Shown here: positions 1 to 64,000 of the stretch, piece by piece | Position numbering within the stretch: the first letter of the stretch is position 1 | Layout: each line of letters opens with the position of its first letter | Assembly (NCBI GenBank): GCA_963837815.1 | Contig: CAWIOS010000012.1 | Span: 783,005-847,004, forward strand | Source of the DNA: Ignavibacteriota bacterium | Lineage (GTDB): Bacteria; Bacteroidota; Ignavibacteria; UBA10030; UBA6906 | Length of the DNA: 64,000 nt | Direction: 5' to 3' | The notes under the pieces: model-generated | Database searches by the model: none | What the model was told of the DNA's origin: nothing | What the model saw: the letters and a program-made list of their open reading frames with translations, nothing else | Translations under genes and position numbers: made by a program

Positions 1-413
1 ACCGCCGTGATGTAATCCGCGTCGATTCCTGCCACAATGGGCGGGGGCGGCTCGGTGACGCTCCTGGGGATCCGGAGGACCTCGCTCACCGCGTCAACGA
101 CAAAACCCACGATCTTCCCGTTGAGCTCCACGACGACAATGCGTGTGTTCTTGTCGCTTTCTTTCCGCTCCATGCCGAAACGCCTTCGCAACGCGATGAT
201 CGGTATCACCTTCCCCCGAAGGTTGATGACGCCGTCCACGAATTCCGGAGCATTCGGCACGCGCGTCACTTCCAGCATGCGGTTGATCTCCTGCACCTTC
301 AGGATATCGACGCCGAATTCTTCATCGCCGATCTTGAAGCTCACAAGCTGCAGAAGTTCGTCGCTCCCCGCTGCCGCACGCGAACTTCCTTTGATATCGA
401 CTGTCTCATTCAT
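1..413 (-). CDS. cheW: CheW chemotaxis coupling protein (C-terminally truncated by window edge)
   Basis: Manual minus-strand translation from ATG at 413 gives MNETVDIKG...EFGVDILKVQEINRMLEVTRVPNAPEFVDGVINLRGKVIPIIALRRRFG...IVVVELNGKIVGFVVDAVSEV, a canonical CheW-domain sequence. Runs off the 5' edge, so it is absent from the ORF track. Lies directly downstream of the MCP on the same strand. Confidence 0.8.
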   Translation of the reverse strand, partial: MNETVDIKGSSRAAAGSDELLQLVSFKIGDEEFGVDILKVQEINRMLEVTRVPNAPEFVDGVINLRGKVIPIIALRRRFGMERKESDKNTRIVVVELNGKIVGFVVDAVSEVLRIPRSVTEPPPPIVAGIDADYITA

Positions 414-442
414 TGGTCTTAGTCCCAATTAAGGATCGTGAT

Positions 443-2212
443 CTACTCGTGCGGAACGATTGCCCCGTTCTCGCGTACCGCCAGGTTCGATTTCGGCACA
501 TTCGCAGAAGCCTTCCTTCCGCCTTGCTTCCCGCCGGCAGCGAGGGGTGTGCCGGATGCTCCATGAGCCGACCCGTGTCCGTCGACTTTGAATTTTCCCA
601 GAATCTGCTGCAGGTTTTCCGTCAGGCGGTTCAGGTCCTCCGCCGCGCGGGCGATCTGCTGGGTCCCCTGTGCCGTTTCCCCGGTCACCGTGCTTATCGC
701 CTCGACGTTCTTGCTTATCTGTTCGCTTGCGCTCGACTGCTCTTCGCTGGCGGCGGCAATCTGGGATACCATGTCCGTCAGGTTCTGGATCATCGCCACG
801 ATCTCCTTCAGGGACGCGCCCGCCCTGTCGGCCAGCTTGATCCCGTGGTCTACCTCCTGCGTCCCCTCCTGCATCGACGCCACGGCCCCGGTCGTGTCGC
901 CCTGTATCGTCTTGATCATTCCGGCAATCTCCTTCGTCGCCTTGGTCGTGCGTTCCGCGAGCTTTCTTACTTCATCGGCCACCACGGCAAACCCGCGCCC
1001 CTGTTCCCCCGCGCGTGCCGCTTCGATTGCGGCATTAAGCGCCAGCAGGTTCGTCTGGTCCGCGATATCGTCGATCACCCCGATGATTTCGCCGATCTGA
1101 TCGCTCGATTTGCCGAGCGCTTTCACGGTTTCCGCCGACCTGTTGACAACCTCGGCGATCCGCTTCATCCCGGCGACGGTCTCTTCCACAACGGCACCGC
1201 CCTGCTCCGCCGCTTCCTTCGCCTTCTTCGCCGTTTCGGCCGTATTCCCTGCATTCTTGGAGTTCTCGACGATCGTCTTCGTCATCTCCTCGACTGCCGA
1301 AGCCACCTCGCCGGCCTGGGAGGTCTGTTCCTGCGAACCCGCGGCCATTTGCTCGGTGCTGGAGGATATTTCCGTGCTTGCGCTTGCCACCGCAGACGAT
1401 GCCTCACCCACCTGACCGATCGTCTCCCGCAAATTCTCCACCATCTGCCTGAACGCCCCGGCAAGCTGCCCTATTTCGTCCGCGGAATGCGCCTCCACAT
1501 CCACCGTCAGATCGCCCGTCGCCACCGCCTGCGCCTTTCCTGCAAGCTCCCCGACCGGCTTGCTTATCACCTGTGCGATGAAGAAACCAAGCGCGATGGC
1601 CGCCAGAACCGACAGCGCCAGCACGATGAGCATGATTCGCTGCGCGCTTTCCGCGAGCGAAGTGTTTTCCCCGGAAGTCTTCTTTGCCGCTTCGACGTTC
1701 AACTGAACGAGCCTGTCAATCGCGGCCTGCTGCGCTTTCGCGGCGGCAATGGCCGCATCGCTGCGAAGCACAACGACCGATTCGGCGTGCTTATTCGCAA
1801 GCGCGAGCTCGACGATCTGGTTCTGGAACGGGAGGAACGCCTCATGAGATTTGACAAAGTCCTTGAAGGCATCCTTGATCTCCTGGGAGATTATTGCTTT
1901 TTCGAATTCCGTGTTGGCTTTTTCCATTTTCTGTTCGAAATCCTTGAGCGCGGCGGAGTATTTTTCCTGTTCGGCCGGGTTCCGGGCAAGTATGGCATCG
2001 CGGTAGCTGACGCGAACCTGCTGGAAATCCGTCGCCATCGATGTGAGCGTGGCGATCGGCAGTGTCATATTCTCGTACAGTCTGGTGTCGGCTGCGCTGA
2101 CATCCTTCAGGTCTGTTATCCCGATGTATCCGACCAGTGCCGCAAGGCATGCCACCAGGATGAAGCTCACGAGGAGCTTCACGCGCACCTTCAGATCAAA
2201 GAACCATTTCAT
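443..2212 (-). CDS. Methyl-accepting chemotaxis protein (N-terminal sensor with 2 TM, HAMP, MCP signalling domain)
   Basis: ORF 443..2332; likely true start [11 protein letters not shown] at 2212 (GGAGGA RBS about 12 nt upstream on minus strand). Highly conserved MCP signalling-domain signature in C-terminal half ([48 protein letters not shown]); HAMP-like region after second TM ([21 protein letters not shown]). Confidence 0.85.
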
Positions 2213-2627
2213 GACGCTCATCCTCCAGGTTATCCGATTGTGATGAGACCCGACACTTCGTCCTGATATACCTATTACGACGGAAGCGGGCCGTGAAGCC
2301 TTTGTGTGCGAGACAAGAGGCGCAAAGTCCATGCCACAACGTTTGGCTGTTTATGCACTTCGTTGCGAACGGAAGGAAGTCTCCGGTGTCCATGGTTGGC
2401 CACGTGGTCGGGATTCTCACGCGCCGGCCGTCCGCGCGACACCTCCCGCCAGTGGCAATGGTACAGAGATTCACTCCGTCCGCCCGGATTATGAAGAGAA
2501 TTCCGTCGCGGGAAGGGTTGGCACAGCAATTGTCATTCATCAACCACCTTCCATCCGACATGCCGGAAGGAGGATGTCAGGCTGTCACGGAAGCAACAGT
2601 GTAATCGCACCCCAGGAGGAACATCAG

Positions 2628-4937
2628 GTGATTACAGCTCGAAAGCATATGCGGCTCATGCACGCAATCGTGCTCTTCACCTTCACTTCTATGCTCGTTA
2701 CGGTGACGCTCCCTGCGAGCGCTCCGGCACAGGAACTCTCGGCGAGAGAAAAACTGCTGAAGCTCCTGGATGAATCCGGCACGGCGAAAACGAACGGACG
2801 AACGGCAACGGGCGCCACGGCAAAACCTGCGAGGAGCCCTGAGAAGAGTCCGGCCCCGCACCGTTCCACGCCTGCAACGCCGCAGGCGTTGACTGCAACG
2901 CCGCAGGCGTTTACTGCAACGCCGCAGGCGGTGACTGCAACGCCGCAGGCGGTGACTGCAACGCCGCAGGCGGTGACTGCAACGCCGCAGGCGGTGACTG
3001 CAACGCCGCAGGCGTTGACTGCAACGCCACAGGCGGTGCCCGCGACGCAGCAGGCGGCGCACGCCGCAATCGTGACTTCCGGACCCGCGGTCGAGATTGC
3101 GCAACAGCCGCAGGCAGCCGCGGCACCCTCCCCCGCACAGGAACAGGGCCACGGCTCTTTCCCGATGACCGCCGTGATTGCCGCTGCCGCACTGGGGGGA
3201 GTTGCGGCTCTTGCAATCGGCATCCGGAAGAAGAAGATACGCTCGTACAGGCACTGGAGTCTGTCCGCAAAGGTGTGTTTTGTGTCCGTTGCCGCCGTGA
3301 TACCTCTGCTCCTTGTCGTGCTCGTGTACATACTTCCGACAATCCGGGAGCGCCTGTATGCGGAAAAAATCCAGGCGACAAAACAGGTCGTCGACCTCGC
3401 GTATGCGGTCCTTGCCGATTCCAGGGCGCAGGCGGACCGGGGCATTCTCACCGACGCAGCGGCACGCGCGCAGGCAGTCGAAAACCTCAGGAGGCTCCGA
3501 TACAACAAGGAGGACTACTTCTGGATCAACGACCTCACGCCGACCATGATCATGCACCCGTTCAAACCCGAAATGAACGGCAAGAATCTGAACGACTACA
3601 AGGATCCCAACGGGAAGCGGTTTTTCGTCGATATGGCAAAGGTGTGCGAGGCGCAGGGTGAGGGGGCAGTGGACTACATGTGGCCCAAGCCCGGGTTCGA
3701 CCGGCCCGTTCCCAAGATCTCCTACGTAAAGCTCTTCACGCCCTGGGGCTGGATCGTCGGCAGCGGCATATACGTCGAAGACGTGGAAGCCCAGATCGAC
3801 TCGCTCCGGATGGGCATACTGGCGGGCGCCCTTGGCGCGCTCGCCCTGTCGACACTTCTCGGGCTCGTGGTAGGACGGTTCATCAGGAAGCCCTTGCTCG
3901 ATGTGGCCACCCAGATGGCCAACGCTGACCTAAACACGGAATTCCGATCCGATCTCGACAATGAGATAGGCGACCTGCTGCGCGCATTTGACAAGTTTGT
4001 CCACTCGATACGACACGCCCTCCTGCAGGTGAGGGAAGCCTCCTTCGCCCTGGCAAGCGCAAGTGCGGAAATCAGCAGCAGCACCGAAGAAATGGCGGCG
4101 GGCGCACAGGAGCAGAGTTCGCAGGCAACCGAGGTGGCAGGTTCGGTGGAGGAGATGACAAAGACAATACTTGAGAACTCGCGGAATGCGGCCGGGACTG
4201 CCGAGATCGCGAAGCACGCGCGGCAGGCCGCCGAGGAGGGAGGGCGACTCGTGCAGGAGACCGTGGAAGGAATGAAGGGGATCGCGGAAGTCGTCAACGC
4301 CAGCGCGGGAATCGTCAGGGAACTCGGGAAATCGAGCGGCCAGATCGGCACGATCGTCACCGTGATTGACGAAATCGCAGACCAGACAAATCTCCTTGCC
4401 CTGAACGCCGCCATCGAAGCGGCCCGGGCAGGCGATCAGGGACGCGGATTCGCCGTTGTCGCGGACGAGGTGCGCAAGCTGGCTGAACGGACAACAAATG
4501 CCACAAAGGAAATTGCCGGGATGATCAAGAGGATTCAGTCGGATACCTCGGAGGCGGTGAAGTCCATGGGCGACGGCGCGGAGCGGGTCACCAGGGGGTC
4601 CGATCTGGCTGACCGGGCGGGCTTATCGCTTCGCGACATCGTGCAGACATCCCAGAAAGTCACGGACATGGTGGCACAGATCGCGGCGGCAAACGAGGAG
4701 CAGTCGGCCGCAAGTGAACAGATCTCAAAGAACGTCGAGACGATAACCATGGTCACCGGCCAGACCGCCGAGGGAACGACACAGATCGCAAAGGCGGCCG
4801 AAGACCTCAACCGGCTGACGGAAAACCTCCGCTCGCTTGTAGGGACGTTCGCACTCGACGACTCCCCCGCTCCGGCCCAGCAGCAACGCACCGGATCCCG
4901 GAAGCACGAACAGGAGCTCGCAGAACATGAAGCATGA
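2628..4937 (+). CDS. Methyl-accepting chemotaxis protein with signal peptide, TPQAxTA low-complexity repeat, periplasmic Cache-like sensor, HAMP and MCP domain
   Basis: ORF 2304..4937. Probable start GTG 2628 (AGGAGGA RBS 2613-2619) or ATG 2649 ([25 protein letters not shown] signal-like). Cache-like motif [45 protein letters not shown]...YMWPKPG; MCP signature [43 protein letters not shown]. Divergent from the upstream MCP. Confidence 0.8.
2871..3045 (+). repeat. Tandem 21-bp direct repeat (about 8 copies of actgcaacgccgcaggcggtg) encoding (TPQA[VLF]TA)n inside the MCP gene
   Basis: Directly visible in sequence 2871-3045; in-frame, translating to [26 protein letters not shown]...; minor unit variants (ttg/ttt/gtg at one codon). 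Confidence 0.85.
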
Positions 4938-4974
4938 TACCGACCCCACTCATACACTATCGCAGCGAGCGGAA

Positions 4975-6384
4975 ATGAAAACAATTGCGGTGTGGAGTTT
5001 TGCCCTCCTCGTGGCAGTCTGCCAGGCGTCCTACGCGCAGGACCTGCGCAAAGTCATCGACATCGTCGGACAGCTTGAGGATTCCCTGCGGGCCAAAATC
5101 AAGGACGAGACAAGGGAGAGGAACGGTGACGTGGCCGCCCTCCGCGCGGAGGTGACGGAACTGAGGAGGCAGCTTGAACACGCGCGGGAGGATCAGGCCC
5201 GCCACACAAAGGACACCGTTGTGCTCCAGCAGGTGGCAATGCCGCCGGCTCCGGCCGCGGTAATTCCCGACGGCTTTCCCACGCTCAAAGTCGGCGCGCT
5301 GGCCCAGGTCCAGGCATTCGGATCGTCGGAACAGACCACAGCGGCGGAGGACGCAGATCCGAACTACCACTCTCACTGGCAGCGGCAACTCGATGTTCGC
5401 AGAATGAGGGTACTTGTCGGCGGGAATGTCTCCAAGGCCACGTCGGTCTTCTTCGAATCGGACGCGCCCAACATCGGGAAAGTCTCCGCCAATGGAACCA
5501 AACTCTCCGGCGTCTCAATGTACGTGCAGGACGCTTACGTGCAGCATGTGTTCTGCCCCGAGGCCGGACTCGTGGCCGGTTTGCAGCTCGTCGGGATCAC
5601 ACGGAACAGCCTGCAGAGCGCCGCGTCACTCATGGCACTGAACTATGGCACATACTCCTTTGTGCAGACGGGACCGCTTGACAATTCCGTCGGGCGCGAC
5701 GTGGGATTTAATGCACGCGGGTTCCTGCTGGACGAGCGGCTGGAATACCGCGCGGGCGCCTTCTCCGGGAAAAATCTCAACATGTATTCCCCCCTGCGAT
5801 ACACGTTCCGGCTCAACTATGACTTTCTCGACAGGGAGAAGGGATTCTTCTACACCGGAACGACGCTCGGGAAAGGCCAGATTCTCGCGGTGGGGGGAGG
5901 AGCTGATCTCCAGGGGTCATACGGGGGGTATGCCATCGATGCAATGGCGGATTTGCCCCTCTTCGAGGCTGGTTCAGCGACCGTTTCCGCATCGTTCAGC
6001 CACCTGGACGGCGGCGGGTCGGCCACGGATTCCACGTTCTTCACCGGGCAGATCCCCCGGCAGAACATACTCTTTGCGGAGGCGGGATATTTTCTCGGGC
6101 AATGGGGGTTGCAACCTTACGTGAAATACGAAGCGGAGATCGTGGACGCACAGGTGTGGAAACAGGTCGGCGCCACCTCGCCCGCATCGCTCGACCTTCA
6201 GAACAAACTACGCACCGGACGCCGCTACGGCGGCGGGCTGAATTACTATCTCAACGGACACGGGGCGAACTTCAAGCTGCTCTATGAGCACGTGCTGCGC
6301 AACAGGCTCACGCTGGACAAGACGAGCTGGGAATCAGCCGGATCAAACGAGATTTCATTTCAAGTGCAATACTATGTCTACTGA
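4975..6384 (+). CDS. Outer-membrane beta-barrel protein, porin-like (possibly phosphate-selective porin O/P family) with N-terminal coiled-coil
   Basis: ORF 4927..6384; likely start MKTIAVWSFALLVAVCQASYAQ (signal peptide) at 4975. N-terminal coiled-coil (DLRKVIDIVGQLEDSLRAKIKDE...). Alternating amphipathic beta-strand pattern; C-terminus ends in aromatic residues (QVQYYVY) typical of OM barrels. Family assignment from memory only. Confidence 0.5.
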   Translation: MKTIAVWSFALLVAVCQASYAQDLRKVIDIVGQLEDSLRAKIKDETRERNGDVAALRAEVTELRRQLEHAREDQARHTKDTVVLQQVAMPPAPAAVIPDGFPTLKVGALAQVQAFGSSEQTTAAEDADPNYHSHWQRQLDVRRMRVLVGGNVSKATSVFFESDAPNIGKVSANGTKLSGVSMYVQDAYVQHVFCPEAGLVAGLQLVGITRNSLQSAASLMALNYGTYSFVQTGPLDNSVGRDVGFNARGFLLDERLEYRAGAFSGKNLNMYSPLRYTFRLNYDFLDREKGFFYTGTTLGKGQILAVGGGADLQGSYGGYAIDAMADLPLFEAGSATVSASFSHLDGGGSATDSTFFTGQIPRQNILFAEAGYFLGQWGLQPYVKYEAEIVDAQVWKQVGATSPASLDLQNKLRTGRRYGGGLNYYLNGHGANFKLLYEHVLRNRLTLDKTSWESAGSNEISFQVQYYVY

Positions 6385-6472
6385 TGGCGCGGCGGACGCC
6401 ACACTTGTTCTTATGCACTGAGCACGTTCCGGGGGACGGATCAGATACTCCGGCGAGGTCTGGAGGAAGGGC

Positions 6473-6832
6473 ATGAGAAAAACAAACTGCTGGGAATATT
6501 TGAATTGCGGGAGGGGACCCGGAGCGAATGCGGGCCAGCCCTGGGGACCATGCCCCGCAGCATCCGAGAGGCGGGCACACGGTGTGAACGGCGGACGGAA
6601 CGGCGGGAGGGCCTGCTGGGCGCTCGCGGGATCGTTTTCCGGACGGGGTGTATGCGGGACACTTGCCGCGAAGATCTCAGATTGCATGGATTGCAGTTTC
6701 TTCGGGCTCGTCGGGTCAGAGGAGGGGAGCGACTATATGGGGGCGAAAGCAATATTCGCGCGGATCCATATGCATCATCCCTCGCATGCCCGCAGCACGC
6801 GGCCGCACCTGATTCACAGGATCGCCCGTTGA
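6473..6832 (+). CDS. Small Cys/Trp-rich protein resembling the 'two-CW domain' family
   Basis: ATG 6473 preceded by GGAGGA (6461-6466). N-terminus MRKTNCWEYLNCGRGPGANAGQPWGPCPAASERRAHGVNGGRNGGRACWALAGSF...CGTLAAKISDCMDCSFF shows two C-W pairs and a paired-Cys pattern recalled for two-CW domain proteins of anaerobes. C-terminal His-rich tail. Lies in an otherwise 460-bp gap between convergent genes. Confidence 0.5.
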   Translation: MRKTNCWEYLNCGRGPGANAGQPWGPCPAASERRAHGVNGGRNGGRACWALAGSFSGRGVCGTLAAKISDCMDCSFFGLVGSEEGSDYMGAKAIFARIHMHHPSHARSTRPHLIHRIAR

Positions 6833-6842
6833 CTCCCCGGCT

Positions 6843-7937
6843 TTACCTGAAGAGCCAGAGGAAATTGCCGTATCCCTCCTTCTGCATCTCGTCGGAGGGA
6901 ATGAATCTCATGGACGCGGAATTCATGCAGTAGCGAAGCCGGGTGGGAGGTGGACCGTCATAGAACACGTGCCCGAGGTGGGAATCGCCGTACCGGCTCC
7001 TGACCTCCACCCTCGTTTCCTCAAGCGATCTGTCGATCTTCTTCACAAGCATCCGCGGATCGATCGGTTTCGTGAAGCTCGGCCAGCCCGTCCCCGAATC
7101 GAACTTGTCCGTTGAGCTGAAGAGCGGCTCCCCCGAAACGACGTCGACATAGATGCCGGTTCTCCTGTTATCGTCGTACTCATTCTCGAACGGCTTCTCC
7201 GTCCCCTCATGCTGTGTCACCAGGTACTGCACCGGAGTGAGCCGTTTCCGCAACTCGTCGTCCGGCGGCTTCGTGAAATCCGTCCAGGCGATCTTCCCCC
7301 AGGTCTTCGCGATATAGGCGTCCCTCCCGGAGCCGGTCCTGTACGAATGGTAGCGGTCCGCACTCGTCTTGCAGTAATGCTGGTGGTAGTCTTCCGCGGG
7401 ATAGAACGACTCGAATGGAACGATCTTCGTGACGATGGGTCCGGCGAACAGGCCGGAGCGGCCAAGGAGCTCTTTTGTCGCCCCGGCAATCGCCCGCTGC
7501 GTCCCGTCGTGATAGAATATCGCCGAGACGTACTGCGATCCCCTGTCGTAGAATGATCCGCCGGCGTCTGTCGGGTCGAACTCCCTCCAGTAAACGTCCA
7601 GTATCTCCGCATACGAAATCACCTGCGGGTCGAACGTGACCTGCACGGTCTCAACGTGACCCGTCGAACCGGTGGAGACCTGCTCGTACGTCGGATTCCT
7701 GACGCTCCCCCCCGCATACCCGGAGACCACTTTCCGCACGCCGTCGAGATCCTCAAACGGCGCATCGATGCACCAGAAGCATCCGCCGGCAAACGTCGCG
7801 GTCTCGAGCCCGGCATCGGGCGCGACCGCGGCCCCGCCCCCGAGGGCGGTGCGCCCGTCTCCCTGCGTCCCCGCATCGCCGCTTCTGACGCACCCGGAGA
7901 AGGAGAGAAGCACACACAAAGACACAATCCTGATCAT
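6843..7937 (-). CDS. msrAB: Bifunctional peptide-methionine sulfoxide reductase MsrA-MsrB, lipoprotein
   Basis: ORF 6843..8000; start [16 protein letters not shown] (lipobox) at 7937 with AGGAGG RBS. MsrA active-site motif GGCFWC; MsrB motifs ([17 protein letters not shown]). Confidence 0.9.
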
Positions 7938-8165
7938 GAAAACCTCCTGTCGGGAGATATCGGGATTTCCGCCGCGGCGGACCGGAACGCCCCACTGCAT
8001 ATGAAACGTCCCGCACGAGCGCGGAGGTTCCCCGCCGGGGCGATACAGGCAGAATTCCTGGGGGGCGCGGGGGATCGCGGGGACTCCGCGGGATTTGTCA
8101 TCTCCCGTTCTGGCAACACGCGCCGGATTTCGTTATGTTGGGCGGTCGACGTGAAAGGAACAGCC

Positions 8166-8678
8166 ATGAATACACTGCTGAGAGATCTCTATTCGCACCA
8201 GGCGTGGGCGGATGCGCTGCTCTGGAAAGGTCTGGAGGCGTTCCCGCCCGCACTCAAGGACACCGCGATACGCAACCGCCAGCATCACTATCATCTTACA
8301 CAGACCGCGTTCCTCTGGGTGGCCAGGGGATCGGGGGAGCCATTCAAAAGGACGAAGCCCGAGGATTACAGGACGGACGCCGAGCTCAAGGCGCTCGGAC
8401 GCGAAGTCAATGAAGCGTTCCGTGAATTCCTGCACGGTGTGACGGAATCGAGGATGCAGGAGGTCGTGGATATCCCCTGGGGACCGCCCAAGCCGCGGTC
8501 TTCCCTCACGCTGGAACTGGCCCTCACGCAGGGAGCGATGCACAGCCACCACCACAGGGCTCAGAATATCGCGAAGCTGCGTGAGCTGGGAGGGTCTCCC
8601 CTGCCGGAGGATTTCATATTCTGGCTCTGGAAAGGGAAGCCGGAACCGGACTGGGGAGAGGCGGGCATTCAGATGTAG
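8166..8678 (+). CDS. DinB/YfiT-like metal-dependent hydrolase family protein
   Basis: Start MNTLLRDLYSHQAWADALLW at 8166 (AAGGAA RBS). His-rich motifs (RQHHYH, MHSHHHRAQN) typical of the DinB_2/YfiT four-helix-bundle family. About 170 aa. Confidence 0.65.
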   Translation: MNTLLRDLYSHQAWADALLWKGLEAFPPALKDTAIRNRQHHYHLTQTAFLWVARGSGEPFKRTKPEDYRTDAELKALGREVNEAFREFLHGVTESRMQEVVDIPWGPPKPRSSLTLELALTQGAMHSHHHRAQNIAKLRELGGSPLPEDFIFWLWKGKPEPDWGEAGIQM

Positions 8679-10330
8679 AACCGCTCCGACGGCCAGAGGG
8701 CCTGGAACGTCGTGTTCATCCCCCTGCAGAGGAACAACAGGCGCCCGTTTTCGTACGGCATCGCATAACGGCACTCCGTGGTTCCCGCAAGCTCCACGCT
8801 CCTGTAACGCCGGTTCAGGTCGTTCAGGTTATCCTGAAGAAGCCTGTCGTGCCCGACGATGATGGCGATGTTTCCCGTCCGCTCACCCGGTCCCCACATC
8901 CAGTAGCTGTTGTGGGCGCAGAGCGCGGGGGGGAGCCCGTACTTCTTCCCGAAGAAATCCAGCGCCCCCGCCTCCCCGTAGTTGCGGACGAATATGACGC
9001 ACTGTTTCTGTTCCTCCGGAGAGAGCGTCCCGTAGATCTTCGCCACCCCGGCGGCAAACTCCTCCCATCCGAACTGATCCGCGTAATACTGCGGGAGCTC
9101 GCCCACCGAGCTCACTTCTTCTGATTTCGGCGCCCTGCCGAGCGCTTTCTCGTACGCGACGAACTTCTCCACCGGAAGGACCGGAAGCATGAACGGGAGA
9201 CCCACGGCAAGCAGGGCGACAATCAGCGCCGGGTAGACGACGCCGAGCGCACGCCAGACCCGGACGGCGGCACGCTCACGGAGGATCTTTTCCAGGAACA
9301 CCGCCCCCCCCGCAAGAAGCACGGGGTACGAGGCCGACATGTAGTACACCTTCCCGTTCCCCGCGATGATAATGCAGAAGAGGACGACGTACATCCACCC
9401 GAGAGCACGGAAGGGCTTCCCCCCCGGGTGGAAGAAAAAGAAGACGAGGCCGAGGATCCAGAGCGGCCCGTTCATGTAATTCATGCCATCGAACTGGCCC
9501 AGTATGAACTCTCCCAGGCCTATCTTCGCGTTCTTGATCTGGCTCGCGTTGTGCATGAACTCGAGCGAGGGGAATCCTTTCTGTATTTCCCAGACGACAT
9601 GCGGAAGGAAGATAAGGGCCGCGACGAGTACCCCCCCCCAGAATCTCGCCGTCGCCAGGTGCCTCCGGCCGGAGCTGAGAAGAAGTCCCGCGGCGATTCC
9701 CGCGCACATGAAGCCGATCGAGTACTTGTTGAGCAGACCAAGCCCCGCGACCGCGCCAAATGCCAGCCAGAGGTTCGGTGAGTCACCCGCAAGCACCCGG
9801 ACGCAGATGTAAAGTGAGGCCGTCCAGAGGAATACGTCGAGAGGGTTCATCGAATACGACCGCCCGCTCCCCAGGAGCATCCCGGCGGCTACAACCGAAA
9901 GAGATGACAGCCAGAGGGCAAACTTCCCGCCGCCGAGCCTCCGGGCCATCAGGGCCGTCAGGACCGAGGTGCCGCTTATCGCGAGCGCCGCGGGCACCCG
10001 GATGGCGTGGAGCGAGTCTCCGAAAAGCCATCGCCACGCGGCGAGGAATGCGATGGAAAGGGGAGGCTGATCGACGTATCCCCATGCAAGATGATCGGCA
10101 CACGCAAGGTAATAGAGCTCGTCCCTGAAGTAGCCGTAGGCCCCGTGAAAAGCCACCATGAGAAGGAATGCCGCGCAGGCAATCACAAGGGGGATCTTCA
10201 AATCCCCCGGCGCGGCTCCGGGGACAGGCGGGGAATCAATGCGGAAATCCATAAGACCTGGTACGTAACACGAGGGAAGGAGTTGCAGAGCCGGCAGCGG
10301 GAGAGGGGGCAAAGGCCGGGCTGCGGACAT
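8669..10330 (-). CDS. Integral-membrane glycosyltransferase, GT39/GT83 (PMT/ArnT-like) family
   Basis: 553-aa polytopic membrane protein with the conserved FRDELYY motif in the first periplasmic loop (DE motif of PMT/ArnT-type GT-C transferases); long soluble C-terminal domain. Alternative start at 10252 (MDFRIDSPP). 3' end overlaps the DinB-like gene convergently by 10 nt. Confidence 0.6.
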   Translation of the reverse strand: MSAARPLPPLPLPALQLLPSCYVPGLMDFRIDSPPVPGAAPGDLKIPLVIACAAFLLMVAFHGAYGYFRDELYYLACADHLAWGYVDQPPLSIAFLAAWRWLFGDSLHAIRVPAALAISGTSVLTALMARRLGGGKFALWLSSLSVVAAGMLLGSGRSYSMNPLDVFLWTASLYICVRVLAGDSPNLWLAFGAVAGLGLLNKYSIGFMCAGIAAGLLLSSGRRHLATARFWGGVLVAALIFLPHVVWEIQKGFPSLEFMHNASQIKNAKIGLGEFILGQFDGMNYMNGPLWILGLVFFFFHPGGKPFRALGWMYVVLFCIIIAGNGKVYYMSASYPVLLAGGAVFLEKILRERAAVRVWRALGVVYPALIVALLAVGLPFMLPVLPVEKFVAYEKALGRAPKSEEVSSVGELPQYYADQFGWEEFAAGVAKIYGTLSPEEQKQCVIFVRNYGEAGALDFFGKKYGLPPALCAHNSYWMWGPGERTGNIAIIVGHDRLLQDNLNDLNRRYRSVELAGTTECRYAMPYENGRLLFLCRGMNTTFQALWPSERFYI

Positions 10331-10382
10331 TCCGGCAAAGCTGCCTTTTCAGGCGAAACCGTGGGACTGGCCGAATTCGCGC

Positions 10383-10814
10383 TCAGACCCCGTGCTGCGG
10401 GACTGCTGACCAGTCCGCAGCGCCGAACGTGTCCTGTCCCGTTCTGAGAAGGAGGGCGAATTTCTTCACCGTTTCCACCGAGAGGAGGTAGTTTATTTCC
10501 GGCGCCTCCCAGGCATAGATGACCTTCGACACGAGCGAGCCGGTCGGCGTCCTCGGGTCCCAGGAAAACCGCTCGGACCTTACGAGCACCGTTGCGATGT
10601 CCTCGAGATGGCACGGCTTCACTTCCCTGAGGATCACCGCGTCACACAGCGCGGCGAGGTGGTCCGCGGTCACCACGAAGGCGGTGGAACGATCGTCCGC
10701 CAGCACAACGTCCGCCGCATCCCGCACGTCATTGTGCATCGTTTCGGCCTCTGCCGCCAGTACGGACGCTTTGATGCGTCCCTCAAAGAATCCTTTGATT
10801 GTCTCTGCGTTCAT
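10383..10814 (-). CDS. Hypothetical protein
   Basis: 143-aa ORF with coding-like composition, co-directional with neighbours; no family recognised. Confidence 0.35.
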   Translation of the reverse strand: MNAETIKGFFEGRIKASVLAAEAETMHNDVRDAADVVLADDRSTAFVVTADHLAALCDAVILREVKPCHLEDIATVLVRSERFSWDPRTPTGSLVSKVIYAWEAPEINYLLSVETVKKFALLLRTGQDTFGAADWSAVPQHGV

Positions 10815-11125
10815 TGTCCACCCCCCGCTGTGCGATCAATGGGTTTGTCGACCCAATGGATGCAGACACTGCGGCCAAGGGGAGAGCAGGAAGGTACAGA
10901 GAGAATCTCCGCAAATATCGAACGGGATCGGTGCGTGAAGACGCGGGAGAAGACGGAAGGAGGGATCCAGGGGCAGATTCAGCTTCTTCTGCACACACTC
11001 CCGGTTCGGATGGAGTGACGCAGTGTCAGCATAGGAAAGAACCTGGCCACTTTATGTTTCAACCTACACTTAATCCCCGCCAAAGTCAAGGCGCCGGTTG
11101 CGCCCGCACACCGGCACCGGAAGGC

Positions 11126-12301
11126 TCAATACCTCGGCATGTCGTTGTCGATGAGCTCAGCCCACGCGTCGATGCCGCCGACGAGGTTCTTCACCTTGCG
11201 GAACCCGAGCTGTTTAAGGAATTGAACGGCCTTCCCGCTCCGCACGCCGCTGTGACAGTAGACGACGATATCCTGTGACGAATCGAGCTCGTGAACACGC
11301 CGGGGAAGATCGTTCAGCGGGATCAGGTGACCGCCGAGATTCGCGATCTGGTATTCCTGGGGCTCGCGAACATCAAGAAGAAACAGATTCTCGCCACGAT
11401 CCAGTTTCTCCCTGACACCGGTGACAGTTATCGCGTATTCCCCGGACTCCGCTTCCGATTCTCGGGGGGTGATCCCGCAGAACGCCTCGTAATCGATAAG
11501 TTCCGTTATCGAGGGGTGCTCGCCGCACACCGGGCACTCCGGGTTCCGCCTCAATTTGAGCTCACGCGTCTTCATCGTGAGCGCGTCGATGAGAAGAAGT
11601 CTCCCCACGAGGGGTTCCCCGATTCCCAGTATGAGCTTGACCGTCTCAGCCGCCTGTATCGTCCCGACGATCCCCGGAAGAACTCCCAGCACTCCCCCCT
11701 CTGCGCAGCTCGGAACGAGCCCGGGAGGAGGAGGATCGGCATACAGACACCGGTAGCACGGACCGCCGGGAGCGGAAAACACGGAGACCTGCCCCTCGAA
11801 CCGGAAAATGCTCCCGTACACGTTCGGCTTCCGGAGGAGGACGCAGGCGTCATTGACAAGATACCGCGTCGGAAAGTTGTCAGTCCCGTCCGCGACGACA
11901 TCGTAGGCGCCAAGGATTCCCAGGGCGTTCCCCGACGTCAGGCGCGTGCCGAACAGCTCCACCTCCACGTGCGGGTTGAGGGAGTGAATTCTGTCCTTCG
12001 CGGAGTCCAGTTTCGGCCTGCCGACGTACGGTGTGGAATGAAGAACCTGGCGCTGGAGGTTCGATTCATCGACGACGTCGAAATCGACGATCCCGATTCT
12101 TCCGATTCCCGCCGCCGCGAGATAGAGCGCAAGGGGGGACCCGAGCCCTCCCGCACCGACGAGAAGAACGCTCGCGGATTTCAGCTTCACCTGCCCCTCA
12201 AGCCCCACCTCGGGAAGCATGAGGTGGCGCCCGTACCGCCGGATCTCTTCATGTGAGAGCCGGACGTCCGTCCGCACTCCCCTTCCGCCTGTTTCTCTCA
12301 T
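11126..12301 (-). CDS. moeZ: Sulfur-carrier-protein adenylyltransferase/sulfurtransferase MoeZ (ThiF/MoeB E1-like domain plus C-terminal rhodanese domain)
   Basis: Start MRETGGRGV at 12301 (GGAAGGAG RBS). ThiF/MoeB nucleotide-binding motif LLVGAGGLGSPLALYLAAAGIGRIGIVDFDVVDESNLQRQ; CxxC...CPVC zinc motifs; rhodanese active-site loop YCHSGVRSG. Directly downstream of cysO. Confidence 0.85.
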   Translation of the reverse strand: MRETGGRGVRTDVRLSHEEIRRYGRHLMLPEVGLEGQVKLKSASVLLVGAGGLGSPLALYLAAAGIGRIGIVDFDVVDESNLQRQVLHSTPYVGRPKLDSAKDRIHSLNPHVEVELFGTRLTSGNALGILGAYDVVADGTDNFPTRYLVNDACVLLRKPNVYGSIFRFEGQVSVFSAPGGPCYRCLYADPPPPGLVPSCAEGGVLGVLPGIVGTIQAAETVKLILGIGEPLVGRLLLIDALTMKTRELKLRRNPECPVCGEHPSITELIDYEAFCGITPRESEAESGEYAITVTGVREKLDRGENLFLLDVREPQEYQIANLGGHLIPLNDLPRRVHELDSSQDIVVYCHSGVRSGKAVQFLKQLGFRKVKNLVGGIDAWAELIDNDMPRY

Positions 12302-12302
12302 C

Positions 12303-12587
12303 TCAGAGGCTCCTTCCGCCTGCAATCGATGGAATGATGCTCACCGTGTCCTTTTCCGAGACCCGCGTCTGCTCCTTCTGCAGATAGCGGATATCCTCGT
12401 CGTTGACATACACGTTGACGAAGTTTCGCAGGGACCCCGTGTCGTCATAGAGGTGCCTCTTCAGAGGAGCGTACGTCGCCGTGAGTTTCCGCAGCAGCTC
12501 CCCGACGGTGCTCCCCTCCAGCGTCACGCTCTCCAGCTTTCCGGTGTACGTCCTGAGCGGCGTGGGAATCAAAACCTTTGTCGCCAT
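12303..12587 (-). CDS. cysO: MoaD/ThiS-family sulfur carrier protein CysO with C-terminal extension after the Gly-Gly motif (…IAGG-RSL)
   Basis: True start MATKVLIPTPLRTYTGKLESVTLEGSTVGELLRKL at 12587 (GGAGAAG RBS). 94 aa with ubiquitin-like beta-grasp pattern; ends …IIPSIAGGRSL. Flanked by the JAMM protease and MoeZ genes. Confidence 0.75.
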   Translation of the reverse strand: MATKVLIPTPLRTYTGKLESVTLEGSTVGELLRKLTATYAPLKRHLYDDTGSLRNFVNVYVNDEDIRYLQKEQTRVSEKDTVSIIPSIAGGRSL

Positions 12588-12609
12588 CGCTGTCTTCTCC
12601 CTGGAATAG

Positions 12610-13101
12610 TCACACTGTTTTTGAAATCGCGGCACCCGCCCGTTCGCGCACGGGCCGCACGGAGACGGTTTCGAGCGTATCGATGATCTCTTCATCGAAA
12701 CCCGACCGGTCCTCTTTCAGGACCCACGACTTTACCGCGGCGGGAATCCTCTGCTCGACTGCGGCGATGACATAGGAGCACCAGGGCCACGCATGATCGA
12801 GATCAAACTGCGACGGCCGGGCCGGATGATCGGGATGGGTGTGATAGAAGCCCATGACGCCGAGCCCTTCGGCCTCCGCGGCCGCCTCCGCCCTCCTGTA
12901 CTCTTCCGGCGTGATAAGGAACCGGCGCGTCCGGTTCTCTTCCTTCGCATTGCCGATGCGGAGGACGTCGTAGACCTCCTTCCCCTCCGCTTCCTCCAAC
13001 CCGATGAGAATGCCGCAACACTCCTCGGGGTACGATTCCATCGCGTGGACCTTTATCTTGTGCATCGCCGCGTGGGTTATCGCGATTTTCAATGCTGCCA
13101 T
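12610..13101 (-). CDS. mec: JAMM/MPN+ metalloprotease (Mec+-like CysO-cysteine hydrolase / C-terminal processing peptidase)
   Basis: Start MAALKIAITHAAMH at 13101 (GGGAGGA RBS). JAMM motif E(x)nHTHPDHPARPSQFD (H-x-H-x7-S-x2-D) plus upstream EECCG. Gene order cysM-mec-cysO-moeZ. Confidence 0.8.
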   Translation of the reverse strand: MAALKIAITHAAMHKIKVHAMESYPEECCGILIGLEEAEGKEVYDVLRIGNAKEENRTRRFLITPEEYRRAEAAAEAEGLGVMGFYHTHPDHPARPSQFDLDHAWPWCSYVIAAVEQRIPAAVKSWVLKEDRSGFDEEIIDTLETVSVRPVRERAGAAISKTV

Positions 13102-13105
13102 AGGA

Positions 13106-14035
13106 TCATTCCTCCCAGAACCGTTCACTCAGGTACCGGCTCCCGTGGTCGGGAAACACAGTCACGACGACCCCTTCGCTCAGTCTCCGGGCGACATGAA
13201 GGGCGGCGACCGCGGAGGCCGCGGAAGAGACTCCCACCAGAATCCCCGCCGTTTTCGCAAGGTGCCGCGCCATATCATGCGCCTCATCGGTTGAAATTTC
13301 AAGATGCTCGTCGGCAAGCTTCGTGTCGTAGATTCCGGGGACGATCGCCGTCTGGAGATGCTTCAGCCCCTCAAGACCGTGAAGGGGCGTATCGGGTTGA
13401 AAGGATATGCAGCGGACCGACGGGTTCAGCTCCTTCAAACGGCGGGCGGTTCCGACGAACGTGCCCGACGTCCCTATACCCGCCACGAAGTGGGTGACCC
13501 TTTCTCCCGCCTGGCCGTATATCTCGAGAGCTGTCGTCCTGTAGTGGGCCTGCCAGTTGGCCGGATTGTTGTACTGATCCGGATAGAAATATTCTTCCGG
13601 ACGCTCTGCAACAAGCTTTTTCACGTAGAGCTGCGCCCCGTCGGTCCCCTCCAGGGGATCGGTGTACGTGACCTCAGCCCCGTAAGCGGAGAGGATTCGT
13701 TTCCGCTCGGAGCCGGCATTGGCCGGCACGGCAAGCCTGACGCGGTATCCCAGGGCGGCGCCGATCATCGCATAGGCGATGCCGGTGTTGCCGCTCGTTG
13801 CATCCACTATCGTCTTTCCTTTCGTGAGCGCACCGGTCTTTTCCCCTTCCCGTATCATACTGAGCGCGGCCCTGTCCTTGACGGAACCGCCGGGATTGCA
13901 CCATTCCGCCTTGGCAACCACCTCCACGCGGGGGGAAATCCCCGGAAACGCCGGAAGTCTCAGGAGGGGCGTATTGCCGATCCTATCAATCAGGGGAGGC
14001 GCCCCTGCCGTCAGGTATGTCAAAGAATCTATCAT
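13106..14035 (-). CDS. cysM: PLP-dependent cysteine synthase, CysM-type (O-phosphoserine/CysO-thiocarboxylate dependent)
   Basis: ORF 13106..14071; probable start MIDSLTYL…IDRIGNTPLLRL at 14035. PLP-binding Lys motif SVKDRAAL, glycine-rich GNTGIAYA loop; fold-type II PLP enzyme of the CysK/CysM family. Operon context with CysO/Mec/MoeZ. Confidence 0.85.
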   Translation of the reverse strand: MIDSLTYLTAGAPPLIDRIGNTPLLRLPAFPGISPRVEVVAKAEWCNPGGSVKDRAALSMIREGEKTGALTKGKTIVDATSGNTGIAYAMIGAALGYRVRLAVPANAGSERKRILSAYGAEVTYTDPLEGTDGAQLYVKKLVAERPEEYFYPDQYNNPANWQAHYRTTALEIYGQAGERVTHFVAGIGTSGTFVGTARRLKELNPSVRCISFQPDTPLHGLEGLKHLQTAIVPGIYDTKLADEHLEISTDEAHDMARHLAKTAGILVGVSSAASAVAALHVARRLSEGVVVTVFPDHGSRYLSERFWEE

Positions 14036-14280
14036 TCGAAAAACTGTATATTCAATGAACAACGGAATCACACAGTGCGTTTCGTTTCAGCGGGAAGCAG
14101 GGCGTGTTACGTCAACAGGGGCGACAACAACAGCAGCACGGGAGTGGGGAACATGCGGGGCGACTGGCTCCGGCCGGTGCCGGGAAGGCCGCGTATGTGA
14201 ACCTTGTTCTCATTCAGTAATTAAGCGAAAAAGGGGGAATTGTCAAATCTGAATCCGTCCATTCACAGGGGGAACACAGA

Positions 14281-14973
14281 ATGGGCTTCACCGGTTCCAG
14301 GAAATCGCCCCAAAAGAGGAAGGGAAACGGGGCAGGGGGAGAAGCAACCGGAGCCGGCATCGAAGCGCTCATTATTTTCGCCACGCTCCCCAAACCGGGA
14401 GACGTGAAAAAGAGGCTCGCACGCGAGATCGGAGGGGAGCCTGCAGCCGCACTGTACAACGATCTCGCTCTTCATACGTTCCGGATCGGGCAGGAAGCGC
14501 TCGACAGGGGCTGGTCGGTGAACCTGTTTTATGATTCGAGGGTAAAAGAGGAAGAGGTCCGGGCGTGGGTCGGGAGAGGTTTTCACTTCGCGGCGGAGCG
14601 CGGAGGCGAGCCGGGAGAACGGATCCAGTATGCATTTGACTACACGTTTCACCGCCGCGCGGGGAAGGCGATCATCATCAGCAGCGACATACCGGGACTC
14701 GAATTCCCGCTCCTGGAGGAGGCCACAGAGACGCTTGACATCGTCGACGTCGTGATCGGACCGGCGAGCGACGGCGGGTGCTACCTCATCGGCATGAAAC
14801 CGCCCACGAAAGGCATTTTCCGGGACCTCCCGTGGGGGACATCGAACGTGTTCAGGGAAGCGTCAGAGAGGATTCACCGGCTCGGGCTGAAACAATCGAA
14901 TCTCACAAGGCTCAGCGACGTCGACACGGCGGAGTCGTACAGGAGCTATCTTCTGAAGAAGATGAAGAGATAG
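14281..14973 (+). CDS. DUF2064-family protein (glycosyltransferase-like/nucleotidyltransferase fold, TIGR04282-like)
   Basis: 230 aa; GGGGGAA RBS; motifs ALIIFATLPKPGDVKKRL and DGGCYLIGM recalled for DUF2064. Divergent from cysM. Confidence 0.55.
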   Translation: MGFTGSRKSPQKRKGNGAGGEATGAGIEALIIFATLPKPGDVKKRLAREIGGEPAAALYNDLALHTFRIGQEALDRGWSVNLFYDSRVKEEEVRAWVGRGFHFAAERGGEPGERIQYAFDYTFHRRAGKAIIISSDIPGLEFPLLEEATETLDIVDVVIGPASDGGCYLIGMKPPTKGIFRDLPWGTSNVFREASERIHRLGLKQSNLTRLSDVDTAESYRSYLLKKMKR

Positions 14974-15006
14974 AAGGCCCGGCATTGCCGAATGCAGGAC
15001 GGATTT

Positions 15007-17844
15007 TCATGAACCCGCTTTCGCCGTCGTGCATCTGTCGACGAGATAGACTATCGACTTGTAGCTCACGCCGCTGTGAAGCGAGAGCCCGATTTCACAC
15101 GTCCTGCTCGTCGAAAAGCCTTCCGCGCAGTCCCCGGGGATGCCCTCACGGAGAGCCGCAAGCGCGGATGCGTTCAATGCGGGGAACGTGAATCCACGAT
15201 CACCCGCCCATCCGCAGCAGCCGACGCCCTCAGGAACGACAACCCGCTCGGCGCACAATCCGGCAAGCTTCATGAAACTTGCCGAGAGACCCATCTTTTC
15301 CGCACTGCACGTGGTATGGATGGCCACGGTGACCGGCAGCTTACTGAACTCGAGCGTTTCCGGCAGGTACTTCAGGATGAATTCCACGGGCTCATACAGA
15401 CGAAGACGACTGTCGAGCGTCTCCTTCATCCGGTACAGGCAGGGGCTCATATCCACGTAGACGGGAAATTCGCCGTTGCGTGACGCGTCAAGGAGCGCCC
15501 GGTTAAGTTCGGCGGCCTTCATGGCCCCTTCCTCCCTGAATCCCTTGCTGTCAAAGGCCATTCCGCAGCAGAGACGGGAAAGATCCCGCGGGAACACGAC
15601 CTGATAGCCCGCCTTTTCCAGGAGCCCGACCGTCTTCTGCGTCAGCGCGGCTTCGTGAGCGTAATCGCGCGATCTCCCCATCGTCCGGTTTATGCAGCTC
15701 GGAAAATAGACGACCTTCCGCCGGAGTCCGGTTCCGGCACCGCGCACCCGCGGTATTCGGCCGGCACCGCGGGGCATGTATTCGTTCCAGAGGGGGATTC
15801 TGCCGCCCGAGAGGTTCCGTAACGCCCGCGCGGCGGCTCGCGTGTACGCCGTGCCGAACAGTGTGTGGCACACGCCGACAACCGACAACAGCGCACGCAT
15901 GAACAGGATAACAGCAGGGAAGTGCCGTGCGATCCGGCGCGCAACGGCACGGGGGAAGGGACCCGCATCCCGCCACCGGATTTCCTTTACCAGTTTTCCC
16001 GTGTCAATCCCGACGGGACATGCCATCGCGCAGAGACCGTCTGCAGCGCAGGTTTCAACGCCCGCGTAGAGGTACCCCGCGCGGAGCGCAGCGAGCCGGC
16101 CAGGGTTCTTCCCGGCCGCCTTGAGAAGCGACATCTCCCTGTACACCGCGATCCTTTGCCGCGGCGTGAGCGTAAGGTCCTTTGAGGGGCACCGGACTTC
16201 GCAGAAGCCGCATTCGATGCACCGGTCGATTATTGCGTGGGCTGCGGGGAGGGGTTTGAGATTCCGGATGTGAGCCAGGGGATCGTCGTTTATCACCACG
16301 CCGGGATTGAGGAGACCTTCCGGGTCGAATACCGACTTGATCTCCTTCATCAGGGCGTATGCTTCTGCGCCCCATTCGCGCTCGACGAACGGCGCCATGT
16401 TCCTCCCGGTGCCGTGTTCCGCCTTGAGCGAGCCGCCGTACTTCTGAACAACGAGCCGGGTCACGTCATCGATGAACTCCGCGTAGCGATCGACGCCCGA
16501 GGTTTCATTGAAGTCCTGGCTGAACACAAAATGGAGGTTCCCTTCAAGCGCATGGCCGAAGAGTATCGCATCGGCGTAGCCGTGCTTCACGAAGAGCTTC
16601 CTGAGATCCGCCGATGCCGCAGCCAGACCCGGGACGGGAAACGCGACATCCTCGATGATGACCGTCGTGCCGGTCCTCCGCATCGCCCCGATGGACGGGA
16701 AGAGTCCTTTGCGGATGTTCCAGAGGGTTTCATATTCGGCCTGGACGTCCGTGAAACGGAGCGGACGCACAAGCGGGCGACACTCCAGGGCGCGGGAGAT
16801 CTCCACAATGCTGCCTGCCAGGCCGGAAGGATCGCCCGAACGTGCCTCGACGAGAAGCGCGCAGACGTTTTCGTCAAGTCCCGGGAGATACTCCGGCATC
16901 CCCTCCTTCCCTTCCACGGAGCGGAGCGATGACCTGTCCATCAGCTCCACGGCGTCCGCTCCGCATGATCGCAGCGCCGGCACGGCGGCACACGCCGCAG
17001 CGATATCGGGGAAAAGGACGAGCGCGCTGGCTTTACAGGGAAGATCGGGGACGGTCCTATACGTCAGTTCCGCAATGAATCCGAGCGTCCCCTCCGAGCC
17101 AACCATCAGATGCTGTATGACGTCGACGGGATCATCAAAATCCACAAGGGCATTGAGGCTGTAGCCCGTCGTGTTCTTCATCCTGTATTTGTCGCGGATT
17201 CTGGAGGCAAGGGCGGGGTTGGATTTTATGCGGCGGGAGATTTCCGAGATCCGGCCGACAAGATCCGCGTGCCCGGCAGTGAACTCCTCCCTGCTTTTCC
17301 TGTCACCCGTGTCCAGGACGGATCCGTCGCCGAATATGATCCTCATGGACGCGAGGGTCCGGTAACTGTTCTGCGCGGTCCCGCAGCACATCCCGCTGGC
17401 GTTGTTCGCGGCAATCCCCCCGATCATTGCCGAATTGATCGAGGCGGGGTCGGGGCCGATCTTCCTCCCGTACGGGGCGAGAGCGGCGTTCGCGTGCGCG
17501 CCCACCACACCAGGCTGAAGCGTGATGCGGGAGCCGTCTTCCTGGATCGTGATCCGTGTCCAGGCACCGGCAAGGACGACCAGAATTGAATCGGAGACCG
17601 ACTGCCCGGAGAGACTTGTGCCTGCCGCGCGGAATGTCACGGGGAGCGAGAACCTCCGCGCTCCGGCGAGAACGCGGATGATCTCCGCCTCCGACTCGAC
17701 CCTGACGACGAGTTTCGGAATGAGCCTGTAGAAGCTGGCATCGGTGCCCCAGGCGAGCGTGCTCAGGTCATCGACGAGGAGCCGTGACGGGGGGAATGTA
17801 CTCTGCAGCGCTGAATGGATTTCGGCGTACCTGCCCGAAAGCAT
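15007..17844 (-). CDS. FAD-linked oxidase fused to Fe-S/CCG domain (D-lactate/D-2-hydroxyacid dehydrogenase, YdiJ/GlcD-GlcF-like)
   Basis: 945 aa. N-terminal FAD-binding PCMH-type domain (RAAGTSLSGQ); 4Fe-4S ferredoxin motif CIECGFCEVRCPS; C-terminal cysteine-rich CCG-type domains (GCCG). tatA lies immediately upstream on the same strand. Confidence 0.85.
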   Translation of the reverse strand: MLSGRYAEIHSALQSTFPPSRLLVDDLSTLAWGTDASFYRLIPKLVVRVESEAEIIRVLAGARRFSLPVTFRAAGTSLSGQSVSDSILVVLAGAWTRITIQEDGSRITLQPGVVGAHANAALAPYGRKIGPDPASINSAMIGGIAANNASGMCCGTAQNSYRTLASMRIIFGDGSVLDTGDRKSREEFTAGHADLVGRISEISRRIKSNPALASRIRDKYRMKNTTGYSLNALVDFDDPVDVIQHLMVGSEGTLGFIAELTYRTVPDLPCKASALVLFPDIAAACAAVPALRSCGADAVELMDRSSLRSVEGKEGMPEYLPGLDENVCALLVEARSGDPSGLAGSIVEISRALECRPLVRPLRFTDVQAEYETLWNIRKGLFPSIGAMRRTGTTVIIEDVAFPVPGLAAASADLRKLFVKHGYADAILFGHALEGNLHFVFSQDFNETSGVDRYAEFIDDVTRLVVQKYGGSLKAEHGTGRNMAPFVEREWGAEAYALMKEIKSVFDPEGLLNPGVVINDDPLAHIRNLKPLPAAHAIIDRCIECGFCEVRCPSKDLTLTPRQRIAVYREMSLLKAAGKNPGRLAALRAGYLYAGVETCAADGLCAMACPVGIDTGKLVKEIRWRDAGPFPRAVARRIARHFPAVILFMRALLSVVGVCHTLFGTAYTRAAARALRNLSGGRIPLWNEYMPRGAGRIPRVRGAGTGLRRKVVYFPSCINRTMGRSRDYAHEAALTQKTVGLLEKAGYQVVFPRDLSRLCCGMAFDSKGFREEGAMKAAELNRALLDASRNGEFPVYVDMSPCLYRMKETLDSRLRLYEPVEFILKYLPETLEFSKLPVTVAIHTTCSAEKMGLSASFMKLAGLCAERVVVPEGVGCCGWAGDRGFTFPALNASALAALREGIPGDCAEGFSTSRTCEIGLSLHSGVSYKSIVYLVDRCTTAKAGS

Positions 17845-17872
17845 GATGCACGGTGGGGGACGACTTGTGAGC

Positions 17873-18085
17873 TTACTTGCTTTCCGGCGGCTGGGGAGGG
17901 GGAGGCGGCGGAGGGTCCTTCATGGATTTCTCAACGCCGTCCTGAATATCCCTCATCGCGTTCTTGAATTCGCGGATCCCCTTGCCAAGATTCTTGCCGA
18001 GCTCGGGCATCTTCTTCGGACCGAAGAAAATCAGAATCACAAATAGGATGACAAGTAGCTCTCCGCCGCCGACGTTTTCGAACAT
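17873..18085 (-). CDS. tatA: Twin-arginine translocase subunit TatA/E with Pro-rich C-terminal tail
   Basis: Start MFENVGGGELLVILFVILIFFGPKKMPELGKNLGKGIREFK at 18085 (GGAGGGA RBS); classic TatA TM and amphipathic helix; tail …DPPPPPPPQPPESK. Confidence 0.8.
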   Translation of the reverse strand: MFENVGGGELLVILFVILIFFGPKKMPELGKNLGKGIREFKNAMRDIQDGVEKSMKDPPPPPPPQPPESK

Positions 18086-18171
18086 GTCCTTCCCTCCGTT
18101 TGCAGTATTAGACAAATATATTGCAGTTTCGGTTTATTTGCAAGAAATTGGAAAAAAGACCGGGATTGCCG

Positions 18172-19407
18172 ATGAAAAGAGTGCTGACACTTCTCTGTGC
18201 GATGACCGTCGCAAGCGCGACGTTTGCCCGCCCCCCACAGGTGATCACGGGAATCGAAGTCCTTCGCGAAGAGCATTTTGCCCCCCTGAAGGGGAAGAGG
18301 GTGGGACTCATCACGAACCCGACGGGGGTCGATTCGCGTCTCCGATCAACAATTGACATCCTCGCATCCGCCCCCGGGGTAACGCTCGCAGCCCTCTTCG
18401 GGCCCGAACATGGCGTGCGGGGGGATCACGCGGCGGGGGACCGGGTGGATTCAGACACCGACAGGGTAACGGGACTCCCCGTCTACTCGCTCTACGGCAG
18501 GACCCGGAAACCGACACCGGAAATGCTGAAAGGGATCGATATACTCGTGTACGACATACAGGATATCGGGTGCAGATCGTACACGTACATCAGCACAATG
18601 GGACTTGCCATGGAAGCGGCCGCCGGGAGCAACATTCCATTCCTCGTGCTTGACCGGCCGGACCCGCTCGGGGGGGTGAGAGTGGAAGGGAACCCCACGG
18701 AGAAGGGCTTCGAGTCGTTCGTAAGCCAGTATCCCGTCCCTTACGTCTACGGGCTCACGTGCGGAGAGCTGGCACAGTATCTCAACGGGGAAGGACTGCT
18801 TGCCGGCGGCGTCCGCTGCGCGCTGACGGTGATCCCGATGAAGGGGTGGAAACGGGGGATGACGTTTTCCGAAACCGGCCTCCCCTGGGTGCCGGCATCC
18901 CCGCATGTTCCGGAGGCCCACTCTCCCGCGTACTACGTCTCTTCGGGCCTCCTGGGGGAACTGGGGGTCATCTCGGAGGGAGTGGGATACACCGTCCCGT
19001 TCCAGGTGTTCGCCGCCGGGTGGATTGACGGGAATGCGCTCGCGAAAAAACTGAACAACCTCAATCTTCCCGGGGTTCTGTTTCGGCCGACAAGCTTCAC
19101 CCCGTTTTACGGCAGGTTCAAGGACGAGGAACTGCACGGGGTGCAGGTGCATATCGCGCCCGGGGCGGGCGCAAGCCTGATGAGCATCCAGTTTCTTATC
19201 ATGCAGGCACACAATGAACTGTATCCGGAGAAGAACCCTTTCGCGCTTGCGGATCCGGCCAGGCTCAAGACGTTCGACAGGGTCGCCGGGAGCGACAGCG
19301 TGAGAATCCTCTTCACGAAACGGATGACGTACGGAGACGTGAAGCCATTTCTCGAAAAAGAGATCGACGGATTCAGGAAGAGAGCAACAAAGTACATGCT
19401 GTACTGA
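18172..19407 (+). CDS. namZ: DUF1343-family exo-beta-N-acetylmuramidase-like protein (NamZ-like)
   Basis: ORF 18121..19407; start MKRVLTLLCAMTVASATFA (signal peptide) at 18172. DUF1343 signature region (GLITNPTGVD…LFGPEHGVRG…YDIQDIGCRSYTYISTM…LVLDRPDPLGG). Confidence 0.7.
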   Translation: MKRVLTLLCAMTVASATFARPPQVITGIEVLREEHFAPLKGKRVGLITNPTGVDSRLRSTIDILASAPGVTLAALFGPEHGVRGDHAAGDRVDSDTDRVTGLPVYSLYGRTRKPTPEMLKGIDILVYDIQDIGCRSYTYISTMGLAMEAAAGSNIPFLVLDRPDPLGGVRVEGNPTEKGFESFVSQYPVPYVYGLTCGELAQYLNGEGLLAGGVRCALTVIPMKGWKRGMTFSETGLPWVPASPHVPEAHSPAYYVSSGLLGELGVISEGVGYTVPFQVFAAGWIDGNALAKKLNNLNLPGVLFRPTSFTPFYGRFKDEELHGVQVHIAPGAGASLMSIQFLIMQAHNELYPEKNPFALADPARLKTFDRVAGSDSVRILFTKRMTYGDVKPFLEKEIDGFRKRATKYMLY

Positions 19408-19423
19408 CAGACGGAGAGCGATC

Positions 19424-21613
19424 ATGACAATGCCGAAAACAGCGATCCTCCTGTGTGCGATTGCCGGGCTGATTGCGGGCGGGTGCAGCAGGAAGAGCGA
19501 AGGACAGAAGACCGCGGCGCGTTCCGATTCGACGGCCGCCGCGCCGCCGGACACGGCGCTTGCCGCGGAGAGTAAGCCCGTGATCATCAAGTTCATCACG
19601 TGGCCCGATACGCTCACCCCCCAGATCGAGGACATTCCTTCGACGCTCACCTGGAACTATTTCGATTCCACGTCACGTCAGACACTGAGCCCGGCCGAAT
19701 TGAACATCCTCTCGCGGGAAGGATTCTTCGTCCGGGAAATCCCCCCCCGCCCGGACGTTTCAACGGACGACATGGTGGACCGCTACAACGAGCTGTACGT
19801 GTTCAACTACGGCCAGAGCTACAGCACGATCCCGGTGTTCATCTCCTCCGACTTCCTCATGCACGTGTTCCACGTCCTCTTCGACAGGATGTTCCAGAGC
19901 GTGGAACAGAAGAGGTTCCTGCCGATCCTCGATGACCTCACTGCCAGGCTCCTCCGGCAGAGCGTCGAACAGATGCGGAATGCACGCGCACCGCTTATGA
20001 AGGCCGCCGCAAGGGGAAACGTCGCGTTTCTTTCCGTTGCGGCGAAGATCCTGAACGATTCCGTGGACGTCCCGGAGGAAGCGAAGGAACTGACCGGATG
20101 GGAGCTCCGGCTCATCAACGACGCATCGGGGTTTCACGATTCCCCGCTGATGGGATTCCAGGAGGATTACTCCCAGTACAAGCCCCGGGGACATTACACG
20201 ATCAACAGCGACCTGACACGGTATTTCAAGGCCATGATGTGGTACGGACGGAGGTCGTTCACGACGAAATCCGACACGCTCACGCTCCAGGCGGTTCTCC
20301 TGACGCACTTCCTGAGCACACCGGAAAACCGGGAGTTGTGGGAGAAACTGTACAAGCCCACGGAATTCGTGGCGGGGGAATCGGACGACCTGAGTTTTTA
20401 CGACTACGCGGGCATGATGAGGACGACGTACGGGGAGATACTGAATACCGGCGAACTCGCCGATACCGCAAAGCTCCACCGGTTCATGGAGGACGCAACA
20501 CGGCACGCCTCTCCAACAATCTCCGGGAACAGGCTCCGGAATCCGGACAGCGCAAACACGATCGAGCGGGGATTCCGGTTCATGGGGCAAAGGGAAACGC
20601 CGGACGCCTACATATTCTCCGAGTTGACATCACCGCGCGTGGGATCCGACGTTCACCCCCGGAACATGCCCACGGTCCTCGACGTCATGAGCATTCTCGG
20701 TTCCCCCGTCGCGGACGAACTCCTCGAGAAGTACTCCTCCGTTCCGAATTACCCTGAACAGCTCGCAAAGTTGAAGGGTGAGTTCAATGCGTATCCCCCC
20801 GGGGCATGGACGCAGAACCTTTACCTGTGCTGGATCAACGCGCTCAGGCCGCTGATCCAGGAGAAGGGCCCGGGCTTTCCGTATTTCATGAGGGGCCGCA
20901 AGTGGGCAACCAAGGGGCTGCTGACAGCGGTGGGATCGTGGACCGAGCTGAAGCACGACACGTTTCTCCTGTCCAAACAGAGCTATGCCGAGCAGGGAGA
21001 GGGTGAAGACGAGACGGTGCCCACTCCGCCCCCGCAGCCGAAAAGCTACGTGGAACCGGATATCGAGTTCTTCAACAGGATCGTCTACCTTGCCGACAGG
21101 ACGCGCGTGAGATTTGCCGGCCTGGGGCTCCTTCCCGCCGAGTACGAAAAGAAGCTCGGCATTTTCTACGATCAGCTCGTCAATCTCCGCTCCATCGCGC
21201 AGAAAGAGCTTCTGAACGCCGAGATCTCGACGGATGAATACGAATCGATGCTCCTCTTTGCCCAGAAAATAAGCCCGATTATACTCCCCGAGGATGCAGG
21301 GGATATCATCGAGGACCGGTACAAGGAAATGGCGCTTGTCGCGGACACGCACACCGACGCGTTCCCGACAGAGATGCTGGCCCTGGAAGACGCCGTCGGT
21401 GCCCCCCAGCAGATCTACGTCGCCGTGAAAGACAACGGCGGCACGCGCATCTGCATCGGGTACGTTTACAGCGTTTATGAGTTCTCCGCACCGATAGCCA
21501 ACAGGCTCACGGACGAACAGTGGAAAGGGATCGTGTACGCGGCGAACAGGAAGCCCCTCGCACCGCGGGAGCCGGACTGGGCGCGCGGGCTTCGGTCCAT
21601 CGTCCGGCGTTGA
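19424..21613 (+). CDS. DUF3160-like lipoprotein (function unknown)
   Basis: 729 aa with lipoprotein signal (MTMPKTAILLCAIAGLIAGGCS). Size and composition match what I recall for DUF3160. 17 nt downstream of namZ, so probably co-transcribed. Confidence 0.5.
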   Translation: MTMPKTAILLCAIAGLIAGGCSRKSEGQKTAARSDSTAAAPPDTALAAESKPVIIKFITWPDTLTPQIEDIPSTLTWNYFDSTSRQTLSPAELNILSREGFFVREIPPRPDVSTDDMVDRYNELYVFNYGQSYSTIPVFISSDFLMHVFHVLFDRMFQSVEQKRFLPILDDLTARLLRQSVEQMRNARAPLMKAAARGNVAFLSVAAKILNDSVDVPEEAKELTGWELRLINDASGFHDSPLMGFQEDYSQYKPRGHYTINSDLTRYFKAMMWYGRRSFTTKSDTLTLQAVLLTHFLSTPENRELWEKLYKPTEFVAGESDDLSFYDYAGMMRTTYGEILNTGELADTAKLHRFMEDATRHASPTISGNRLRNPDSANTIERGFRFMGQRETPDAYIFSELTSPRVGSDVHPRNMPTVLDVMSILGSPVADELLEKYSSVPNYPEQLAKLKGEFNAYPPGAWTQNLYLCWINALRPLIQEKGPGFPYFMRGRKWATKGLLTAVGSWTELKHDTFLLSKQSYAEQGEGEDETVPTPPPQPKSYVEPDIEFFNRIVYLADRTRVRFAGLGLLPAEYEKKLGIFYDQLVNLRSIAQKELLNAEISTDEYESMLLFAQKISPIILPEDAGDIIEDRYKEMALVADTHTDAFPTEMLALEDAVGAPQQIYVAVKDNGGTRICIGYVYSVYEFSAPIANRLTDEQWKGIVYAANRKPLAPREPDWARGLRSIVRR

Positions 21614-22626
21614 AGGGATTGCCGGGGATATTCGCCGGAGCGACGGCGGCCGTTTGTTTTGCTCTCGCGGCGACATCATATCCGCCCGGCGCCGGCGCGC
21701 CGGTTGCTGAGATTCCTCAGGCGGCGGAGGCGGGCACCGGCACGGTCCCCCGCCCGTTCTGCCTCCATTACCAGTATGCATCATTTGCCGACGACACGGC
21801 GCTCTACGCAAATGCATACAGGGCTGCCGGGCTGGCGGCCCGAGACGCCTGCGGGAAGGGGACAAACGGCCGCACGGAATTGTCGGAGGGGGGAATCGGC
21901 AGTATCCGAGCCGGGACGATCTCGCACCATCTTTTTATACGGGATCTGATCGCCCGGTATTTCACCGGGCTGGCCCGGCGCGTTCACCCGGAGACGATCA
22001 TCCTTATCGGCCCGAACCATCATGCACGCGGACACTCCCCCATCGCGATTTCCGCGCTCCGCTGGAGGACCCCGTTCGGTTTCGTCGAACCCGACACCGC
22101 GAGAATCCGGAGGATATCCACCACCGGGCTCGCCTGCGTTGAGGAAGAACCGTTCGTCAACGAGCACTCGATCGGGGCGCTCGTACCGTTCGTGCGGCGG
22201 TCGTTCCCCGGAAGCCGGATCGTGCCAATCATATTCAAAAAAGCGGCAAACAGACGCGAGTGCATGGAGCTCGCCCGCGTCATCGCGTGTCAGATGGAGG
22301 ACGCGATCGTCCTCGCGAGCCTTGATTTCTCACATTACAAAACAAGCAGTGAGGCCGAGGCGGAGGACAGTGCAAGCATCAGCGTCCTCCGTTCATTCGC
22401 GGCGGACCGGATAGACGAGGCATTTGTCGATTCCCGCCCCGCCCTCCTGACGCTGATGTCAATCTGCGAGATTATCGGCGCCGGCAACATCGATGTCGTG
22501 GAGCATACAAATTCCGGGATACTCTCCCACAACGCCCGCGTCGCGTGCACGAGCTATATCAACACGTACATCGAAGAGGGGGGAAATATGGTTCACCTGC
22601 CACTCTTCCAGAGTGATCCTCCATGA
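21610..22626 (+). CDS. MEMO1-like protein (AmmeMemoRadiSam system protein B family; class-III extradiol-dioxygenase-like fold)
   Basis: ORF 21520..22626. Likely TTG start at 21610 overlapping the upstream TGA (TTGA, translational coupling), giving MKGLPGIFAGATAAVCFALAAT N-terminus. Memo-family motifs IILIGPNHH and NEHSIGALVPF (compare LGPSHH / DEHSIEMHLPY in MEMO1). Confidence 0.55.
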   Translation: MKGLPGIFAGATAAVCFALAATSYPPGAGAPVAEIPQAAEAGTGTVPRPFCLHYQYASFADDTALYANAYRAAGLAARDACGKGTNGRTELSEGGIGSIRAGTISHHLFIRDLIARYFTGLARRVHPETIILIGPNHHARGHSPIAISALRWRTPFGFVEPDTARIRRISTTGLACVEEEPFVNEHSIGALVPFVRRSFPGSRIVPIIFKKAANRRECMELARVIACQMEDAIVLASLDFSHYKTSSEAEAEDSASISVLRSFAADRIDEAFVDSRPALLTLMSICEIIGAGNIDVVEHTNSGILSHNARVACTSYINTYIEEGGNMVHLPLFQSDPP

Positions 22627-22738
22627 CGCGACAGATAACAGCGCTTCACTTCCTGTGGTTCGTCGTCACACTGACTCTTGAGGCAAGGCATTCCCGACTT
22701 TTCTTTTTCGCGGGCGGAAGCCTGACCGGAGGACTGAA

Positions 22739-23482
22739 GTGAATACAGATCGCCGCACTTCATGGATCCCGGCTCTCGTCCTGACCGCGTTACTGCCCCG
22801 GCTGGGGATCGCCGGCCCCCCGTTCAAAACGGACGATCCGCAGCCGGTCGATTTTCATCACTGGGAGTTTTACGTCGCTTCGGAACAGTCTTTCGCCAGA
22901 GCGGAAACCGACGCGACACTTCCCCATTTCGAAGTCAACTTCGGGGCATTCCCGAACGTCCAGCTCCACCTCGTCGTTCCCATGGGATACGTCCGCACCG
23001 GGAGCGGGAATGCGTACGGTTATTCGGATACTGAACTGGGGGTGAAGTACAGGTTCCTCGAAGAATCGGACGGATTCCCCCAGGCCGGCATATTTCCGCT
23101 CGTCGAAGTTCCCACCGGGGATGCCTCGCGTCAGCTCGGGCAGGGGAGCACACAGGTGTACCTCCCCGTCTGGCTCCAGAAAAGCTGGGGTGGATTCACG
23201 ACCTACGGGGGTGGCGGCTACTGGTACAATCCGGGATCCGGCCGCAGGAACTGGGTATTCGCGGGATGGGAAGCTCAGTATGACATCTCGGGAACATTCA
23301 CCGTGGGCGGAGAGCTCTTTTACAACACTGCGGAGGCATGGGACGGTACGTCGGGTGCCGGATTCGATATCGGCGGATATATCAACCTGAGCGAGAACGA
23401 TCACATACTCGTTTCACTCGGGCGCAGCTTCAGGGGGGAGGACGTCGTCGCGGGATACCTGGGGTTCCAGTATACGATCTGA
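22739..23482 (+). CDS. Outer-membrane beta-barrel protein (MetA-pathway/transporter-like OMP family)
   Basis: 247 aa; signal peptide; conserved FKTDDPQPVDFHHWEFY N-terminal region and alternating beta-strand pattern; ends GFQYTI. Confidence 0.5.
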   Translation: MNTDRRTSWIPALVLTALLPRLGIAGPPFKTDDPQPVDFHHWEFYVASEQSFARAETDATLPHFEVNFGAFPNVQLHLVVPMGYVRTGSGNAYGYSDTELGVKYRFLEESDGFPQAGIFPLVEVPTGDASRQLGQGSTQVYLPVWLQKSWGGFTTYGGGGYWYNPGSGRRNWVFAGWEAQYDISGTFTVGGELFYNTAEAWDGTSGAGFDIGGYINLSENDHILVSLGRSFRGEDVVAGYLGFQYTI

Positions 23483-23521
23483 ACAAATTTCCGGTTCAGT
23501 CGTGAAACGACCGGACGGGAT

Positions 23522-25858
23522 TCAATAGCTCACTCTCCCCGTCCCCCGCTGTTCTTTCCGCCAGTCGGCGGAGGTATGGACGTCACACGTCCCGGGACGG
23601 GTCTTGTCCGTAAAATACTCAACGGTCCTGCCGGGACACCACGGGGTCGCGAGTTTTTCCGTCAGCGTGCAGATCGTATCGGCATAGACGCTCGCCGGGC
23701 GTTCGAAGTACTCCAGGGGCATTGCGATCGAGGGATCATCGTAGACGTACCGCATGAACCTTCCCCAGACCGGCGCGGCGGCCCTCCCCCCCTGCCCGTC
23801 CCATGTCGTAAAGTGTACGCTCGGCTCGTCAAACCCCACCCAGACCGCCGCGGAGATCTGCGGCGTGTATCCCACGAACCACGCGTCCGCGAAATCGGTC
23901 GTCGTCCCCGTCTTCCCGGCGGCCGGGAGCTGGAAGTAATCGCGGACGCGGCTCCCCGTCCCGCCGTTGACTACCCCTTCCATCATGGAGGTCATGATGA
24001 AGGCGGTCGCGTCGCTGAAGACCTCGCGGCGCTCGGGGGAATTCTCTTCGATGACGTTTCCGTCCTTGTCCTCGATCCGGAGTATCGACATCGGCTCGAC
24101 GTGGACACCCCTGTCAGCGTAGACGGCGAATGCCGACGCCATTTCGATGGGGGAGATATCGCCGACCCCGAGCGCAAGCGACGTCACGGCCGGGAGGGGC
24201 GAGAAGATCCCCATGCTCTTCGCGTACGCAATAACCTGGTCGATCGGGGCAATTTTCCTCTCCACGGTCCGGACGGCGACCAGGTTGATCGAGTGCTTTA
24301 TCGCCTCCCGTATCGTGGTATCGGGCCCGAACGAACCGTCGAAATTGGACGGTGTCCAGCGCTTGCCGTCGGGCATCATGATTGTCACGGGCTGGTTCTG
24401 AATTTTGGTGACCGGGGAGTACCCGTTGTCGATCGCCACCGTGTACACGAACGGTTTGAACGCAGACCCGACCTGGCGGAATATCTGCGTCGCATGGTTA
24501 AGTCCGTACCGGAACGATCTGAAATTCGCGCCGCCGATCATCGCGAGTACCCCGCCGGTCTTCACGTCGAGCGCGACGAAACCGGTCTCGATCGACGAGG
24601 CCACGCGCCTGACGGAATCCTGGAATACCCTGCTCCTCAGGAGCTGTCTCCTGACGTTGTCCCGTTCGTCGGCAGTCACCGCCATGCGGAACCGGGGCGA
24701 CGAGATGATCGCCTGATCGATCACGCGGACGGCGGCGTCGTGCTGTTTCGACCAGTCCCACTGTTTGTCGAACAGCTTCTGGTAGAGCGCGAGATGCTCC
24801 CCGACCGCCCGGTTCGCGTACTTCTGCATGCGGCTGTCGAGCGTCGTGTACACGGTCAGGCCGTCCCTGTACAGGTCGAAGCCGTATTGTTCCGCCTTCT
24901 TTTTCATCTGCCTGCGAACGTACTCGACAAAATGCGGGGCGATTCCGGCCTCGCCAGCCGCATCCTCAGGGAGAACCTGGAGTTTTTCCGCGGTCCCCTC
25001 TTTCGCAAGCGCGGGAGTGATGTAATCGTATTTCAGCATCTGCGCGATGACAAGGTTCCTGCGGAGCAGGACACGCTCCGGGTGCTTTCCCGAAGGATCA
25101 TAGTAACCTGGCCCCTTCAGCATCGCGATGAGCGTCGCGGTTTCGCCGAGCGTCAGGTCCGCGGGCACCTTTCCGAAATAGACCTGCGAGGCCGAGGCAA
25201 TCCCGTAGGACCCGCGGCCGAAATACACGACATTCAGGTAAAACTCGAGGATTTCGTTTTTCGTAAACGTCCGTTCGAGCTCGATCGACGTCAGAAACTC
25301 ACGGAGCTTGCGTGTGACGGTGTCAAAGACGTTCCTGTCGTTGTGCCCCAGGTAGAGATTACGCGCGAGCTGCTGGGTGATCGTGCTGGCCCCTTCCTTC
25401 AGCCGGAAGGCGAACGCGTTCTTTACCATCGCCTTGGCGAACCGGACAAGGTCGACCCCCCAGTGGCCGTAGAAGTCCTTGTCCTCCGTCGCAATCAGGG
25501 CGTTCACGATCACGGGGGGAACCTCGGCGAAGGAAAGATGCGATCTGTTCTTGACGAAGAACTCGCCGATAACTTCACCGTCCGCAGAGACGACTTTCGA
25601 AGCGAGCTCCGCGCGGGGGTTTTCTATCCGCGAGAGGGAAGGGAGACCGGAGAGGAGATAGTTGAAGTAGACGCCCCCGGCGACGAGAAGAACGAACGCG
25701 ACGGCGGCGGCAGCCAGCGCGGCGCGTGAAAACCGCGCGCGGAGCCTGCTCCTGAGCCTGCGGTAGCGCGGATCGTTGAAATACCGCTCCATCTCCTCCG
25801 GAGTGTACTTCGCCGGTTCTTTTCCGCGCCGGTCCTCTTTCTTTCCTTCGTCAGGCAT
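23522..25858 (-). CDS. mrcA: Class A penicillin-binding protein 1A (transglycosylase + transpeptidase)
   Basis: 778 aa; N-terminal TM anchor; GT51 motifs (EDKDFYGHWGVD, GASTITQQLARN); transpeptidase SxxK (SAFKPF), SxN (KHSIN), KTG (AGKTGTT). Confidence 0.9.
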   Translation of the reverse strand: MPDEGKKEDRRGKEPAKYTPEEMERYFNDPRYRRLRSRLRARFSRAALAAAAVAFVLLVAGGVYFNYLLSGLPSLSRIENPRAELASKVVSADGEVIGEFFVKNRSHLSFAEVPPVIVNALIATEDKDFYGHWGVDLVRFAKAMVKNAFAFRLKEGASTITQQLARNLYLGHNDRNVFDTVTRKLREFLTSIELERTFTKNEILEFYLNVVYFGRGSYGIASASQVYFGKVPADLTLGETATLIAMLKGPGYYDPSGKHPERVLLRRNLVIAQMLKYDYITPALAKEGTAEKLQVLPEDAAGEAGIAPHFVEYVRRQMKKKAEQYGFDLYRDGLTVYTTLDSRMQKYANRAVGEHLALYQKLFDKQWDWSKQHDAAVRVIDQAIISSPRFRMAVTADERDNVRRQLLRSRVFQDSVRRVASSIETGFVALDVKTGGVLAMIGGANFRSFRYGLNHATQIFRQVGSAFKPFVYTVAIDNGYSPVTKIQNQPVTIMMPDGKRWTPSNFDGSFGPDTTIREAIKHSINLVAVRTVERKIAPIDQVIAYAKSMGIFSPLPAVTSLALGVGDISPIEMASAFAVYADRGVHVEPMSILRIEDKDGNVIEENSPERREVFSDATAFIMTSMMEGVVNGGTGSRVRDYFQLPAAGKTGTTTDFADAWFVGYTPQISAAVWVGFDEPSVHFTTWDGQGGRAAAPVWGRFMRYVYDDPSIAMPLEYFERPASVYADTICTLTEKLATPWCPGRTVEYFTDKTRPGTCDVHTSADWRKEQRGTGRVSY

Positions 25859-26299
25859 GCAGGCGTATCCCCATTACGAAAGATAGATATCGAACTCCAC
25901 TGGCGCAACGGGACCCTTTTCGAGAAGAACGTGTATATGGCGGCTCAGGCGGGGATCATTGAGAAAAGAGTCCAGAGTGCGAAAAGAATAATTCGAAGAC
26001 GAGTCCGCTGTGCGTGTGTCATCGCGCGCCCTCCCGAATACTCCTTGAAAGCTTCGCTCACTCCTGCATAGTTGCCGCTTGCCTTATCGTCGCACACGGG
26101 CGAGAACCACCTTCCGGCGTCATACACAAACCGGCCTCCCCCGGGTTGGGGAGACCATGATTACCCCATCCATCGGTCTGAACGGGAGTGAATCCCGGGG
26201 GAACAAAAAAACCCCACATCCGGAAGGACATGAGGCCTCTGAAAGAACGTACATGCACTCGTTGAATCTACAAATTTCGCGCCAGAACCGCAATCCGCG

Positions 26300-26956
26300 T
26301 CATTCCCCGGTGTCCTTCACAATAATCCCGAGGAGCGCTGCAATCTGGATGGCCTGCACCGAATCGATAATAATCCCCTTCAACTGGCGGCCTTCGACGC
26401 GCATACCGGCGAGGTCCGATCCTCTGAGGTCGACTCCCTTCAGTGTGGTCCCGGGAAAGTCCGCCCCGGACAGATCGCAGCCCTGGAATACCGCCCCGGT
26501 CAGGTCCATCTTCTCCATCAGGGCCCCGCGGAGGGCGCACTTCTCGAACCGAGCCGATCTGAGACGCCCCGACGTGAACATCGCGTTTTCCATCATGCAG
26601 TTCACGAAGAGGAGATCCGCGCCGTTGAATTCGAAGAGCTGCATGCCGGTGAGGCGGCAGCCGATGAATTCCACCCGGTGGCACCTCGCCTTCTGCAACG
26701 ACGCGCCCGAGAGGTCTGAAGCCTCAAACCGGGTGTCAGAGATCCTGGCGTTTGGCAGGCGTGCCCGGGTGAGCGACGCACGGCGGAGGAGAACCCCTTC
26801 AAATGCAATCCTGAGAGCGGATGCATCTCCAAGAACTGCGTCTTCGGAGACCATCGGGCCGTATTCTGATTCATCGTCGAGCGCCCGCAGGTCCCCGGAC
26901 GGAAGATCCGCGGGGAAGCGAGGCGCCTGGACCTGAGAATTCAGCGGAGACTTCAT
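26300..26956 (-). CDS. Pentapeptide-repeat protein
   Basis: 218 aa composed almost entirely of A(D/N)LxG-type pentapeptide repeats (…ADLSGASLQKARCHRVEFIGCRLTGMQLFEFNGADLLFVNC…GADFPGTTLKGVDLRGSDLAGMRV…). Last gene of the long minus-strand array. Confidence 0.75.
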   Translation of the reverse strand: MKSPLNSQVQAPRFPADLPSGDLRALDDESEYGPMVSEDAVLGDASALRIAFEGVLLRRASLTRARLPNARISDTRFEASDLSGASLQKARCHRVEFIGCRLTGMQLFEFNGADLLFVNCMMENAMFTSGRLRSARFEKCALRGALMEKMDLTGAVFQGCDLSGADFPGTTLKGVDLRGSDLAGMRVEGRQLKGIIIDSVQAIQIAALLGIIVKDTGE

Positions 26957-26964
26957 TTGACGGG

Positions 26965-28062
26965 TCAGTCCGCAGGAGCGACGAGAGGCAAATCGATCCA
27001 GGCGAGCCCGATATCGCGCCCCATGTGCGACGTGCTCGATCCTTCCCTGCCGTCATACAGCAACGCGAGGCGTGAACCGACCGGAATGACGCAGGGCATG
27101 CCTATCGTCCCCTTTGCCCACAAGCAATTCCGGGTGTCGAACACAATCGCCCTGTCGTTCACATTCCAGTGGTTCAGATCCTTCGACCAGTAGACCCAGA
27201 TCGCATCGGTGTACTCCACCCCCTTCTCATCGAGGCCGATGTGATTCGTAAAGAGAAACCAGGTGCTGTCCTTCGGCTCGCAGTACAGAGAGGAGTTTTC
27301 GATCTGTTCCGAAAGCGGGACGATCGGCACCGGGTCAACAGACCACCTGCCGTCAATATTGTTCGTGCGCGCGATACCGAGCGTCCGTTTTGTATTATGG
27401 AGCTCGTCGAATATCGAAGCGCTGAAGAACTGGAGATACCCGGCCCCCGATCTAACGATGAACCCGGGGCTTGCCGTTATCGAATAGTAGGTGCCTTCGG
27501 TGGGTTTGAACGGCACAACGTTGTACTCCTTTTCCCACGGGCCCTCCGGTGAAGCGGAACGGGCCTTCAGCGTCATGTACGGAAACGAGGGAATCCTGTC
27601 GGGAGGAGGGGAGGTGTTGGGCGTCCCCATGTAGAACATGTGCCAGGTTCCCCCCTCCCTGTATACCCAGGGCGCGGAGGCGCTTTTCGCGTCAGGCATC
27701 CCGTCTCCCCCCAGACGGAGTGCGGGACCGTGTTTTGTCCAGTGCACCAGATCGGTACTCGTGGCCAGGCACGCAAGCCAGCCGGCCGGGCCGGCGCCGT
27801 CGTAGTGCATGTAATACATACCGCCCGTTTCGAATGCAATCGCCTCCCTCGCTCCGTAGACATCGCAACTGTCGGGCCCGCCTCCGTGCCTGAGGACGAC
27901 GCCGGCGTCGCGCGCCGGCATCCGCCGCGAAGCGTTCGGCCGCCCGTCGGCGTACTTCTTGAAAACGTACTGCGCGTTCTCTCCGGCGGAACCCTCCGCG
28001 CCCCGTCGGCAGGAAACGAATATCACGGACGAGACGAAGAGCATGACGAGACACCGGCTCAT
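26965..28062 (-). CDS. Lipoprotein with five-bladed beta-propeller glycosidase-like fold (GH43/GH32/GH130-DUF377-like)
   Basis: 365 aa; lipobox MSRCLVMLFVSSVIFVSC; repeated blade-like motifs (GGMYYMHYDGAG…LACLATSTDLVHW; GGTWHMFYMG). Family assignment tentative. Confidence 0.5.
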   Translation of the reverse strand: MSRCLVMLFVSSVIFVSCRRGAEGSAGENAQYVFKKYADGRPNASRRMPARDAGVVLRHGGGPDSCDVYGAREAIAFETGGMYYMHYDGAGPAGWLACLATSTDLVHWTKHGPALRLGGDGMPDAKSASAPWVYREGGTWHMFYMGTPNTSPPPDRIPSFPYMTLKARSASPEGPWEKEYNVVPFKPTEGTYYSITASPGFIVRSGAGYLQFFSASIFDELHNTKRTLGIARTNNIDGRWSVDPVPIVPLSEQIENSSLYCEPKDSTWFLFTNHIGLDEKGVEYTDAIWVYWSKDLNHWNVNDRAIVFDTRNCLWAKGTIGMPCVIPVGSRLALLYDGREGSSTSHMGRDIGLAWIDLPLVAPAD

Positions 28063-28108
28063 CTATGCTGTCCTTGAACGTGTTTTCGAAGGTATGGATG
28101 CGGAGAGG

Positions 28109-28801
28109 TCAGGACCGGCACTCCCGCACAATCGCGTCGACGTGAAGACGGGACGGGTTGATGCAGTGGATCGACAGGTCCTTCTGCGAGAGAATGAGCG
28201 GCAGCTCCGTGCACCCGAGTATCACCCCCTCGACCCCCGAGGCCTTTTTGATCCGGTTGACTATGGTCACGAGTTCGCTCCGCGATTTGTCCTTGATAAT
28301 CCCCAGCTCGATCTCCTTCATGAGTATGTGCTGGATGCGGGCGATCTCCTCCGGTTCCGGGGTCGTGAGACGGATGTTGAACCTGTCAAATTCGTCCTGG
28401 TAATAATCCGACGTCATCGTGAACCGGGTGCCGAGGAGGCAGAGCGAGCGGACGTTGAGCGTCCGGGCGTATTCCGCGGTGACCGACACGATGCTCAGGA
28501 GGGGGAGATCCGTCTTCGCCTGAATTGCGTCGAACACCGCATGGGGGGTGTTTGAGGCCATCGCACCGATCCCGGCGCCGCACCGCCTGAGCAGCTCGCA
28601 CCGTATGGCAATACGCTGGATCACAGACTCCCATTTCCCCGCGTCGACAAGCGCGTTGAAAGCTGCAAGGTCGATGCTCTCGATCACCATCTCGGGAAAT
28701 CCGGTCTTCTCGTACGAATCCCTGAACGCGGCGATGATGTTCCTGTAATAGTCGAGCGTCGATTCGGGACCGATGCCGCCGATAAGGCCGATTTTCTTCA
28801 T
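28109..28801 (-). CDS. Aspartate/glutamate racemase-family protein with Ser in place of the first catalytic Cys (SNT…GCTE)
   Basis: 230 aa; MKKIGLIGGIGPESTLDYY N-terminus typical of Asp racemases; first active-site motif reads AMASNTPH (canonical CNT), second motif ILGCTELPL retained. Confidence 0.8.
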   Translation of the reverse strand: MKKIGLIGGIGPESTLDYYRNIIAAFRDSYEKTGFPEMVIESIDLAAFNALVDAGKWESVIQRIAIRCELLRRCGAGIGAMASNTPHAVFDAIQAKTDLPLLSIVSVTAEYARTLNVRSLCLLGTRFTMTSDYYQDEFDRFNIRLTTPEPEEIARIQHILMKEIELGIIKDKSRSELVTIVNRIKKASGVEGVILGCTELPLILSQKDLSIHCINPSRLHVDAIVRECRS

Positions 28802-28835
28802 GGGGTATCCGGGAACAGAGTGGAGTGACGATCCG

Positions 28836-29858
28836 TCAGCGCGGCGAGAGATTGGCCGCGAGGTTGTCGCAAAACCTGAAAAACAGATCCCCTGCGAGGA
28901 AAATCTCGCCGAACATCACGCGCAGGTTTTCCTCCGTGAGGCGGTTGAAGTCCTTCTCAAGAGGCGTCGTCAGGACACCGCCGCAATCCACCGCCGCGGG
29001 ACTGAGGAGTATCTTCTCCTCCCCCTGCGCAAAGTAGGCGGAGGGCCTGTGCCTGGCGCGGGGAAACACAACTACCGTCCACTCCCCGGAACCGTACCAC
29101 GCGAGTATGTTCATCATCGGCTCCTCCTTCTCCCCCGTCGTTCCCGCAAGGGCCGACTCCAGGGCGCCAAGGGCCACAATAAGCGACTCCCTATCCGCGG
29201 ACCTGAGCACGATGAACCGGCGGAGCCCTCCTTCGGCGGCGACAACGCGCATCGTTTTCGTATCGGAGAGGACCCTACCCCCCGCCTCCAGGACGCCGAG
29301 CTCGTTTTCTATTGGGAGGAAGCCCTTCTCCCCGGCCTGGAAATGGAGATGGTCCGGCGCCGACGCGCCGCTTCGCGGACCGTTGTACGTCACCAGGTAC
29401 CGCTTCTGCATCGCGTGGGTCAGATCGAGCATCGTCGCGAACGAGGGACCGATCCGCTGGTCGGTGTGAGAAGTGTGGGGAATCGTGAAATGCTCACCGA
29501 ATATCGGGAACGGATTGCAGAGAACGACGTAGCTTCCGGCAAAGAGTATCCCCCGCTGACCTTCGGGAAGGTTCGCCGCGCAGAGGAAGCATTTCCGGTG
29601 GCTTATCGATTCCGCGTCGGTGTTCGCCGAGGAGGAGACGATCCTGGCCGGGTTCCACTGGATGTGAAGTGAACACCCCTCAAGTTCGATCGTCCGGGAG
29701 CGGACATCCTGCAGTCCCGCGTAACCCGTCCGGAGGAGCGGCCATGTTTCCTTTTGCTGCCGGAGGAGCAGGCGCGCGCGGGTGGCAAGATCACTCCCGC
29801 CGCGGAGAGGGAGCTCCCTGTCGGACAGGAGAATGCGCTGAATGGAGGGTTCCATCAT
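28836..29858 (-). CDS. DUF4922/HIT-like (GalT/VTC2-type) sugar-phosphate nucleotidyltransferase or NDP-sugar phosphorylase-like protein
   Basis: 340 aa; CFLC…(zinc-knuckle-like) and HLHFQA (H-phi-H-phi-Q HIT-type) motifs as in GalT/GDP-hexose phosphorylases. Overall resemblance to DUF4922 is from memory. Confidence 0.5.
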   Translation of the reverse strand: MMEPSIQRILLSDRELPLRGGSDLATRARLLLRQQKETWPLLRTGYAGLQDVRSRTIELEGCSLHIQWNPARIVSSSANTDAESISHRKCFLCAANLPEGQRGILFAGSYVVLCNPFPIFGEHFTIPHTSHTDQRIGPSFATMLDLTHAMQKRYLVTYNGPRSGASAPDHLHFQAGEKGFLPIENELGVLEAGGRVLSDTKTMRVVAAEGGLRRFIVLRSADRESLIVALGALESALAGTTGEKEEPMMNILAWYGSGEWTVVVFPRARHRPSAYFAQGEEKILLSPAAVDCGGVLTTPLEKDFNRLTEENLRVMFGEIFLAGDLFFRFCDNLAANLSPR

Positions 29859-29907
29859 GTAGTATCAACGTTTGAAAGGCAATGCGCGTTCCAGTCCCGG
29901 CGTACCC

Positions 29908-31401
29908 TTACGGCGCGCGGTGCAGCCGGCGGGCGCGGATCTCGATCGTGCGTATTTTATCCTTGTACAGATTGTTCAGGTTCATCTTCGCAATCCCCGG
30001 GTCCGCGTCCGAATTCCCGTCCCACCTCCGGCAGAGGTAGATCGGCTCATAAATCCGGCCGACGCGGTACCGGCGCGAAACGGCAAGCCCGACCGCGTAG
30101 TCCTCGCCGTAGCTCACGTTCGGGATATTCAGGCGCCTCAGGACCGGGGTGAAGAACGCCCTGGGCGCGCCGAAACCGTTGACGCGGAGCGCGTTGTTCG
30201 GCCCGTTTTCGGGGGTCCACTCCCTGTGATCGACGACTCCCGGGGGGATCTCCCTGAGGTTGAAATCCGTCATCCGGTAGCTCCCGACGACCATCGCGCA
30301 CCTGTCCCGCCGGAACCTGTCGACGATCCTGCTCAGCGTCGAATCATCGAGATACAGGTCATCACTGTCAAGCTGCGCCGCGAACCGGCCGCAGGAGGCG
30401 GAGTGCACCGCTTCGTTCCAGCACCCGCCGATCTGAAGGTCGTGCGCTTCCGGAACGATGTGGATCAGACGGGAGTCACGCGACGCGAACGTCCGGAGGA
30501 TATCGGTCGTCCCGTCCGTCGAATGATTGTCGACGACGATGACGTTGAACGGGAACGAGGCCTGCTGGCGCAGGGCGGAGGTCACGGCGTCGCCGATCGT
30601 GTTGGCCCGGTTGCGCACCGGGATCACGATCGATGCCGTGACGGGAAATTTCCCCTCGTCCAGGTCGACCGTCTCCCTGACAGGCTTCAGCCAGCCCCCG
30701 GTCTTCTTCAGGTGGTGCGTAACGGCTTTCTCCATCTCGAGCTGGACGACGCGATTCTTCGGATCGACGTAGTCGAAAAGCCTGGCCCCCTCCTTCCTTG
30801 TGTCGGGCTCGGTCTTCGTGTAGAGCATTTCGGCGATCCTGAAGACTCCTTTCTTCCTCGCAACGGCAAGCCGGAGGGCGAAGAAGCCGGCGTGGCGGGA
30901 GTCGCCGATCTCCCCGGCCGCCGCCTTCAGCGCGGATGCCTCCAGGGCGACGACGGAGCCGAAGTCGAAATCGTCACGCACGCTCCCCTCCTGGCAGTCG
31001 ATCAGGGGATGCGGGGCCGGGGAGAGACCCTTCACTTCGATGAAATCGCTGTACACCATCCCCTCACCCGTCGCGCCGGCGACGGAGGCCATCCGCTCAA
31101 GGGCGAACTGCCCGAGCCGGAGGGCGACGTCGTGGAGAACCAGGAGCGCATAGGGGGTCACCGTTTTCGCCGCGATCTTCCTCATCGTCGCGGAGGAGTT
31201 CAGCGCGTTGACGCGAAGCGGCGTGCATCCTTTGAACGGGACGGGCGCGCTCCCCGGGGCGAGGACGTACACCTTCCCGACGATGGCGGACCCGGCGAGC
31301 TGCGCGATCGTATGCCCGGCGGCATCGCTTCCGCCGTACGGAACAAACGCCGTGAAGACAGGTTTCGCTCCCGCGGCGGCTTTCGTGTGAGGACGTTTCA
31401 T
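29908..31401 (-). CDS. Two-domain protein with C-terminal family-2 glycosyltransferase (GT-A) domain
   Basis: 497 aa; GT2 signature [21 protein letters not shown]…[12 protein letters not shown]…DSDD (DxD) in C-terminal half; N-terminal about 240 aa of unknown function. Confidence 0.7.
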
Positions 31402-31411
31402 CAGGGTTCCT

Positions 31412-32689
31412 TCAGGTTTTCTTGCCGAAATCCTTGTCGATGGTGATGAGCGCGGTAACGATGAATCCGGGGATGGTGGAGAGCATCACCCAGAGGTAGA
31501 AAGTCGGATACCCGAGCCATTCCTGGAGCGCGCCGCTGAACATGCCGGGGACCATCATCCCCAGAGCCATGATTCCCGTGCAGATCGCGTAGTGCGCGGT
31601 CTTGTGTTCCCCCTCGGAGACCATGATCATATACAGCATGTACGCGGTGAATCCGAATCCGTACCCGAACTGCTCGAGAGCCACGGCGACGTTAATCAGC
31701 AGGAAATTGTCCGGCTGCACCTGCGACAGATAGACGAACATCAGGTCCGGCAGATGCATGACGATGACCATCGGCCAGAGCCAGAACCTGAGCCCCCTGC
31801 GGGGGATGACGAATCCCCCGAGAAGCCCGCCGGCCGTCAGCGCGACGATGCCTACCGTCCCGTACACGATTCCCACATCGCTCGTCGAAAGACCGAGCCC
31901 TCCCTTTGTCCTCGGATCGAGAAGGAACGGCGAGACGAGCTTGATGAGCTGCGACTCGGCAAACCTGTAGAGGAGAAGGAAAGCGAGCGTCGAGAGGATG
32001 CGGGGTCTTGTGAAGAACGCCCCGAAGACTTTGAAGAAATCCGCCAGAGGGGTCGTCACTCCCCCGCTCCGGACCCGGGCGTCGCCGGCAGGGTACGGAA
32101 GCATCAACCTGTGATAGAGGAAGAAGGCGAAGAACATCACGGCAAGTATGCCGAATGTCAGCGACCAGGCGAGCGCCGTATTCCCCCCCGTGTGCGTCTC
32201 GACTGTCCCTGCAAAGAACACGAGCGCACCCTGTCCGGTCACCATCGCGATCCTGTAGAACGTTGAGCGTACGCCCACGAATGCCGCCTGCTCGTGCTCC
32301 TGCAGACCCAGCATGTAGAAGCCGTCCGCCGCGATGTCGTGGGTGGCGGAAGCGAATGCCATGAGCCAGAACAGGACGAGCGTGGCACGGAAGAAGCCCT
32401 GCACCGGGATCGTGAATGCGACCGCGGCGAGCGCAATGCCCAGGATGAGCTGAAGCGTGACGATCCAGAGCCTCTTCGTGCGGACCAGGTCAACAACCGG
32501 TCCCCAGAGCGGCTTGATCACCCAGGGAAGGTAGAGCAGGCTCGTGTAGAGTGCGATATCGGTGTTGGATATGCCCATCCGCTTGTACATGATCACCGAT
32601 ACATTCAGGGCGATGACATACGGGAGCCCTTCGGCAAAGTACAGGGAGGGAATCCAGGCCCACGGGTTGCGTCGTTCAGGCCGGTTCAT
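31412..32689 (-). CDS. ampG: MFS muropeptide permease AmpG family
   Basis: 425 aa, 12-14 TM; AmpG-type N-terminus (…[56 protein letters not shown]…). Confidence 0.8.
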
Positions 32690-33282
32690 GCGCCGGCCCC
32701 TTTTTCGCCGGCCGATGCGGACGGAGGATCAGGCGGCGGGACCGGTGGGACGAGCAGCCTGAATCCGATCAGGTGATTGACTGTCGTTTTCCCCATCGTG
32801 AACGGGGATTCTTCCACAAATGTGAATCCGAGCGCCTTATACCACGCAATCGTCGGGGCGTTTTCGGACATGACGCCGAGCCAGACCCTGTCGTAGCCGG
32901 CCCCCCGTGCGGCGCGGAAAGCCTCCTCCATGAGCTTCGATCCAAGCCCGTGCCCCTGGCACGCGGGCAGGACATAGATCGAGGCGACGTGACAGCGCCC
33001 GGAATCCCGATCGGACGACATGATCATGTACCCGCCCGGATTCCCGTCCAGGAACGCGATGTACCCGCTCGTGGAGGGTTTCCGGAGGTTCCGGACGAGC
33101 GCGTCCGTCGAATAATGCTCGTCGTGGTAGGCCCGGAGGTCCGCCTCGGGGATGAACATTCCGTACGCGGCCTTCCATGTCTCCCAGCCGATTCGCCGGA
33201 CGTCGGGTATGTCACCTTCGGTCCAGGGCCTGATCAACGCAGTGTGAACACCGGGCCCGCTCTCACTCATCGCATCCGTCAA
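32686..33282 (-). CDS. GNAT family N-acetyltransferase
   Basis: 198 aa; acetyl-CoA binding motif (VLPACQGHGLGSKLMEEAFRAARGAGYDRVWLGV). Overlaps ampG start by 4 nt and the amidase 3' end by 20 nt, so translationally coupled. Confidence 0.75.
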   Translation of the reverse strand: MTDAMSESGPGVHTALIRPWTEGDIPDVRRIGWETWKAAYGMFIPEADLRAYHDEHYSTDALVRNLRKPSTSGYIAFLDGNPGGYMIMSSDRDSGRCHVASIYVLPACQGHGLGSKLMEEAFRAARGAGYDRVWLGVMSENAPTIAWYKALGFTFVEESPFTMGKTTVNHLIGFRLLVPPVPPPDPPSASAGEKGAGA

Positions 33283-35056
33283 GAAAATCGTCTATGCCGT
33301 CGACGATCCGACCGGCAATCCTGTGCCGGAACTCCGGATCAATCAGGTTCATCTCATCGGAAGGATTGGAAACAAACGCCATTTCGACAAGGACATTCGG
33401 GAGCTCCGTGGGCGCATTCATCGAGAAATTGAAGCTCCCGACGTTGCCGAAGAGCGGAAGTCCGGTTTTCAGCATATTCCTGATGATCGCCATCGCGAGG
33501 GGACGGTAGCAGATGTATTTATAGAACGTCGCGGTCCCCCGCGTGTTCTCCGGATTTGTCGTCAGTCCGATCGAATTGGAGTGGATGCTTATCAGGATAT
33601 CCGCCCCCGACGAGAGGACCTTCCGCACGCGGTCGGCCATTGGAACGTCGGGATCCCCGTCCCTCGTGAGGATCACGCGGGCGCCGCGGTCCTCGAGCAT
33701 GGATTTAAGATCTTTCACGACGGCAAGATTTATCTCCTTCTCGAGGGCACCGGTTGACCCGAGCGCACCGAGGTTGTCCCCGCCGTGACCCGCGTCCAGC
33801 GCGAACGTGAGCGCCTTGATTTTGAGTTTCTCCGGCTGGCGGCGGACCTTGATGACGAGTCCCGCGGGGTTGTAGCCGATTTCATATCCCCAGATCTGCC
33901 TGTGCTTGAGCTCGATCGTGATCCGGAAGACGCCCGCGGAGGGCTCTGTGTAGTACACGTTCTGGATCTCGCGGGTCGTGAGTTGCTGTATGATCCAGTT
34001 CGTGTTCGACGTCGCGCCGTAGAGATCCACGTTGATCCGCGTCGGTCCGGTCTCCGTCGTCGAAGAGTACGGAAGCCGCAGCGGGATCCCGACCGTCACG
34101 TAGTCGTACTTTTCGTCCCCGTACACCATGCAGTTCTCCGTGAGGGCCGCGGGAAGACGGGCGCCCTTCGGGATCAGGTCCACGTTTTCCGCGGCGATCC
34201 AGGCTTCCTGGCCCGGAGCCAGCGCCACGCGGTACGCGCTCCCGTGCTTCCCCGTAATCGCAAGACGTATCCCGGGATTGATGAACGACATCTTCGCGCC
34301 CCCCAGCCGATCCTCGCCGAGGCCGTAGGCGAGCGCGGGCCGCTCCCCCTTTGTGACGCCGATGTACGGAAAGTCGGCCGGCCTCATCGTGACGGTTCCC
34401 TTCGAGACCGTCTCCAGGGCCGCGCCCGAGCCGTTCTCCAGCCTGAACCTGACCTGATGAGAAGAAAGGGTATCATCATCCCGCACGGTGTACACACCCC
34501 GGTAAATTCCCCCCAGGCCATGGGCGTACGCGGGCTTCACTTCCGTCATCGGGATCCCCAGGTCGCATGACGCTTTGCATCCCGGCGTCCCCTTGAACTG
34601 CACCTCCAGCCGGTCATCTTCGTTCAACCAGACGTCGTCAGAGGGTTCCGTCATGATCGTGTCAATGACAAGGACGGAATCCGGTGAAGTCTCCGGCGGC
34701 GCTTCGCGGATGACAAGGAACGACTTTGAAATGGAATCCCCCTTCGCACCCGTCGCAGTAAGCGTGAACCGGTTTTCGCCGACATTCAGCGTAAGGAGGC
34801 CCGCCGTGGCCCCCGAGGGATAGACCTTCAGGGGGGAGCCGTTGATCGTGAGCCTGTTCCCCGGCACGGTACCCGCGGAGAGCCTGTATGTGCCCGTGGA
34901 AGCCCGAACCGTGTCCGACTCCGGAACGACAAGGCGGATAAAATTCGGGTGCGGGGGAGGGGATTGCTGGGCATCGGCGGAGGCGATCATCGTCAGAGAG
35001 AGGACGAGTGCCACACTCAACGACGCCAGAGGTGTGCGCATGTCAATGGTTTTCAT
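33263..35056 (-). CDS. Periplasmic N-acetylmuramoyl-L-alanine amidase (Amidase_3 / AmiC-like) with N-terminal accessory beta-rich domains
   Basis: 597 aa; signal peptide MKTIDMRTPLASLSVALVLSLTMIASADA (GAGGGA RBS). C-terminal Amidase_3 motifs ALDAGHGGDN…EKEINLAV…ISIHSNS…(Zn ligands H/E/H). Confidence 0.8.
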   Translation of the reverse strand: MKTIDMRTPLASLSVALVLSLTMIASADAQQSPPPHPNFIRLVVPESDTVRASTGTYRLSAGTVPGNRLTINGSPLKVYPSGATAGLLTLNVGENRFTLTATGAKGDSISKSFLVIREAPPETSPDSVLVIDTIMTEPSDDVWLNEDDRLEVQFKGTPGCKASCDLGIPMTEVKPAYAHGLGGIYRGVYTVRDDDTLSSHQVRFRLENGSGAALETVSKGTVTMRPADFPYIGVTKGERPALAYGLGEDRLGGAKMSFINPGIRLAITGKHGSAYRVALAPGQEAWIAAENVDLIPKGARLPAALTENCMVYGDEKYDYVTVGIPLRLPYSSTTETGPTRINVDLYGATSNTNWIIQQLTTREIQNVYYTEPSAGVFRITIELKHRQIWGYEIGYNPAGLVIKVRRQPEKLKIKALTFALDAGHGGDNLGALGSTGALEKEINLAVVKDLKSMLEDRGARVILTRDGDPDVPMADRVRKVLSSGADILISIHSNSIGLTTNPENTRGTATFYKYICYRPLAMAIIRNMLKTGLPLFGNVGSFNFSMNAPTELPNVLVEMAFVSNPSDEMNLIDPEFRHRIAGRIVDGIDDFLDGCDE

Positions 35057-35140
35057 TCGGTTTGTATTCCCTCAGAATGTGGGAGATATCATTCATGACC
35101 CGGAAAGACGCTTTCCGTGCAGATTTCCTCAACGACGGGT

Positions 35141-36490
35141 TCAGTATATGTTCGCAATGGACGTGCCGGGAAAGTAATGAGAAAGTATGGAGTCGGACTC
35201 GTACCCGAGATCGCCCATGACGGCTGCGCCGATCTGGCAAAGGCCCACCCCGTGCCCCCATCCCGCTCCCGTGAGAACGAAACGGCCGGGAACGCCGCCT
35301 TTGATTTCACTCCTGTCGACCACGAATGCCGAGCTGTACAGGTGCGACGGCGAGAGCGTCCGGCGGATCTCGAGCTCCTTGCCGATCGTCAATACCCTCT
35401 TTTCCCCGACGATCTTCAGGAGCGTGAGCCGCCCCGACGGACCCCGCTCGACCGGCGCAAGGTCAAGAATAGCCCCGAAATCGATGCCGGTTTTCTCCCT
35501 GATGAGCGCGGCGATGTTCTCCTGATCATACTCAGCTTTCCACCGGTAGAAATCGGCCGTTTCCTGATCGTACTTGAGGAGAACCTGTGAGAGGATGCGG
35601 GAGTCCGCCGTGTTGCAGAATGCGCGCGGGGAGCTCCTGATCCATCGGTCCGCCAGATCCTCCCGGCTGACATCGGGGAGAGAAAGAAAGCCGGGAAGGC
35701 GGTCAGACGGGGGAATGTCGGCCACGTTGACAAGGTACGGGATCCCGACGGGCTGCCAGACATTGCCAAACGGCTCGGTGATTCCTCCGCAGGATTTCGA
35801 GAACCGGGCATCGCAGATGCGGCCGTCGTGCATGACCACCTGTCCCCGTGTCAGGTTCACGGCCTGACTGACCGCCGCCGTGTTCGACTTCGTTACACCC
35901 TGGTACCGCTGGCAATGGTCGTCTGCGCAGACGTCGAAGAGCTCGTGTTCCTCCCTGTCGTACCACCTGACAAGGCGATCGCTTTCCCCTGTAATCGCCG
36001 GGAGACGAATTCCCTCCTCTTTCAGCCGGCGCGACCGTTCAATCTGCGCCAGGAGCCAGCTTCGGGAGGTGATCGCGTGCGCCTTCAGGAGATTCATGGA
36101 ACTCCCGGCGCTCATTTCCGACGAGATGACGCTCTCAAGATAGTCTTCGACCGGGACGACATTGATCGCCACGACATCGCTCCCCTTCGTCACGAGCCGC
36201 AGGGCCCCCGTGAACCGCTGGTCTTCTTTCCGCTCCCAGTGGAAGCGGATACCGATGACGACGCTGCGGATGACGAACGAGACCCCCGCCCCCCCGGACT
36301 GAGTCAGGAGAACCCCGGAATCGAACAGGGAACGTTTGCCGCCGCACTCTATGAGTATGGAAGCCCCGGAGACCGAGGCCCGGATCCGCCCGCGGAGAGT
36401 CCCCCCCGATCCCGGGACGTCAAAATCCCCTTCCACGTCCACAGCCGACGCCGTGAGAATGCCGACGGTTATTGTTGGTTCTGCCGTCAT
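35141..36490 (-). CDS. SpoIID/LytB-domain protein (amidase enhancer / lytic transglycosylase-type)
   Basis: 449 aa; hallmark C-terminal SpoIID motif GAGWGHGVGLCQIGAAVMG; start abuts stop of NagZ fusion gene (36490/36492). Confidence 0.8.
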   Translation of the reverse strand: MTAEPTITVGILTASAVDVEGDFDVPGSGGTLRGRIRASVSGASILIECGGKRSLFDSGVLLTQSGGAGVSFVIRSVVIGIRFHWERKEDQRFTGALRLVTKGSDVVAINVVPVEDYLESVISSEMSAGSSMNLLKAHAITSRSWLLAQIERSRRLKEEGIRLPAITGESDRLVRWYDREEHELFDVCADDHCQRYQGVTKSNTAAVSQAVNLTRGQVVMHDGRICDARFSKSCGGITEPFGNVWQPVGIPYLVNVADIPPSDRLPGFLSLPDVSREDLADRWIRSSPRAFCNTADSRILSQVLLKYDQETADFYRWKAEYDQENIAALIREKTGIDFGAILDLAPVERGPSGRLTLLKIVGEKRVLTIGKELEIRRTLSPSHLYSSAFVVDRSEIKGGVPGRFVLTGAGWGHGVGLCQIGAAVMGDLGYESDSILSHYFPGTSIANIY

Positions 36491-36491
36491 G

Positions 36492-39431
36492 TTACTGCCC
36501 GGTTCCTGTCACCCCGAGAGCCCGCATCACGGCATCGTTGACGGCGGGGCGGACCCTGGCGATCTTCTGGTTGGCGCGTGTCGGAAAGACCCGGTTTGTG
36601 AGGAATATGACCGCAAGATTGCGTGACGGATCAGCCCAGATGCAGCACCCGGTGAAGCCGGTGTGCCCGAACGACGCGCCGGAGAAGAGTGCTCCGGCGG
36701 ACGAGCCATGCGGCGACTTCATCTCCCATCCGAGCCAGCGTTCCTGTCCCGGGGCGCGCTTCTCGATGAAATCCGAAACGGTTTTCTCGCTCAGGTAACG
36801 CCTGCCGGCGTAGACTCCCCTGTTGAAGAGCATCTGCATGTATATCGCCAGATCGCTCGCAGTGGAGAAGAGTCCGGCGTTTCCCGACACGCCCCCCATG
36901 AACGCGGCGTTCTCGTCATGGACGGCTCCCCGGACAATGGTCTTCCGCCAGGAAGTATCAAGCTCCGTCGGCGCGCAGCGGGCACGGAGGGATTCCGGGG
37001 GGACGTATGTCGTGTTCCTCATGCGGAGGGGAACGAAGAATTCCCTCTTCACGAAGGCATCGAGCGTCATTCCGGTGACTTTTTCGACGAGTTTCCCGAG
37101 CGTGATGAACCCGAGATCGCTGTACACGGTGGAGTCGCCCGGCGCTGCGACGAGGGCTGTCGCGGCGATCGTGTCGATCACCCCGGCAGGGTCCGGGCAT
37201 TCGAGCCAGAGCCTGCGGAAGGGGGGAAAGCCTCCCCTGTGGAGCAGCAGGCTGCGGATTGTGACTCCGGCCTTCTGCCCGGTTTCAAACCGGGGGAGGT
37301 ACTTTGCGACCGGATCATCAAGCCCGATCCTCCCGCTGTCGACAAGTTTCATGACGGCCGACGTCGTTGCAATGACTTTCGTGACGGATGCGAGATCGTA
37401 CATCGTCCCCTCGTCCACAGGAGGCGAGGCAGGATCGTATGTCAGCCTCCCGAACGACCTGTCGTAGACGAGCAATCCGTCTTTGACGATGGCGAGCTGG
37501 CCCCCGGGAAACGCCGAATCCGCCACGGCGCTGTTGACGATGCCGTCCACTCGCTGCAGGTCTTCGGGATCAAATCCCGCCAGGGACGGGTCATCGCGCC
37601 TGAGCTGCGTCTGCGGAAGATCCAGGCCGGTTCCGAAGGGGTATTTCCCCGGAATGGAGACAGGGAGCCGGCCGTGCACCGGGATCTCGCCGAAGAGAGC
37701 TTCGGCCGCCGCTTCGCTTACAGGCTCGTCGTCGCCGTAGAGGCAGACGATCGATCCGGCATCCGGGATGCTCCCGGCGATATACGGGTTCCCGAATGCA
37801 AGGACAACGAGGGGGGTGTTCGTCTCCGCGACACGGGCGGCGAACGTGCGGAGGTAGTCGGGAAGCTCGATTCTCCCCGATGCCGTGCGGACTTTCACAA
37901 ACAGGGCCAGTATTGCCGCGTCTCCTTTCCGTATGCGTGTGACCGCGTCGTTCAGCTCGCGCACGTCGCTCCCGGGGGTAAGGCGGAGTATGTCGCTCCC
38001 CGGCGAGCGGTGCCGGAGGAGCTGGGCGAAGTAGGCCCCGACGGGTTCGCTTGTGGCAGGGCTGCCCGGCCTGTCCACGTCAGTCCTGTCATCCTCCGTG
38101 TCCCCGGCAAGAACGGCGACGATGTGCATGGGGCCGTCAGGGGGGAGGGGAAGCAGGCCGTTTTTGTTTCTGAGAATTGTGACGGCGTCCTGGGCGATCT
38201 CACGGGCAAGATGCCGGTTCGGCCTCGTGCCGATATGTGCGCCAATGGCGTCAATATCAACGGTCCGCCCCCTGTCAAGCCCGAGCTGATGCTTCATTGC
38301 GAGTATCCGGCGAACGGACTCGTCCACCCGCTCCCGGGGTATTTCCCCCCGCCGGACGGCAGCCACCACGGCGTTCACCGCCAGATCGGGATCCGGGGGA
38401 ACGAGGAGGATGTCCGCCCCCGCCCGGACGGCAAGAACCGCCACGGTATCCGCCGGGTACCCGCGCGTGAGCGCCCGCATCTCCAGTCCATCGGTGACGA
38501 TCAGCCCGTTGAACCCGAGTTCCTTCCTGAGGAGGCTCGTCACCATCGCCGCGGAGAGGGAGGCGGGGAGGCCGAGTGAATCAAGCGCGGGAACCGCAAG
38601 ATGGCCGATCATGACGGACTGGACGCCGGCGTCGACGGCCGCCCGGAACGCGGCCAGCTCCACCGTGTCGAGACGGGCGCGTGAAAGATCAATGACGGGG
38701 AGTTCGATATGCGAATCGGTTCCCGTGTCACCGTGTCCCGGAAAATGTTTCACGGTGGCAATGCAGCCGCCGTCGATTGTCCCCCGGATGAACGATGCCA
38801 CCATCGTGCGGACGAGCGCCGGGTCATCGCCGAACGAACGGGTGTTGATGACCGGGTTGAGAGGATTATCGTTGATATCGGCAACCGGCGCATAGTTCTG
38901 GTGTATTCCGATTGTGCGCGCTTCCACAGCCACCGCTTTCCCCATCCGGTAGGCGTACTCTGCATTCCGCGTCGCCCCGAGCGCCATGGCATCCGGAAAC
39001 CGTGTCCCCCTCCTGACGCGCATGGCGATCCCCCGCTCGAAGTCGGACGCGACAAGGAGGGGTATCCGGGAGAGGGACTGCAGCCGGTTGAGGAGGACCG
39101 CCTCGGAATAGACGTCCCCCTGGGCCATGATGATGCCGCCGACCCTGCGGACCGTGACGAGCCGCTCGAGGCGCTCAAAGAGGTCGCTGTCGGTGCTGTA
39201 GTAGTGACCGAACGCGCGCACCATGACCATCTGGGAAACCTTCTCTTCGAGCGACATCGAGGAGAGAAGCGAGTCGAGTGCTCCCGGGGTCCCCCAATCG
39301 GAGGGGACGGCGGGCTGGAGCGGCGCGGCGCGTCTCTGCAGCTGCGCGGGGATCGTTGCAGGGGGAGGTGCACATGCGGAGAGCAATCCGGAGAGAACGG
39401 CAGCCGAAAGGAAGAGGAGATGTCTTTTCAA
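36492..39431 (-). CDS. Lipoprotein fusion: GH3 beta-N-acetylhexosaminidase (NagZ-like) + serine beta-lactamase/PBP-like (AmpH/class C-type) domain
   Basis: 979 aa; TTG start at 39431 with AAGGAGGA RBS; lipobox LLSAC. GH3 N-terminal motifs (KHFPGHGDTGTDSH, IVTDGLEM); C-terminal domain with S-x-x-K (LASVTKVIATTSAVMKL) and penicillin-binding fold; ends HTGFTGCCIWADP. Confidence 0.8.
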   Translation of the reverse strand: MKRHLLFLSAAVLSGLLSACAPPPATIPAQLQRRAAPLQPAVPSDWGTPGALDSLLSSMSLEEKVSQMVMVRAFGHYYSTDSDLFERLERLVTVRRVGGIIMAQGDVYSEAVLLNRLQSLSRIPLLVASDFERGIAMRVRRGTRFPDAMALGATRNAEYAYRMGKAVAVEARTIGIHQNYAPVADINDNPLNPVINTRSFGDDPALVRTMVASFIRGTIDGGCIATVKHFPGHGDTGTDSHIELPVIDLSRARLDTVELAAFRAAVDAGVQSVMIGHLAVPALDSLGLPASLSAAMVTSLLRKELGFNGLIVTDGLEMRALTRGYPADTVAVLAVRAGADILLVPPDPDLAVNAVVAAVRRGEIPRERVDESVRRILAMKHQLGLDRGRTVDIDAIGAHIGTRPNRHLAREIAQDAVTILRNKNGLLPLPPDGPMHIVAVLAGDTEDDRTDVDRPGSPATSEPVGAYFAQLLRHRSPGSDILRLTPGSDVRELNDAVTRIRKGDAAILALFVKVRTASGRIELPDYLRTFAARVAETNTPLVVLAFGNPYIAGSIPDAGSIVCLYGDDEPVSEAAAEALFGEIPVHGRLPVSIPGKYPFGTGLDLPQTQLRRDDPSLAGFDPEDLQRVDGIVNSAVADSAFPGGQLAIVKDGLLVYDRSFGRLTYDPASPPVDEGTMYDLASVTKVIATTSAVMKLVDSGRIGLDDPVAKYLPRFETGQKAGVTIRSLLLHRGGFPPFRRLWLECPDPAGVIDTIAATALVAAPGDSTVYSDLGFITLGKLVEKVTGMTLDAFVKREFFVPLRMRNTTYVPPESLRARCAPTELDTSWRKTIVRGAVHDENAAFMGGVSGNAGLFSTASDLAIYMQMLFNRGVYAGRRYLSEKTVSDFIEKRAPGQERWLGWEMKSPHGSSAGALFSGASFGHTGFTGCCIWADPSRNLAVIFLTNRVFPTRANQKIARVRPAVNDAVMRALGVTGTGQ

Positions 39432-39434
39432 GCG

Positions 39435-40373
39435 TCAATCCTCCTTCATGCCGGCCATCGCCAGCAGGAGGGCGCCGTGCGCCGGTCCGTTCATGGGCGG
39501 GTCGATATGCGCCGCGGGAACGCTCTTCCTGATCTCCGCTTCCAGCATGCGCGAATAGATCGAACCGTGGTCGATAAGACCGCCGATCATCACAACCCCG
39601 GCCCCGCCCCGCATGCCGAGCCGGTCGATGGCGGCAACCACCTGGAGGGCAAGGGCCCCCGAGGCGCGGGAGAGTATGTCCAGCGCCACAGCATCGGATG
39701 ATTCCGCCGCTTCAAGAACCGCCGGCGCAATCGATGGTATGTCGAATTTCTCCCTGTACACGGCTGCAATGATCCTCTCGCGCGTTGCGAGGCCGAACCG
39801 GGACGAGAGGACCATGCGAAGCCGGCCGGCCTCCCCCCTTCCGTCGATCTCCCTCGAGACCGCCTTGATGGCCTCGAGTCCGATACGGTAGCCGCTCCCT
39901 TCATCCCCGATCACTCTTCCCCACCCGCCGATCGAGATTGTCTCGCCGGCGGGCGATTTTCCCATGACGACCGAGCCGGTCCCCGCGACGGCGACGACAC
40001 CGGGGCCCCCGTTGAACGCCCCCTCGAGCGCGACGCGGCCGTCGGACTGGATGGAGATGGGAACGGGAGGAAGTCCCATCATACGGAACCGGGCGTGGAT
40101 CGCATCGGTCAGGACCTGACGGTCCCGTTCGGACCCCGCCCCCGCGAGTCCCAGCACGGCGGAGCCGATATCGGCAACGGGTCGGGCGGCGGTCTTTGCG
40201 AGACCTGCTATAAGCTCCGCCAGATTCAGCGCGACAATGTCGATGCCGAACACATTCTGATTGGAGCCGTTCCCCCTGCCGCGCGCGAGAACCGTGCCGG
40301 TACCATCGGCGAGGAGACCCGTGGTCTTGGTGCCGCCGCCGTCAACGCCGAGCACGAGAGAGTGATGTGCCAA
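39435..40373 (-). CDS. BadF/BadG/BcrA/BcrD-type ATPase: N-acetylglucosamine / N-acetylmuramic acid kinase (MurK/NagK-like)
   Basis: 312 aa; N-terminal ASKHA phosphate-1 motif LGVDGGGTKT; overall BadF-type sugar kinase pattern. Confidence 0.75.
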   Translation of the reverse strand: MAHHSLVLGVDGGGTKTTGLLADGTGTVLARGRGNGSNQNVFGIDIVALNLAELIAGLAKTAARPVADIGSAVLGLAGAGSERDRQVLTDAIHARFRMMGLPPVPISIQSDGRVALEGAFNGGPGVVAVAGTGSVVMGKSPAGETISIGGWGRVIGDEGSGYRIGLEAIKAVSREIDGRGEAGRLRMVLSSRFGLATRERIIAAVYREKFDIPSIAPAVLEAAESSDAVALDILSRASGALALQVVAAIDRLGMRGGAGVVMIGGLIDHGSIYSRMLEAEIRKSVPAAHIDPPMNGPAHGALLLAMAGMKED

Positions 40374-40378
40374 TGGGA

Positions 40379-42913
40379 TTATTTCAGAAGTTCTATTTTT
40401 GTTGTCCTGACAAATCGGATTCCCCCCCCCGCATCCGATGCGATCATGCGGACGAAGTACACCCCGCTCCCGAACGAGGCGGCGTTCCAGACCGCCGAAT
40501 GCGAGCCGGCCGCCACCTGACCGTCCACGAGGCTCGCGACCTCCTGGCCCAGCAGGTCATACACTCTCAGCGAGACGCGCACGCCGGCCGGGACGCGGTA
40601 GGCGATGACCGTCGACGGGTTGAACGGGTTCGGGTAGTTCTGGCTCAGGGCATACTCCGCAGGAATCGCGGGAGCCGGCGGCGGGACGGAAACGATCACG
40701 GACCTCAAGAGTTGAAGCTGGTCGACGAGGACCAACCCCGATCGCGCGCTCACCCCGGGGAGATAGCGGAACTGGAACGCGTCAAAGCGCATCTGCCCGC
40801 CGAGGTTCGGAGCGCCGAGCCAGGAACCGACGGAGTCGTTGGCAAGATCCCATTCCACCAGCCTCCATCCAACCCAGTCGAGCGGGTACCAGCGGCTCAC
40901 CTTGTGGTTTTGTGGCCTCCCCCCGGGATAGATGTCGACGCTGTCCTCGATGCCAAACCGGAACTGGCTCAGATCGCCCTCGTTGTACACGAACGCCTCA
41001 AGCACCGTCCCCTGTTTCTGAAAGAGGATCGAGCGCTCCGGAGCGAGAGTATCGAGCGGCACGCGCAGGAGCCAGGACGACGCGGCCGTGTCCCATGCGT
41101 ACCTGAGCAATCCGGCGACCGGATCGCCCGCCAGTGCAGGGAACGCGGTGCTCTCGATAGAGTCGAACGACGCCGTGTCGACGCCCGTCGTGTAGGGCGC
41201 GGTCATCGGCTGCCTCCACTGCACCGGGCGCGTATTGAACGAGTCAATCGTCGTTGTGATGCGCGACAGGGGCTGGACGGAAAATGACCAGACGAGCGGT
41301 GAAGTGCCCGGGATGATGTTCCCCGTCATATCCTTCGCGCCGCTCACGCTTACCGTATAGGATGCGCCGGGCTCAAGTCCTCCGGTGACGAAGATATTGA
41401 CGCCGCTCCTGGAGGGCGTCCCGATGTACATGACGGTCCGCGCGAGCGAGGGGAGACCGCCGATTTGTCCGATCCTGAAATTCGCCGTGGTGACCGTCGC
41501 CGGGTTCAGCGGTTCATCAAACGTGATGTTGACCGTGGTGTACGGCGTCGCCACCGTCATCGCGGAATCCGGGAACCGGGAGAGGATGACGGGCGGGTTC
41601 AACCGGACAATTTTCGTCCGGAAGCCGAGAATGAACGGATGGCCGGGAGTCCCGACGCCGGTCCCGTCAACAGGCTGGCCCGAGGCGCTGCGGGCGTTCG
41701 TATCGACCTTCACGGTGAAATTGACAGGAAACGGGAACGGAGCGACCGGCGTGAACGTCAGGATCGTGTTGTCCGGGTCCCACGAGAGACTCCCGGTGAC
41801 CGCGGGGGCGATCGAAAAGGCCGCGCGGACGGATGCGGTGTCCATCGGTGCGGAGAAGTGTATCCCAACCGCCGTCCTCGGGTCCACGGACGTATCCCCG
41901 TTCACCGGACTCGTCGAGAGGACAACCGGGAACCCGGTCGATGCGAGCGTCCGGTCAACGAACACGGTGGCGCCGGTTCCCACGACAACGGCGATGGAAT
42001 CCGTCCTGTAGCCGGGAGTCTCGAAACGGACGGTGTAGGAACCGGGAGCGAGGCTGTCGAACATGAAGAAGCCGTTCTTGAACGCGTCCCCGCCGTACAC
42101 CCTGCCGGAAGGAAGCAGTCTCACGCGGGTATTGTTCACGGGAGCCCCGCCGGCAACATCGGTCTGTATCCCCGCGATGATGCCGCGCGGATCGGCCGGA
42201 ACGCCGAAGTACTGCATGAAGGCGTTCCGGATGGCATAGGCTTCCATTTTGTGGTAATCGTTGTTCAGGAGACGCCGGCACTCCGGATAGAAGTCATGGA
42301 ACGAACCCTCGGAGAGCTCTCCCGGCATCAGAAGGCCGCTCAGCACGCCCAGGTTGTACCCGCCCGCCGGACCTCCGTAAAATGTGTAGTCAAGCCAGGT
42401 GCTCGTGCTGCTCGTCCGGAGCATCCCCTGTATCGCCGGACCGATCAGATTCGACATCGTGACGTCCTGCGGGAACGCGGCAGTGCGCGTCGGGATGTCT
42501 TCCTTCACGAGCATCAGTGTATAATTGATGCTCGTGTTGTCCGCCAGCCCGCTCGCGTTGGAGTGTATCGAGTGAAACCAGTCGACGTTGTTCGCGTTGG
42601 CGAGCTGCCAGCGCGCCGTGAGGCTCGGCTCGTCGTTCCCGTCGGGATACGTCGTGTCGTTCGACGTCCGGGTCAGTATGACCGTCGCCCCCTGCCGCCA
42701 CAGCAGCTCCCTGAGGAGGAGCGCCTTCTCGAAGTTGCTTTCCGATTCCCAGAAATTCACACCCGGATCCGGCTGGACATTCCGGTCGTCACTCGAATAC
42801 CCGCCGTGCCCCGGATCGATGCAGAATTTCAACCCCGAGAGGTCGGACCTCTGCGCCACCGCGAGAGACGCAGAAAGGACGACGATGCATGTCAGAGGAA
42901 GTCTCCTGCTCAT
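40379..42913 (-). CDS. T9SS-secreted N-acetylmuramoyl-L-alanine amidase (N-terminal Amidase_3 catalytic domain, Ig-like/beta-sandwich repeats, C-terminal Por-secretion sorting domain)
   Basis: 844 aa; signal peptide; Amidase_3 motifs CIDPGHGGYSSDD…NFEKALLLREL…FHSIHSNA. C-terminal about 80 aa …QNYPNPFNPSTVIAYRV…VYDLLGQEVASLVDG…GSGVYFVRMIASDAGGGIRFVRTTKIELLK matches type-A T9SS CTD. Confidence 0.75.
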   Translation of the reverse strand: MSRRLPLTCIVVLSASLAVAQRSDLSGLKFCIDPGHGGYSSDDRNVQPDPGVNFWESESNFEKALLLRELLWRQGATVILTRTSNDTTYPDGNDEPSLTARWQLANANNVDWFHSIHSNASGLADNTSINYTLMLVKEDIPTRTAAFPQDVTMSNLIGPAIQGMLRTSSTSTWLDYTFYGGPAGGYNLGVLSGLLMPGELSEGSFHDFYPECRRLLNNDYHKMEAYAIRNAFMQYFGVPADPRGIIAGIQTDVAGGAPVNNTRVRLLPSGRVYGGDAFKNGFFMFDSLAPGSYTVRFETPGYRTDSIAVVVGTGATVFVDRTLASTGFPVVLSTSPVNGDTSVDPRTAVGIHFSAPMDTASVRAAFSIAPAVTGSLSWDPDNTILTFTPVAPFPFPVNFTVKVDTNARSASGQPVDGTGVGTPGHPFILGFRTKIVRLNPPVILSRFPDSAMTVATPYTTVNITFDEPLNPATVTTANFRIGQIGGLPSLARTVMYIGTPSRSGVNIFVTGGLEPGASYTVSVSGAKDMTGNIIPGTSPLVWSFSVQPLSRITTTIDSFNTRPVQWRQPMTAPYTTGVDTASFDSIESTAFPALAGDPVAGLLRYAWDTAASSWLLRVPLDTLAPERSILFQKQGTVLEAFVYNEGDLSQFRFGIEDSVDIYPGGRPQNHKVSRWYPLDWVGWRLVEWDLANDSVGSWLGAPNLGGQMRFDAFQFRYLPGVSARSGLVLVDQLQLLRSVIVSVPPPAPAIPAEYALSQNYPNPFNPSTVIAYRVPAGVRVSLRVYDLLGQEVASLVDGQVAAGSHSAVWNAASFGSGVYFVRMIASDAGGGIRFVRTTKIELLK

Positions 42914-43833
42914 CGGGGGGTTTCGGCATACGTTATCACGAGTATCCCGCCTTCGAGAGTGCTGAAGGCAATTTCGTCAGCGACCGGAGAGCACTGGGGG
43001 AACATCCCGTTGATGTGTGAAGCGGAGGTGAGATCCCCTTCCGTTTTTCCGTCGGGGGAGACGAACGCAATGGCGGATGACCGTATCCTATGCCCGTCAT
43101 CCCTGTCCGCCATATAGATGAGCCACCTTCCGTCCCGGGTCCAGGCCGGGGCGTCCCGGCGCCCGATCCTGAGTGGATGACTCCCGTCGGCGCCACAGAC
43201 AAATGTCCCCCTGTCCATCTCGTACGCGACGAGCTTCGAGCCGTCGGGGGAAAGTGAGGGCCAGACGTAGCTTCCGTTGCCGAGCGGATCGACGAGCGAT
43301 TTCACACCGTCACGGACCACGGCGATTTTCGTATCCTCGACGCCGAGGACCGAGACGACGCCCGGGGGCTGAATGGCCGGCTTCACGCCCTGGATTTCGC
43401 CGGCAACGGAGAACACGACATCGGATCTGACAAATGAGGGGAGCGAAAGTGATCTTCCCGAGGCAAGGACCGACGGGGGGCCGCCGGAGAGATTGCGGAC
43501 GACGACTTCCTGCACCCGTTCACCCGGCAGGGCCCCCGGGAGCGTCCGGCGCCAGGCGATCTGAGATCCGTCGGGGGATATCGTGAAGCCGTACCCCGAT
43601 CCCCTGTCGGCGGTTATCTGCACTGCATCTCCCCCGGCCCCGGGACACGCCCATATGCCGCCGAAATCCGAGGCGGTGTAGTAGATCGTTTTCCCGTCGG
43701 GCGACCAGCGGGGTGCAGACCAGAGGCGGGCGCTCCCCAGGGGGAGTGTCCGGACGGTCAGTACTTTTATCTGAGCTTCCAGCGGGAGAGAGACGACAAA
43801 GAGGAGCAGTGCAATCAGACTGCGCATACCCAC
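42910..43833 (-). CDS. TolB-like periplasmic beta-propeller (PD40 repeats) protein
   Basis: 307 aa; signal peptide; repeated SPDGK/SPDGS blades (WSPDGKTIYYT, ISPDGSQIAW, LSPDGSKLVAY, VSPDGKTEGD). Start overlaps upstream gene stop by 4 nt. Confidence 0.65.
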   Translation of the reverse strand: MGMRSLIALLLFVVSLPLEAQIKVLTVRTLPLGSARLWSAPRWSPDGKTIYYTASDFGGIWACPGAGGDAVQITADRGSGYGFTISPDGSQIAWRRTLPGALPGERVQEVVVRNLSGGPPSVLASGRSLSLPSFVRSDVVFSVAGEIQGVKPAIQPPGVVSVLGVEDTKIAVVRDGVKSLVDPLGNGSYVWPSLSPDGSKLVAYEMDRGTFVCGADGSHPLRIGRRDAPAWTRDGRWLIYMADRDDGHRIRSSAIAFVSPDGKTEGDLTSASHINGMFPQCSPVADEIAFSTLEGGILVITYAETPR

Positions 43834-43967
43834 TTCTCCGGAGAAAAAAGCGTGGTTCAGTTCGCCCTGGCGAGAGCGGCGTCACGGGCCCTGCGTCCGC
43901 AATGACAGGGGCCGCCCGCGAACACGCCATACCTCCCAATATAGGAAAAACGGAGGAAAGGGGCTTT

Positions 43968-46328
43968 TCAGCTCCGGTCCTCCGTGACTTTCCTGAGCTC
44001 CCTGACCATCTCATAGAATTCGGCAAGCGCCATCTCCCGGAGGAATATCATCCCGCGTGCGGCGCGAAGCCTCGGATGCCCGTTCTTCAGGAAGAAGTCC
44101 GTCCCCAGTATCGTCTTGATCATCCCGTACTGGCCGACCTGGATCTTTTGCGCAAGCTCGGAGAACGGACCGTCGTGCTCATAGCTCGGAAAGGATGCCG
44201 CGCTCTGCGAGCCGAAGCAGTTCATGAATGCCGTGTGGAGCATCGTGATGGAGTTGATCGACACCGGGACAAACAGGTTCGCCTCCGCCGGGCGGTACCT
44301 GTACCAGACGTTCCTGTATCCCCACACCCGCAGCGTGGAATCGCCGCTCTCTTTCTCGTAGAGCTTCAACGCCTCGGCCACGGCCTGGAGGGCTTTGTAA
44401 TGCGTGTCGGGCCCGCTCCCTTCCGGGTCGAATGCGACGGAGACGACGTTCGGCCGGACTTTACTGATCAGCTCGAAGATCGGCACGACGTCCCTGTGGA
44501 CTTCGGGTTCCGGCGAGAATATGTCGCCCGTGTAGAAACCGAGCCTCAGCGGATGGATCGCGTACGATTCGATGCCGAAATACGCCCAGAGGAGCTCCAC
44601 CTCCCATTCGCGCGTCATCCCCTTGAGGAGCTGGACCTGCTGCGGGTCCTTGGCGCCGCTGTACTGCGAGCGGCAGTAGCCGATGAGCTCCTGAACACGG
44701 TTGCGCAGCGTGTGGAGGTCATGCGTCTGGTACAGGCCGACGAGATTGCGGAGCAGGCGCCTCGCTTCCGCCTCGTCCTTCATCTCCTGGCTGTTCGCCG
44801 CGGCCCCGTCGAGATAGAGATAGACGTCCTCCATGCGGGAGGCGTTTTCATGCGTGTCGAAGTACCCCTGCACCAGCAGGGCGAAAAGCGTGCCGGTCTC
44901 GAGATGGCTTTCGAGCTTCACGAGGATCGAGAGGAAATACGGGTTCGAGACCGATGTGAAACCGGAGGTCAGGTTGGCGAAATAGTGCTTGTTGCTTGGA
45001 TCGCGGACGAGATGGTAGATGTGCGCGAGGTAGCCGAGCATGATGTCATCGTGATGGGGCTCGGTGTGCAGGAATGTCGTATTCGACACGTGGTCGAGAC
45101 CCTTCTCGATCTTCCCGATGATCCTGTTGCGCGCTTCCGTGGCGAGGTCGACGGGCATCTTCCCGCTCTTGCGCAGCAGCTCGGAGGCAAACCGGTCCCC
45201 CTCGAAATCCTCTTTCGTGAGCTGGACGAGCTGCTTCCCCGATTTCAGGGCGAGCGTCGTCACGACGTCCTCGGAGCGCGCGGGCGTGAGCGTGGTCTCC
45301 CTGCAGAAATCCTCGAACTGCCGCTCCGTAAGGAGGCTCGCGGCACCACGCGTGAGGTAGAACCGGGCATTGGGGAGATCCTGGAGAACGGAGGCGGGAT
45401 ACTGCGGCCCCTTTTCGTTCTCGACGGCGAGCCGGACGATCGCGGCCTTCGCGTCCCCGGCGGCGATAATGATCGCGACGGCCCCGGGGTTGTACGTGAT
45501 CGTCGCAAGCCCGATCGTAATCACAAGCCGCGTCCGGGAAATCTCGATCCCGCCCAGATCCGTGGCGGCGGCCGCCTGCGTCTCGTAGTTGGTGCCCGTC
45601 AGCCGCGTCACCGAATAGACGCTCGACCCCCTCACGTTGAACGCGATGTGTCCGTCCGGCCCGATCCCGCCCAGGAAAAACCCGATACCCCCCATCTCCC
45701 GGACCTTTGTCTCGTATTCCATGCAGAATTCGTCCACCCGGTTGATGACGTCTTTCTGCAGGAGCTCGAGATCCGAGCGGCACTGCCTGACGCGGAGCGA
45801 GAGATCGACGACGCTGCCGGGGAACACCTCGTCCATGGTCTTGCCGGGGGGAAGCCCCAGCGACGTGGCGTTGATGAGCAGGGCCCTGGAGGGGGACATG
45901 CCGAACCCCTTGATGTAGAATTCGTTGACGTACCAGTGGAAGCTGTTATGCTGCGCCGCGTTGATCGGATAGAATTCGTCGATCTGGACGAAGCTGAGCG
46001 ACCTCATGTCCGGCGGCTTCGACCCGTCGATCTCCGCGGCCGCGAGGAGAGACTGGATGTCCTTCGTCTCCCACCGTTCCAGGATGCGCGTCACCCACTT
46101 GATGAAATGCTCGGGTGTCTTTCCGGTGGGGAGCGATATCACCCCGCCGGGATTCCTGATGACCCACTCGATAAACCGGAGCGCGGTGAGCTTCCCGAGC
46201 TGCGGGAAATTCGCAACCTCCACGATTCCGATCTTTTCCGTGGGCGCATACATGGGTTTGCGTCCGCTCCGCTGGAGCTCCATTTCTTCGATCCGGGATG
46301 TCCCGTCATACTGCCTGAGGTTTGCCAT
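43968..46328 (-). CDS. Fusion protein: glucosamine-6-phosphate deaminase/isomerase-like (NagB) domain + LmbE/PIG-L-family N-acetylglucosaminyl deacetylase domain
   Basis: ORF 43968..46406; probable start MANLRQYDG at 46328. N-terminal NagB-like region (…VISLPTGKTPE…FVQIDEFYP…GIGPDGHIAFN…); central LmbE motif FLHTEPHHDDIMLGY (AHPDDE-type). Confidence 0.7.
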   Translation of the reverse strand: MANLRQYDGTSRIEEMELQRSGRKPMYAPTEKIGIVEVANFPQLGKLTALRFIEWVIRNPGGVISLPTGKTPEHFIKWVTRILERWETKDIQSLLAAAEIDGSKPPDMRSLSFVQIDEFYPINAAQHNSFHWYVNEFYIKGFGMSPSRALLINATSLGLPPGKTMDEVFPGSVVDLSLRVRQCRSDLELLQKDVINRVDEFCMEYETKVREMGGIGFFLGGIGPDGHIAFNVRGSSVYSVTRLTGTNYETQAAAATDLGGIEISRTRLVITIGLATITYNPGAVAIIIAAGDAKAAIVRLAVENEKGPQYPASVLQDLPNARFYLTRGAASLLTERQFEDFCRETTLTPARSEDVVTTLALKSGKQLVQLTKEDFEGDRFASELLRKSGKMPVDLATEARNRIIGKIEKGLDHVSNTTFLHTEPHHDDIMLGYLAHIYHLVRDPSNKHYFANLTSGFTSVSNPYFLSILVKLESHLETGTLFALLVQGYFDTHENASRMEDVYLYLDGAAANSQEMKDEAEARRLLRNLVGLYQTHDLHTLRNRVQELIGYCRSQYSGAKDPQQVQLLKGMTREWEVELLWAYFGIESYAIHPLRLGFYTGDIFSPEPEVHRDVVPIFELISKVRPNVVSVAFDPEGSGPDTHYKALQAVAEALKLYEKESGDSTLRVWGYRNVWYRYRPAEANLFVPVSINSITMLHTAFMNCFGSQSAASFPSYEHDGPFSELAQKIQVGQYGMIKTILGTDFFLKNGHPRLRAARGMIFLREMALAEFYEMVRELRKVTEDRS

Positions 46329-46341
46329 AGCGTCCGTCGTG

Positions 46342-48096
46342 TCACTCCTTTGTTGTGAGTTTCCATTCGGCCGGAAGCTCCGAAAGCCACCGGGCAAAGA
46401 ATACATTCGGCACCATGTCGTGCTCGACCCCCGCCGGGGTCATGGACCAGCGCGATCCCGCGGCGGCGACGCTCGCGGCGACGTCAGCGTGCTCCTTCGC
46501 AAGGTGGTCCGTGTACGCGGCCCTGATGATCCCCTTCCCTTTCAGGAGCCAGTCGCGGAAGTACTCGTGCTGCCCGTACAGAGCGTCAAAAAGGAACACG
46601 TGCGTTATCAGGCCGGACATGCCTCCGCGGTCAAGAACGAACCCCGCGGGGCGGTAGCCGCCGCTGTGGGCGGTGACGATCACGCGCGCGACCTCCGTTG
46701 ACGGCACGACGTTCTCTTTCTGCATCGTCGCCATGACGTCTTCCACCATCCTGCGGAAGCCCCCTTCGTCCTCCATCTTCCCGCCGAACGAATCCCTGGC
46801 CCTGTACGGCCCCTGGGGGATCACAAGCAGCGCGTTGATATTCTGCGCGATCATTGACTGGGGGAGAAGGTACTGCTCGAGGACTCCCAGGTCGTCGTTC
46901 ATGTGCCCGTGGAAATGCACAATCACGTTCGCCCCGCCTTTGACCGCATGAAACCCGTCGGGGACGAAGACGACGATGCTGCTGTCGGCATAATGAGGGA
47001 AAAACGGGTAGACCGTCCCGTCTCCCCCCGTGTATCCGTCCTGTCTCGCGGGATGGGGGAAGGGAGCGGCCGCCGAGCGGTAGATTCCCCACTTCCCCCC
47101 CTTGAACGCCGTCCAGTCGACGCCGGACGTGCTGACCGGCCCCCTGTCGTACCCCGTCATCCCGGTGAACTGGTTCCAGACGGCCCGGGCAGCGTATGCG
47201 CCGAGAAGCGTGGCCGCATCCGCGCCGTCGTCCAGATGGTCGGGGGACTTATCGACGTAGATCGCGATCGCGAACTTCACCCTGTCGGTAAGAACAAGAG
47301 CGACGTCGGCTTTGGTTTCGGTGATGCTTCCCGTCTTGTGGGCGACCGCAAACGACGTGCATGCCCACTGCGGGAGAAGCCGCGGGACCATGTCGGCATA
47401 GAACTGGTTCTCCAGTATCCCGATCATCGACGCGCAGGAGGCGGAATCACAGAGGGTGCCCCTGAAGAGTTTTTCCATGAGGAGGGCCATGTCTTCCGGG
47501 GTCGTCACGCCGATTCCGTACCGCATCGCTTCCGGCGTCTCCTGTTTTGTCTCGAGCGTGAAGAGACGGTTGAGTATGCGCGTGTTCTTCAGCCCCCGCG
47601 AGGCGATAAAATCGTTCACGTTCGCCAGCCGCGCCTGATGCGTCCCGGCGAGCCGGTCGAGGACGAGATTCGTCGCCGTGTTGTCGCTCATCGTGATCAT
47701 GAGCGTCACGGCGTCATGCAGCGTGATCACCGCGCCGTCATCCAGGAACTGCAGGACGCCCGATCCGGGTTTCCTGTCTCCGGCGCGGAGCGTGATCCGG
47801 GCCCCGGGATCGATCTCCTTCTTTCTGACCATGTCGAAATACGCCGTCATCACGGGGAGCTTGATCGTGCTCGCGGTCGGGAAACAGTCGGTCGCATTGT
47901 ACGAGACTATTTCCCCCGTGGACAGATTCTTCGCCATCACTCCCATATGCCCGCCGAACCGGGCGTTGAGCGCGCGCAGCTCCGCCATGACGTCCGCGCG
48001 GGCGGGGAGATTTCCCGCAAGAGAGAGGAAACAAAGGAGCGCAAGGGTCCGTTTGCCGGCCGCCGCGGGCCAGCAGCGATCATTCACAGATGCCAT
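46342..48096 (-). CDS. Secreted fusion: class A beta-lactamase-fold serine hydrolase (possible DD-carboxypeptidase) + C-terminal alpha/beta-hydrolase (esterase-like) domain
   Basis: 584 aa; signal peptide; N-terminal domain with S-x-x-K (PTASTIKLPV), SDN (MSDNTATN), KTG (HKTGS) motifs; C-terminal domain with oxyanion-type HFHGH and nucleophile elbow GxSxG (TAHSGGY). Confidence 0.7.
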   Translation of the reverse strand: MASVNDRCWPAAAGKRTLALLCFLSLAGNLPARADVMAELRALNARFGGHMGVMAKNLSTGEIVSYNATDCFPTASTIKLPVMTAYFDMVRKKEIDPGARITLRAGDRKPGSGVLQFLDDGAVITLHDAVTLMITMSDNTATNLVLDRLAGTHQARLANVNDFIASRGLKNTRILNRLFTLETKQETPEAMRYGIGVTTPEDMALLMEKLFRGTLCDSASCASMIGILENQFYADMVPRLLPQWACTSFAVAHKTGSITETKADVALVLTDRVKFAIAIYVDKSPDHLDDGADAATLLGAYAARAVWNQFTGMTGYDRGPVSTSGVDWTAFKGGKWGIYRSAAAPFPHPARQDGYTGGDGTVYPFFPHYADSSIVVFVPDGFHAVKGGANVIVHFHGHMNDDLGVLEQYLLPQSMIAQNINALLVIPQGPYRARDSFGGKMEDEGGFRRMVEDVMATMQKENVVPSTEVARVIVTAHSGGYRPAGFVLDRGGMSGLITHVFLFDALYGQHEYFRDWLLKGKGIIRAAYTDHLAKEHADVAASVAAAGSRWSMTPAGVEHDMVPNVFFARWLSELPAEWKLTTKE

Positions 48097-48114
48097 CGGG
48101 AGTTCTCCGGTCGG

Positions 48115-49263
48115 TCACACTTTAATGAACCACTTTCTCTTCCACATCGCCCAGACGACCAGGTACATCACCAGGATGAACGCAATGGCAAACGCTGCCG
48201 AGGCGTTCACCGGACTGAAGTAGGGAACGAAGAGGTTGTCGTAGATAAGGCCTTTCAGCGTCACCGGGTTGCCGTCGGATCCCGTGAACCTGATGAGCGT
48301 CAGGAGGCGCCCGACGATCCCCGAGAGGACGAACACCGCGATCGCGTTCATCCCGTAGATAACGAACGGGCGTGCCCACTTCGTATGCCCCTTCACGTCC
48401 ATCAGCCAGTAAAATACGGAGAAGCACACAAGGGCCCAGCCGGCCATGAACACGACGTACGAGCTCGTCCAGAGATTCTTGTTGATCGGCAGCCAGATAT
48501 CCATGATCGCCCCCGCAAGAAGGAAGAAATTCCCGAAGACGAACATCCATGCCGTCTTCTCTTCGCGCGAATGATTCGAGCGGAGCCAGTGACCCGTGAG
48601 TATACCGAGAAGCGTCGTCGCAATCGCGGGGACCGTGCTGAGTATTCCTTCGGGATCAAATCCGGGAGCAGGCGCACCACTCCAGGTATGTCCTGCAAGC
48701 AGGTGTGAATCAATGTACCAGGGGAGACAGCCGGTCGGCTGGAGGACGCCTGGGCCGAAGCCGGGGACGGGGATGAGCATCACCGCGGCCCAGTACGAGG
48801 CCAGGAGCCCCACGACCCACCAGACCTGCGCCTTCCACCCCGTGTAGAGGAATATCGTGCTCGCCGCAAGATAACAGACCGCAATCCTCTGGAGGACGCC
48901 GGGTATGCGCATCGTCGAGAGTGAAAAGTTGCCGACAATCAGGCCGAACGGGAACCCGTTCAGGAACGTCCCCAGCGCGAATATGATCACGGCCCTGCGG
49001 AGGACGTGAAGGAGGAGCTTCCCGCTGTCCTCGCCCCGGTCCTTCCTCTTCTGGAAGGAGAGCGTCATGGCGACGCCGACGATCCAGAGAAAGAACGGGA
49101 ATATCCAGTCGGTGAACGTCCACCCGTTCCACCGTGCATGCTCGAGCTGCGGGTAGATAAAGTTCCAGGAACCGGGATTGTTGACAAGTATCATGCCGGC
49201 AATCGTGGCGCCGCGAAATGCGTCGAGTGAACCGAGGCGGGAGGAGGAATCCGTGGTGGTCAT
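48115..49263 (-). CDS. nagX: Polytopic membrane protein of the DUF1624/DUF5009 HGSNAT-like family (NagX-like, amino-sugar uptake/acyl transfer)
   Basis: 382 aa, about 10 TM; conserved N-terminal RLxSLDxFRGxTIxxMILVN motif (RLGSLDAFRGATIAGMILVNNPG) characteristic of this family. Confidence 0.65.
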   Translation of the reverse strand: MTTTDSSSRLGSLDAFRGATIAGMILVNNPGSWNFIYPQLEHARWNGWTFTDWIFPFFLWIVGVAMTLSFQKRKDRGEDSGKLLLHVLRRAVIIFALGTFLNGFPFGLIVGNFSLSTMRIPGVLQRIAVCYLAASTIFLYTGWKAQVWWVVGLLASYWAAVMLIPVPGFGPGVLQPTGCLPWYIDSHLLAGHTWSGAPAPGFDPEGILSTVPAIATTLLGILTGHWLRSNHSREEKTAWMFVFGNFFLLAGAIMDIWLPINKNLWTSSYVVFMAGWALVCFSVFYWLMDVKGHTKWARPFVIYGMNAIAVFVLSGIVGRLLTLIRFTGSDGNPVTLKGLIYDNLFVPYFSPVNASAAFAIAFILVMYLVVWAMWKRKWFIKV

Positions 49264-49305
49264 GGGCTATGGTGTCGTGGGCAATTGTTTCGGGTTGCCG
49301 CGTGG

Positions 49306-49400
49306 CGCCTGCGGCGGGATGCAAAAAGCGCTCCCCGCCTGTGGCGGGATGCAAAAAGCGCTCCCCGCCTGTGGCGGGATGCAAAAAGCGCACATTGATT
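49306..49400. repeat. Tandem array of three 30-bp direct repeats (ggcgggatgcaaaaagcgctccccgcctgt), each an imperfect palindrome/hairpin; third copy degenerate
   Basis: Visible at 49313-49342, 49343-49372, 49373-49395 (plus a partial leader copy from 49306). Each unit has arms ggcggga / tccccgcc around an A5-containing loop. Lies 5 nt downstream of the epimerase stop and about 40 nt upstream of the nagX start on the minus strand. Confidence 0.8.
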
Positions 49401-50539
49401 CATAGTTTGGTGATGCCGAGGCCGGGGCCGTCGGTCAGCGTGACCTTCCCGTCGACGATCGCGGCTCCTTTGAAGAGGTCGTTGCTTATCAGGAGAGCGC
49501 CGTCCAGGTCCGCATAATCCGCCAGCGGTGAAAGCTGCGCCGCGGCGGAGATCGCGCACGAGGTCTCCGTCATGCACCCGATCATCACCTTCATGCCGAG
49601 CGCCCGGGCGGCCGCGATCATCTTGTACGCTTCGTGCATGCCGGTGGATTTCATCAGCTTGATGTTGATGCCGTCGAATACGCCGATCGCGTTCTTGATG
49701 TCCGACATCCGGACGACGCTCTCGTCCCCGATGAGGGGGAGCGGGCTGCGCGACCGGAGCCAGGCGATATCATCCGGTTGCTCTTTCGGCATCGGCTGCT
49801 CCACGAACTCCACCCCCTTCGTCGCGAGCCATTCGATCTCCTTCAGGGCGGCTTCCCTGTCCTTCCATCCCTGGTTCACGTCCACGCGGATCGGCTTGTC
49901 CGTCACCTCCCGTATCGTCTCGATCATCTCCTTGTCATTCGCGAGTCCCATCTTGACTTTGAGGACCCTGTATATTTCCGCCTCCTTCACCTTCTGCCTC
50001 ACCACATCCGGCTTGTCGATCCCGATCGTGAACGTCGTGACGGGGGCTTTCGACGGGTCGAGCCCCCAGATCCTGTACCACGGGCATCCCATCTTCTTCC
50101 CTATCCAGTCGTGGAGCGCGATGTCAACGGCGGCTTTCGCGGCATTGTTCCCGGGCGCGATCGCGTCAACATCGCGGAGTATGTCTTCGAGACGGAACGG
50201 GTCGGCGTATTTTGCCATGTCCACCTTCGAAAGAAACGCTGTCGCGCTCGCGTGGCTCTCGCCGAGATAGGGGGGCATCGAGGCCTCACCGTACCCGACG
50301 ATCCCGTCCTGTTCGACCTCCACCATCATGACGGGGGTCGTGCTGCGCGAATACGTGGCCACCGTGAAGACGTGTTTCAGTTCGAGCGTGTAGGGATAGA
50401 ATCTGAGTTTCATGGGATTCCCCGTTGTTGATCCCGTGACGGCGCTTCGACCGAGCGACAAGAGAGCGCTCCGGCCGAGCGCGAGCGACGCCCCTGCGAG
50501 GGCCGACCGTTTGAGAAATGTCCGTCTGTCAGTGTTCAT
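49400..50539 (-). CDS. L-Ala-D/L-Glu dipeptide epimerase (enolase superfamily, MLE subgroup; YkfB/YcjG-like) with Tat-type signal
   Basis: ORF 49400..50578; start MNTDRRTFLKRSALAGASLALG (twin-Arg) at 50539. Enolase-superfamily KxK motif (LKVKMG), metal ligands (DVNQGW…E…D). Paired with NlpC/P60 endopeptidase gene upstream. Confidence 0.75.
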   Translation of the reverse strand: MNTDRRTFLKRSALAGASLALGRSALLSLGRSAVTGSTTGNPMKLRFYPYTLELKHVFTVATYSRSTTPVMMVEVEQDGIVGYGEASMPPYLGESHASATAFLSKVDMAKYADPFRLEDILRDVDAIAPGNNAAKAAVDIALHDWIGKKMGCPWYRIWGLDPSKAPVTTFTIGIDKPDVVRQKVKEAEIYRVLKVKMGLANDKEMIETIREVTDKPIRVDVNQGWKDREAALKEIEWLATKGVEFVEQPMPKEQPDDIAWLRSRSPLPLIGDESVVRMSDIKNAIGVFDGINIKLMKSTGMHEAYKMIAAARALGMKVMIGCMTETSCAISAAAQLSPLADYADLDGALLISNDLFKGAAIVDGKVTLTDGPGLGITKL

Positions 50540-51770
50540 AGCCGCCGTAGTACGGGAGTGATGCAAGCCGGCGGACACCCGAGGATTCCCGGGCGCCGAT
50601 GATCCTGCGTGCCCTTATGAAATTCACCGAACGGAAATCGCTGTAGTCTGAATCGGCCGGGTCCAGGCTGTTAAAATGGACGTCGGCGGACGAATGGATG
50701 AAACGCTTTCCCCCGAGCGAGATGGCAACGTGCGTTATCCTCTCCGGCTTCTCACCCGAGGCGCGAGCCCCGAAAAACATGAGGTCGCCCGGTTCCAGGT
50801 TCATGTTCCCCCCGGGAACGTCCACGGGGTCCCCCACGGCAGCCTGCTGGTCGGCGTCCCGCGGAAGAAGGACACCGTTGAGAGCATAGACCGTCTTCGT
50901 GAATCCCGAGCAGTCCATCCCCTTCGCGGAGGTCCCCCCCCAGAGGTAGGGGACGCCGAAGAACCGTTTCGCCGTTGCGACGATCCGTTCCGGTGTATCC
51001 TTCGCCCGGGCAAGCCATGTCTCACACGGTTCAGACTGGTCCCTCCCGATGAAACCCGCGCGGCCGTCCGGATATTCCACCTCGTACAACGAGCCGGAGA
51101 TCCCCCGGAAGCCAAGGAGCGAACCCGCCACGACATCGCTCACGGGCTGAGAGGATTTCTCATTCGTGGAGCGGACCCAGGCGAATTCGGCGGTGACGAT
51201 GAGTTTCGGCATCCGCGCCCAGGCGTCGTACCGGTCGTTCGCCATACAGACAATCCTGTCATCGGTCCATCCCAGGTATTCATCCGGCGTCTGGACGAGA
51301 TACCATCCGTCGTTCTTTTTCAGAATCTTCACAGGCGTGCCAAGCAGAGCCTGGGATGCCAGTTCGGCCGGGTGCATCGGTTTGCTCCGGAGGTTGGCAA
51401 CGCTCACGTTGATGACGCCGAGTGTCTTTTCCCCCACAGACGGTCCGGGGAGGGAAATGATGCTATCGATGATTGCATAGCCCCCTTTCCCGCGGAGGAA
51501 CCCGAGGAGCCGTTCGTGCATCTGCGCGTCCTGTATTTCGCCCGTCAGTGTCAGCGTCATGCCGGACACCGTTCCATGCACGTCAAACACCGCCGTGCGG
51601 TGGTCGGGGGCGAGGTTCTCCCGTGCTTCATTCAGGAGTGCGTTTGCCATCGGGGAGTCCGTTGTCCGTGTGCACGCCGCGACGAGAGACACACATGCCG
51701 CAGCCAGGAGGATCCGCCATTGGGTCCGCGGATGCGGAATGATGACGACCGATGTGCGCGCGCGGGTCAC
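50529..51770 (-). CDS. NlpC/P60-family gamma-D-glutamyl-(L)-diamino-acid endopeptidase with SH3b domains (YkfC-like)
   Basis: 413 aa; lipoprotein-like N-terminus (…LLAAACVSLVAAC); NlpC/P60 catalytic motif FGVPYLWGGTSAKGMDCSGF plus His (ITHVAISLG). Confidence 0.8.
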   Translation of the reverse strand: MTRARTSVVIIPHPRTQWRILLAAACVSLVAACTRTTDSPMANALLNEARENLAPDHRTAVFDVHGTVSGMTLTLTGEIQDAQMHERLLGFLRGKGGYAIIDSIISLPGPSVGEKTLGVINVSVANLRSKPMHPAELASQALLGTPVKILKKNDGWYLVQTPDEYLGWTDDRIVCMANDRYDAWARMPKLIVTAEFAWVRSTNEKSSQPVSDVVAGSLLGFRGISGSLYEVEYPDGRAGFIGRDQSEPCETWLARAKDTPERIVATAKRFFGVPYLWGGTSAKGMDCSGFTKTVYALNGVLLPRDADQQAAVGDPVDVPGGNMNLEPGDLMFFGARASGEKPERITHVAISLGGKRFIHSSADVHFNSLDPADSDYSDFRSVNFIRARRIIGARESSGVRRLASLPYYGGYEH

Positions 51771-54149
51771 TTATTTGATGAGGAGCATTTTTTTCGTCAT
51801 TGTAAACGCGGCGGCGGTCATTCGCACGATGTACATGCCGCTCGCCCGGTTTGACCCGTTCCACGGGACGGCGTACCTCCCGGGGGCCTGCACACCGTCG
51901 ACAAGCCGCTCCACCTCCTGGCCGAGCATGTCGTACACGATTATCGTCACCCTGCCCGACACAGGGAGCTGATAGCCGATCGTTGTCGAGGGGTTGAACG
52001 GGTTCGGATAATTCTGATCCAGCCCGAACGTCGACGGGACTCCGGGCGGGGTTTCCACGCCCGTGACCTGCACGGTGCGGAACTTGTACACCGGAGACCA
52101 TGCGCTCGTCCCGATAGAGTTGGTCGCCCGGACCCTCCAGAAATAGATCGTGAAATACTCGAGCGGGGGAGCACCCAGCGCCGTGTCGGCGACGCCGGCC
52201 GAGTCCATGACGGGAGAGGCGAAATCCGCGCTCTTTCCGATCTGCAGACGGTACGATACGGGGCCGGTCGAGAGGGCCGGACTCCACCGGAGCGACAGGA
52301 ACACAGGGAGGTCGGGCTGCATGTTCGCCGGATACAAGAGAGACGGCGTCGCCGGGAAACCTGTCCGGAAATTCGACGCCGCGGACCAGGAGCTTGTCCC
52401 CCCGCCACTTGAAGCCCGCACACGCCAGTAATACAATGCCTGCCCCTGGAACCCCTTTACGAGCCGGAACGTGTCCGTAAGGGCCGACTCATTCCAGACC
52501 AGGCCCGACGCAAACGCCGGGTCCGTCCCGACCTGAAGCTGGTAGCCCGATGCAAGGAGCGATGAACGCCATGTGACGCTCAGGCTTTCGGCCACGTCGG
52601 ACGTGCCGCTCAGGGGCGCAGAGAGAAGCGGAGCGGGAGGAGCTGAGAGTATTATGATGTTGCTCGTGTCGCTCTCGACATAGTTCCGGCTGAGGGCTGT
52701 GACGAGATAGTACCAGGGTCCACCCGGGGACGGGGGAGCCGGAGGGACGAAATATCTATTTCCTTCGACGGAGAGTATGTTCAGCGGGTTCGCAAGCTCG
52801 GACGCCGCCGGGCGGTGGTCAAAACGATACACGACATACCGGTACGCGGTATCGCCGTTCGGCGAGACAATGGGAAGGTCCCACTGGATCGCGGCGGGAG
52901 CCACGCCGGGAAGCGCCGCGTAACGGATGCCGCGTGGCATATAGGGAGGGGTCATATCCTTCCACGGCATCGGCGCGATGAGCGCCGGGTACGCGTACAC
53001 GCTGTTCCGGAGTGTGTCGGCGATCCCGCCCAGGTTCCCCGAAGTAATATCGTTCGTCGTGAACTGAATGTTCCCCTGCGTGTTCACGTCGGCCCTTGAG
53101 AACCGGATCTGTTGTGCGATCTGGGAGGCGTCACCGAACGAGCTCGTCCCAATCCTGTACGTCGCAAGCCCCGGGTACGAGTGCCGCCCGTGCGCCGCCA
53201 CCGAGTCGGACCACCAGGGCTCGAGTGTCGCGTAGTCCTGCGGCCCGCCGAACTTCCAGTAGAGCTGCTGGGCCAGGTAGTCGACATACTGGCCGTCGAG
53301 CCAGGCCATAGGGTCGCAGTAGATAACGGAGTAGTTGTCGTTTCCGCTCGTGTTCGGGGGCATACCGTCCTTCCAAATACCCGCAGGGCTCATGCCGAAC
53401 TTCACCCAGGGTTTAATCGCCTTTATGCTGTCGTAAATCGCCTGAAGGAGTATATTGACGTTGTCGCGCCGCCAGTCACCCCTGTCGGAAATTCCGCGCC
53501 AGTTGAGGCCGTAGGAGGAATCGTCCTGGTGCGCGGTGATCCCCTCGGCGTAGAAATAGTCGTCCATATGTATCCCGTCAACGTCGTAGCGGCGGGTCAC
53601 ATCGAGTAGGACGCTGGTGACGTACGCCCTGACATCCGGCAGCCCCGGGTCGAGCATCTCGAGGTTTCCGATCGTGAGTATCCACCCGGGATGCCGGACC
53701 GAGACATGCATGGAGCTAATGGGATATGCCCCGATGGAATTGACCGCCCTGTAGGGATTGAACCACGCGTGCAGCTCCATCCCCCTCTTGTGAGCCTCAT
53801 CGACGGCAAACTGGAGCGGGTCGAACGGGGACTGGGGAGGGGTCCCCTGCGACCCGGTCAGCCAGTATGACCAGGGCTCGATCGAGGACTGATAGAAGGC
53901 GTCGCACTCCGGGCGCACCTGAAATATCACCGCATTGAACCCCTCCGCGCGGAGGCTGTTGAGTATCGATACCAGCGAGTCCTTCTGCCTCTGGACCGGA
54001 CCGCCAAGAACCGGGGGCCAGTCGGTGGCCCCCACAGTCGTGAGCCAGACGCCCCGGAACTCATGCTTCGGCAAGACCTGGGAAGTGCAGGTCAGTACCA
54101 CCGACAGGAGGAGTGCGCCGACGGCCAACGGCAGATGAAGAGGTTTCAT
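51771..54149 (-). CDS. T9SS-secreted GHL10 (glycoside-hydrolase-like family 10 / YngK-type TIM barrel) protein with FN3-like repeats and Por-secretion C-terminal domain
   Basis: ORF 51771..54200; start MKPLHLPLAVGALLLSVVLTCTS at 54149. GHL10 N-terminal motif EFRGVWLTTVGATDWP…NAVIFQVRP…HAWFNPYR; middle FN3-like repeats; C-terminal …DQNYPNPFNPSTTIGYQL…VYDMLGQEVERLVDG…GMYIVRMTAAAFTMTKKMLLIK type-A CTD. Confidence 0.7.
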   Translation of the reverse strand: MKPLHLPLAVGALLLSVVLTCTSQVLPKHEFRGVWLTTVGATDWPPVLGGPVQRQKDSLVSILNSLRAEGFNAVIFQVRPECDAFYQSSIEPWSYWLTGSQGTPPQSPFDPLQFAVDEAHKRGMELHAWFNPYRAVNSIGAYPISSMHVSVRHPGWILTIGNLEMLDPGLPDVRAYVTSVLLDVTRRYDVDGIHMDDYFYAEGITAHQDDSSYGLNWRGISDRGDWRRDNVNILLQAIYDSIKAIKPWVKFGMSPAGIWKDGMPPNTSGNDNYSVIYCDPMAWLDGQYVDYLAQQLYWKFGGPQDYATLEPWWSDSVAAHGRHSYPGLATYRIGTSSFGDASQIAQQIRFSRADVNTQGNIQFTTNDITSGNLGGIADTLRNSVYAYPALIAPMPWKDMTPPYMPRGIRYAALPGVAPAAIQWDLPIVSPNGDTAYRYVVYRFDHRPAASELANPLNILSVEGNRYFVPPAPPSPGGPWYYLVTALSRNYVESDTSNIIILSAPPAPLLSAPLSGTSDVAESLSVTWRSSLLASGYQLQVGTDPAFASGLVWNESALTDTFRLVKGFQGQALYYWRVRASSGGGTSSWSAASNFRTGFPATPSLLYPANMQPDLPVFLSLRWSPALSTGPVSYRLQIGKSADFASPVMDSAGVADTALGAPPLEYFTIYFWRVRATNSIGTSAWSPVYKFRTVQVTGVETPPGVPSTFGLDQNYPNPFNPSTTIGYQLPVSGRVTIIVYDMLGQEVERLVDGVQAPGRYAVPWNGSNRASGMYIVRMTAAAFTMTKKMLLIK

Positions 54150-54223
54150 AGGAAATGATGGTTCCGATTGACGCGCGGCGGATTTCAAGGATCCCGGCAC
54201 ACTGGAATCTACTGAATTTCCCG

Positions 54224-54263
54224 AATAAATGAAAAGGCATCCCGCACATTTGCGCGGGATGCC
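54224..54263 (-). terminator. Putative rho-independent terminator (10-bp GC stem ggcatcccgc/gcgggatgcc, 8-nt loop, followed on minus strand by TTTTCATTTATT)
   Basis: Perfect inverted repeat at 54236-54263; on the transcribed (minus) strand it is followed by a T-rich tract; located 43 nt downstream of the stop of gene 54306..55769. Confidence 0.55.
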
Positions 54264-54305
54264 CTCTCAATCCTCAACCCCCGGTCAGCAAGGGGGGGCG
54301 AATAG

Positions 54306-55769
54306 CTACTTCAACAGCATCATCTTCTTCGTGATCCGGGCGTCGCCCGATGTGAACGTGTAGAGGTACGTCCCTGAGGCAAGGTTCGTGCCGTCAAGTT
54401 TCGCCGTGAACGTCCCGGGATTCATGTTCTGGTTGACGAGAGTCGCCACCACCCTCCCGATAACGTCATAGACCTTGAGCGTCGTCATACCGGCCTTCGC
54501 AACCTTGAACTCGATTTCCGTCGAGGGGTTGAAAGGGTTCGGGTAGTTCTGCTGCAACGCATAGCCTGAGGGAACGTTGTTGTTCACGACGCTGATGCTC
54601 GTGACAGTGCGCGTGTACATACGGAGCGAAGGATTCCCGTGTCCGGTGAGACCGAACACTCCGACGTAGGCCGTGTCGCCGCCCGGGCTGAATGCAATCG
54701 CACGGGGGCGTTCGTTCGCATCATTGGCGATGAAGAATGTCCACTTGATGCTGTCCCTCACCGCGCAGTTGCCGGTGGTGTCGATGGCATACCACGTTCC
54801 GGGGGTGTAATATGTCGTAAGACCGGGCCAGTCGTTCGGCACGTCGTTATACGAACCGCAGCTCGCCCAGAGGTATGCATTCGTTCCGCTCTTCTTCTTG
54901 TTCCAGCCGATCGACTCGCAGTGGAATCCCTTCAGGATCGTGTCAATGCGCGTATAGAACGAGCCGAGAAGCCCGGCCGGCGAACGATAGCGATAGATGG
55001 CACGGTCCGTGTAGCCGGGGAAATAGATGTCATTACCGTCCTTGGAGACTTCGACGGCCCGGCAGTACGAGTTCGGATCGAGCGTATCAACGGCATTCTC
55101 ATTGAACGTCAGGTCCGGGTTGAACACCGCCAGGGGGGCGGCGCCGGAGGCAACCTTTGTCGCATACACGTAGCCATTGGCGTCGACACCGACGGACACC
55201 GTCGATGCGCCCGCGGTGTTTTCGAGACCCTTCGCCATCCCCGCACCGGTCTTGTAGTTGATCCGGTAGAAGATATTGAACATCGATGCGATGATATTGC
55301 CGTCCTGGTCACAGCGGAGTCCGCGACCCGAGTTCGGGCTGCTCGACGGATTCCAGAGCCAGGGACCGCCGGTATACGCCTGCAGAGAAGCGCCGCCGAT
55401 CGTGTCCTGTTTCCCGTTGACCGTCAGGAACTTTATCGGCGAGAATGACACCTGCGTGCCGTCCGGATTGTACACGCGGATCACGCGCACAGCAACCTCT
55501 TGCTGCGTGATGCTGTCCGTGATCGTCTTTCCGTCCCCGATACGCGCGCCGTAGTTCTTGACAAGTATCGTATCCTCGGGATACGCATAATAGCTCAGGA
55601 CCCAGATCTTCCCGTCAGGGTCAACCGCCAACCCGTGTACCCCGTAGTGAATCGTGTCTCCCGCAACCTTACCCGCCGGGGGAAATATCCCCCGATCCTG
55701 CCACTGACCGAAGGCTGTAACAGCGGCGAGTATGGAGAGCAGGATGACTGCTGTAACTGTTTTCTTCAT
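54306..55769 (-). CDS. T9SS-secreted beta-propeller protein of unknown function
   Basis: ORF 54306..55868; start MKKTVTAVILLSILAAVTAFGQ at 55769 (AGGAG RBS). C-terminal …QNYPNPFNPSTEIEFKV…VYDVIGRVVATLVN…GTYLYTFTSGDARITKKMMLLK type-A CTD. Confidence 0.65.
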   Translation of the reverse strand: MKKTVTAVILLSILAAVTAFGQWQDRGIFPPAGKVAGDTIHYGVHGLAVDPDGKIWVLSYYAYPEDTILVKNYGARIGDGKTITDSITQQEVAVRVIRVYNPDGTQVSFSPIKFLTVNGKQDTIGGASLQAYTGGPWLWNPSSSPNSGRGLRCDQDGNIIASMFNIFYRINYKTGAGMAKGLENTAGASTVSVGVDANGYVYATKVASGAAPLAVFNPDLTFNENAVDTLDPNSYCRAVEVSKDGNDIYFPGYTDRAIYRYRSPAGLLGSFYTRIDTILKGFHCESIGWNKKKSGTNAYLWASCGSYNDVPNDWPGLTTYYTPGTWYAIDTTGNCAVRDSIKWTFFIANDANERPRAIAFSPGGDTAYVGVFGLTGHGNPSLRMYTRTVTSISVVNNNVPSGYALQQNYPNPFNPSTEIEFKVAKAGMTTLKVYDVIGRVVATLVNQNMNPGTFTAKLDGTNLASGTYLYTFTSGDARITKKMMLLK

Positions 55770-55854
55770 GACGCACTCCTGTGTTGGTGATTGGTGATGT
55801 GGAACCGCGTGCCAATGTGAAACGGTGAAGCGATGGTGCCAGTGAACACAACGT

Positions 55855-57081
55855 CTACCGCAAACCATAATACGGAGCGCTCAGTTTCAGCGTGTTTATC
55901 ACGAGCATCTCGTGAGTGGTCGTCGTCCCGAGGAGCGAGACGTACAGGTTCGGTCCCTTCCCCCAGGCAAACGCAGCCGGCATCGGGGTGAGCGTGCCCG
56001 GATAGAGCGGCTGGCTCGAGCCCCCCGGATGGACAACGACAACTCCCTCGGGTGCATCCGTCCCGATGTACAGGTCGCCGTCGGAGGAGAACGTAATGCA
56101 CTGGACGCCCGGCCCGTTCGGTGTGTACAATCCAGAAAAATCGAAGTATTTCGAGGCGGGGCCGAGACTGTCGGATGAGACGATGGGAAATTGCCAGACA
56201 CTTTCAACCGAGTCGGTTTTCGCGCCAACATAGAGCGACCCGTTGTAGACACGGAACGAGCGGCATGTTGCGACGAACGGGAATGCCGTGACAATGCCGG
56301 CGGGCGTCACGCTGTATATGGCATTGTTTGCGCCCCCGGCCCATATGGTGCCGTTCGCATCGAAATCGAAGTCCACGATCTTGACTCCCCCCGGAAAGAG
56401 AACCCAGATCGCCGCTGCTCCCCCGCCGGCAGGGATCTTGTAAATGACCTGGAGGTTCCGCGCGGCATACAGGACGCCCCCGGGACCCATCTTCAATCCG
56501 GTCCACTTGGTAACGCCCGGAGTCGTCGAGTACGCCGCCGACTGCCTCGTGCCGTCGGGCGCGATCTTCCAGGTGCCGAGCCCGGTCCCGGATGCAGTCG
56601 ACACGAGCGAGACGTAGACGTTGCCGGCGGTGTCGCAGGCAATGCCATTGGGGTCTTCCCCGCTCTTCTGCACGCTGAAACCGGCCGCCGCGGACTTGAG
56701 GCTGTACACGACATAGTTGCTGAAGGCCTCGGCGCCCTGGACGGCCACAGTCACGAGCAGGGAGTCCTGCACGACCAGGGGAGCCCGTACGGTAAGTGTC
56801 GTCGCGGAGGCGGTGAGTATGGCAGCGGGGGTCGTGCCGAAATAGACGAGATCGTTGGCAACCACCGGCGAGAAATTCGTCCCCTTTATCGTAATTACCG
56901 TCACGCCCGAAAAGGCGGTATTGGGCGGCAGGGCGGGATTGTCCGCAGTGAGTGACGTGATCGTGGGAGTGGGAAGGCTCTGCCAGTTGGGATCAAAGAG
57001 GCTCGGTTCGGGCTTCTTCGCACAACCGGAAAACGCGCCCACCAGCGCCGCCAGGCCAAGGATGAATACGGAATGTTTCAT
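55855..57081 (-). CDS. Lipoprotein with IPT/TIG-like domain and NHL/beta-propeller-like repeats (unknown function)
   Basis: 408 aa; lipobox FSGC; IPT-like segment (SGVTVITIKGTNFSPVVANDLVYFG); repeated blade-like motifs (GNVYVS, GVLYAA, GTIWAG, GSLYVG, GDLYIG). Confidence 0.55.
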   Translation of the reverse strand: MKHSVFILGLAALVGAFSGCAKKPEPSLFDPNWQSLPTPTITSLTADNPALPPNTAFSGVTVITIKGTNFSPVVANDLVYFGTTPAAILTASATTLTVRAPLVVQDSLLVTVAVQGAEAFSNYVVYSLKSAAAGFSVQKSGEDPNGIACDTAGNVYVSLVSTASGTGLGTWKIAPDGTRQSAAYSTTPGVTKWTGLKMGPGGVLYAARNLQVIYKIPAGGGAAAIWVLFPGGVKIVDFDFDANGTIWAGGANNAIYSVTPAGIVTAFPFVATCRSFRVYNGSLYVGAKTDSVESVWQFPIVSSDSLGPASKYFDFSGLYTPNGPGVQCITFSSDGDLYIGTDAPEGVVVVHPGGSSQPLYPGTLTPMPAAFAWGKGPNLYVSLLGTTTTHEMLVINTLKLSAPYYGLR

Positions 57082-57122
57082 GAGTTCGCCGTTTCCATTA
57101 TGCTGTCACGAAAAGACTGCAC

Positions 57123-58139
57123 CTACATTGCAAACTGTAAGGAGAGCCGGTGGACGCTGCCGAACACCCCGAAAGGCGTGTATGCGTAGTCCAGCCCGAG
57201 CCCGAGCATCCCCATGATATCCAACTTGCGGAGACCGATGCCGTACGTCCATTTTGTCTCATCCTGGGGAGAGACGTACCCCACGCGCAGCGCGATCATG
57301 TCCTGGAACCTGTACTCCACACCGAAGCGGACCATTTCGGCATAGTCCCGCGGATGCTCGGCGTCGAGCGTCACGAGGAGCGCATGAACCGATCCGTCAA
57401 CCCGCGTCAGGTCGAGCACGTTCATCGATATCCCGATCTTGAACGTGAGCGGGAGCTGGAAGGGTTCTTTCTCGTATTCCACCTCGCGCGAGAAATTCTG
57501 AACCACCATCCCGAAATTCAGGCTCTTGAAGCCGGTCTTGTAGATGAGGCCGAAATCAAACGCCAGCACGTCCACGGTGTTGCTCGACTCCGTGCGCGCC
57601 CCGCTGTTCGGGTCAATTTCCGTGACCGCGAGGCCGAGCGACTGGCGCACGTATTTCGCAGTCCCGCCGATGGAGAACTTGTCATTGATGGCCCGCGCGT
57701 AGCTCAGCCCGAGAGACAGGCCGGAGGGATGAAACGGACCCGTGTCCTGGTATCCCTGTGAGGCGGAAGGATCGACGATGGTCCCCTCAAACGTGCCATA
57801 ATCGACAAAATGGAGGGAAAGCCCGAATACCCCGTAGTCGCCGCCGGAAGGCGCGATGGCGATCGCCCCGCCGTAGTGGTCGATGTCGGCGATGTATTTC
57901 GTGTCGCTCAGCGTGACGCTTACCGGGCTGGAGAGCCGGGACATCGTCGCCGGATTGAAGAACATCGCAGACGCATCCCCTTCCACCGAGGTCAGCGCCT
58001 CGCCGAGCCCCTCGGCCCTGGCTTCCGTCCCGACTTCCAGGAATTTCATGCCGGTCTGTGCGAGCTTTTGCTGTCCGGAGGCCGTCCAGGCGCAGAGAGC
58101 ACACAGAAGGATGAGCAGTCTGAGTTGTGTCGTTCTCAT
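57123..58139 (-). CDS. FadL-superfamily outer-membrane beta-barrel, PorV/PorQ-like (T9SS-associated) candidate
   Basis: ORF 57123..58175; start MRTTQLRLLILLCALCAWTASGQQ at 58139. N-terminal motif GTEARAEGLGEALTSVEGDASAMFFNPATMS resembles the conserved G-ARA-G-GGA…DASA…NPAGL box of FadL/PorV-type barrels. Directly downstream of a T9SS cargo gene. Confidence 0.5.
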   Translation of the reverse strand: MRTTQLRLLILLCALCAWTASGQQKLAQTGMKFLEVGTEARAEGLGEALTSVEGDASAMFFNPATMSRLSSPVSVTLSDTKYIADIDHYGGAIAIAPSGGDYGVFGLSLHFVDYGTFEGTIVDPSASQGYQDTGPFHPSGLSLGLSYARAINDKFSIGGTAKYVRQSLGLAVTEIDPNSGARTESSNTVDVLAFDFGLIYKTGFKSLNFGMVVQNFSREVEYEKEPFQLPLTFKIGISMNVLDLTRVDGSVHALLVTLDAEHPRDYAEMVRFGVEYRFQDMIALRVGYVSPQDETKWTYGIGLRKLDIMGMLGLGLDYAYTPFGVFGSVHRLSLQFAM

Positions 58140-58158
58140 TGAATACCCCGGTTCAGTT

Positions 58159-60264
58159 TTAGCGAATGACGGCAAGTTTCTTTATCGCCCGCTCGCCGGT
58201 CTTCATGTTCTCAAACACCACGATATAGACGCCGCTCACAACGACCTGCCCTGACGAGGTGTTGGAATTCCAGTACTCGTCGCCGCTCCCGTTTGTGTGG
58301 AGGATCTCCTTGATCAGCTCTCCCACCTCGGTGTAGATCCGGATCCTGCACTGCCCCGGAATGTTGAAAAACGCGATCCTGTCACCAACCGTCGCCCCGA
58401 ACCGGAGGGTCGCAATGTCGGAAGCGATGCTGAAGGGATTCGGAACAATGCGGATGCTTGAAAGCGGAGTCTCCACGGACGCCCTGAGGAGATTCACCTT
58501 GTCATACGTCTGCGCCATAAGCCTGTTGCTCGTGAGGAGGGCTCCGGCGGGGGTCGAACCGGTGGGGTCGCTTGTGACAGCGGAGCCAACGCTCAACAGG
58601 TAGTAATAGTAATCGAACCCCCTGGAGAGTGCCGTGTCTTTGTAGCTCCTTTCCGCGGCACCCACGGTTGCGACGAGTGAATATGTGCCGTCAGAGCGGT
58701 CACGCGCACGGTAGATCTGGAATCCTTTCAGCAGCGGATCTCCGGGGTAGACGTCCCAGCTCAGGTTCACCCCGTCCCCGGCGGACTGGGCGGTGAACGT
58801 CTTCGGGGGAAGGGGGGGCTGCGGAATATTATATCCGGAGTTGTAGTTCGCGAGCGCCCTCCGGAATGTCTGGAAAAGCGAGTCTCTCCCGGTAAGGACG
58901 GAGTCATTTTTGGCCTTCGTTCCAGCGGCAACCGTCGCGGGCACACCTGAAGACACAGCCGCCTTGAACGCGTGCCCGACAGAGAGGCATGCCGTGCGGC
59001 TGAGACCGGAGGCACCCTCGGCGCAGACGATATGGATGCTCTGCCCCGGTCCGAGCGTGTACGGGCCGTACCCGTCGGCGTTTGTGAATCCGCCGGTCGT
59101 ACCGAGCGACGGGTCACCGGTGGGCACGTCGAAGGCCCCGTCAGGCTGCACTTTGTCCGCGTGACGCGGCGACGCGTGGCCCGATGACATCACGGCGTAC
59201 TCTGCCGCCATATACGGGACATTGAACTGGCTGTTATTCGACGTCGGAGGATTCAGCTTTTCGTCGGAGCCGAAATATGTCGTCGTCGAAGGCTGTGACG
59301 GATCGTCCGTGGTGTCGGTCGCCGATTTGTCGGCGTGAAGCGTCTCGGTCCCGATGAACTGGGCGGCCGCCAGGCGTCCGACCGTATCGGCGGGATCATC
59401 TGCGGGAAGGGCGGGGGTGAACATCGGCGCCCCGATATTGCTGTACGCGGTAAATGTGGGAAACAATCCCTGCCAGGTGTAGCGGCAGCGGAATTGCTGT
59501 CCCGCGGGGTCGGGCTTCACGCCGTCTCCCCGCGCATCATTCATCGAGTTAATCCCCCACGACGTCGGATTGCCGATTTCCTGGCTCCCGTCGTACGTGC
59601 AGGCATACCGTGACTGTATGAATATGCGGAGGCCGTTGAGCGTCTGGCCTGCAAGCGGAGCGGCGGTCGTACCGTCGATCTGACCGGTATTCGTGAACGT
59701 GTATTCGTAAATAAAGTAGTTGTCGTTGTACGTCTGGCACCAGGCGAGGATTTTCCGCGTCATTGTGACGCCGATGGCGGTATTGTCCGTGTTGATTATC
59801 ATCCGGTCGCATTTCAATGTCGGATCGGTTGTCGAGCTCGAAAGCGGCGCTCCTCCTACCGAAACGACACCGTCTGCATACACGGTGGGGGGATCAAACC
59901 GGTTTATCGTCTTGAACGTGACAGGGAAGAACTCGCCGAGACCGTTGACGCGCGGTCCGACGTGGACCACCTTCTGCAGCCACGTCGTTCCGGTCTGGTC
60001 CGTCCAGTTCGTCACGCCGATCCAGAGGCCCGACGCCGCTTCCATGTCCTGGTATTTGTAGTACGCGGGCCACTGGAGGCCGTCCTGCTGCACGGAGACC
60101 CGTCCTTCCTCGATCTCATGACCCGTAGAGGCAAACCAGTGGTTCAGCGAACCGACCGCCATCCACCGTATCTCAACCTGCGCCCGCGCGGGCACGGCCA
60201 ATGCAAGAAGGGCCGCAAGGGAGAAGGCGACCCCGGAATGTGCATACTGACGATGACGCATCAT
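58159..60264 (-). CDS. T9SS-secreted protein of unknown function (cell-surface, adjacent to TonB-dependent receptor)
   Basis: ORF 58159..60480; start MMRHRQYAHSGVAFSLAALLALAVPARAQ at 60264 (GAGGAAA RBS). C-terminal about 95 aa (…IVPNPFSIASDIATLRF…GVYIVVFENMKTGERAIKKLAVIR) resembles a variant T9SS CTD. Confidence 0.6.
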   Translation of the reverse strand: MMRHRQYAHSGVAFSLAALLALAVPARAQVEIRWMAVGSLNHWFASTGHEIEEGRVSVQQDGLQWPAYYKYQDMEAASGLWIGVTNWTDQTGTTWLQKVVHVGPRVNGLGEFFPVTFKTINRFDPPTVYADGVVSVGGAPLSSSTTDPTLKCDRMIINTDNTAIGVTMTRKILAWCQTYNDNYFIYEYTFTNTGQIDGTTAAPLAGQTLNGLRIFIQSRYACTYDGSQEIGNPTSWGINSMNDARGDGVKPDPAGQQFRCRYTWQGLFPTFTAYSNIGAPMFTPALPADDPADTVGRLAAAQFIGTETLHADKSATDTTDDPSQPSTTTYFGSDEKLNPPTSNNSQFNVPYMAAEYAVMSSGHASPRHADKVQPDGAFDVPTGDPSLGTTGGFTNADGYGPYTLGPGQSIHIVCAEGASGLSRTACLSVGHAFKAAVSSGVPATVAAGTKAKNDSVLTGRDSLFQTFRRALANYNSGYNIPQPPLPPKTFTAQSAGDGVNLSWDVYPGDPLLKGFQIYRARDRSDGTYSLVATVGAAERSYKDTALSRGFDYYYYLLSVGSAVTSDPTGSTPAGALLTSNRLMAQTYDKVNLLRASVETPLSSIRIVPNPFSIASDIATLRFGATVGDRIAFFNIPGQCRIRIYTEVGELIKEILHTNGSGDEYWNSNTSSGQVVVSGVYIVVFENMKTGERAIKKLAVIR

Positions 60265-60295
60265 GAGTTTCCTCGTTAAGGGTTGAAACAGGCTC

Positions 60296-63200
60296 TCATA
60301 TGTCATAGGACAATCGCAGGCCGAAGAAATACTGTGCCGGGTTGAGGAACGTGAACGTGGTCTGGTTCGGCATGACGATATATGCCTTGTTGTCCAGAAC
60401 ATACTGTTTGTGCGAGGGGCTCGGGTCGTTCGGATCATACGGCTCATACGGCACCGTGCGGTAATCGCCCGGGCGGTCATTCCCCGGTATGTTGACGTAC
60501 CCGAGCTGCGTATTGTATGATGCCGGGAACGCCGGGAGATGGAGCGACTTTATGTACGCGTCGAAGTCGGTCCCCAGAACGAACCCGTCCTGCGACATGT
60601 ATTTCAGGTTGAGGACATTGTACATGTCCATATAGAGCTCGATGTTCAGCTTGGCGATCTTGATATTCTTGCTTATCCGAAGGTCGAGATCGTAATAATC
60701 GCGCCACTGGAGATTGTTCTGGACGCCGGGGATCGAAGAACCGCCGCCCCCCGCCCAGGTGAAGTAAAACCCGGACTGCCAGTTGCCGATGAGATCAAGA
60801 CGCCAGTCCCCGAGAAGGCTCACCGGACCGAGCGCGGGCCCGAGGCTCGGGGGGGTAAAGAAATAAATATTCGCACGCGCATAGGGCTGGGGAATCGGCT
60901 GGTTTATCACGGGGTTTGCCTGCTCAAATGCGGCCTGCTCGCTCGCGTTCTGATAATATGTCGAATATCCAAAGTGTCCGTTTGTGCGGACGTCGTACGT
61001 ATAGTTGATGAACCCCTGGATCCAGCTCCCCTGCTTTTTGTCCACGGTCACTTCAAAACCGCGTATATCGCGATACAGGTTCGGGGTCGTCGTGCTGTAG
61101 TTGATTGTCCCGTCGTTGGAGACGTAGGTCACCGGGTACGGCTCGTCCGTCACGTCCTTGTAATACGCGGCGACCCGGACCAGCAGCATGTCGAAGAGAT
61201 TCTGTTCGTACCCGAGCTCGTACGCAATTGTCTTCGGCGCGGCCATATTCGGGTCAGACATGCGAAGAAGCGCGTGCGTGAAGAGGTCGAAGCGGGCCAG
61301 GAACAGGTTGTCCGGCGTCGGCAGGGACCGCATGTGGCCGTAGTTGAAATAGAGTTTCGAGTCCTCACTGATCGGGAATGCGATACCCAGGCGGGGGCTG
61401 ATATCGACCTGTCTCTTGGTGCGGACCTGTGCGATGAGAGTGTCAATCCCCCCCGAATAGGCCCCGGAGAACGCGGAATTGTACGGGTCAGTGTAGTTGT
61501 ACCAGGAGCCGCTCGGGTCAAGGTAGTCGAGGCGCACGCCGAGGTTCGCGATCATACCCTCGAACTCGAGCTTGTCCTGCAGGTAGGCTGCACCGCGTTT
61601 CGGGAATGTGTGAAACTTCGACCAGTAGCGCCCACCCGCCGGAAGGAATGCATCAACGGACGCGTAGTCGATGTTGTCGTCGGTCAACACCCACTCGGCG
61701 CCCGCCTTGAACTGATTGAAGTGGTCGATCTGGCTTGTGATGTCGAATTTCGCCGTGTACGTCGTCACCTTGCTTGAATCGCGCGAGTCGCTCATCCCGA
61801 CGCCCATGCGGAGTCCGGTGATGCCCGTGCTCGGCGCCGGCTCGTATCCGAAAGGAGCCATGTCGACGAGATACCCGTTCCCGAACGACATGATCGGTGT
61901 AGTGTTGCGGAGCGCGGCAGGGTTCGTGCTGTACTTCGACTGGAACACGAAGAAGCTCGCGTCGTAAAACGTCTCCCCGCCCAGCACATGCGTCACCTTC
62001 GCGCCGCCGGATTTGTAGTCGATCGTCGTCGGCGCCCAGTAATCGGTCGAAAAAATCCGGGAGTCGATATAGCTCAGCCCGTTGGACATGGAGCTTGCGA
62101 TTTCGTCCGGATTTCCCGTAAACACACCGTTGTTCGACGCATCGCTCGTCGTCGTCGCCGCATTGCCGGTTCCGGCGTTGTTGTTGTTTGTCCCCGTCGT
62201 GCGCCCTGCCAGTCCTTCCACGAGAAGCTTGAGCGTGGGTGTGATGTCCGACGTGACACGGGCCTGGCCGTTGTAGTTCCGGTACGCGTTGTCCGACAGG
62301 GGGATGATATATGCGCTCTGTGATTGTTTATACGCGGCAAAGAACCGGAGATTTCCGAGCGCTTCCCCGCCGGGAATGGGGCCGCCGATCCCGCCGTCAA
62401 AGTCGTAATCGGGGATGTTGATTTCCGCCTGCTTCCGGTACTCCCAGAGGAAAACCTGCTGGGCCGCAGTCGGCGTGAGGTGATTGGCCGGGTTGGGGTC
62501 TTTCATCGTCGCCTGCGAGACGGCATTCCAGCCCTGGAACTGGGCGTACTGTTGCTGCATGGCCGCATTCCAGGCGCCGTTCTGCGTCCCCGTCCAGCAG
62601 ACTGACGGATCGATGTAGGGACGGATCCAGTACGAGTTCGGGTCGTAGATCGACGGGCCGAAGTGCTTCGGCCGGGGGTTGGCATAGCGGCCGTTGAAGG
62701 AGAAGCTGTAATCGGATTTGCCGCCTTCCTTCGTTATCACGTTAACGAGGCCGGAGCGGAGGTCGCCATATTCAGCGTTGAACCCGCCGGTCTGCACCTG
62801 GACGTCCTGGATGGAGCTGAGCGCGATCCCCGTGTACGGGAGGTTCGTCCGCTCATCGCGCAGCGTGAGTCCGTCCACCATAAAGGCGGTCTGATCGGGG
62901 GTGCTTCCGCGGATGACGGGACCGGTCGGCGTCGCCTGAACACCGGCCTGCAGGCCGATCGCGTTTGTCACATTCGCAACGGGAAGCCGGTCAACCTCTG
63001 CGATCTGCATGTTCGCCGTGCTCGCGGAGATATCCCTCTGAACGACGGGTCTCTGTGCGGTGATGACAATTTCCTGCCCCTGGACCGTCTCTTCGCTCAG
63101 CTTGAAGTTCAGTGTCGTCGTCTGGTCAATTTCGACGCGCACATCGATCTCCGTCACGGTCGTATAGCCGACGAGCGACGCCCTGACACGGTATGACCCC

Positions 63201-63406
63201 GGAGGGATGTTCACGATAGCGTAGAAGCCGTCGACATTCGTCGCCGCACCCGTGGTCAACCCCTCAACCACGACGTTCGCAGAGAGCAGCTTCTCGCCGC
63301 TCCTGGCGTCGGTGACGATCCCGGCAATTTTGCCTGTGGTTCCAGCGAAGAGGGAGGTGGAAATCAAGAGGGGTAAAAGGACGGGCAAGCACCTGATTGC
63401 CTTCAT
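60296..63406 (-). CDS. TonB-dependent outer-membrane receptor with N-terminal carboxypeptidase-regulatory-like (CarbopepD_reg) domain, SusC-like
   Basis: ORF 60296..63448; start MKAIRCLPVLLPLLISTSLFAGTTG at 63406. CarbopepD_reg-like KIAGIVTDARSGEKLLSANVVVEG; plug region (…GLTLRDERTNLPY…FNAEYGDLRSGLVNV); C-terminal barrel ending in LRLSYDI (aromatic C-terminal strand). Confidence 0.75.
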   Translation of the reverse strand: MKAIRCLPVLLPLLISTSLFAGTTGKIAGIVTDARSGEKLLSANVVVEGLTTGAATNVDGFYAIVNIPPGSYRVRASLVGYTTVTEIDVRVEIDQTTTLNFKLSEETVQGQEIVITAQRPVVQRDISASTANMQIAEVDRLPVANVTNAIGLQAGVQATPTGPVIRGSTPDQTAFMVDGLTLRDERTNLPYTGIALSSIQDVQVQTGGFNAEYGDLRSGLVNVITKEGGKSDYSFSFNGRYANPRPKHFGPSIYDPNSYWIRPYIDPSVCWTGTQNGAWNAAMQQQYAQFQGWNAVSQATMKDPNPANHLTPTAAQQVFLWEYRKQAEINIPDYDFDGGIGGPIPGGEALGNLRFFAAYKQSQSAYIIPLSDNAYRNYNGQARVTSDITPTLKLLVEGLAGRTTGTNNNNAGTGNAATTTSDASNNGVFTGNPDEIASSMSNGLSYIDSRIFSTDYWAPTTIDYKSGGAKVTHVLGGETFYDASFFVFQSKYSTNPAALRNTTPIMSFGNGYLVDMAPFGYEPAPSTGITGLRMGVGMSDSRDSSKVTTYTAKFDITSQIDHFNQFKAGAEWVLTDDNIDYASVDAFLPAGGRYWSKFHTFPKRGAAYLQDKLEFEGMIANLGVRLDYLDPSGSWYNYTDPYNSAFSGAYSGGIDTLIAQVRTKRQVDISPRLGIAFPISEDSKLYFNYGHMRSLPTPDNLFLARFDLFTHALLRMSDPNMAAPKTIAYELGYEQNLFDMLLVRVAAYYKDVTDEPYPVTYVSNDGTINYSTTTPNLYRDIRGFEVTVDKKQGSWIQGFINYTYDVRTNGHFGYSTYYQNASEQAAFEQANPVINQPIPQPYARANIYFFTPPSLGPALGPVSLLGDWRLDLIGNWQSGFYFTWAGGGGSSIPGVQNNLQWRDYYDLDLRISKNIKIAKLNIELYMDMYNVLNLKYMSQDGFVLGTDFDAYIKSLHLPAFPASYNTQLGYVNIPGNDRPGDYRTVPYEPYDPNDPSPSHKQYVLDNKAYIVMPNQTTFTFLNPAQYFFGLRLSYDI

Positions 63407-63593
63407 GTCAAGCTCCTGGATGATGCGTACGGGATAGCAAAAACTCATAGACAGAGGAAAGAAGAGATAAGAAGGATAGCAATAGGCGCGGCCGTCAAAG
63501 AGAGGTGAGCCATTGCGGCCAAACCAGTGTAGGGGAATGTATGAAACAGCGATTGGAGTGTCAAGTGGTGCAACTAAATATCCTTCTCCCCAA

Positions 63594-64000
63594 CTAATTC
63601 CTCTGCTCTGGAAGTCTCTGTGGAACCGACCGGGGGGAAATCCGTGAGGAGAGATTCCCTGTTATTATAGATACCGCACAGCCTATCATCGTGTGCCAGA
63701 CGAAGTCGATATTCGTGAAGGAGATAACGCCGGCCATCGCACACAGACCGGCGACGAACCCCAGGAGCGCGTCCCTCCCGTTCGTGCGTGCGAAGAAGAA
63801 GCCAAGGAGAAACGTCCCCAGAAGACCCCCGTACGTGAAGGATGCGATCTTCAGACCGATTTCCACGACGGGGTTCCTCGTGTCGGTGAAGAGCATGGCC
63901 CCGCCGATCAGAGCGATCCCCCAGAAGAGCGTCAGGAGCCGGGAAGCCCGGATCTCTCCGGGTTTATCAAGCGACCGGCCCCACGGCGTGAGCCGGAACA
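63594..64000 (-). CDS. Sodium:solute symporter-family-like membrane protein, C-terminal portion (5' end beyond window)
   Basis: Minus-strand frame is open from window edge (64000) to stop at 63594: …FRLTPWGRSLDKPGEIRASRLLTLFWGIALIGGAMLFTDTRNPVVEIGLKIASFTYGGLLGTFLLGFFFARTNGRDALLGFVAGL…; hydrophobic TM helices typical of SSF/other transporters. Confidence 0.45.
   Translation of the reverse strand, partial: FRLTPWGRSLDKPGEIRASRLLTLFWGIALIGGAMLFTDTRNPVVEIGLKIASFTYGGLLGTFLLGFFFARTNGRDALLGFVAGLCAMAGVISFTNIDFVWHTMIGCAVSIITGNLSSRISPRSVPQRLPEQRN

Follow-up and report, generated by a model that had tools for sequence, protein, structure and literature searches.

A putative extracytoplasmic YkfC-type peptidase and dipeptide epimerase pair in a peptidoglycan locus of an uncultured Bacteroidota lineage

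On which side of the inner membrane does a bacterium that breaks down peptidoglycan stem peptides epimerize the dipeptides it releases? The question is raised by two adjacent genes in the window, by which we mean the whole 64,000-nucleotide stretch of DNA analyzed here. An initial annotation placed a ykfB/ykfC-like pair at positions 49400 to 51770 and proposed twin-arginine (Tat) export of the epimerase. Both open reading frames (ORFs) were indeed found at these positions on the minus strand, and they belong to the YkfB/YkfC-type families. We put at roughly 0.75 the probability that the pair constitutes an extracytoplasmic module for the breakdown of peptidoglycan stem peptides, with the epimerase as a predicted Tat substrate.

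The gene pair and its genomic setting

The upstream gene (50529 to 51770, minus strand) encodes a YkfC-type gamma-D-Glu-diamino-acid peptidase of 413 aa, read from a GTG at 51770. The downstream gene (49400 to 50539, minus strand; stop codon at 49400 to 49402) encodes a 379-aa dipeptide epimerase of the enolase superfamily, an ortholog of Bacteroides thetaiotaomicron BT1313. The longest ORF for the epimerase runs from 49400 to 50578 and opens with a GTG, but the start common to all homologs is the ATG at 50539 (MNTDRR...). The two genes share an 11-nucleotide overlap (ATGAACACTGA), in which this ATG overlaps the stop codon of the upstream gene in the usual coupled arrangement, and the peptidase and epimerase genes are translationally coupled. 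Synteny of the pair holds in all close relatives that had enough flanking DNA, and a YkfC gene lies directly upstream of the epimerase in 61 of 80 Bacteroidales loci. Along with the restriction of nucleotide changes in epimerase codons 1 to 22 to third positions (see below), this shows that the pairing is not due to chance.

Upstream of the peptidase is a gene for a GHL10 glycoside-hydrolase-like protein with a T9SS C-terminal sorting domain (51771 to 54200, minus strand; PF02638 and Por_Secre_tail). As the peptidase start follows immediately on its stop codon, the two genes are probably cotranscribed, and the gene order is repeated in relatives. Directly after the epimerase stop codon, three tandem 30-bp units (49306 to 49391, minus strand) each consist of a GC-rich hairpin followed by a T run and resemble terminators. 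Tandem Repeats Finder (TRF) reported a period of 30, 2.9 copies, and 98% matches, and two of the units were also found by the terminator scan. The repeat is absent downstream of the epimerase gene in the three relatives L089, L091, and L001. A second terminator-like hairpin, of 18 pairs and found by consensus scan only, lies upstream of the GHL10 gene (54230 to 54269, minus strand). It is possible that this hairpin and the repeats bracket a three-gene unit.

The wider setting is a conserved locus of ~35 kb that looks to be built for peptidoglycan degradation or recycling. It encodes a TonB-dependent receptor, a PorV-like protein, T9SS-secreted amidases, the GHL10 protein, NagX, NagK, a NagB-like protein, a GH3/beta-lactamase fusion, SpoIID, and an AmpG-like MFS transporter. 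Around the pair itself, GHL10, NagX, T9SS/TonB genes, and a gene for a class-A beta-lactamase-like protein are the conserved neighbors. The C-terminal 270 aa of this beta-lactamase-like protein matched no Pfam family, and neither did a 773-aa protein. The initial annotation had introduced the pair by way of the Bacillus subtilis ykfABCD operon, and this comparison did not hold up. Among the ORFs scanned (window positions from 15000), there was no ykfA (LD-carboxypeptidase) and no ykfD/dpp peptide transport gene, and the neighbors are instead GHL10, NagX, beta-lactamase-like, NagB-like, and T9SS/TonB genes; we therefore rejected the operon as a frame for the locus. No dipeptide transporter was encoded among the scanned ORFs of the locus either.

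Families and conserved residues of the two enzymes

The peptidase carries the Pfam domains SH3_16/SH3_3 and NLPC_P60. Residues 112 to 406 align with positions 8 to 303 of the 306 in BoYkfC (3NPF; E = 2e-82) and with BtYkfC (3PVQ/4R0K; E = 6e-79), two enzymes with known biochemistry, and as nearly the whole BoYkfC chain is covered, the protein has the SH3b1-SH3b2-NlpC/P60 architecture. Cys287, His347, His359, and Tyr275 correspond in the alignment to Cys203, His263, His275, and Tyr191 of BoYkfC, where Cys203 and Tyr191 are named in the structural work (PMC4600125) and His263 and His275 were picked from the alignment and taken as the triad histidines. Tyr165 and Asp305 likewise correspond to BoYkfC Tyr80, in SH3b1, and Asp221, in the catalytic domain, which bind the free N-terminal L-Ala and exclude muropeptides (PMC4600125).

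The N-terminal part of the peptidase departs from the Bacteroides structures. As read from the sequence, it begins with a signal peptide with a lipobox (…SLVAA-C33; 51672 to 51770, minus strand). Cys33 aligns with the cysteine of an LAGC lipobox in two relatives, and a third relative has a signal of the signal-peptidase-I type. This is followed by an extra domain of ~70 aa (residues 41 to 111; 51438 to 51650, minus strand), delimited by the start of the PDB alignments at residue 112. The extra domain is conserved in three relatives and absent from the Bacteroides YkfC structures, and the Pfam scan assigned no family to it.

The epimerase has the N-terminal capping domain (MR_MLE_N, PF02746; E = 1.7e-11) and the C-terminal barrel (MR_MLE_C, PF13378; E = 3.4e-34) of its superfamily. 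As judged by alignment, the nearest characterized enzyme is BT1313 (PDB 3IJI), with 64% identity over 338 aa (E = 3e-147); in phmmer searches, B. subtilis YkfB and Escherichia coli YcjG matched at E = 1e-33 and 1e-36, respectively. We take the catalytic and metal-binding residues of YkfB to be K160, K162, K268, D191, E219, and D244. In the alignment, the KxK motif and the second catalytic lysine (K160/K162/K268) are kept as K194, K196, and K294, and the three carboxylate metal ligands (D191/E219/D244) as D220, E247, and D272. Also kept is the D-x-D pair late in the barrel (YkfB D321/D323), here D344-L-D346, which presumably binds the free amino group of the dipeptide. Arg24 of YkfB aligns with Tyr63, in the poorly aligned start of the match, and the residue positions considered for YcjG did not fall on conserved residues.

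The 64% identity to BT1313 suggests L-Ala-D-Glu epimerase activity; for the specificity measured for BT1313, we rely on its citation in PMC4600125. The window epimerase stayed below the thresholds of the NCBIfam equivalogs for L-Ala-D/L-Glu epimerases, NF011708 (149 bits, threshold 343) and NF041118 (131 bits, threshold 500); these cover the types of enzyme found in E. coli and Thermotoga, and the BT1313 type is without a model of its own. The best-scoring NCBIfam model was the N-acetyl-D-Glu racemase DgcA, at 211 bits. This top match could mean that the exported protein acts on another D-Glu compound (an N-acyl-D-Glu, as for DgcA) or on other dipeptides, and Lukk et al. in 2012 reportedly described wide variation of specificities within the dipeptide epimerase family. 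We consider such a substrate unlikely: the DgcA score is far below the threshold of 400, the D-x-D pair equivalent to D321/D323 of YkfB is retained, and the gene is coupled to that of a YkfC-type enzyme whose product is L-Ala-D-Glu. In addition, BT1313, to which the protein is so similar, is cited by Xu et al. as a characterized YkfB-like epimerase (PMC4600125).

The epimerase presequence and its start codon

The epimerase opens with a Tat-type presequence whose n- and h-regions span residues 1 to 22 (MNTDRRTFLKRSALAGASLALG; 50474 to 50539, minus strand). The twin-arginine core, D-R-R-T-F-L-K for a Tat motif of S/T-R-R-x-F-L-K, can be read directly at residues 4 to 10 (50510 to 50530, minus strand), and the h-region consists of 11 uncharged residues (SALAGASLALG) before Arg23. 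A fast-evolving linker and c-region follows (residues 23 to 42; 50414 to 50473, minus strand), which varies in length and sequence among homologs; several of its positions satisfy the -3/-1 rule, none of them decisively, and a clear AxA is absent. The string quoted in the initial annotation, RRTFLKRSALAGASLALG, is present in the N terminus and is the sole RRxF[LIVM]x motif among ORFs of at least 150 codons in the window. The presequence scored 19.4 bits against TIGR01409 (TAT_signal_seq), above the cutoff of 16.7, and 17.5 bits against Pfam TAT_signal (PF10518), below the gathering score of 22.7.

Conservation of the motif is broad. TIGR01409 was matched by 74 of 123 members of the epimerase family, and 99 of 117 close homologs of full length contain RRxFLK. 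Among 80 Bacteroidales orthologs, whose loci were mapped by tblastn, ~76 have RRxFLK in frame and 3 more have RKEFLK. A lipobox cysteine follows the h-region in 24 of these 80, which is sensible for an exported protein only and thus argues for export. When codons 1 to 22 were compared with those of two relatives, all 19 nucleotide differences (9 and 10) fell at third positions, and the change was synonymous in 18 of these 19 codons (8/9 and 10/10). In the linker (residues 23 to 42), the ratio of synonymous to nonsynonymous codon changes was 4/4 against one relative and 6/8 against the other. As these codon comparisons indicate, the presequence is under strong purifying selection in the epimerase frame. 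The initial annotation was therefore right to see a Tat-type presequence here: the TIGR01409 cutoff is passed, the motif is conserved, and selection acts to keep it. Our search of the open-access literature found no paper in which a twin-arginine signal is linked to an epimerase of dipeptides or Glu.

Within the epimerase, the codon for Met43 (50411 to 50413, minus strand; ATG at 50413) marks the first residue of the catalytic fold in alignments. It lines up with residue 1 of the 3IJI chain, and a sister clade that lacks the signal has its start codon at this position. As the 3IJI crystal structure is without the presequence, the latter lies outside the crystallized fold. Of the 80 Bacteroidales orthologs, 66 have Met at the equivalent position, 13 have Leu, and 1 has Ile, and the 14 proteins with Leu or Ile most likely start upstream.

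The sister clade (e.g., P0078 and P0029, 337 aa) is 80 to 82% identical to the window epimerase in the catalytic domain, and its downstream neighbors are as in the window (NagX, PD40, NagK, GH3/beta-lactamase, and SpoIID). Unlike the window epimerase, however, its members have no Tat presequence, no in-frame upstream start codon, and no adjacent YkfC gene, and an SSF transporter gene lies directly upstream instead. With neither the signal nor YkfC, and with an SSF transporter as its neighbor, this clade makes a mildly interesting natural comparison.

Two isoforms could in principle arise from the one gene, a Tat-exported form from the ATG at 50539 and a cytoplasmic form from Met43, with epimerization on both sides of the membrane. 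Consistent with this, the clade to which the window epimerase belongs (A2) almost always has Met43 (at least 90% of members), the sister clade starts at exactly this codon with similar upstream sequence (GGGGGAACCCCATG versus GGGGAATCCCATG), and the locus encodes an AmpG-like permease that could serve cytoplasmic routes. However, Met43 may be kept simply because the hydrophobic residues of the fold begin there, at a position where some orthologs have Leu or Ile, and the motif upstream of it is not a canonical Shine-Dalgarno sequence. We consider two isoforms quite improbable, together with the broader idea that lineages shift the epimerase step across the inner membrane by gain or loss of the presequence, in company with a neighboring YkfC or SSF transporter gene. 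If this were true, the step that edits the stereochemistry of cell-wall dipeptides could be moved, depending on how the organism imports peptidoglycan fragments.

A purely cytoplasmic enzyme would result if translation began at Met43 and the upstream RR stretch were untranslated or an artifact of gene calling. The alignment of Met43 with residue 1 of the 3IJI chain would fit, as would its use as the true start in the 80 to 82% identical sister clade and the G-rich GGGGAA that lies 5 to 10 nucleotides upstream of it. Yet an untranslated stretch does not sit well with codons that vary at third positions only and nearly always synonymously, with an RR motif conserved in more than 170 orthologs, or with an ATG at 50539 that overlaps the upstream stop codon as coupled genes usually do. 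Reassignment of the start codon so as to remove the RR motif, a point raised by the initial annotation, is excluded by the retention of RR in the 14 of 80 Bacteroidales orthologs where the Met43 equivalent is Leu or Ile, plus the frame-specific purifying selection, and we hold a cytoplasmic-only epimerase to be very improbable. That the presequence instead directs Sec export or serves as an uncleaved membrane anchor, as its short h-region, its subthreshold Pfam Tat score, and the lack of an assignable cleavage site might suggest, is scarcely credible given the almost invariant paired arginines and following F-L-K, which Sec signals do not require, eleven uncharged residues that are too few to span a membrane, the basic residue after the h-region, a Sec avoidance feature, and the TIGR01409 score above the cutoff.

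A putative route and its relation to known systems

In the reading that we prefer, with the epimerase exported by Tat, the lipoprotein YkfC-type peptidase would cut the gamma-D-Glu–diamino-acid bond of free stem tri- and tetrapeptides with an unblocked N-terminal L-Ala, releasing L-Ala-D-Glu. The Mg-dependent enolase-superfamily epimerase probably folds in the cytoplasm and would then be exported by way of its RRTFLK presequence. In the periplasm, it would interconvert L-Ala-D-Glu (or L-Xaa-D-Glu) and L-Ala-L-Glu. The all-L dipeptide could be taken up by an ordinary peptide transporter and hydrolyzed by ordinary peptidases, and its uptake would pull the reversible epimerization forward. Gene structure, homology, the retained catalytic and specificity residues, and the conservation and selection seen in the presequence are observed; the Tat export itself, the identity of the substrate, the direction in which material flows, and the mode of uptake are predictions.

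The closest known system is that of B. thetaiotaomicron, in which BT1314 (BtYkfC, 3PVQ/4R0K) and BT1313 (3IJI/3IJL/3IJQ) lie in the same order and on the same strand, with the peptidase directly upstream. The epimerases are 64% identical, the peptidases match at E ~1e-80, and both peptidases have a signal peptide. The other characterized Bacteroides YkfC is BoYkfC of Bacteroides ovatus (3NPF). Unlike BT1314, the window peptidase has the extra ~70-aa N-terminal domain and a lipobox. The window pair also differs in standing behind a GHL10 gene in a T9SS/TonB peptidoglycan locus, and its host is an uncultured Bacteroidota lineage of ~61% GC that does not belong to the Bacteroidales. For B. thetaiotaomicron, Xu et al. 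in 2015 proposed that BT1314 (YkfC) and, after it, BT1313 (epimerase) act in the periplasm ahead of import (PMC4600125).

The BT1313 presequence bears directly on this comparison. The crystallized BT1313 chain begins at the residue aligned with Met43 of the window epimerase. RefSeq proteins in the 90% identity cluster of BT1313, however, are 381 to 383 aa long and begin MQNRRDFLKT, and genomic orthologs 94 to 95% identical to BT1313 encode an in-frame upstream MQNRRDFLKT..., the same RRxFLK-type presequence. The native N terminus of BT1313 is thus read from these orthologs and this cluster, the B. thetaiotaomicron genome lying outside the 80 loci.

Elsewhere, parts of the route are cytoplasmic. 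The E. coli YcjG and Thermotoga epimerases are cytoplasmic. In B. subtilis, YkfB and YkfC are adjacent members of the same two families, and the window epimerase retains every catalytic residue of YkfB; unlike the window pair, both lack signal peptides and are cytoplasmic. Bacillus cereus YkfC (3H41) is exported, placing the peptidase step outside the cytoplasm as proposed here, but its YkfB lacks a signal peptide and import of the dipeptide is believed to precede epimerization, whereas the window epimerase appears to be exported too. The murein tripeptide pathway of E. coli (MpaA/YcjG) takes the same chemical steps, and YcjG is homologous to the window epimerase, but the pathway is cytoplasmic and MpaA, a zinc amidase, has no relation to NlpC/P60. 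The initial annotation had considered an exported epimerase unusual on the grounds that characterized homologs are cytoplasmic. This is correct for YkfB of B. subtilis and B. cereus but fails for the closest characterized homolog, BT1313, given its orthologs with MQNRRDFLKT. Across the Bacteroidota, this gene arrangement is standard, as is the signal, and its unusualness was overstated.

The finding is therefore incremental, an ordinary further example and not a new type of system. It adds an environmental, non-Bacteroidales case to a pathway proposed for gut Bacteroides, and in the RR motif, the lipobox variants, the purifying selection, and the signal-less sister clade it offers sequence-level support for an epimerase that works outside the cytoplasm. 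If the export is real, a Mg-dependent enzyme of the enolase superfamily would be a Tat substrate, and D-Glu dipeptides would be converted to the all-L form ahead of uptake, a point of relevance to the scavenging of cell-wall material by bacteria.

The epimerase-peptidase gene pair

Two open reading frames on the minus strand occupy 49400-51770, and their domains and homology agree with the initial annotation, which had described a YkfB/YkfC-type pair here. The epimerase gene (49400-50539) encodes the MR_MLE_N and MR_MLE_C domains of the enolase superfamily. Its longest form starts at GTG 50578; its homologues all start 4 or 5 residues ahead of a twin-arginine (RR) motif, in agreement with ATG 50539 and thus a protein of 379 amino acids (aa) (MNTDRRTFLKRSALAGASLALGRSALLSLGRSAVTGSTTGNPMKLRFYPY...). 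From this ATG, the gene shares 11 nt (ATGAACACTGA) with the end of the upstream peptidase gene (50529-51770), stop codon included. The peptidase, 413 aa long, has bacterial SH3 and NlpC/P60 domains.

Residues 112-406 of the peptidase align with characterised YkfC from B. ovatus (E 2e-82) and B. thetaiotaomicron (E 6e-79). The catalytic Cys, two histidines (picked from the alignment), and a nearby Tyr are kept, as is the Tyr/Asp pair of characterised YkfC. The signal peptide has a lipobox (…SLVAA-C33) at its end, and the cysteine there aligns with the LAGC lipobox cysteine of two relatives. Residues 41-111 (51438-51650, minus) make up an additional, conserved N-terminal domain of ~70 aa, which is missing in the Bacteroides YkfC crystal structures and had no match in a Pfam search.

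For the epimerase, the closest solved structure is that of B. thetaiotaomicron BT1313 (3IJI/3IJL/3IJQ; E 3e-147, 64% identity over 338 residues with one gap), and further dipeptide epimerases, namely E. coli YcjG and B. subtilis YkfB, match more distantly. The positions aligned with YkfB K160, K162, D191, E219, D244, K268, D321, and D323 are all kept. Because the protein scores under the cut-off of the NCBIfam equivalog models for L-Ala-D/L-Glu epimerase, its assignment is based on the relationship to BT1313. The top NCBIfam hit is to the model for N-acetyl-D-Glu racemase DgcA (211 bits, with the cut-off at 400), which outscores the L-Ala-D/L-Glu epimerase models in all 123 family members scanned, as it does here. 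It is possible that the exported enzyme acts on a different substrate, but we consider this unlikely.

The twin-arginine presequence

Epimerase residues 4-10 read D-R-R-T-F-L-K, the sole RRxF[LIVM]x motif among ORFs of 150 codons or more in the window. The twin-arginine signal noted initially is borne out by a pass of TIGR01409 (19.4 bits; cut-off, 16.7), by conservation, and by the pattern of codon changes. RRxFLK stands at the same place in 99 of the 117 full-length sequences among the best 120 homologues, with a variable h-region and linker, and 74/123 family members match TIGR01409 individually. Comparison with two relatives (87-89% identity) shows 9 and 10 differing sites in codons 1-22, every one at the third codon position, and the changed codons are synonymous in 8/9 and 10/10 cases. 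In linker codons 23-42, synonymous and nonsynonymous changes number 4 and 4 with one relative, 6 and 8 with the other; for the mature domain, these numbers are 83 and 36, and 89 and 41. These patterns show that the presequence is translated in this frame, under tighter constraint than the enzyme itself.

The 3IJI chain begins at the residue aligned with Met43, an internal methionine and the first residue of the catalytic fold. The representative of its 90%-identity cluster has 383 aa, and RefSeq members (e.g., WP_055279695.1, B. finegoldii) have 381-383 aa and the N terminus MQNRRDFLKTAALAALGSGLVV... Across 80 mapped genome loci (Bacteroides, Prevotella, Alistipes, Parabacteroides, Dysgonomonas, Muribaculaceae, and others), RRxFLK lies in frame upstream in ~76, RKEFLK in 3, and neither in 1; a YkfC gene is immediately upstream of the epimerase in 61/80. 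The initial annotation had called export unusual compared with cytoplasmic homologues. This holds for the distant YkfB proteins of B. subtilis and B. cereus, both of which are without a signal peptide, but not for BT1313; the observation is correct and its novelty overstated. Leu or Ile occupies the position of Met43 in 14/80 loci, so a downstream start is unlikely there. Production of two isoforms is improbable, and an epimerase that is cytoplasmic only, against which these substitutions argue, is still more so.

The Pfam TAT_signal model stays under its threshold (17.5 bits against 22.7), the uncharged h-region has just 11 residues, and no cleavage site can be assigned in the presequence; next to the TIGR01409 match and conserved motif, Sec export or a membrane anchor has hardly any probability. 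In 24/80 Bacteroidales orthologues, a lipobox cysteine follows RRxFLK and the h-region, so these look like Tat-type lipoproteins (loci including L019, L036-L038, L041, L046, L050-L053, L055-L057, L059, L060, L062, L063, L068, L070, L071, L075, L078, and L081). An adjacent YkfC gene is absent in 15 of the 24.

Possible transcript unit and surrounding locus

The peptidase start directly adjoins the stop codon of the gene for a GHL10 protein secreted by T9SS, and this gene is itself preceded by a terminator-like hairpin of 18 pairs. Three tandem, nearly identical 30-bp units (49306-49391, minus) separate the epimerase stop codon from the start of NagX, each a GC-rich hairpin (CCCGCC-ACA-GGCGGG) with AGCGCTTTTT after it. 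No further copy of the motif was found in the window, and three relatives do not have the tandem units at the matching place. Given the abutting genes and flanking hairpins, GHL10, peptidase, and epimerase may share one transcript.

A conserved locus of ~35 kb (about 28100-63450, minus), whose gene order is repeated in relatives, resembles a peptidoglycan foraging or recycling system. Its members are a TonB-dependent receptor, a PorV/PorQ-family protein (paralogue), TIG and several T9SS-tail proteins, two Amidase_3 proteins, GHL10, NagX, a class-A beta-lactamase-like protein with an unassigned C-terminal domain, a long NagB-like protein, NagK, a GH3/beta-lactamase fusion, SpoIID, an AmpG-like MFS transporter, a DUF4922 protein, and an Asp/Glu racemase. 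The beta-lactamase-like protein (46342-48096, minus; 584 aa, exported) has 4EWF and Tll2115 as nearest structures; its C-terminal ~270 aa have no family match and contain an AHSGG motif resembling a nucleophile elbow. Speculatively, it might be a carboxypeptidase trimming D-Ala ahead of YkfC. An 812-aa protein (43968-46406, minus), kept at the same position in relatives (783-786 aa), shows a weak, partial glucosamine-6-phosphate deaminase match (NF002557; 191 bits, cut-off 384) together with a faint PIG-L match. A 773-aa protein (58159-60480, minus) between the TonB-dependent receptor and PorV-like genes, in the place expected of a SusD-like partner, has no family match besides a weak PorZ-like C terminus.

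Proposed pathway and a signal-less sister clade

Taken together, the most likely reading, at a probability of about 75%, is that in the periplasm lipoprotein YkfC would cut free stem peptides to release L-Ala-D-Glu, that the Tat-exported epimerase would turn it into L-Ala-L-Glu, and that this product would then be taken up by a transporter encoded elsewhere. The same order, a YkfC step and then an epimerase step before import, has been proposed for BT1314 and BT1313. The gene pair and the periplasmic idea are already known: the ykfB-ykfC association in B. thetaiotaomicron was noted by Xu et al. 2010, and in the scheme proposed by Xu et al. 2015 (PMC4600125), tetrapeptide in the periplasm is first trimmed, BT1314 then cuts it, BT1313 epimerises the product, and only afterwards does import follow. 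We found no open-access paper naming a twin-arginine signal on such an epimerase, so the export route is apparently not discussed in that literature.

The presequence is missing from a clade of eight close homologues (80-82% identity in the catalytic domain), whose epimerase genes encode 337 aa (loci L085/L086 and L087, 8001-9014; L088, 3581-4594). The DNA of two members, P0078 and P0029, has neither an RR motif nor an in-frame start codon upstream. In both, the epimerase gene is directly 3' of an SSF transporter gene (gap, ~73-87 bp), and a YkfC gene is absent within 8 kb. The downstream neighbours of both are as in the window (NagX, PD40, NagK, GH3/beta-lactamase, and SpoIID). In a neighbour-joining tree without support values, the clade is nested among Tat-bearing sequences, which suggests secondary loss of the signal. 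That signal, YkfC, and transporter vary together is consistent with a presequence that determines the compartment of epimerisation.

Follow-up and report, generated by a model that had tools for sequence, protein, structure and literature searches.

Gene context and organization of the tandem array

The window, i.e., the whole 64,000-nucleotide stretch of DNA analyzed, carries a long co-directional run of genes involved in cell-wall turnover (recycling), the order of which is conserved in relatives. The members of this cluster encode a GHL10/T9SS protein, an NlpC/P60 protein, an epimerase, a NagX-like protein, a class-A beta-lactamase-like protein, an Amidase_3 protein, a BadF-type kinase, and a GH3 protein. 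The neighboring spacers within the cluster measure 0–18 nt. The epimerase and NagX-like genes, both located on the minus strand, flank the repeats described here (Table 1). The names epimerase and nagX given to these genes in the preliminary description hold as "-like", their profile scores being below the curated cutoffs: this is the case of the dipeptide epimerase profile matches of the upstream gene, and the downstream gene scored 193 bits with NagX NF046061 vs. a cutoff of 480. The epimerase is identical to the database protein P0001 (100% identity, 379 aa) and has the same length in nearly all its closest homologs; the NagX-like protein is 382 aa long in most relatives and 372 aa long in L018 and L019. 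The N-terminus of the epimerase (50480-50539, minus strand) is Tat-signal-like (TIGR01409, 19.4 bits vs. a cutoff of 16.7), and PF10518 was matched on several of its homologs. This predicted N-terminus suggests that the epimerase may be exported, which would be unusual: L-Ala-D/L-Glu epimerases are usually taken as cytoplasmic.

Table 1. Features of the epimerase–nagX-like spacer, its flanking genes and a related site in the window
Feature	Position	Strand	Basis or remark
Upstream gene, dipeptide (L-Ala-D/L-Glu) epimerase-like enolase-superfamily enzyme, 379 aa	49400..50539	-	profile and protein search
Downstream gene, NagX-like membrane protein, 382 aa	48115..49263	-	NF046061, E=8e-57
Whole epimerase–nagX-like spacer, 136 nt, epimerase stop to nagX-like start	49264..49399	-	sequence
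ATCAATGT, directly 3' of the epimerase stop codon	49392..49399	-	compared with TGA-GTCATTGCGAGG, same position in L020
Tandem array, three 30-nt units	49302..49391	-	Tandem Repeats Finder, exact and fuzzy matches, repeat-family search, covariance model
Unit 1, perfect	49391-49362	-	first in transcript order
Unit 2, perfect	49361-49332	-	second in transcript order
Unit 3, hybrid, 5 mismatches, reads GCGCTTTTTGCATCCCGCCGCAGGCGCCAC	49331-49302	-	promoter-distal in transcript order
First U5/T5 tract, part of the conserved block CGCTTTTTGCATC preceding each hairpin	49383..49387	-	block invariant across family members
Hairpin 1, UCCCGCC-ACA-GGCGGGG, 7 pairs including one U-G, 3-nt loop	49363..49379	-	terminator-like scan, folding
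Hairpin 2, identical to hairpin 1, then GCGC and U5 at 49327-49323	49333..49349	-	terminator-like scan, folding
Crippled third hairpin, CGCC-GCA-GGCG, 4 pairs only	49306..49316	-	sequence; comparison with L022 and L028b
CGCGGCAACC then CGAAACAATT	49283..49302	-	7/10 and 8/10 matches to the right-end module CGAAGCAATC
TGTCATTGCGGA, in the 134-nt spacer 43834-43967	43896..43907	-	comparison with L020

On the mRNA strand, the spacer reads stop-AUCAAUGU-(GCGCUUUUUGCAUCCCGCCACAGGCGGGGA)x2-GCGCUUUUUGCAUCCCGCCGCAGGCGCCAC-GCGGCAACCCGAAACAAUUGCCCACGACACCAUAGCCC-AUG, and the array alone reads GCGCTTTTTGCATCCCGCCACAGGCGGGGA. Tandem Repeats Finder detected a period of 30 with 2.9 copies, 98% matches, and a score of 165 at 49306-49391. 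The 30-mer GGCGGGATGCAAAAAGCGCTCCCCGCCTGT occurs in the window in two exact copies (49313-49342 and 49343-49372) and the 19-mer core of the unit in three copies, all of them within the array; these counts were reached in none of 100 shuffles. The covariance model described below matched the array with E values of 1.4e-11 and 5.8e-6. The three tandem 30-bp repeats announced in the preliminary description are therefore real, and the absence of any other copy in the 64 kb was borne out by both a fuzzy search (up to 8 mismatches) and the covariance model with its filters off, neither of which detected the module elsewhere in the window. Two details had to be corrected. Since the epimerase stop codon lies at 49402-49400, the array begins 8 nt after it and not 5 nt. 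The last copy had been described as degenerate: a truncated copy does adjoin the epimerase stop codon, but in the order of transcription the degenerate unit is the promoter-distal hybrid. The units are contiguous, without any spacers between the repeats, which is not the layout of a CRISPR array.

Unit 3 has a left arm of the CCCGCC type joined to a right part GGCGCCA-CG..GCAAC, the arm GGCGCCA being of the type present in L028b and in the basic elements of the relative L022. Judging from its letters, this right part resembles the right half of an L022 basic element (GGCGCCACGAAGCAATC), which would account for the crippled hairpin in this unit. The borders of the array also show traces of other motifs: ATCAATGT may tentatively be regarded as a decayed remnant of the left module GTCATTG(CGAG) of the family, and CGCGGCAACC and CGAAACAATT may be two decayed copies of its right-end module. 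In the region of the latter (49283..49302), GGCAA and UUGCC form a small predicted hairpin with a pair probability of about 0.7. The last 20 nt or so of the spacer (CCCACGACACCATAGCCC) align with the relative L020. A 9-nt direct repeat, CGTGGCGCC (49204 and 49301), was considered as a possible target-site duplication; this was discarded, as one of the two copies is internal to nagX and the repeat does not coincide with any element boundary.

Hairpin register and terminator-like layout

Two hairpins can be drawn in the array. The dyad ggcggga…tccccgcc of the preliminary description (GGCGGG-15 nt-CCCGCC) can form, and its energy of -15.9 kcal/mol is similar to the -14.6 kcal/mol of the short-loop hairpin, but it exists only because the units are tandem. 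The conserved hairpin is CCCGCC-N3-GGCGGG, which spans the unit junctions; since the single-copy relatives of the unit hold only this short-loop hairpin, the comparative data decide in favor of this register. The hairpin CCCGCC-ACA-GGCGGG folds with -11.8 to -14.6 kcal/mol, the last value being obtained with a short extension, and hairpin 1 can be extended to GCAUCCCGCC/GGCGGGGAGC with one A-A mismatch.

The choice of the register affects the reading of the U-tracts. The statement that the layout is not that of a canonical terminator, the A/T run being in the loop, was based on the wrong register: in the short-loop register, a U5 tract is located 3' of the stem. Hairpin 1 is followed by (A)GCGC and then by U5 at 49357-49353, and a terminator-like scan flagged both 49379-49363 and 49349-49333 on the mRNA strand. 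In intrinsic terminators, the U-tract starts 0-2 nt past the stem. The U-tract starts here 5 nt past the perfect stem (2 nt past it if the mismatched extension is counted), so that the layout is that of a sub-optimal terminator and, at this distance, the terminator activity may be nil. The ensemble obtained with the whole spacer is split among nested alternatives of about equal energy and has a centroid with almost no pairs; z-scores of -1.96 and -0.91 were obtained with the mRNA strand and the opposite strand, respectively. The idea that successive T-blocks might make up a promoter of the Bacteroidetes type (TTTG ... TAnnTTTG) was discarded by inspection, since they are spaced by 30 instead of about 26 and lack the TA.

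A strong canonical intrinsic terminator is present elsewhere in the window, at 54230-54269 on the minus strand, where an 18-bp stem (-34 kcal/mol) followed by UUUUCAUUUAUU lies 3' of a 520-aa T9SS-tail gene. The organism thus uses classical terminators. Its counterpart in the relative L025 precedes an array of four units of the hairpin module.

The spacer in relatives and the dispersed repeat family

The orthologous loci, which were obtained by performing a protein search, encode epimerases 85-89% identical to that of the window, and the identity of the flanking DNA is 80-90% right to the edge of the spacer. The content of the spacer itself varies. In three relatives (L014-16, L154, and L155), the epimerases of which are about 87-89% identical, it is reduced to 24 nt with no repeat. 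In six relatives, other short hairpin repeats occupy 78-245 nt at the same spacer: GTCATTGCGAG-type motifs in L020 (78 nt) and L018/19 (114 nt), and mixed modules in L024-26 (223 nt), L022 (227 nt), and L017 (245 nt). The triplet array of the window was present in none of these nine orthologous spacers, where it is either absent or replaced. The array is a recent and lineage-specific addition to a spacer which can also be empty. L022 carries a single copy of the module, CGAAG-TCCGTTTTTTGGATCCCGCCGCAGGCGGGG-CAACC, in the position and orientation of the distal unit of the window.

Other events have affected the same spacer. In L022 (8556-8640) and L023 (1750-1846), a 21 bp x 4 tandem array (TTGTCATAAATAGCTCTAG) is located directly past the epimerase stop codon; its unit, as seen in L022, includes the last bases of the gene, the stop codon, and the start of a GTCAT module, and this array is another independent local amplification. 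The metagenome contigs L021 (end 10749) and L023 (end 1846) both terminate inside the epimerase–nagX spacer, which is consistent with repeats breaking short-read assemblies.

The unit of the array can be written GCGCTTTTTGCA-TCCCGCC-loop-GGCGGGA and recurs in either orientation. A motif search in the fetched loci showed that the block and hairpin of the family, CGCTTTTTG(G/C)ATC(C/A)CGCC-loop-GGCG(G/T)GA, are present at other spacers of the relatives in both orientations. A 34-nt version forms a head-to-tail array between the T9SS gene and the GHL10 gene, with four units in L025 and three in L026; these contigs are otherwise 99.96% identical and their arrays differ by exactly one unit, which could be due to an assembly collapse. 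When metagenomes were scanned with a 28-nt pattern including 25 specified bases taken from the window unit, seven soil contigs were matched in at least five different gene contexts, one of which follows a trxB-like gene; in L033, the module ends 3 nt before the rdgB-like start codon of the next gene. In all the soil contigs, the organization was GTCATTGCGAG-(linker)-CGAAG-T(GCGCTTTTTGCA-TCCCGCC-GCA-GGCGGGA)-CAATC. These single composites have an insert of the same length as the period of the array (30 nt) between CGAAG and CAATC.

Scanning the GTDB genomes with the 19-mer gave 13 single matches, among which the clear relatives are those of the Bacteroidota MAG L008 and the Ignavibacteriae MAG L001. 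L009 and L012 are possibly also members of the family. Most of the matches correspond to chance or to unrelated terminators, as in Gluconobacter (L007) and Streptomyces (L011), in which AAAAAGCGC is the start of a different hairpin. In L012, a 2.8-kb contig binned as Paceibacterota, three TTTTTGCATCC motifs occur within 140 nt (1-140), two of them forming the arms of a long palindrome (GGATGCAAAAAAATCGGC...GCCGATTTTTTTGCATCC), which suggests that, in other contexts, the T-block is conserved as a motif by itself.

When 13 members were aligned, the pairing of the stem was 100%, the loop measured 3 to 8 nt, the T-block was invariant, and one position covaried, this covariation resting on few, related sequences and on one pair in the alignment tested. 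The stem variants are CCCGCC/GGCGGG, CACGCC/GGCGTG, and GGCGCC/GGCGCC, the third type occurring in L028b as TGGCGCC/GGCGCCA. The covariance model built from this alignment identified 22 members in the 276 kb of fetched loci, in both orientations. Based on rough gene calls, most members are located 5-60 nt past a stop codon, and convergent genes flank one of them; about 9 of 11 members in this small sample are co-oriented with the upstream gene, and two are reversed. Two to three module sites per 12-20 kb were found in some relatives and at least five contexts in one soil metagenome series. Since the search in this organism covered the 64-kb window, which carries only one site, it is in the relatives that the dispersal can be seen. 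Dispersed copies, which the preliminary description had regarded as arguing against locus-specific regulation, thus exist in related genomes and metagenomes, and they support the REP-like mobile repeat that it listed among several options. Searching the IMG/VR viral contigs for the exact 19-mer gave no copy of the module and no sign of a phage origin. Rfam searches at gathering and permissive thresholds gave nothing but noise, namely 6C, Cis90, and HOXB13-AS1, which scored far under their respective cutoffs, and a literature search by sequence words yielded only unrelated primers and no relevant description of the module or of the element carrying it.

The carrier element is a palindrome, GTCATTGCGAG-N5-30-CGAAGCAATC, usually followed by CAG. 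Among the matches listed, it is present in more than 120 IMG/VR contigs (L034-L153, viral/proviral) with GC contents of 0.30-0.72; up to six carriers per contig, often in head-to-head pairs, occur among the matches listed (e.g., L048 3339-12744 and L069), and the commonest form among them is the 26-mer GTCATTGCGAGCGAAGCGAAGCAATC. This palindrome is a cross-phylum REP-like element, and no Rfam match to it was obtained. In the window, TGTCATTGCGGA is probably a decayed copy or relic of its left module: the relative L020 carries intact GTCATTGCGAG copies at the equivalent spacer. Matches to GTCATTGCGAG with two mismatches at 22279, 26018, and 58235 were not element-like on inspection.

Origin and possible effects of the array

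The features of the family are reminiscent of the REP/BIME elements of Enterobacteria and Pseudomonas, which are likewise short GC-rich imperfect palindromes located in spacers, mostly just past stop codons. The 30-nt unit (7-bp stem, 3-nt loop) falls within the 20-40 bp of the REP stem-loop palindromes, and it is extragenic and downstream of a coding region. The presence or absence of the elements at orthologous sites, their variable mosaics with other motifs, and their occurrence as single copies, inverted pairs, or clusters are also shared features. BIME-like mosaics and head-to-head pairs are clear in L017, L022, L024, L025, and L031. However, the sequences are unrelated and the present family has no GTAG tag; in addition, BIMEs alternate in orientation, whereas the array of the window is head-to-tail, without spacing, and has decayed end modules. 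Classical REP families typically number more than 100 copies per genome, and some number 20-100. In the REPIN/RAYT system, a single-copy RAYT gene (encoding an IS200/IS605-like Y1 transposase) is flanked by the repeats.

In the paper by Di Nocera, De Gregorio and Rocco (2013; PMC3733652), the CGTC-tagged REPs are described as a super-family occurring in Bacteroidetes, Chlorobi, and other phyla, with no dedicated transposase known, and including the Neisseria dRS3/NIME arrays and the Rickettsia RPE-4/6; these REPs bear a CGTC (or TGTC/CCTC) tag that stays unpaired, have a stem opening with A-T pairs and a 3-nt CCA-like tail, and form head-to-head pairs. The basic element of the relatives, (C/T)GTC-ATTGCGAG...CGAAGCAAT-CCAG, has such a tag, an A-T/T-A stem start, a CCA-like tail, and head-to-head dimers, this likeness being judged from the published written description. 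It differs from them in its stem, which consists of five perfect pairs, an internal loop, and a variable inner hairpin, vs. the 8-9 contiguous pairs given in that description. The unit of the window differs further: it has neither the tag nor the tail, only the decayed ATCAATGT and CGAAACAATT being present nearby, and its counterpart is an additional T-block-plus-hairpin module, which is inserted into an element of this type. The carrier presumably resembles the ends of the Neisseria dRS3 (GTCATT...AATCCAG).

The array probably arose by the local tandem amplification of a single module belonging to a REP/BIME-like family of dispersed extragenic hairpins. The carriers of this family would form a lineage of soil bacteria that have a high GC content, bear a T9SS, and are annotated as Bacteroidota. 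The module consists of the conserved CGCTTTTTG(C/G)ATC block plus a 7-bp GC hairpin with a variable loop, and corresponds elsewhere to an insert of about 30 nt between the CGAAG and the CAATC of the ubiquitous palindrome GTCATTGCGAG...CGAAGCAATC(CAG). The epimerase–nagX spacer appears to be a hot spot, which in the relatives is either filled with different combinations of modules or empty. One module was probably multiplied here to about 2.6 to 3 copies, replication slippage or unequal recombination being the likeliest mechanism, and the distal unit appears to be joined to the right half of a basic element. Since this spacer is variably filled or empty in the relatives, the array would not be a dedicated regulator of the operon.

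It might be argued that the hairpins are two functional tandem intrinsic terminators ending the NlpC/P60-epimerase transcript, nagX being an independent unit. As in intrinsic terminators, including tandem ones, a GC-rich stem-loop is followed by a U run on the coding strand, twice; both sites were flagged by the scan, the hairpins are stable (with the extension), and canonical terminators are used elsewhere in the organism. The array differs from terminators of this kind by the 5-nt GC gap between the perfect stem and the U-tract, and the site is not conserved. The single-copy members of the family have a T-tract only 5' of the hairpin and are therefore not terminators, and the single copy of L033 stands immediately before a start codon. 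The number of terminator-like sites in the surrounding 10 kb (8) is close to that obtained in shuffles (7.3). Moreover, the promoter scan detected no promoter-like site between the array and nagX, which begins 38 nt past the end of the array, and the 24-nt hairpin-free spacers of three relatives imply that the two genes are co-transcribed there. The genes downstream of the array appear to depend on read-through, and termination of the transcript at this point is unlikely.

A locus-specific cis-regulatory RNA (an attenuator, a riboswitch-like element, or a processing site) tuning nagX vs. the epimerase would fit with the intra-operon position immediately past a stop codon and with the mutually exclusive ways in which the units can fold. 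The comparative data already largely refute this idea: the array is conserved in none of the nine orthologous spacers, the unit of the window also adjoins unrelated genes, no Rfam match was obtained at either threshold, and the z-scores are only those given above; this role is very improbable. The array might also consist of DNA sites for a protein recognizing the CGCTTTTTG(C/G)ATC block and the hairpin, such as a transposase or nuclease associated with REPs, a nucleoid protein, or a topology protein. IHF and gyrase act on E. coli BIMEs. An invariant block, a covarying stem, and a free loop form the pattern expected of a protein-recognized hairpin with a guide sequence, and the binding of such proteins to REPs is mentioned in two papers (PMC2817692, PMC3479197). 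This reading, which we regard as rather improbable, is compatible with the local amplification favored here: it describes how the family spreads and not what this copy does for the operon. A protein-binding array specific to this operon, as proposed in the preliminary description, is unsupported, since the unit of the window adjoins unrelated genes elsewhere. Lastly, a chance repeat, an assembly artifact, or a coding repeat can hardly be envisaged. The period (30) is divisible by 3, and the spacer is crossed by mechanical ORFs on both strands (minus, 49260-49577; plus, 49178-49405), but the repeat was reproduced by no shuffle, the 90-bp array is shorter than a typical read, and the flanking genes end and start as in their homologs, the crossing ORFs having no support.

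Assuming that the array arose by local amplification, it may nevertheless act on the transcript. In E. coli, REP/BIME elements within operon mRNAs (malEFG) can stabilize the message that precedes them or reduce read-through. On the polycistronic mRNA, the two intact GC hairpins and the GCGC-U5 sequences would probably be weak intrinsic terminators or barriers to 3'-exonucleases, which would result, as with the E. coli elements, in somewhat more NlpC/P60-epimerase message than message of nagX and beyond. That this effect would be measurable at the RNA level is doubtful. We infer that nagX is transcribed by read-through, which is favored by the lack of a promoter-like site past the array together with the short spacers of the cluster, by the short distance to the start codon, and by the reduced spacers of the relatives. 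The intra-operon attenuator or stability role initially suggested would be at most a side effect, since this spacer lacks the element in three relatives and contains other repeats instead in six.

The array appears to be ordinary in kind (REP/BIME-like), and the module family appears to be undescribed. A bolder reading, to which we give little credence, is that the T-block-plus-hairpin is a lineage-restricted miniature element inserting site-specifically at CGAAG^CAATC of a ubiquitous CGTC-type REP, one repeat thus being nested inside another, and amplifying itself head-to-tail, its copy number acting in operons as a graded, rapidly evolving terminator/attenuator "dial". Copy-number changes would act in this way because each added unit sets a U-tract behind the previous hairpin. 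If the number of units does tune read-through, expression variation would be generated cheaply by arrays of this kind. In practice, the array should not be annotated as an attenuator, a riboswitch, or an operator of the peptidoglycan-recycling cluster. It points rather to a REP-like module family, apparently undescribed, of uncultured soil bacteria with a Bacteroidota annotation, and to a cross-phylum GTCATTGCGAG...CGAAGCAATC palindrome that fills operon spacers, appears to break metagenome assemblies here, and varies in copy number between near-identical contigs, which is useful for annotation, strain typing, and explaining contig ends.

Two other sets of repeated sequences were found in the window. 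A 21-bp x 8.9 tandem repeat (CTGCAACGCCGCAGGCGGTGA) at 2872-3057 on the plus strand lies inside the ORF 2304-4937 (877 aa, likely coding) and would encode the heptapeptides T-A-T-P-Q-A-V/L; it gave weak covariance-model matches via its CGCC-GCA-GGCG core and was discarded as a member of the family, being a coding repeat. Three 63-nt stretches (40603-40665, 51977-52039, and 54512-54574), which are 70-78% alike, lie close to the 3' ends of three genes belonging to the cluster or adjoining it, all on the minus strand; Por_Secre_tail (T9SS sorting) domains are encoded by at least two of these genes. This similarity probably reflects conservation at the coding level and not a DNA repeat.

Follow-up and report, generated by a model that had tools for sequence, protein, structure and literature searches.

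The window analysed here is a stretch of 64,000 nucleotides from a contig of an Ignavibacteriota bacterium. Its minus strand encodes a protein of the GHL10 family (Pfam PF02638, formerly DUF187; COG1649/UPF0748), which lies among genes for amidases, peptidases, amino-sugar enzymes and a TonB-dependent receptor (Table 1). The longest alternative start of the ORF is a GTG at 54200. A 1.2-Mb public contig (P0121) encodes a 100% identical 792-aa product with an identical start, and the nearest named relatives come from MAGs labelled Bacteroidota, Ignavibacteriae and KSB1.

Table 1. Positions of the features in the window and of the domains in the GHL10 protein
Feature	Position	Strand	Remarks
GHL10 gene	51771..54149	minus	792 aa; ATG at 54149, stop at 51771
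Signal peptide of GHL10 protein	aa 1-22		cleavage predicted before Gln23
TIM-barrel catalytic domain of GHL10 protein	aa ~28-372
Three beta-sandwiches of GHL10 protein	aa ~400-500, 505-596, 600-692		AF2 model
T9SS type-A sorting domain (CTD) of GHL10 protein	aa 714-792		profile match 714-789
Codons of DDYFY motif (D196-D197-Y198-F199-Y200)	53553..53567	minus	end of beta-4; invariant in 33 homologues and in query/Cwp19/DigH alignment
Terminator-like hairpin	54230..54269	minus	18-bp stem, 10 GC pairs, T-run; between T9SS propeller gene and GHL10
YkfC-type NlpC/P60 + SH3b lipoprotein	50529..51770	minus	gamma-D-Glu-diamino-acid endopeptidase type
MR_MLE-family enzyme	49400..50578	minus	L-Ala-D/L-Glu epimerase-like or N-acetyl-D-Glu racemase-like; twin-arginine export signal
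T9SS cargo, 7-bladed beta-propeller + CTD	54306..55769	minus	487 aa
Lipoprotein, TIG domain + NHL/PknD-type propeller	55855..57081	minus	conserved upstream-block member
PorV/PorQ-family outer-membrane beta-barrel	57123..58175	minus	T9SS-associated; NF033709, 196.7 bits, cut-off 90
Conserved ~700-770-aa protein, Fn3-like domain, CTD-like C-terminus	58159..60480	minus	next after TonB-dependent receptor
TonB-dependent receptor (CarboxypepD_reg + Plug)	60296..63448	minus
T9SS-secreted N-acetylmuramoyl-L-alanine amidase (predicted)	40379..42913	minus	Amidase_3 + CarboxypepD_reg + Big_5 + CTD
Lipoprotein fusion	36492..39431	minus	GH3 NagZ-type beta-N-acetylglucosaminidase + PBP4B/AmpH-like beta-lactamase-fold domain
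SpoIID/LytB-domain protein	35141..36490	minus	second candidate glycan-strand cleaver
AMIN + Amidase_3 periplasmic amidase	33263..35056	minus
AmpG-family muropeptide MFS permease	31412..32689	minus
BadF/BadG-fold sugar kinase	39435..40373	minus	NagK (SO_3507)-like
NagX-like glucosamine N-acetyltransferase	48115..49263	minus	transmembrane
Protein with glucosamine-6-phosphate deaminase-like (NagB-like) core	43968..46406	minus	812 aa
NamZ exo-beta-N-acetylmuramidase	18121..19407	plus	signal peptide; PF07075 E=4e-84; 32 kb from GHL10

The original prediction described the protein as a GHL10 TIM barrel followed by FN3 repeats and a T9SS CTD, and this architecture was confirmed. The PF02638 match (E=1.4e-64; 218.6 bits, gathering cut-off 27.9) extends over aa 30-337 and covers profile positions 1-303 of 311. 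Two of the three beta-sandwiches that follow (505-596 and 600-692) are FN3-like, with FN3 arrays as Foldseek matches, and the FN3-like region scored 41.1 bits for Ig_Rha78A_N, 31.8 bits for Pur_ac_phosph_N and 25.7 bits for fn3 in Pfam. The CTD, modelled as a beta-sandwich with a pLDDT of ~85, scored above the cut-offs of both TIGR04183 (37 bits; cut-off 23) and PF18962 (28.9 bits; cut-off 27).

Having a Sec signal peptide and a CTD above cut-off, the protein is a predicted T9SS type-A cargo. The signal peptide followed by Gln was kept in about 31 of 33 homologues, and a bona fide T9SS CTD was conserved throughout the secreted GHL10 subfamily. A canonical lipobox was looked for and was absent, the only Cys being preceded by Thr instead of Gly, Ala or Ser. 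Metagenomic homologues with this same five-part architecture were found in thousands. The public names 'family 10 glycosylhydrolase' and 'uncharacterized lipoprotein YddW' mask this large secreted subfamily.

The terminator-like hairpin upstream of GHL10 suggested that the gene heads its own transcription unit. The GTG start of the YkfC-type gene abuts the GHL10 stop codon with zero gap, and two further terminator-like hairpins (49379-49333) follow the epimerase gene, the last of the unit. The scans for terminators and promoters report consensus matches only, and on this basis GHL10, the YkfC-type endopeptidase and the Tat-exported epimerase appear to be co-transcribed. YkfC-type enzymes require a free N-terminal L-Ala, that is, peptides released by an amidase (PMC2954226). 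Amidase-denuded strands would therefore fit as the matching sugar substrate of GHL10.

Neighbouring genes and their conservation

In all related loci that were sampled, the gene of the 487-aa T9SS propeller protein directly precedes GHL10, and its product is a probable surface binding protein. The possibility that this partner was a backbone-cutting enzyme in disguise was rejected, since its model was a generic 7-bladed propeller. For the TIG lipoprotein, the PDB sequence matches were NHL/PknD-type propeller repeats only. The sole match of the 773-aa partner by sequence was an Fn3-like domain, and its homologues were found at four other loci (L002, L004, L005 and L006). The TonB-dependent receptor gave a weak and partial match to the SusC/RagA family TIGR04056 (65 bits; cut-off 368), and neither Pfam nor NCBIfam gave a SusD match for the protein next to it. 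The locus is not a canonical SusC/SusD polysaccharide utilisation locus (PUL), and it is PUL-like in logic only.

The amidases, peptidases and NagZ named in the original prediction were all found, as two Amidase_3 proteins, NlpC/P60 and beta-lactamase-fold proteins and the GH3 NagZ fusion, together with SpoIID. A class A PBP was also encoded in the window. The accompanying claim, that the locus had no recognisable backbone-cutter other than SpoIID and that GHL10 was its sole unassigned glycosidase-like enzyme, had overlooked NamZ. Because NamZ is present, GHL10 is not the only glycosidase able to attack the MurNAc-GlcNAc bond. A small lysozyme gene in a gap of the cluster was also considered and rejected. 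ORFs of at least 200 aa, the size covered by the Pfam scan, tile the minus strand from 26965 to 63448, and the sole gap longer than ~160 nt is one of ~570 nt (32690-33262), leaving little room for a hidden lysozyme.

The cluster around GHL10 was conserved at about 50% identity. A contig scan with two patterns, one of them the CTD motif N[YF]PNPFNP, gave 80 loci; about half were unrelated T9SS cargo and were removed by requiring a match to the GHL10 catalytic domain. Gene order matched in two loci whose GHL10 proteins were 85% (L087) and 52% (L004) identical to the query, and the upstream block, which runs from the TonB-dependent receptor gene to that of the T9SS propeller protein, was also present ahead of GHL10 in L002, L005 and L006. 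A KSB1 locus (L003) kept the upstream partners, with no peptidase block within 10 kb. In other lineages, single partners were independently linked to GHL10: AmpG in Rhodothermales (L016), NagX in Hymenobacter (L011 and L042), the epimerase in Mucilaginibacter (L035) and Amidase_3 in Clostridia (L046).

Catalytic domain and candidate substrates

The protein was 41-42% identical to Cwp19 across the whole barrel and 37% identical to DigH over 366 aa (E=1e-74). Since Cwp19 and DigH share 48% identity with each other, against 42% and 37% with the query, the query lies slightly outside this pair. Among the 13 active-site residues published for Cwp19 (PMC5765458), 12 were identical in the query: W35, Q77, W129, R134, D196, D197, Y198, S254, Q295, Y297, G327 and F363, corresponding in the same order to W36, Q77, W127, R132, D195, D196, Y197, S250, Q295, Y297, G328 and F367 of Cwp19. 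The remaining residue, S368, was Thr (T364). The 12 residues were invariant in the alignment of the query, Cwp19 and DigH, and most were also invariant among the 33 homologues. The DDYFY motif is equivalent to Asp195, Asp196 and Tyr197 of Cwp19, the proposed catalytic or oxazolinium-stabilising residues (PMC5765458).

The original prediction called for a structural comparison of the barrel, a (beta/alpha)8 fold, and it superposed on PG-cleaving Cwp19, the only solved GHL10 member; the second-closest fold was a PNAG hydrolase. An identity as GH10 xylanase, hinted at by the database name 'family 10 glycosylhydrolase', was rejected, as the query did not show a GH10 match with two catalytic glutamates on beta-4 and beta-7.

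The original prediction also held that GHL10 had no established substrate. Both Cwp19 and DigH, however, cleave PG glycan experimentally. Cwp19, whose structure was reported in PMC5765458, acts on PG as a lytic transglycosylase, with side products of the muramidase type, and it generates 1,6-anhydromuropeptides and reducing-end products terminating in unsubstituted MurNAc (PMC6016235). Even for Cwp19, the catalytic mechanism of GHL10 is a proposed one (PMC5765458). In PMC12288456 (citing Yakhnina & Bernhardt 2020) and PMC13174416, DigH (YddW) of E. coli is described as a hydrolase specific for denuded glycans, and the former gives its activity as 'either glucosaminidase or muramidase activity'. 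Backbone cutting by GHL10 domains was thus already known from Cwp19 (2017-18) and DigH (2020), and there is little new enzymology in principle. The predicted muramidase/glucosaminidase role gained support from the homology to these two enzymes and from the invariant active site, whereas the premise of its novelty was wrong. As judged from sequence, the support for this function is now stronger than gene position alone could give.

It is unlikely that the enzyme acts instead on a different substrate, such as a chitin/chitosan-like polymer, PNAG, an exopolysaccharide or an alpha-glucan, with the neighbours serving general amino-sugar scavenging. FN3-like modules are common in chitinases, and the similarity to the PNAG hydrolase fold would fit such a substrate. 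NagX, NagK and NagB belong to the general GlcNAc pathway; they equally suit catabolism of chitin or other GlcNAc sources and count to that extent against PG foraging. The PG activity of Cwp19 was slow, one order of magnitude below lysozyme (PMC5765458), and DogH, which is annotated as GHL10, was reported to release maltose from starch (PMC9967864), suggesting that GHL10 may be functionally non-uniform. We down-weighted DogH as evidence for starch because it shares only ~21% with Cwp19; the corresponding value for the query is 42%, with every mapped active-site residue retained. DogH was the only dissent, and the query was not assigned to any characterised non-murein GH family. None of the sugars assayed, starch, pullulan and cellobiose among them, was a substrate of Cwp19 itself (PMC5765458). 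The locus also argues against a different substrate: the apparently co-transcribed YkfC-type and epimerase genes are specific for murein peptides, the cluster holds the MurNAc- or PG-specific NamZ, AmpG, two MurNAc-L-Ala amidases and SpoIID, and no chitinolytic enzyme of GH18, GH19 or GH20 was found among the window ORFs scanned.

Proposed role in peptidoglycan foraging

PG is a major pool of carbon and nitrogen in bacterial necromass, and the extracellular enzymes that depolymerise it in the environment are poorly defined. The family membership, fold, active-site conservation, export signals, operon layout and synteny of GHL10 were established here. Taken together, we consider it probable that the gene product is an endo-acting cleaver of PG glycan strands, exported by Sec and secreted by T9SS, which would work after an amidase in a PG-foraging locus. 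We infer the substrate, the bond cleaved, the extracellular site and the import route; cleavage of PG strands is suggested by homology and gene context, and the evidence for a preference for denuded strands is circumstantial, namely the secreted Amidase_3 and the apparent co-transcription with the YkfC-type gene.

The proposed pathway would start outside the cell, where the T9SS-secreted Amidase_3 would remove stem peptides from foreign or dead-cell PG and leave denuded strands and free peptides. The GHL10 barrel would then cleave the peptide-poor (GlcNAc-MurNAc)n, most likely at the MurNAc-beta1,4-GlcNAc bond, by a substrate-assisted mechanism with a single acid, in which the invariant D196-D197-Y198 would be central, giving products with reducing or 1,6-anhydro-MurNAc ends. 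Its FN3-like domains may serve to retain it on the insoluble substrate or as spacers between it and the cell surface. The oligosaccharides and peptides would be imported by the adjacent TonB-dependent receptor. In the periplasm, NagZ and NamZ would degrade the sugars, NamZ finishing the glycan fragments with NagZ, while the YkfC-type endopeptidase and the Tat-exported epimerase would degrade the peptides. Passage over the inner membrane would be provided by AmpG and NagX, after which NagK and NagB would channel the products into catabolism.

A housekeeping role is quite improbable. GHL10 would then trim the cell's own denuded septal strands in the periplasm at division, as DigH does, with the neighbouring AMIN-amidase and SpoIID-like protein as partners and the cluster as a recycling locus. 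The 37% identity to DigH, the presence of the AmiC-type AMIN-domain Amidase_3, SpoIID, AmpG and the class A PBP in the window, and the passage of T9SS cargo through the periplasm on its way outward are consistent with this role. However, the CTD conserved in the subfamily would send the protein over the outer membrane, away from its own wall, and the second amidase is itself predicted T9SS cargo. Moreover, the fixed neighbours of GHL10 include secreted propellers, a PorV/PorQ-family protein and a TonB-dependent receptor, and recycling of own fragments needs no importer. There is equally little probability that the secreted GHL10 protein and amidase serve chiefly to lyse living neighbours in antagonism or predation, with nutrient uptake secondary: a glycan cleaver and an amidase are both exported by T9SS by prediction and Cwp19 causes autolysis in C. 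difficile (PMC6016235), but in living Gram-negative cells the PG is protected by the outer membrane, neither an immunity gene nor a toxin-like partner was recognised, the close association with genes for import and catabolism matches the needs of a nutritional system, and the enzymology overlaps that of foraging, so that the ecological role alone differs.

Beyond the enzyme, the foraging reading extends more tentatively to the locus. GHL10 may be the endo-glycanase of an undescribed T9SS-coupled, PUL-like system for PG foraging, conserved in Ignavibacteria-type and related uncultured FCB bacteria. Its parts are proposed to be the TonB-dependent receptor, the PorV/PorQ-family protein, two secreted or lipoprotein propeller binders, the secreted amidase and the secreted GHL10 protein, together with the periplasmic NagZ fusion, NamZ, the YkfC-type endopeptidase, the Tat-exported epimerase, AmpG, NagX, NagK and NagB. 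No description of a T9SS-GHL10 subfamily or of a 'peptidoglycan utilisation locus' was found in the literature searched, which covered few subscription journals and so speaks only weakly for their absence. The system at the level of the locus is more novel than the GHL10 enzyme.

If this reading is true, the system would let its carriers live on bacterial necromass, and by extension GHL10 may supply the muramidase and lytic transglycosylase activities in scavenging of exogenous PGN by Tannerella and other Bacteroidota. The cluster, in which an amidase and a glycan cleaver predicted to be secreted by T9SS are combined with TonB-dependent import and a complete set for the catabolism of murein sugars and peptides, is a concrete, testable candidate for extracellular PG depolymerisation in Ignavibacteria-type bacteria. 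The secreted GHL10 protein would also be a tractable, soluble, extracellular protein with which to settle the bond cleaved, and hydrolysis versus lytic transglycosylation.

Comparison with known systems

The query and Cwp19 of C. difficile (PDB 5OQ2/5OQ3) share DDYFY, the Arg of NPYR and a Gly in place of the usual beta-7 nucleophile. Both are exported, the query by prediction, and both carry C-terminal modules for placement at the cell surface. Cwp19 is anchored to the Gram-positive wall by three CWB2 repeats and acts on its own wall, leading to stationary-phase autolysis and toxin release, whereas the query, from a diderm bacterium, carries FN3-like modules with a T9SS CTD and is encoded in a locus for import and catabolism.

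DigH shares the GHL10 domain and acts after amidases on peptide-free strands, an order also proposed for the query. It is, however, a 439-aa periplasm-facing outer-membrane lipoprotein without extra domains, an architecture not seen in the query with its signal peptide followed by Gln, three beta-sandwiches and T9SS CTD. DigH is recruited to the division site and degraded by Prc-NlpI. The digH gene is flanked by the unrelated gadC and dosC, while the query gene is clustered with PG-catabolic genes.

Among Bacteroidota, Tannerella forsythia grows on foreign PGN by means of amidase, muramidase and lytic transglycosylase activities and AmpG (PMC7670621). Its scavenging set includes AmpG, MurK, MurQ and NamZ, and two 'family 10 glycosylhydrolase' (GHL10) proteins were found in its vesicle proteome (PMC10682907). 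The literature searched contained no equivalent conserved cluster in which GHL10 is combined with a TonB-dependent receptor and T9SS cargo.

The GHL10 locus resembles SusC/SusD PULs and T9SS-dependent chitin and cellulose utilisation in that a surface or secreted endo-enzyme, surface binders, a TonB-dependent importer, periplasmic exo-enzymes and an inner-membrane permease are encoded together. It differs from PULs in that no SusD homologue was found and the receptor only weakly resembles SusC/RagA. It also includes peptidases and an epimerase, since its substrate would be a glycopeptide.

The GHL10 protein and its characterized relatives

The GHL10 gene product was identical over all 792 aa, start included, to a database protein (P0121) encoded on a 1.2-Mb public contig. 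Pfam assigned PF02638 (GHL10) to residues 30-337, where the score of 218.6 bits (E=1.4e-64) exceeds the cut-off of 27.9. It also recognized FN3/Ig-like sequence in two stretches (Ig_Rha78A_N, 41.1 bits; Pur_ac_phosph_N, 31.8; fn3, 25.7) and Por_Secre_tail at residues 714-788. The NCBIfam model TIGR04183 identified a T9SS sorting domain of type A (37 bits, cut-off 23). An AlphaFold2 model built from an alignment of 33 homologues (mean pLDDT 83.4, pTM 0.71) showed five parts: a TIM barrel, three beta-sandwiches and a C-terminal sorting domain (CTD) sandwich. The protein begins with a signal peptide that precedes a Gln. About 31 of the 33 homologues share this pattern, which agrees with the "Q-rule" for proteins exported by Bacteroidota. 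The ORF, the domains of both databases, the model and the N-terminal pattern thus confirmed the GHL10 barrel with FN3 repeats and T9SS CTD originally described at 51771-54149.

The original prediction had also regarded GHL10 as a family without an established substrate. This was wrong, because three members have been characterized: Cwp19 of Clostridioides difficile, DigH (YddW) of Escherichia coli, and DogH of Deinococcus. Cwp19, whose catalytic domain is of the GHL10 family, degrades peptidoglycan (PG) to 1,6-anhydromuropeptides, a lytic transglycosylase activity, and also yields reducing-end products ending in unsubstituted MurNAc (PMC6016235). Its crystal structure (5OQ2/5OQ3) revealed a putative active site, and none of the carbohydrates assayed, among them starch, pullulan and cellobiose, was a substrate (PMC5765458). 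DigH acts on peptide-free glycan strands, at the septum (PMC12288456; PMC13174416), and RefSeq expands the gene name as "divisome localized glycosyl hydrolase". The only dissenting report is that of DogH, which reportedly converts starch to maltose and shares just ~21% with Cwp19 (PMC9967864). Homologues are named "family 10 glycosylhydrolase" in databases, a misleading hint of a GH10 xylanase, or "uncharacterized lipoprotein YddW (UPF0748)", a name older than the DigH work whose lipoprotein label is wrong for the secreted subfamily.

In a search of all PDB sequences, Cwp19 was the only match to our protein, covering the whole barrel (E=9.5e-85). Structural comparison of the predicted barrel, which had been proposed as a check, was performed with Foldseek and returned Cwp19 with a target TM-score of 0.90. 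BLASTP aligned 366 residues with DigH at 37% identity (E=1e-74), and identities in a three-way alignment were 41.8% (query-Cwp19), 37.4% (query-DigH) and 48.0% (Cwp19-DigH). All 12 of the residues highlighted in the Cwp19 structure (W36, Q77, W127, R132, D195, D196, Y197, S250, Q295, Y297, G328 and F367; PMC5765458) were invariant among the three proteins, corresponding in order to W35, Q77, W129, R134, D196, D197, Y198, S254, Q295, Y297, G327 and F363 of the query. The query has Thr at the position of Cwp19 S368. Across the 33 full-length homologues, most of the mapped active-site residues were invariant or at least 90% conserved. Gly327 occupies the place of the usual beta-7 nucleophile, and an adjacent Asp-Asp pair lies at the end of beta-4. 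By analogy with GH18, GH20, GH84 and family-1 lytic transglycosylases, we infer that the active site resembles one built for substrate-assisted catalysis on 2-acetamido sugars, which could finish as hydrolysis or as 1,6-anhydro ring formation. The authors of the Cwp19 structure leave the catalytic mechanism open (PMC5765458).

The gene cluster around GHL10

Every gene from ~26965 to 63448 lies on the minus strand, and the majority are murein-related. The original description of the locus was correct, except that it took SpoIID as the sole other candidate backbone cutter and missed NamZ.

Features of the cluster, parts of the GHL10 protein, and epimerase relatives in comparison loci
Feature	Position	Strand	Remark
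NamZ exo-beta-N-acetylmuramidase	18121-19407	+	PF07075 E=4e-84, PF20732 E=8e-35; signal peptide
DUF3160 lipoprotein	19424-21613	+	E=1e-173; 16 nt after NamZ
AmpG	31412-32689	-	
AMIN-Amidase_3	33263-35056	-	
SpoIID/LytB	35141-36490	-	164.8 bits
GH3 NagZ fused to PBP4B/AmpH-like domain	36492-39431	-	979 aa
NagK-like	39435-40373	-	
T9SS-secreted Amidase_3	40379-42913	-	
PD40 protein	42910-43833	-	
NagB-like protein	43968-46406	-	812 aa
Class-A-beta-lactamase-fold protein	46342-48096	-	584 aa
NagX-like	48115-49263	-	
MR_MLE epimerase	49400-50578	-	L-Ala-D/L-Glu-epimerase-like
YkfC-type NlpC/P60 + SH3b lipoprotein	50529-51770	-	just after GHL10
GHL10	51771-54149	-	ATG 54149, 792 aa; longer GTG-initiated version from 54200
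T9SS cargo protein	54306-55769	-	487 aa; just before GHL10
Lipoprotein, TIG domain + NHL-type propeller	55855-57081	-	
PorV/PorQ-family barrel	57123-58175	-	196.7 bits, cut-off 90
Conserved ~770-aa (773-aa) protein	58159-60480	-	function not assigned
TonB-dependent receptor	60296-63448	-	first in transcription order
GHL10 TIM barrel	aa ~30-370		AlphaFold2 model
GHL10 beta-sandwich	aa ~400-500		AlphaFold2 model
GHL10 FN3-like sandwiches (two)	aa 505-596, 600-692		AlphaFold2 model
GHL10 CTD sandwich	aa 715-790		AlphaFold2 model
Epimerase relative, L004	13660-14784		
Epimerase relative, L087	8645-9784		
Epimerase relative, L002	15567-16697	-	
Epimerase relative, L006	15543-16673	-	

Consensus scans for terminators found a strong terminator-like hairpin (54269-54230, 18-bp stem and T-run) separating GHL10 from the T9SS gene upstream of it, and a terminator-like unit (TCCCGCCACAGGCGGGG AGCGCTTTTT) present in two identical copies 30 nt apart (49333-49379, minus strand) between the epimerase and nagX-like genes. 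Because the NlpC/P60 gene begins, with GTG, immediately after the GHL10 stop codon, and hairpins lie on both sides, GHL10 appears to be transcribed as a single unit with the genes for the YkfC-type endopeptidase and the epimerase.

Compartments were predicted from the N- and C-termini. GHL10, the second amidase and the 487-aa and 773-aa proteins end in T9SS CTD-like tails. Lipoboxes mark the NagZ fusion, NlpC/P60 and the TIG protein, and signal peptides were found in NamZ, the AMIN-amidase, PD40 and the beta-lactamase-fold protein. AmpG and NagX were predicted in the inner membrane, and the termini of NagK and the NagB-like protein showed no export signal. The epimerase carries a twin-arginine signal (MNTDRRTFLKRSALAGASLALG), a motif kept in its relatives (DRRSFLQ, DRRTFLK, TRKDFFK). 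A Tat-exported, periplasmic murein-dipeptide epimerase would be unusual, since YcjG and YkfB are cytoplasmic.

The 487-aa protein, which preceded GHL10 in every related locus sampled, was modelled as a seven-bladed beta-propeller plus CTD (pLDDT 82). Its best structural matches were the glycan-sensing propeller of a Bacteroides hybrid two-component sensor, Vgb lyase and YncE; with no glycosidase fold among them, we rejected it as a hidden glycosidase. The only PDB sequence matches of the TIG lipoprotein were NHL/PknD-type propeller repeats, and an Fn3-like domain was the sole match of the 773-aa protein. All three look like binding or scaffold proteins, judging from the model of the first and the sequences of the others. 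This leaves the window with GHL10 (secreted, with a predicted endo action), SpoIID/LytB, and the exo-acting pair NagZ and NamZ as candidates to cleave glycan.

The C-terminus of the 773-aa protein is weakly PorZ-CTD-like, and its gene overlaps the downstream PorV/PorQ barrel gene by 17 nt. This order, with a PorP/SprF/PorV-like gene behind the gene for a cargo protein, resembles the cargo-specific T9SS adaptor pairs of Flavobacterium. The NagZ fusion, a single lipoprotein with both GH3 domains and a beta-lactamase-fold domain, thus joins a sugar exo-hydrolase to a probable DD-peptidase. The NagB-like core is confined to residues ~220-430, leaving ~600 residues without assignment. The C-terminal half (~270 aa) of the class-A-beta-lactamase-fold protein, encoded upstream, is likewise unassigned. 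As listed, these two reading frames share 65 nt, and both are kept in L004 and L087. From its listed ATG start (MTAEPTITVGILTAS...), the SpoIID/LytB protein showed no obvious signal peptide or transmembrane segment, pointing to either a wrong start call or an unusual localization. The pairing of NamZ with DUF3160 hints at a role of the latter in murein sugar or peptide processing. At the promoter-distal end, just downstream of ampG, 26965-31401 (-) encodes a GT2 glycosyltransferase (497 aa; its gene adjoins the cluster in L002 as well), DUF4922, an Asp/Glu racemase that could handle murein D-Glu, and a weak GH43-like lipoprotein. Elsewhere in the window are ordinary genes (443-2332 (-), 2304-4937 (+), 6843-8000 (-), 15007-17844 (-) and 23522-25858 (-)), for two methyl-accepting chemotaxis proteins, an MsrA-MsrB fusion, a 945-aa FAD-oxidase/4Fe-4S/CCG fusion and a class A PBP.

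Conservation of the locus in other genomes

More than 7,900 database proteins matched the query at E<=1e-10. The best 120 were nearly all 780-800 aa with GHL10, FN3-like and CTD parts, with identity down to ~45-48%, and their named sources were MAGs labelled Bacteroidota, Ignavibacteriae/Ignavibacteriales and KSB1. The gene order was kept in L087 and L004, whose GHL10 proteins are 85% and 52% identical to the query. Three Ignavibacteriales-type loci (L002, L005, L006) had the complete upstream block, from the TonB-dependent receptor through a ~700-aa protein, outer-membrane barrel, TIG protein and T9SS propeller to GHL10, followed downstream by a Golvesin_C/fn3 protein, the epimerase, a NagB-like protein and a MurQ-like SIS protein. 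The KSB1 locus (L003) retained the TIG protein, propeller and GHL10, with no peptidase block within 10 kb.

When 24 window proteins were searched against all fetched loci with tblastn, full linkage was limited to the query's subfamily, and a Neomarinimicrobiota MAG (L008) had part of it. Beyond the subfamily, GHL10 was independently paired with AmpG (Rhodothermales, L016), NagX (Hymenobacter, L011 and L042), the epimerase (Mucilaginibacter, L035) and Amidase_3 (a Clostridia MAG, L046). No link of GHL10 to PG genes was detected in the fetched actinobacterial, cyanobacterial and enterobacterial loci. L003 (3702-6794) and L008 (~1441-4470) each encode an additional GHL10 paralogue, divergent from the query (~29-30% identity) and fused to Big_5 and CTD. 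The same C-terminal scaffold bears Amidase_3 at 40379-42913 of the window, suggesting that catalytic heads were swapped on a common T9SS scaffold.

A possible peptidoglycan-foraging system

Homology, active-site conservation and conserved context supported the original proposal of a muramidase/glucosaminidase-type enzyme, that is, of the query as a putative cleaver of PG glycan strands. YkfC-type enzymes require a free N-terminal L-Ala, as on peptides that an amidase has released (PMC2954226). The same amidase step leaves a denuded glycan strand as its sugar product, and such strands are the DigH substrate (PMC12288456); mainly on this basis, GHL10 would act after the amidase. Because PG glycan cleavage is established for the two best-studied GHL10 enzymes, this function is not new. 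The new element is its setting, in a large T9SS-secreted subfamily within a conserved locus that appears dedicated to PG import and catabolism. Neither such a locus nor a T9SS-GHL10 subfamily was described in the literature searched, which is weak evidence given the incomplete coverage of the search. We tentatively suggest, as a possibility somewhat short of probable, a locus-level PG-foraging system with GHL10 as its endo-glycanase.

The locus is PUL-like in logic, without SusD and without a canonical SusC. Tannerella forsythia grows on exogenous PG via muramidase and lytic transglycosylase activities (PMC7670621), and its vesicle proteome includes two GHL10 proteins (PMC10682907), which are a relevant lead to the enzymes behind these activities.
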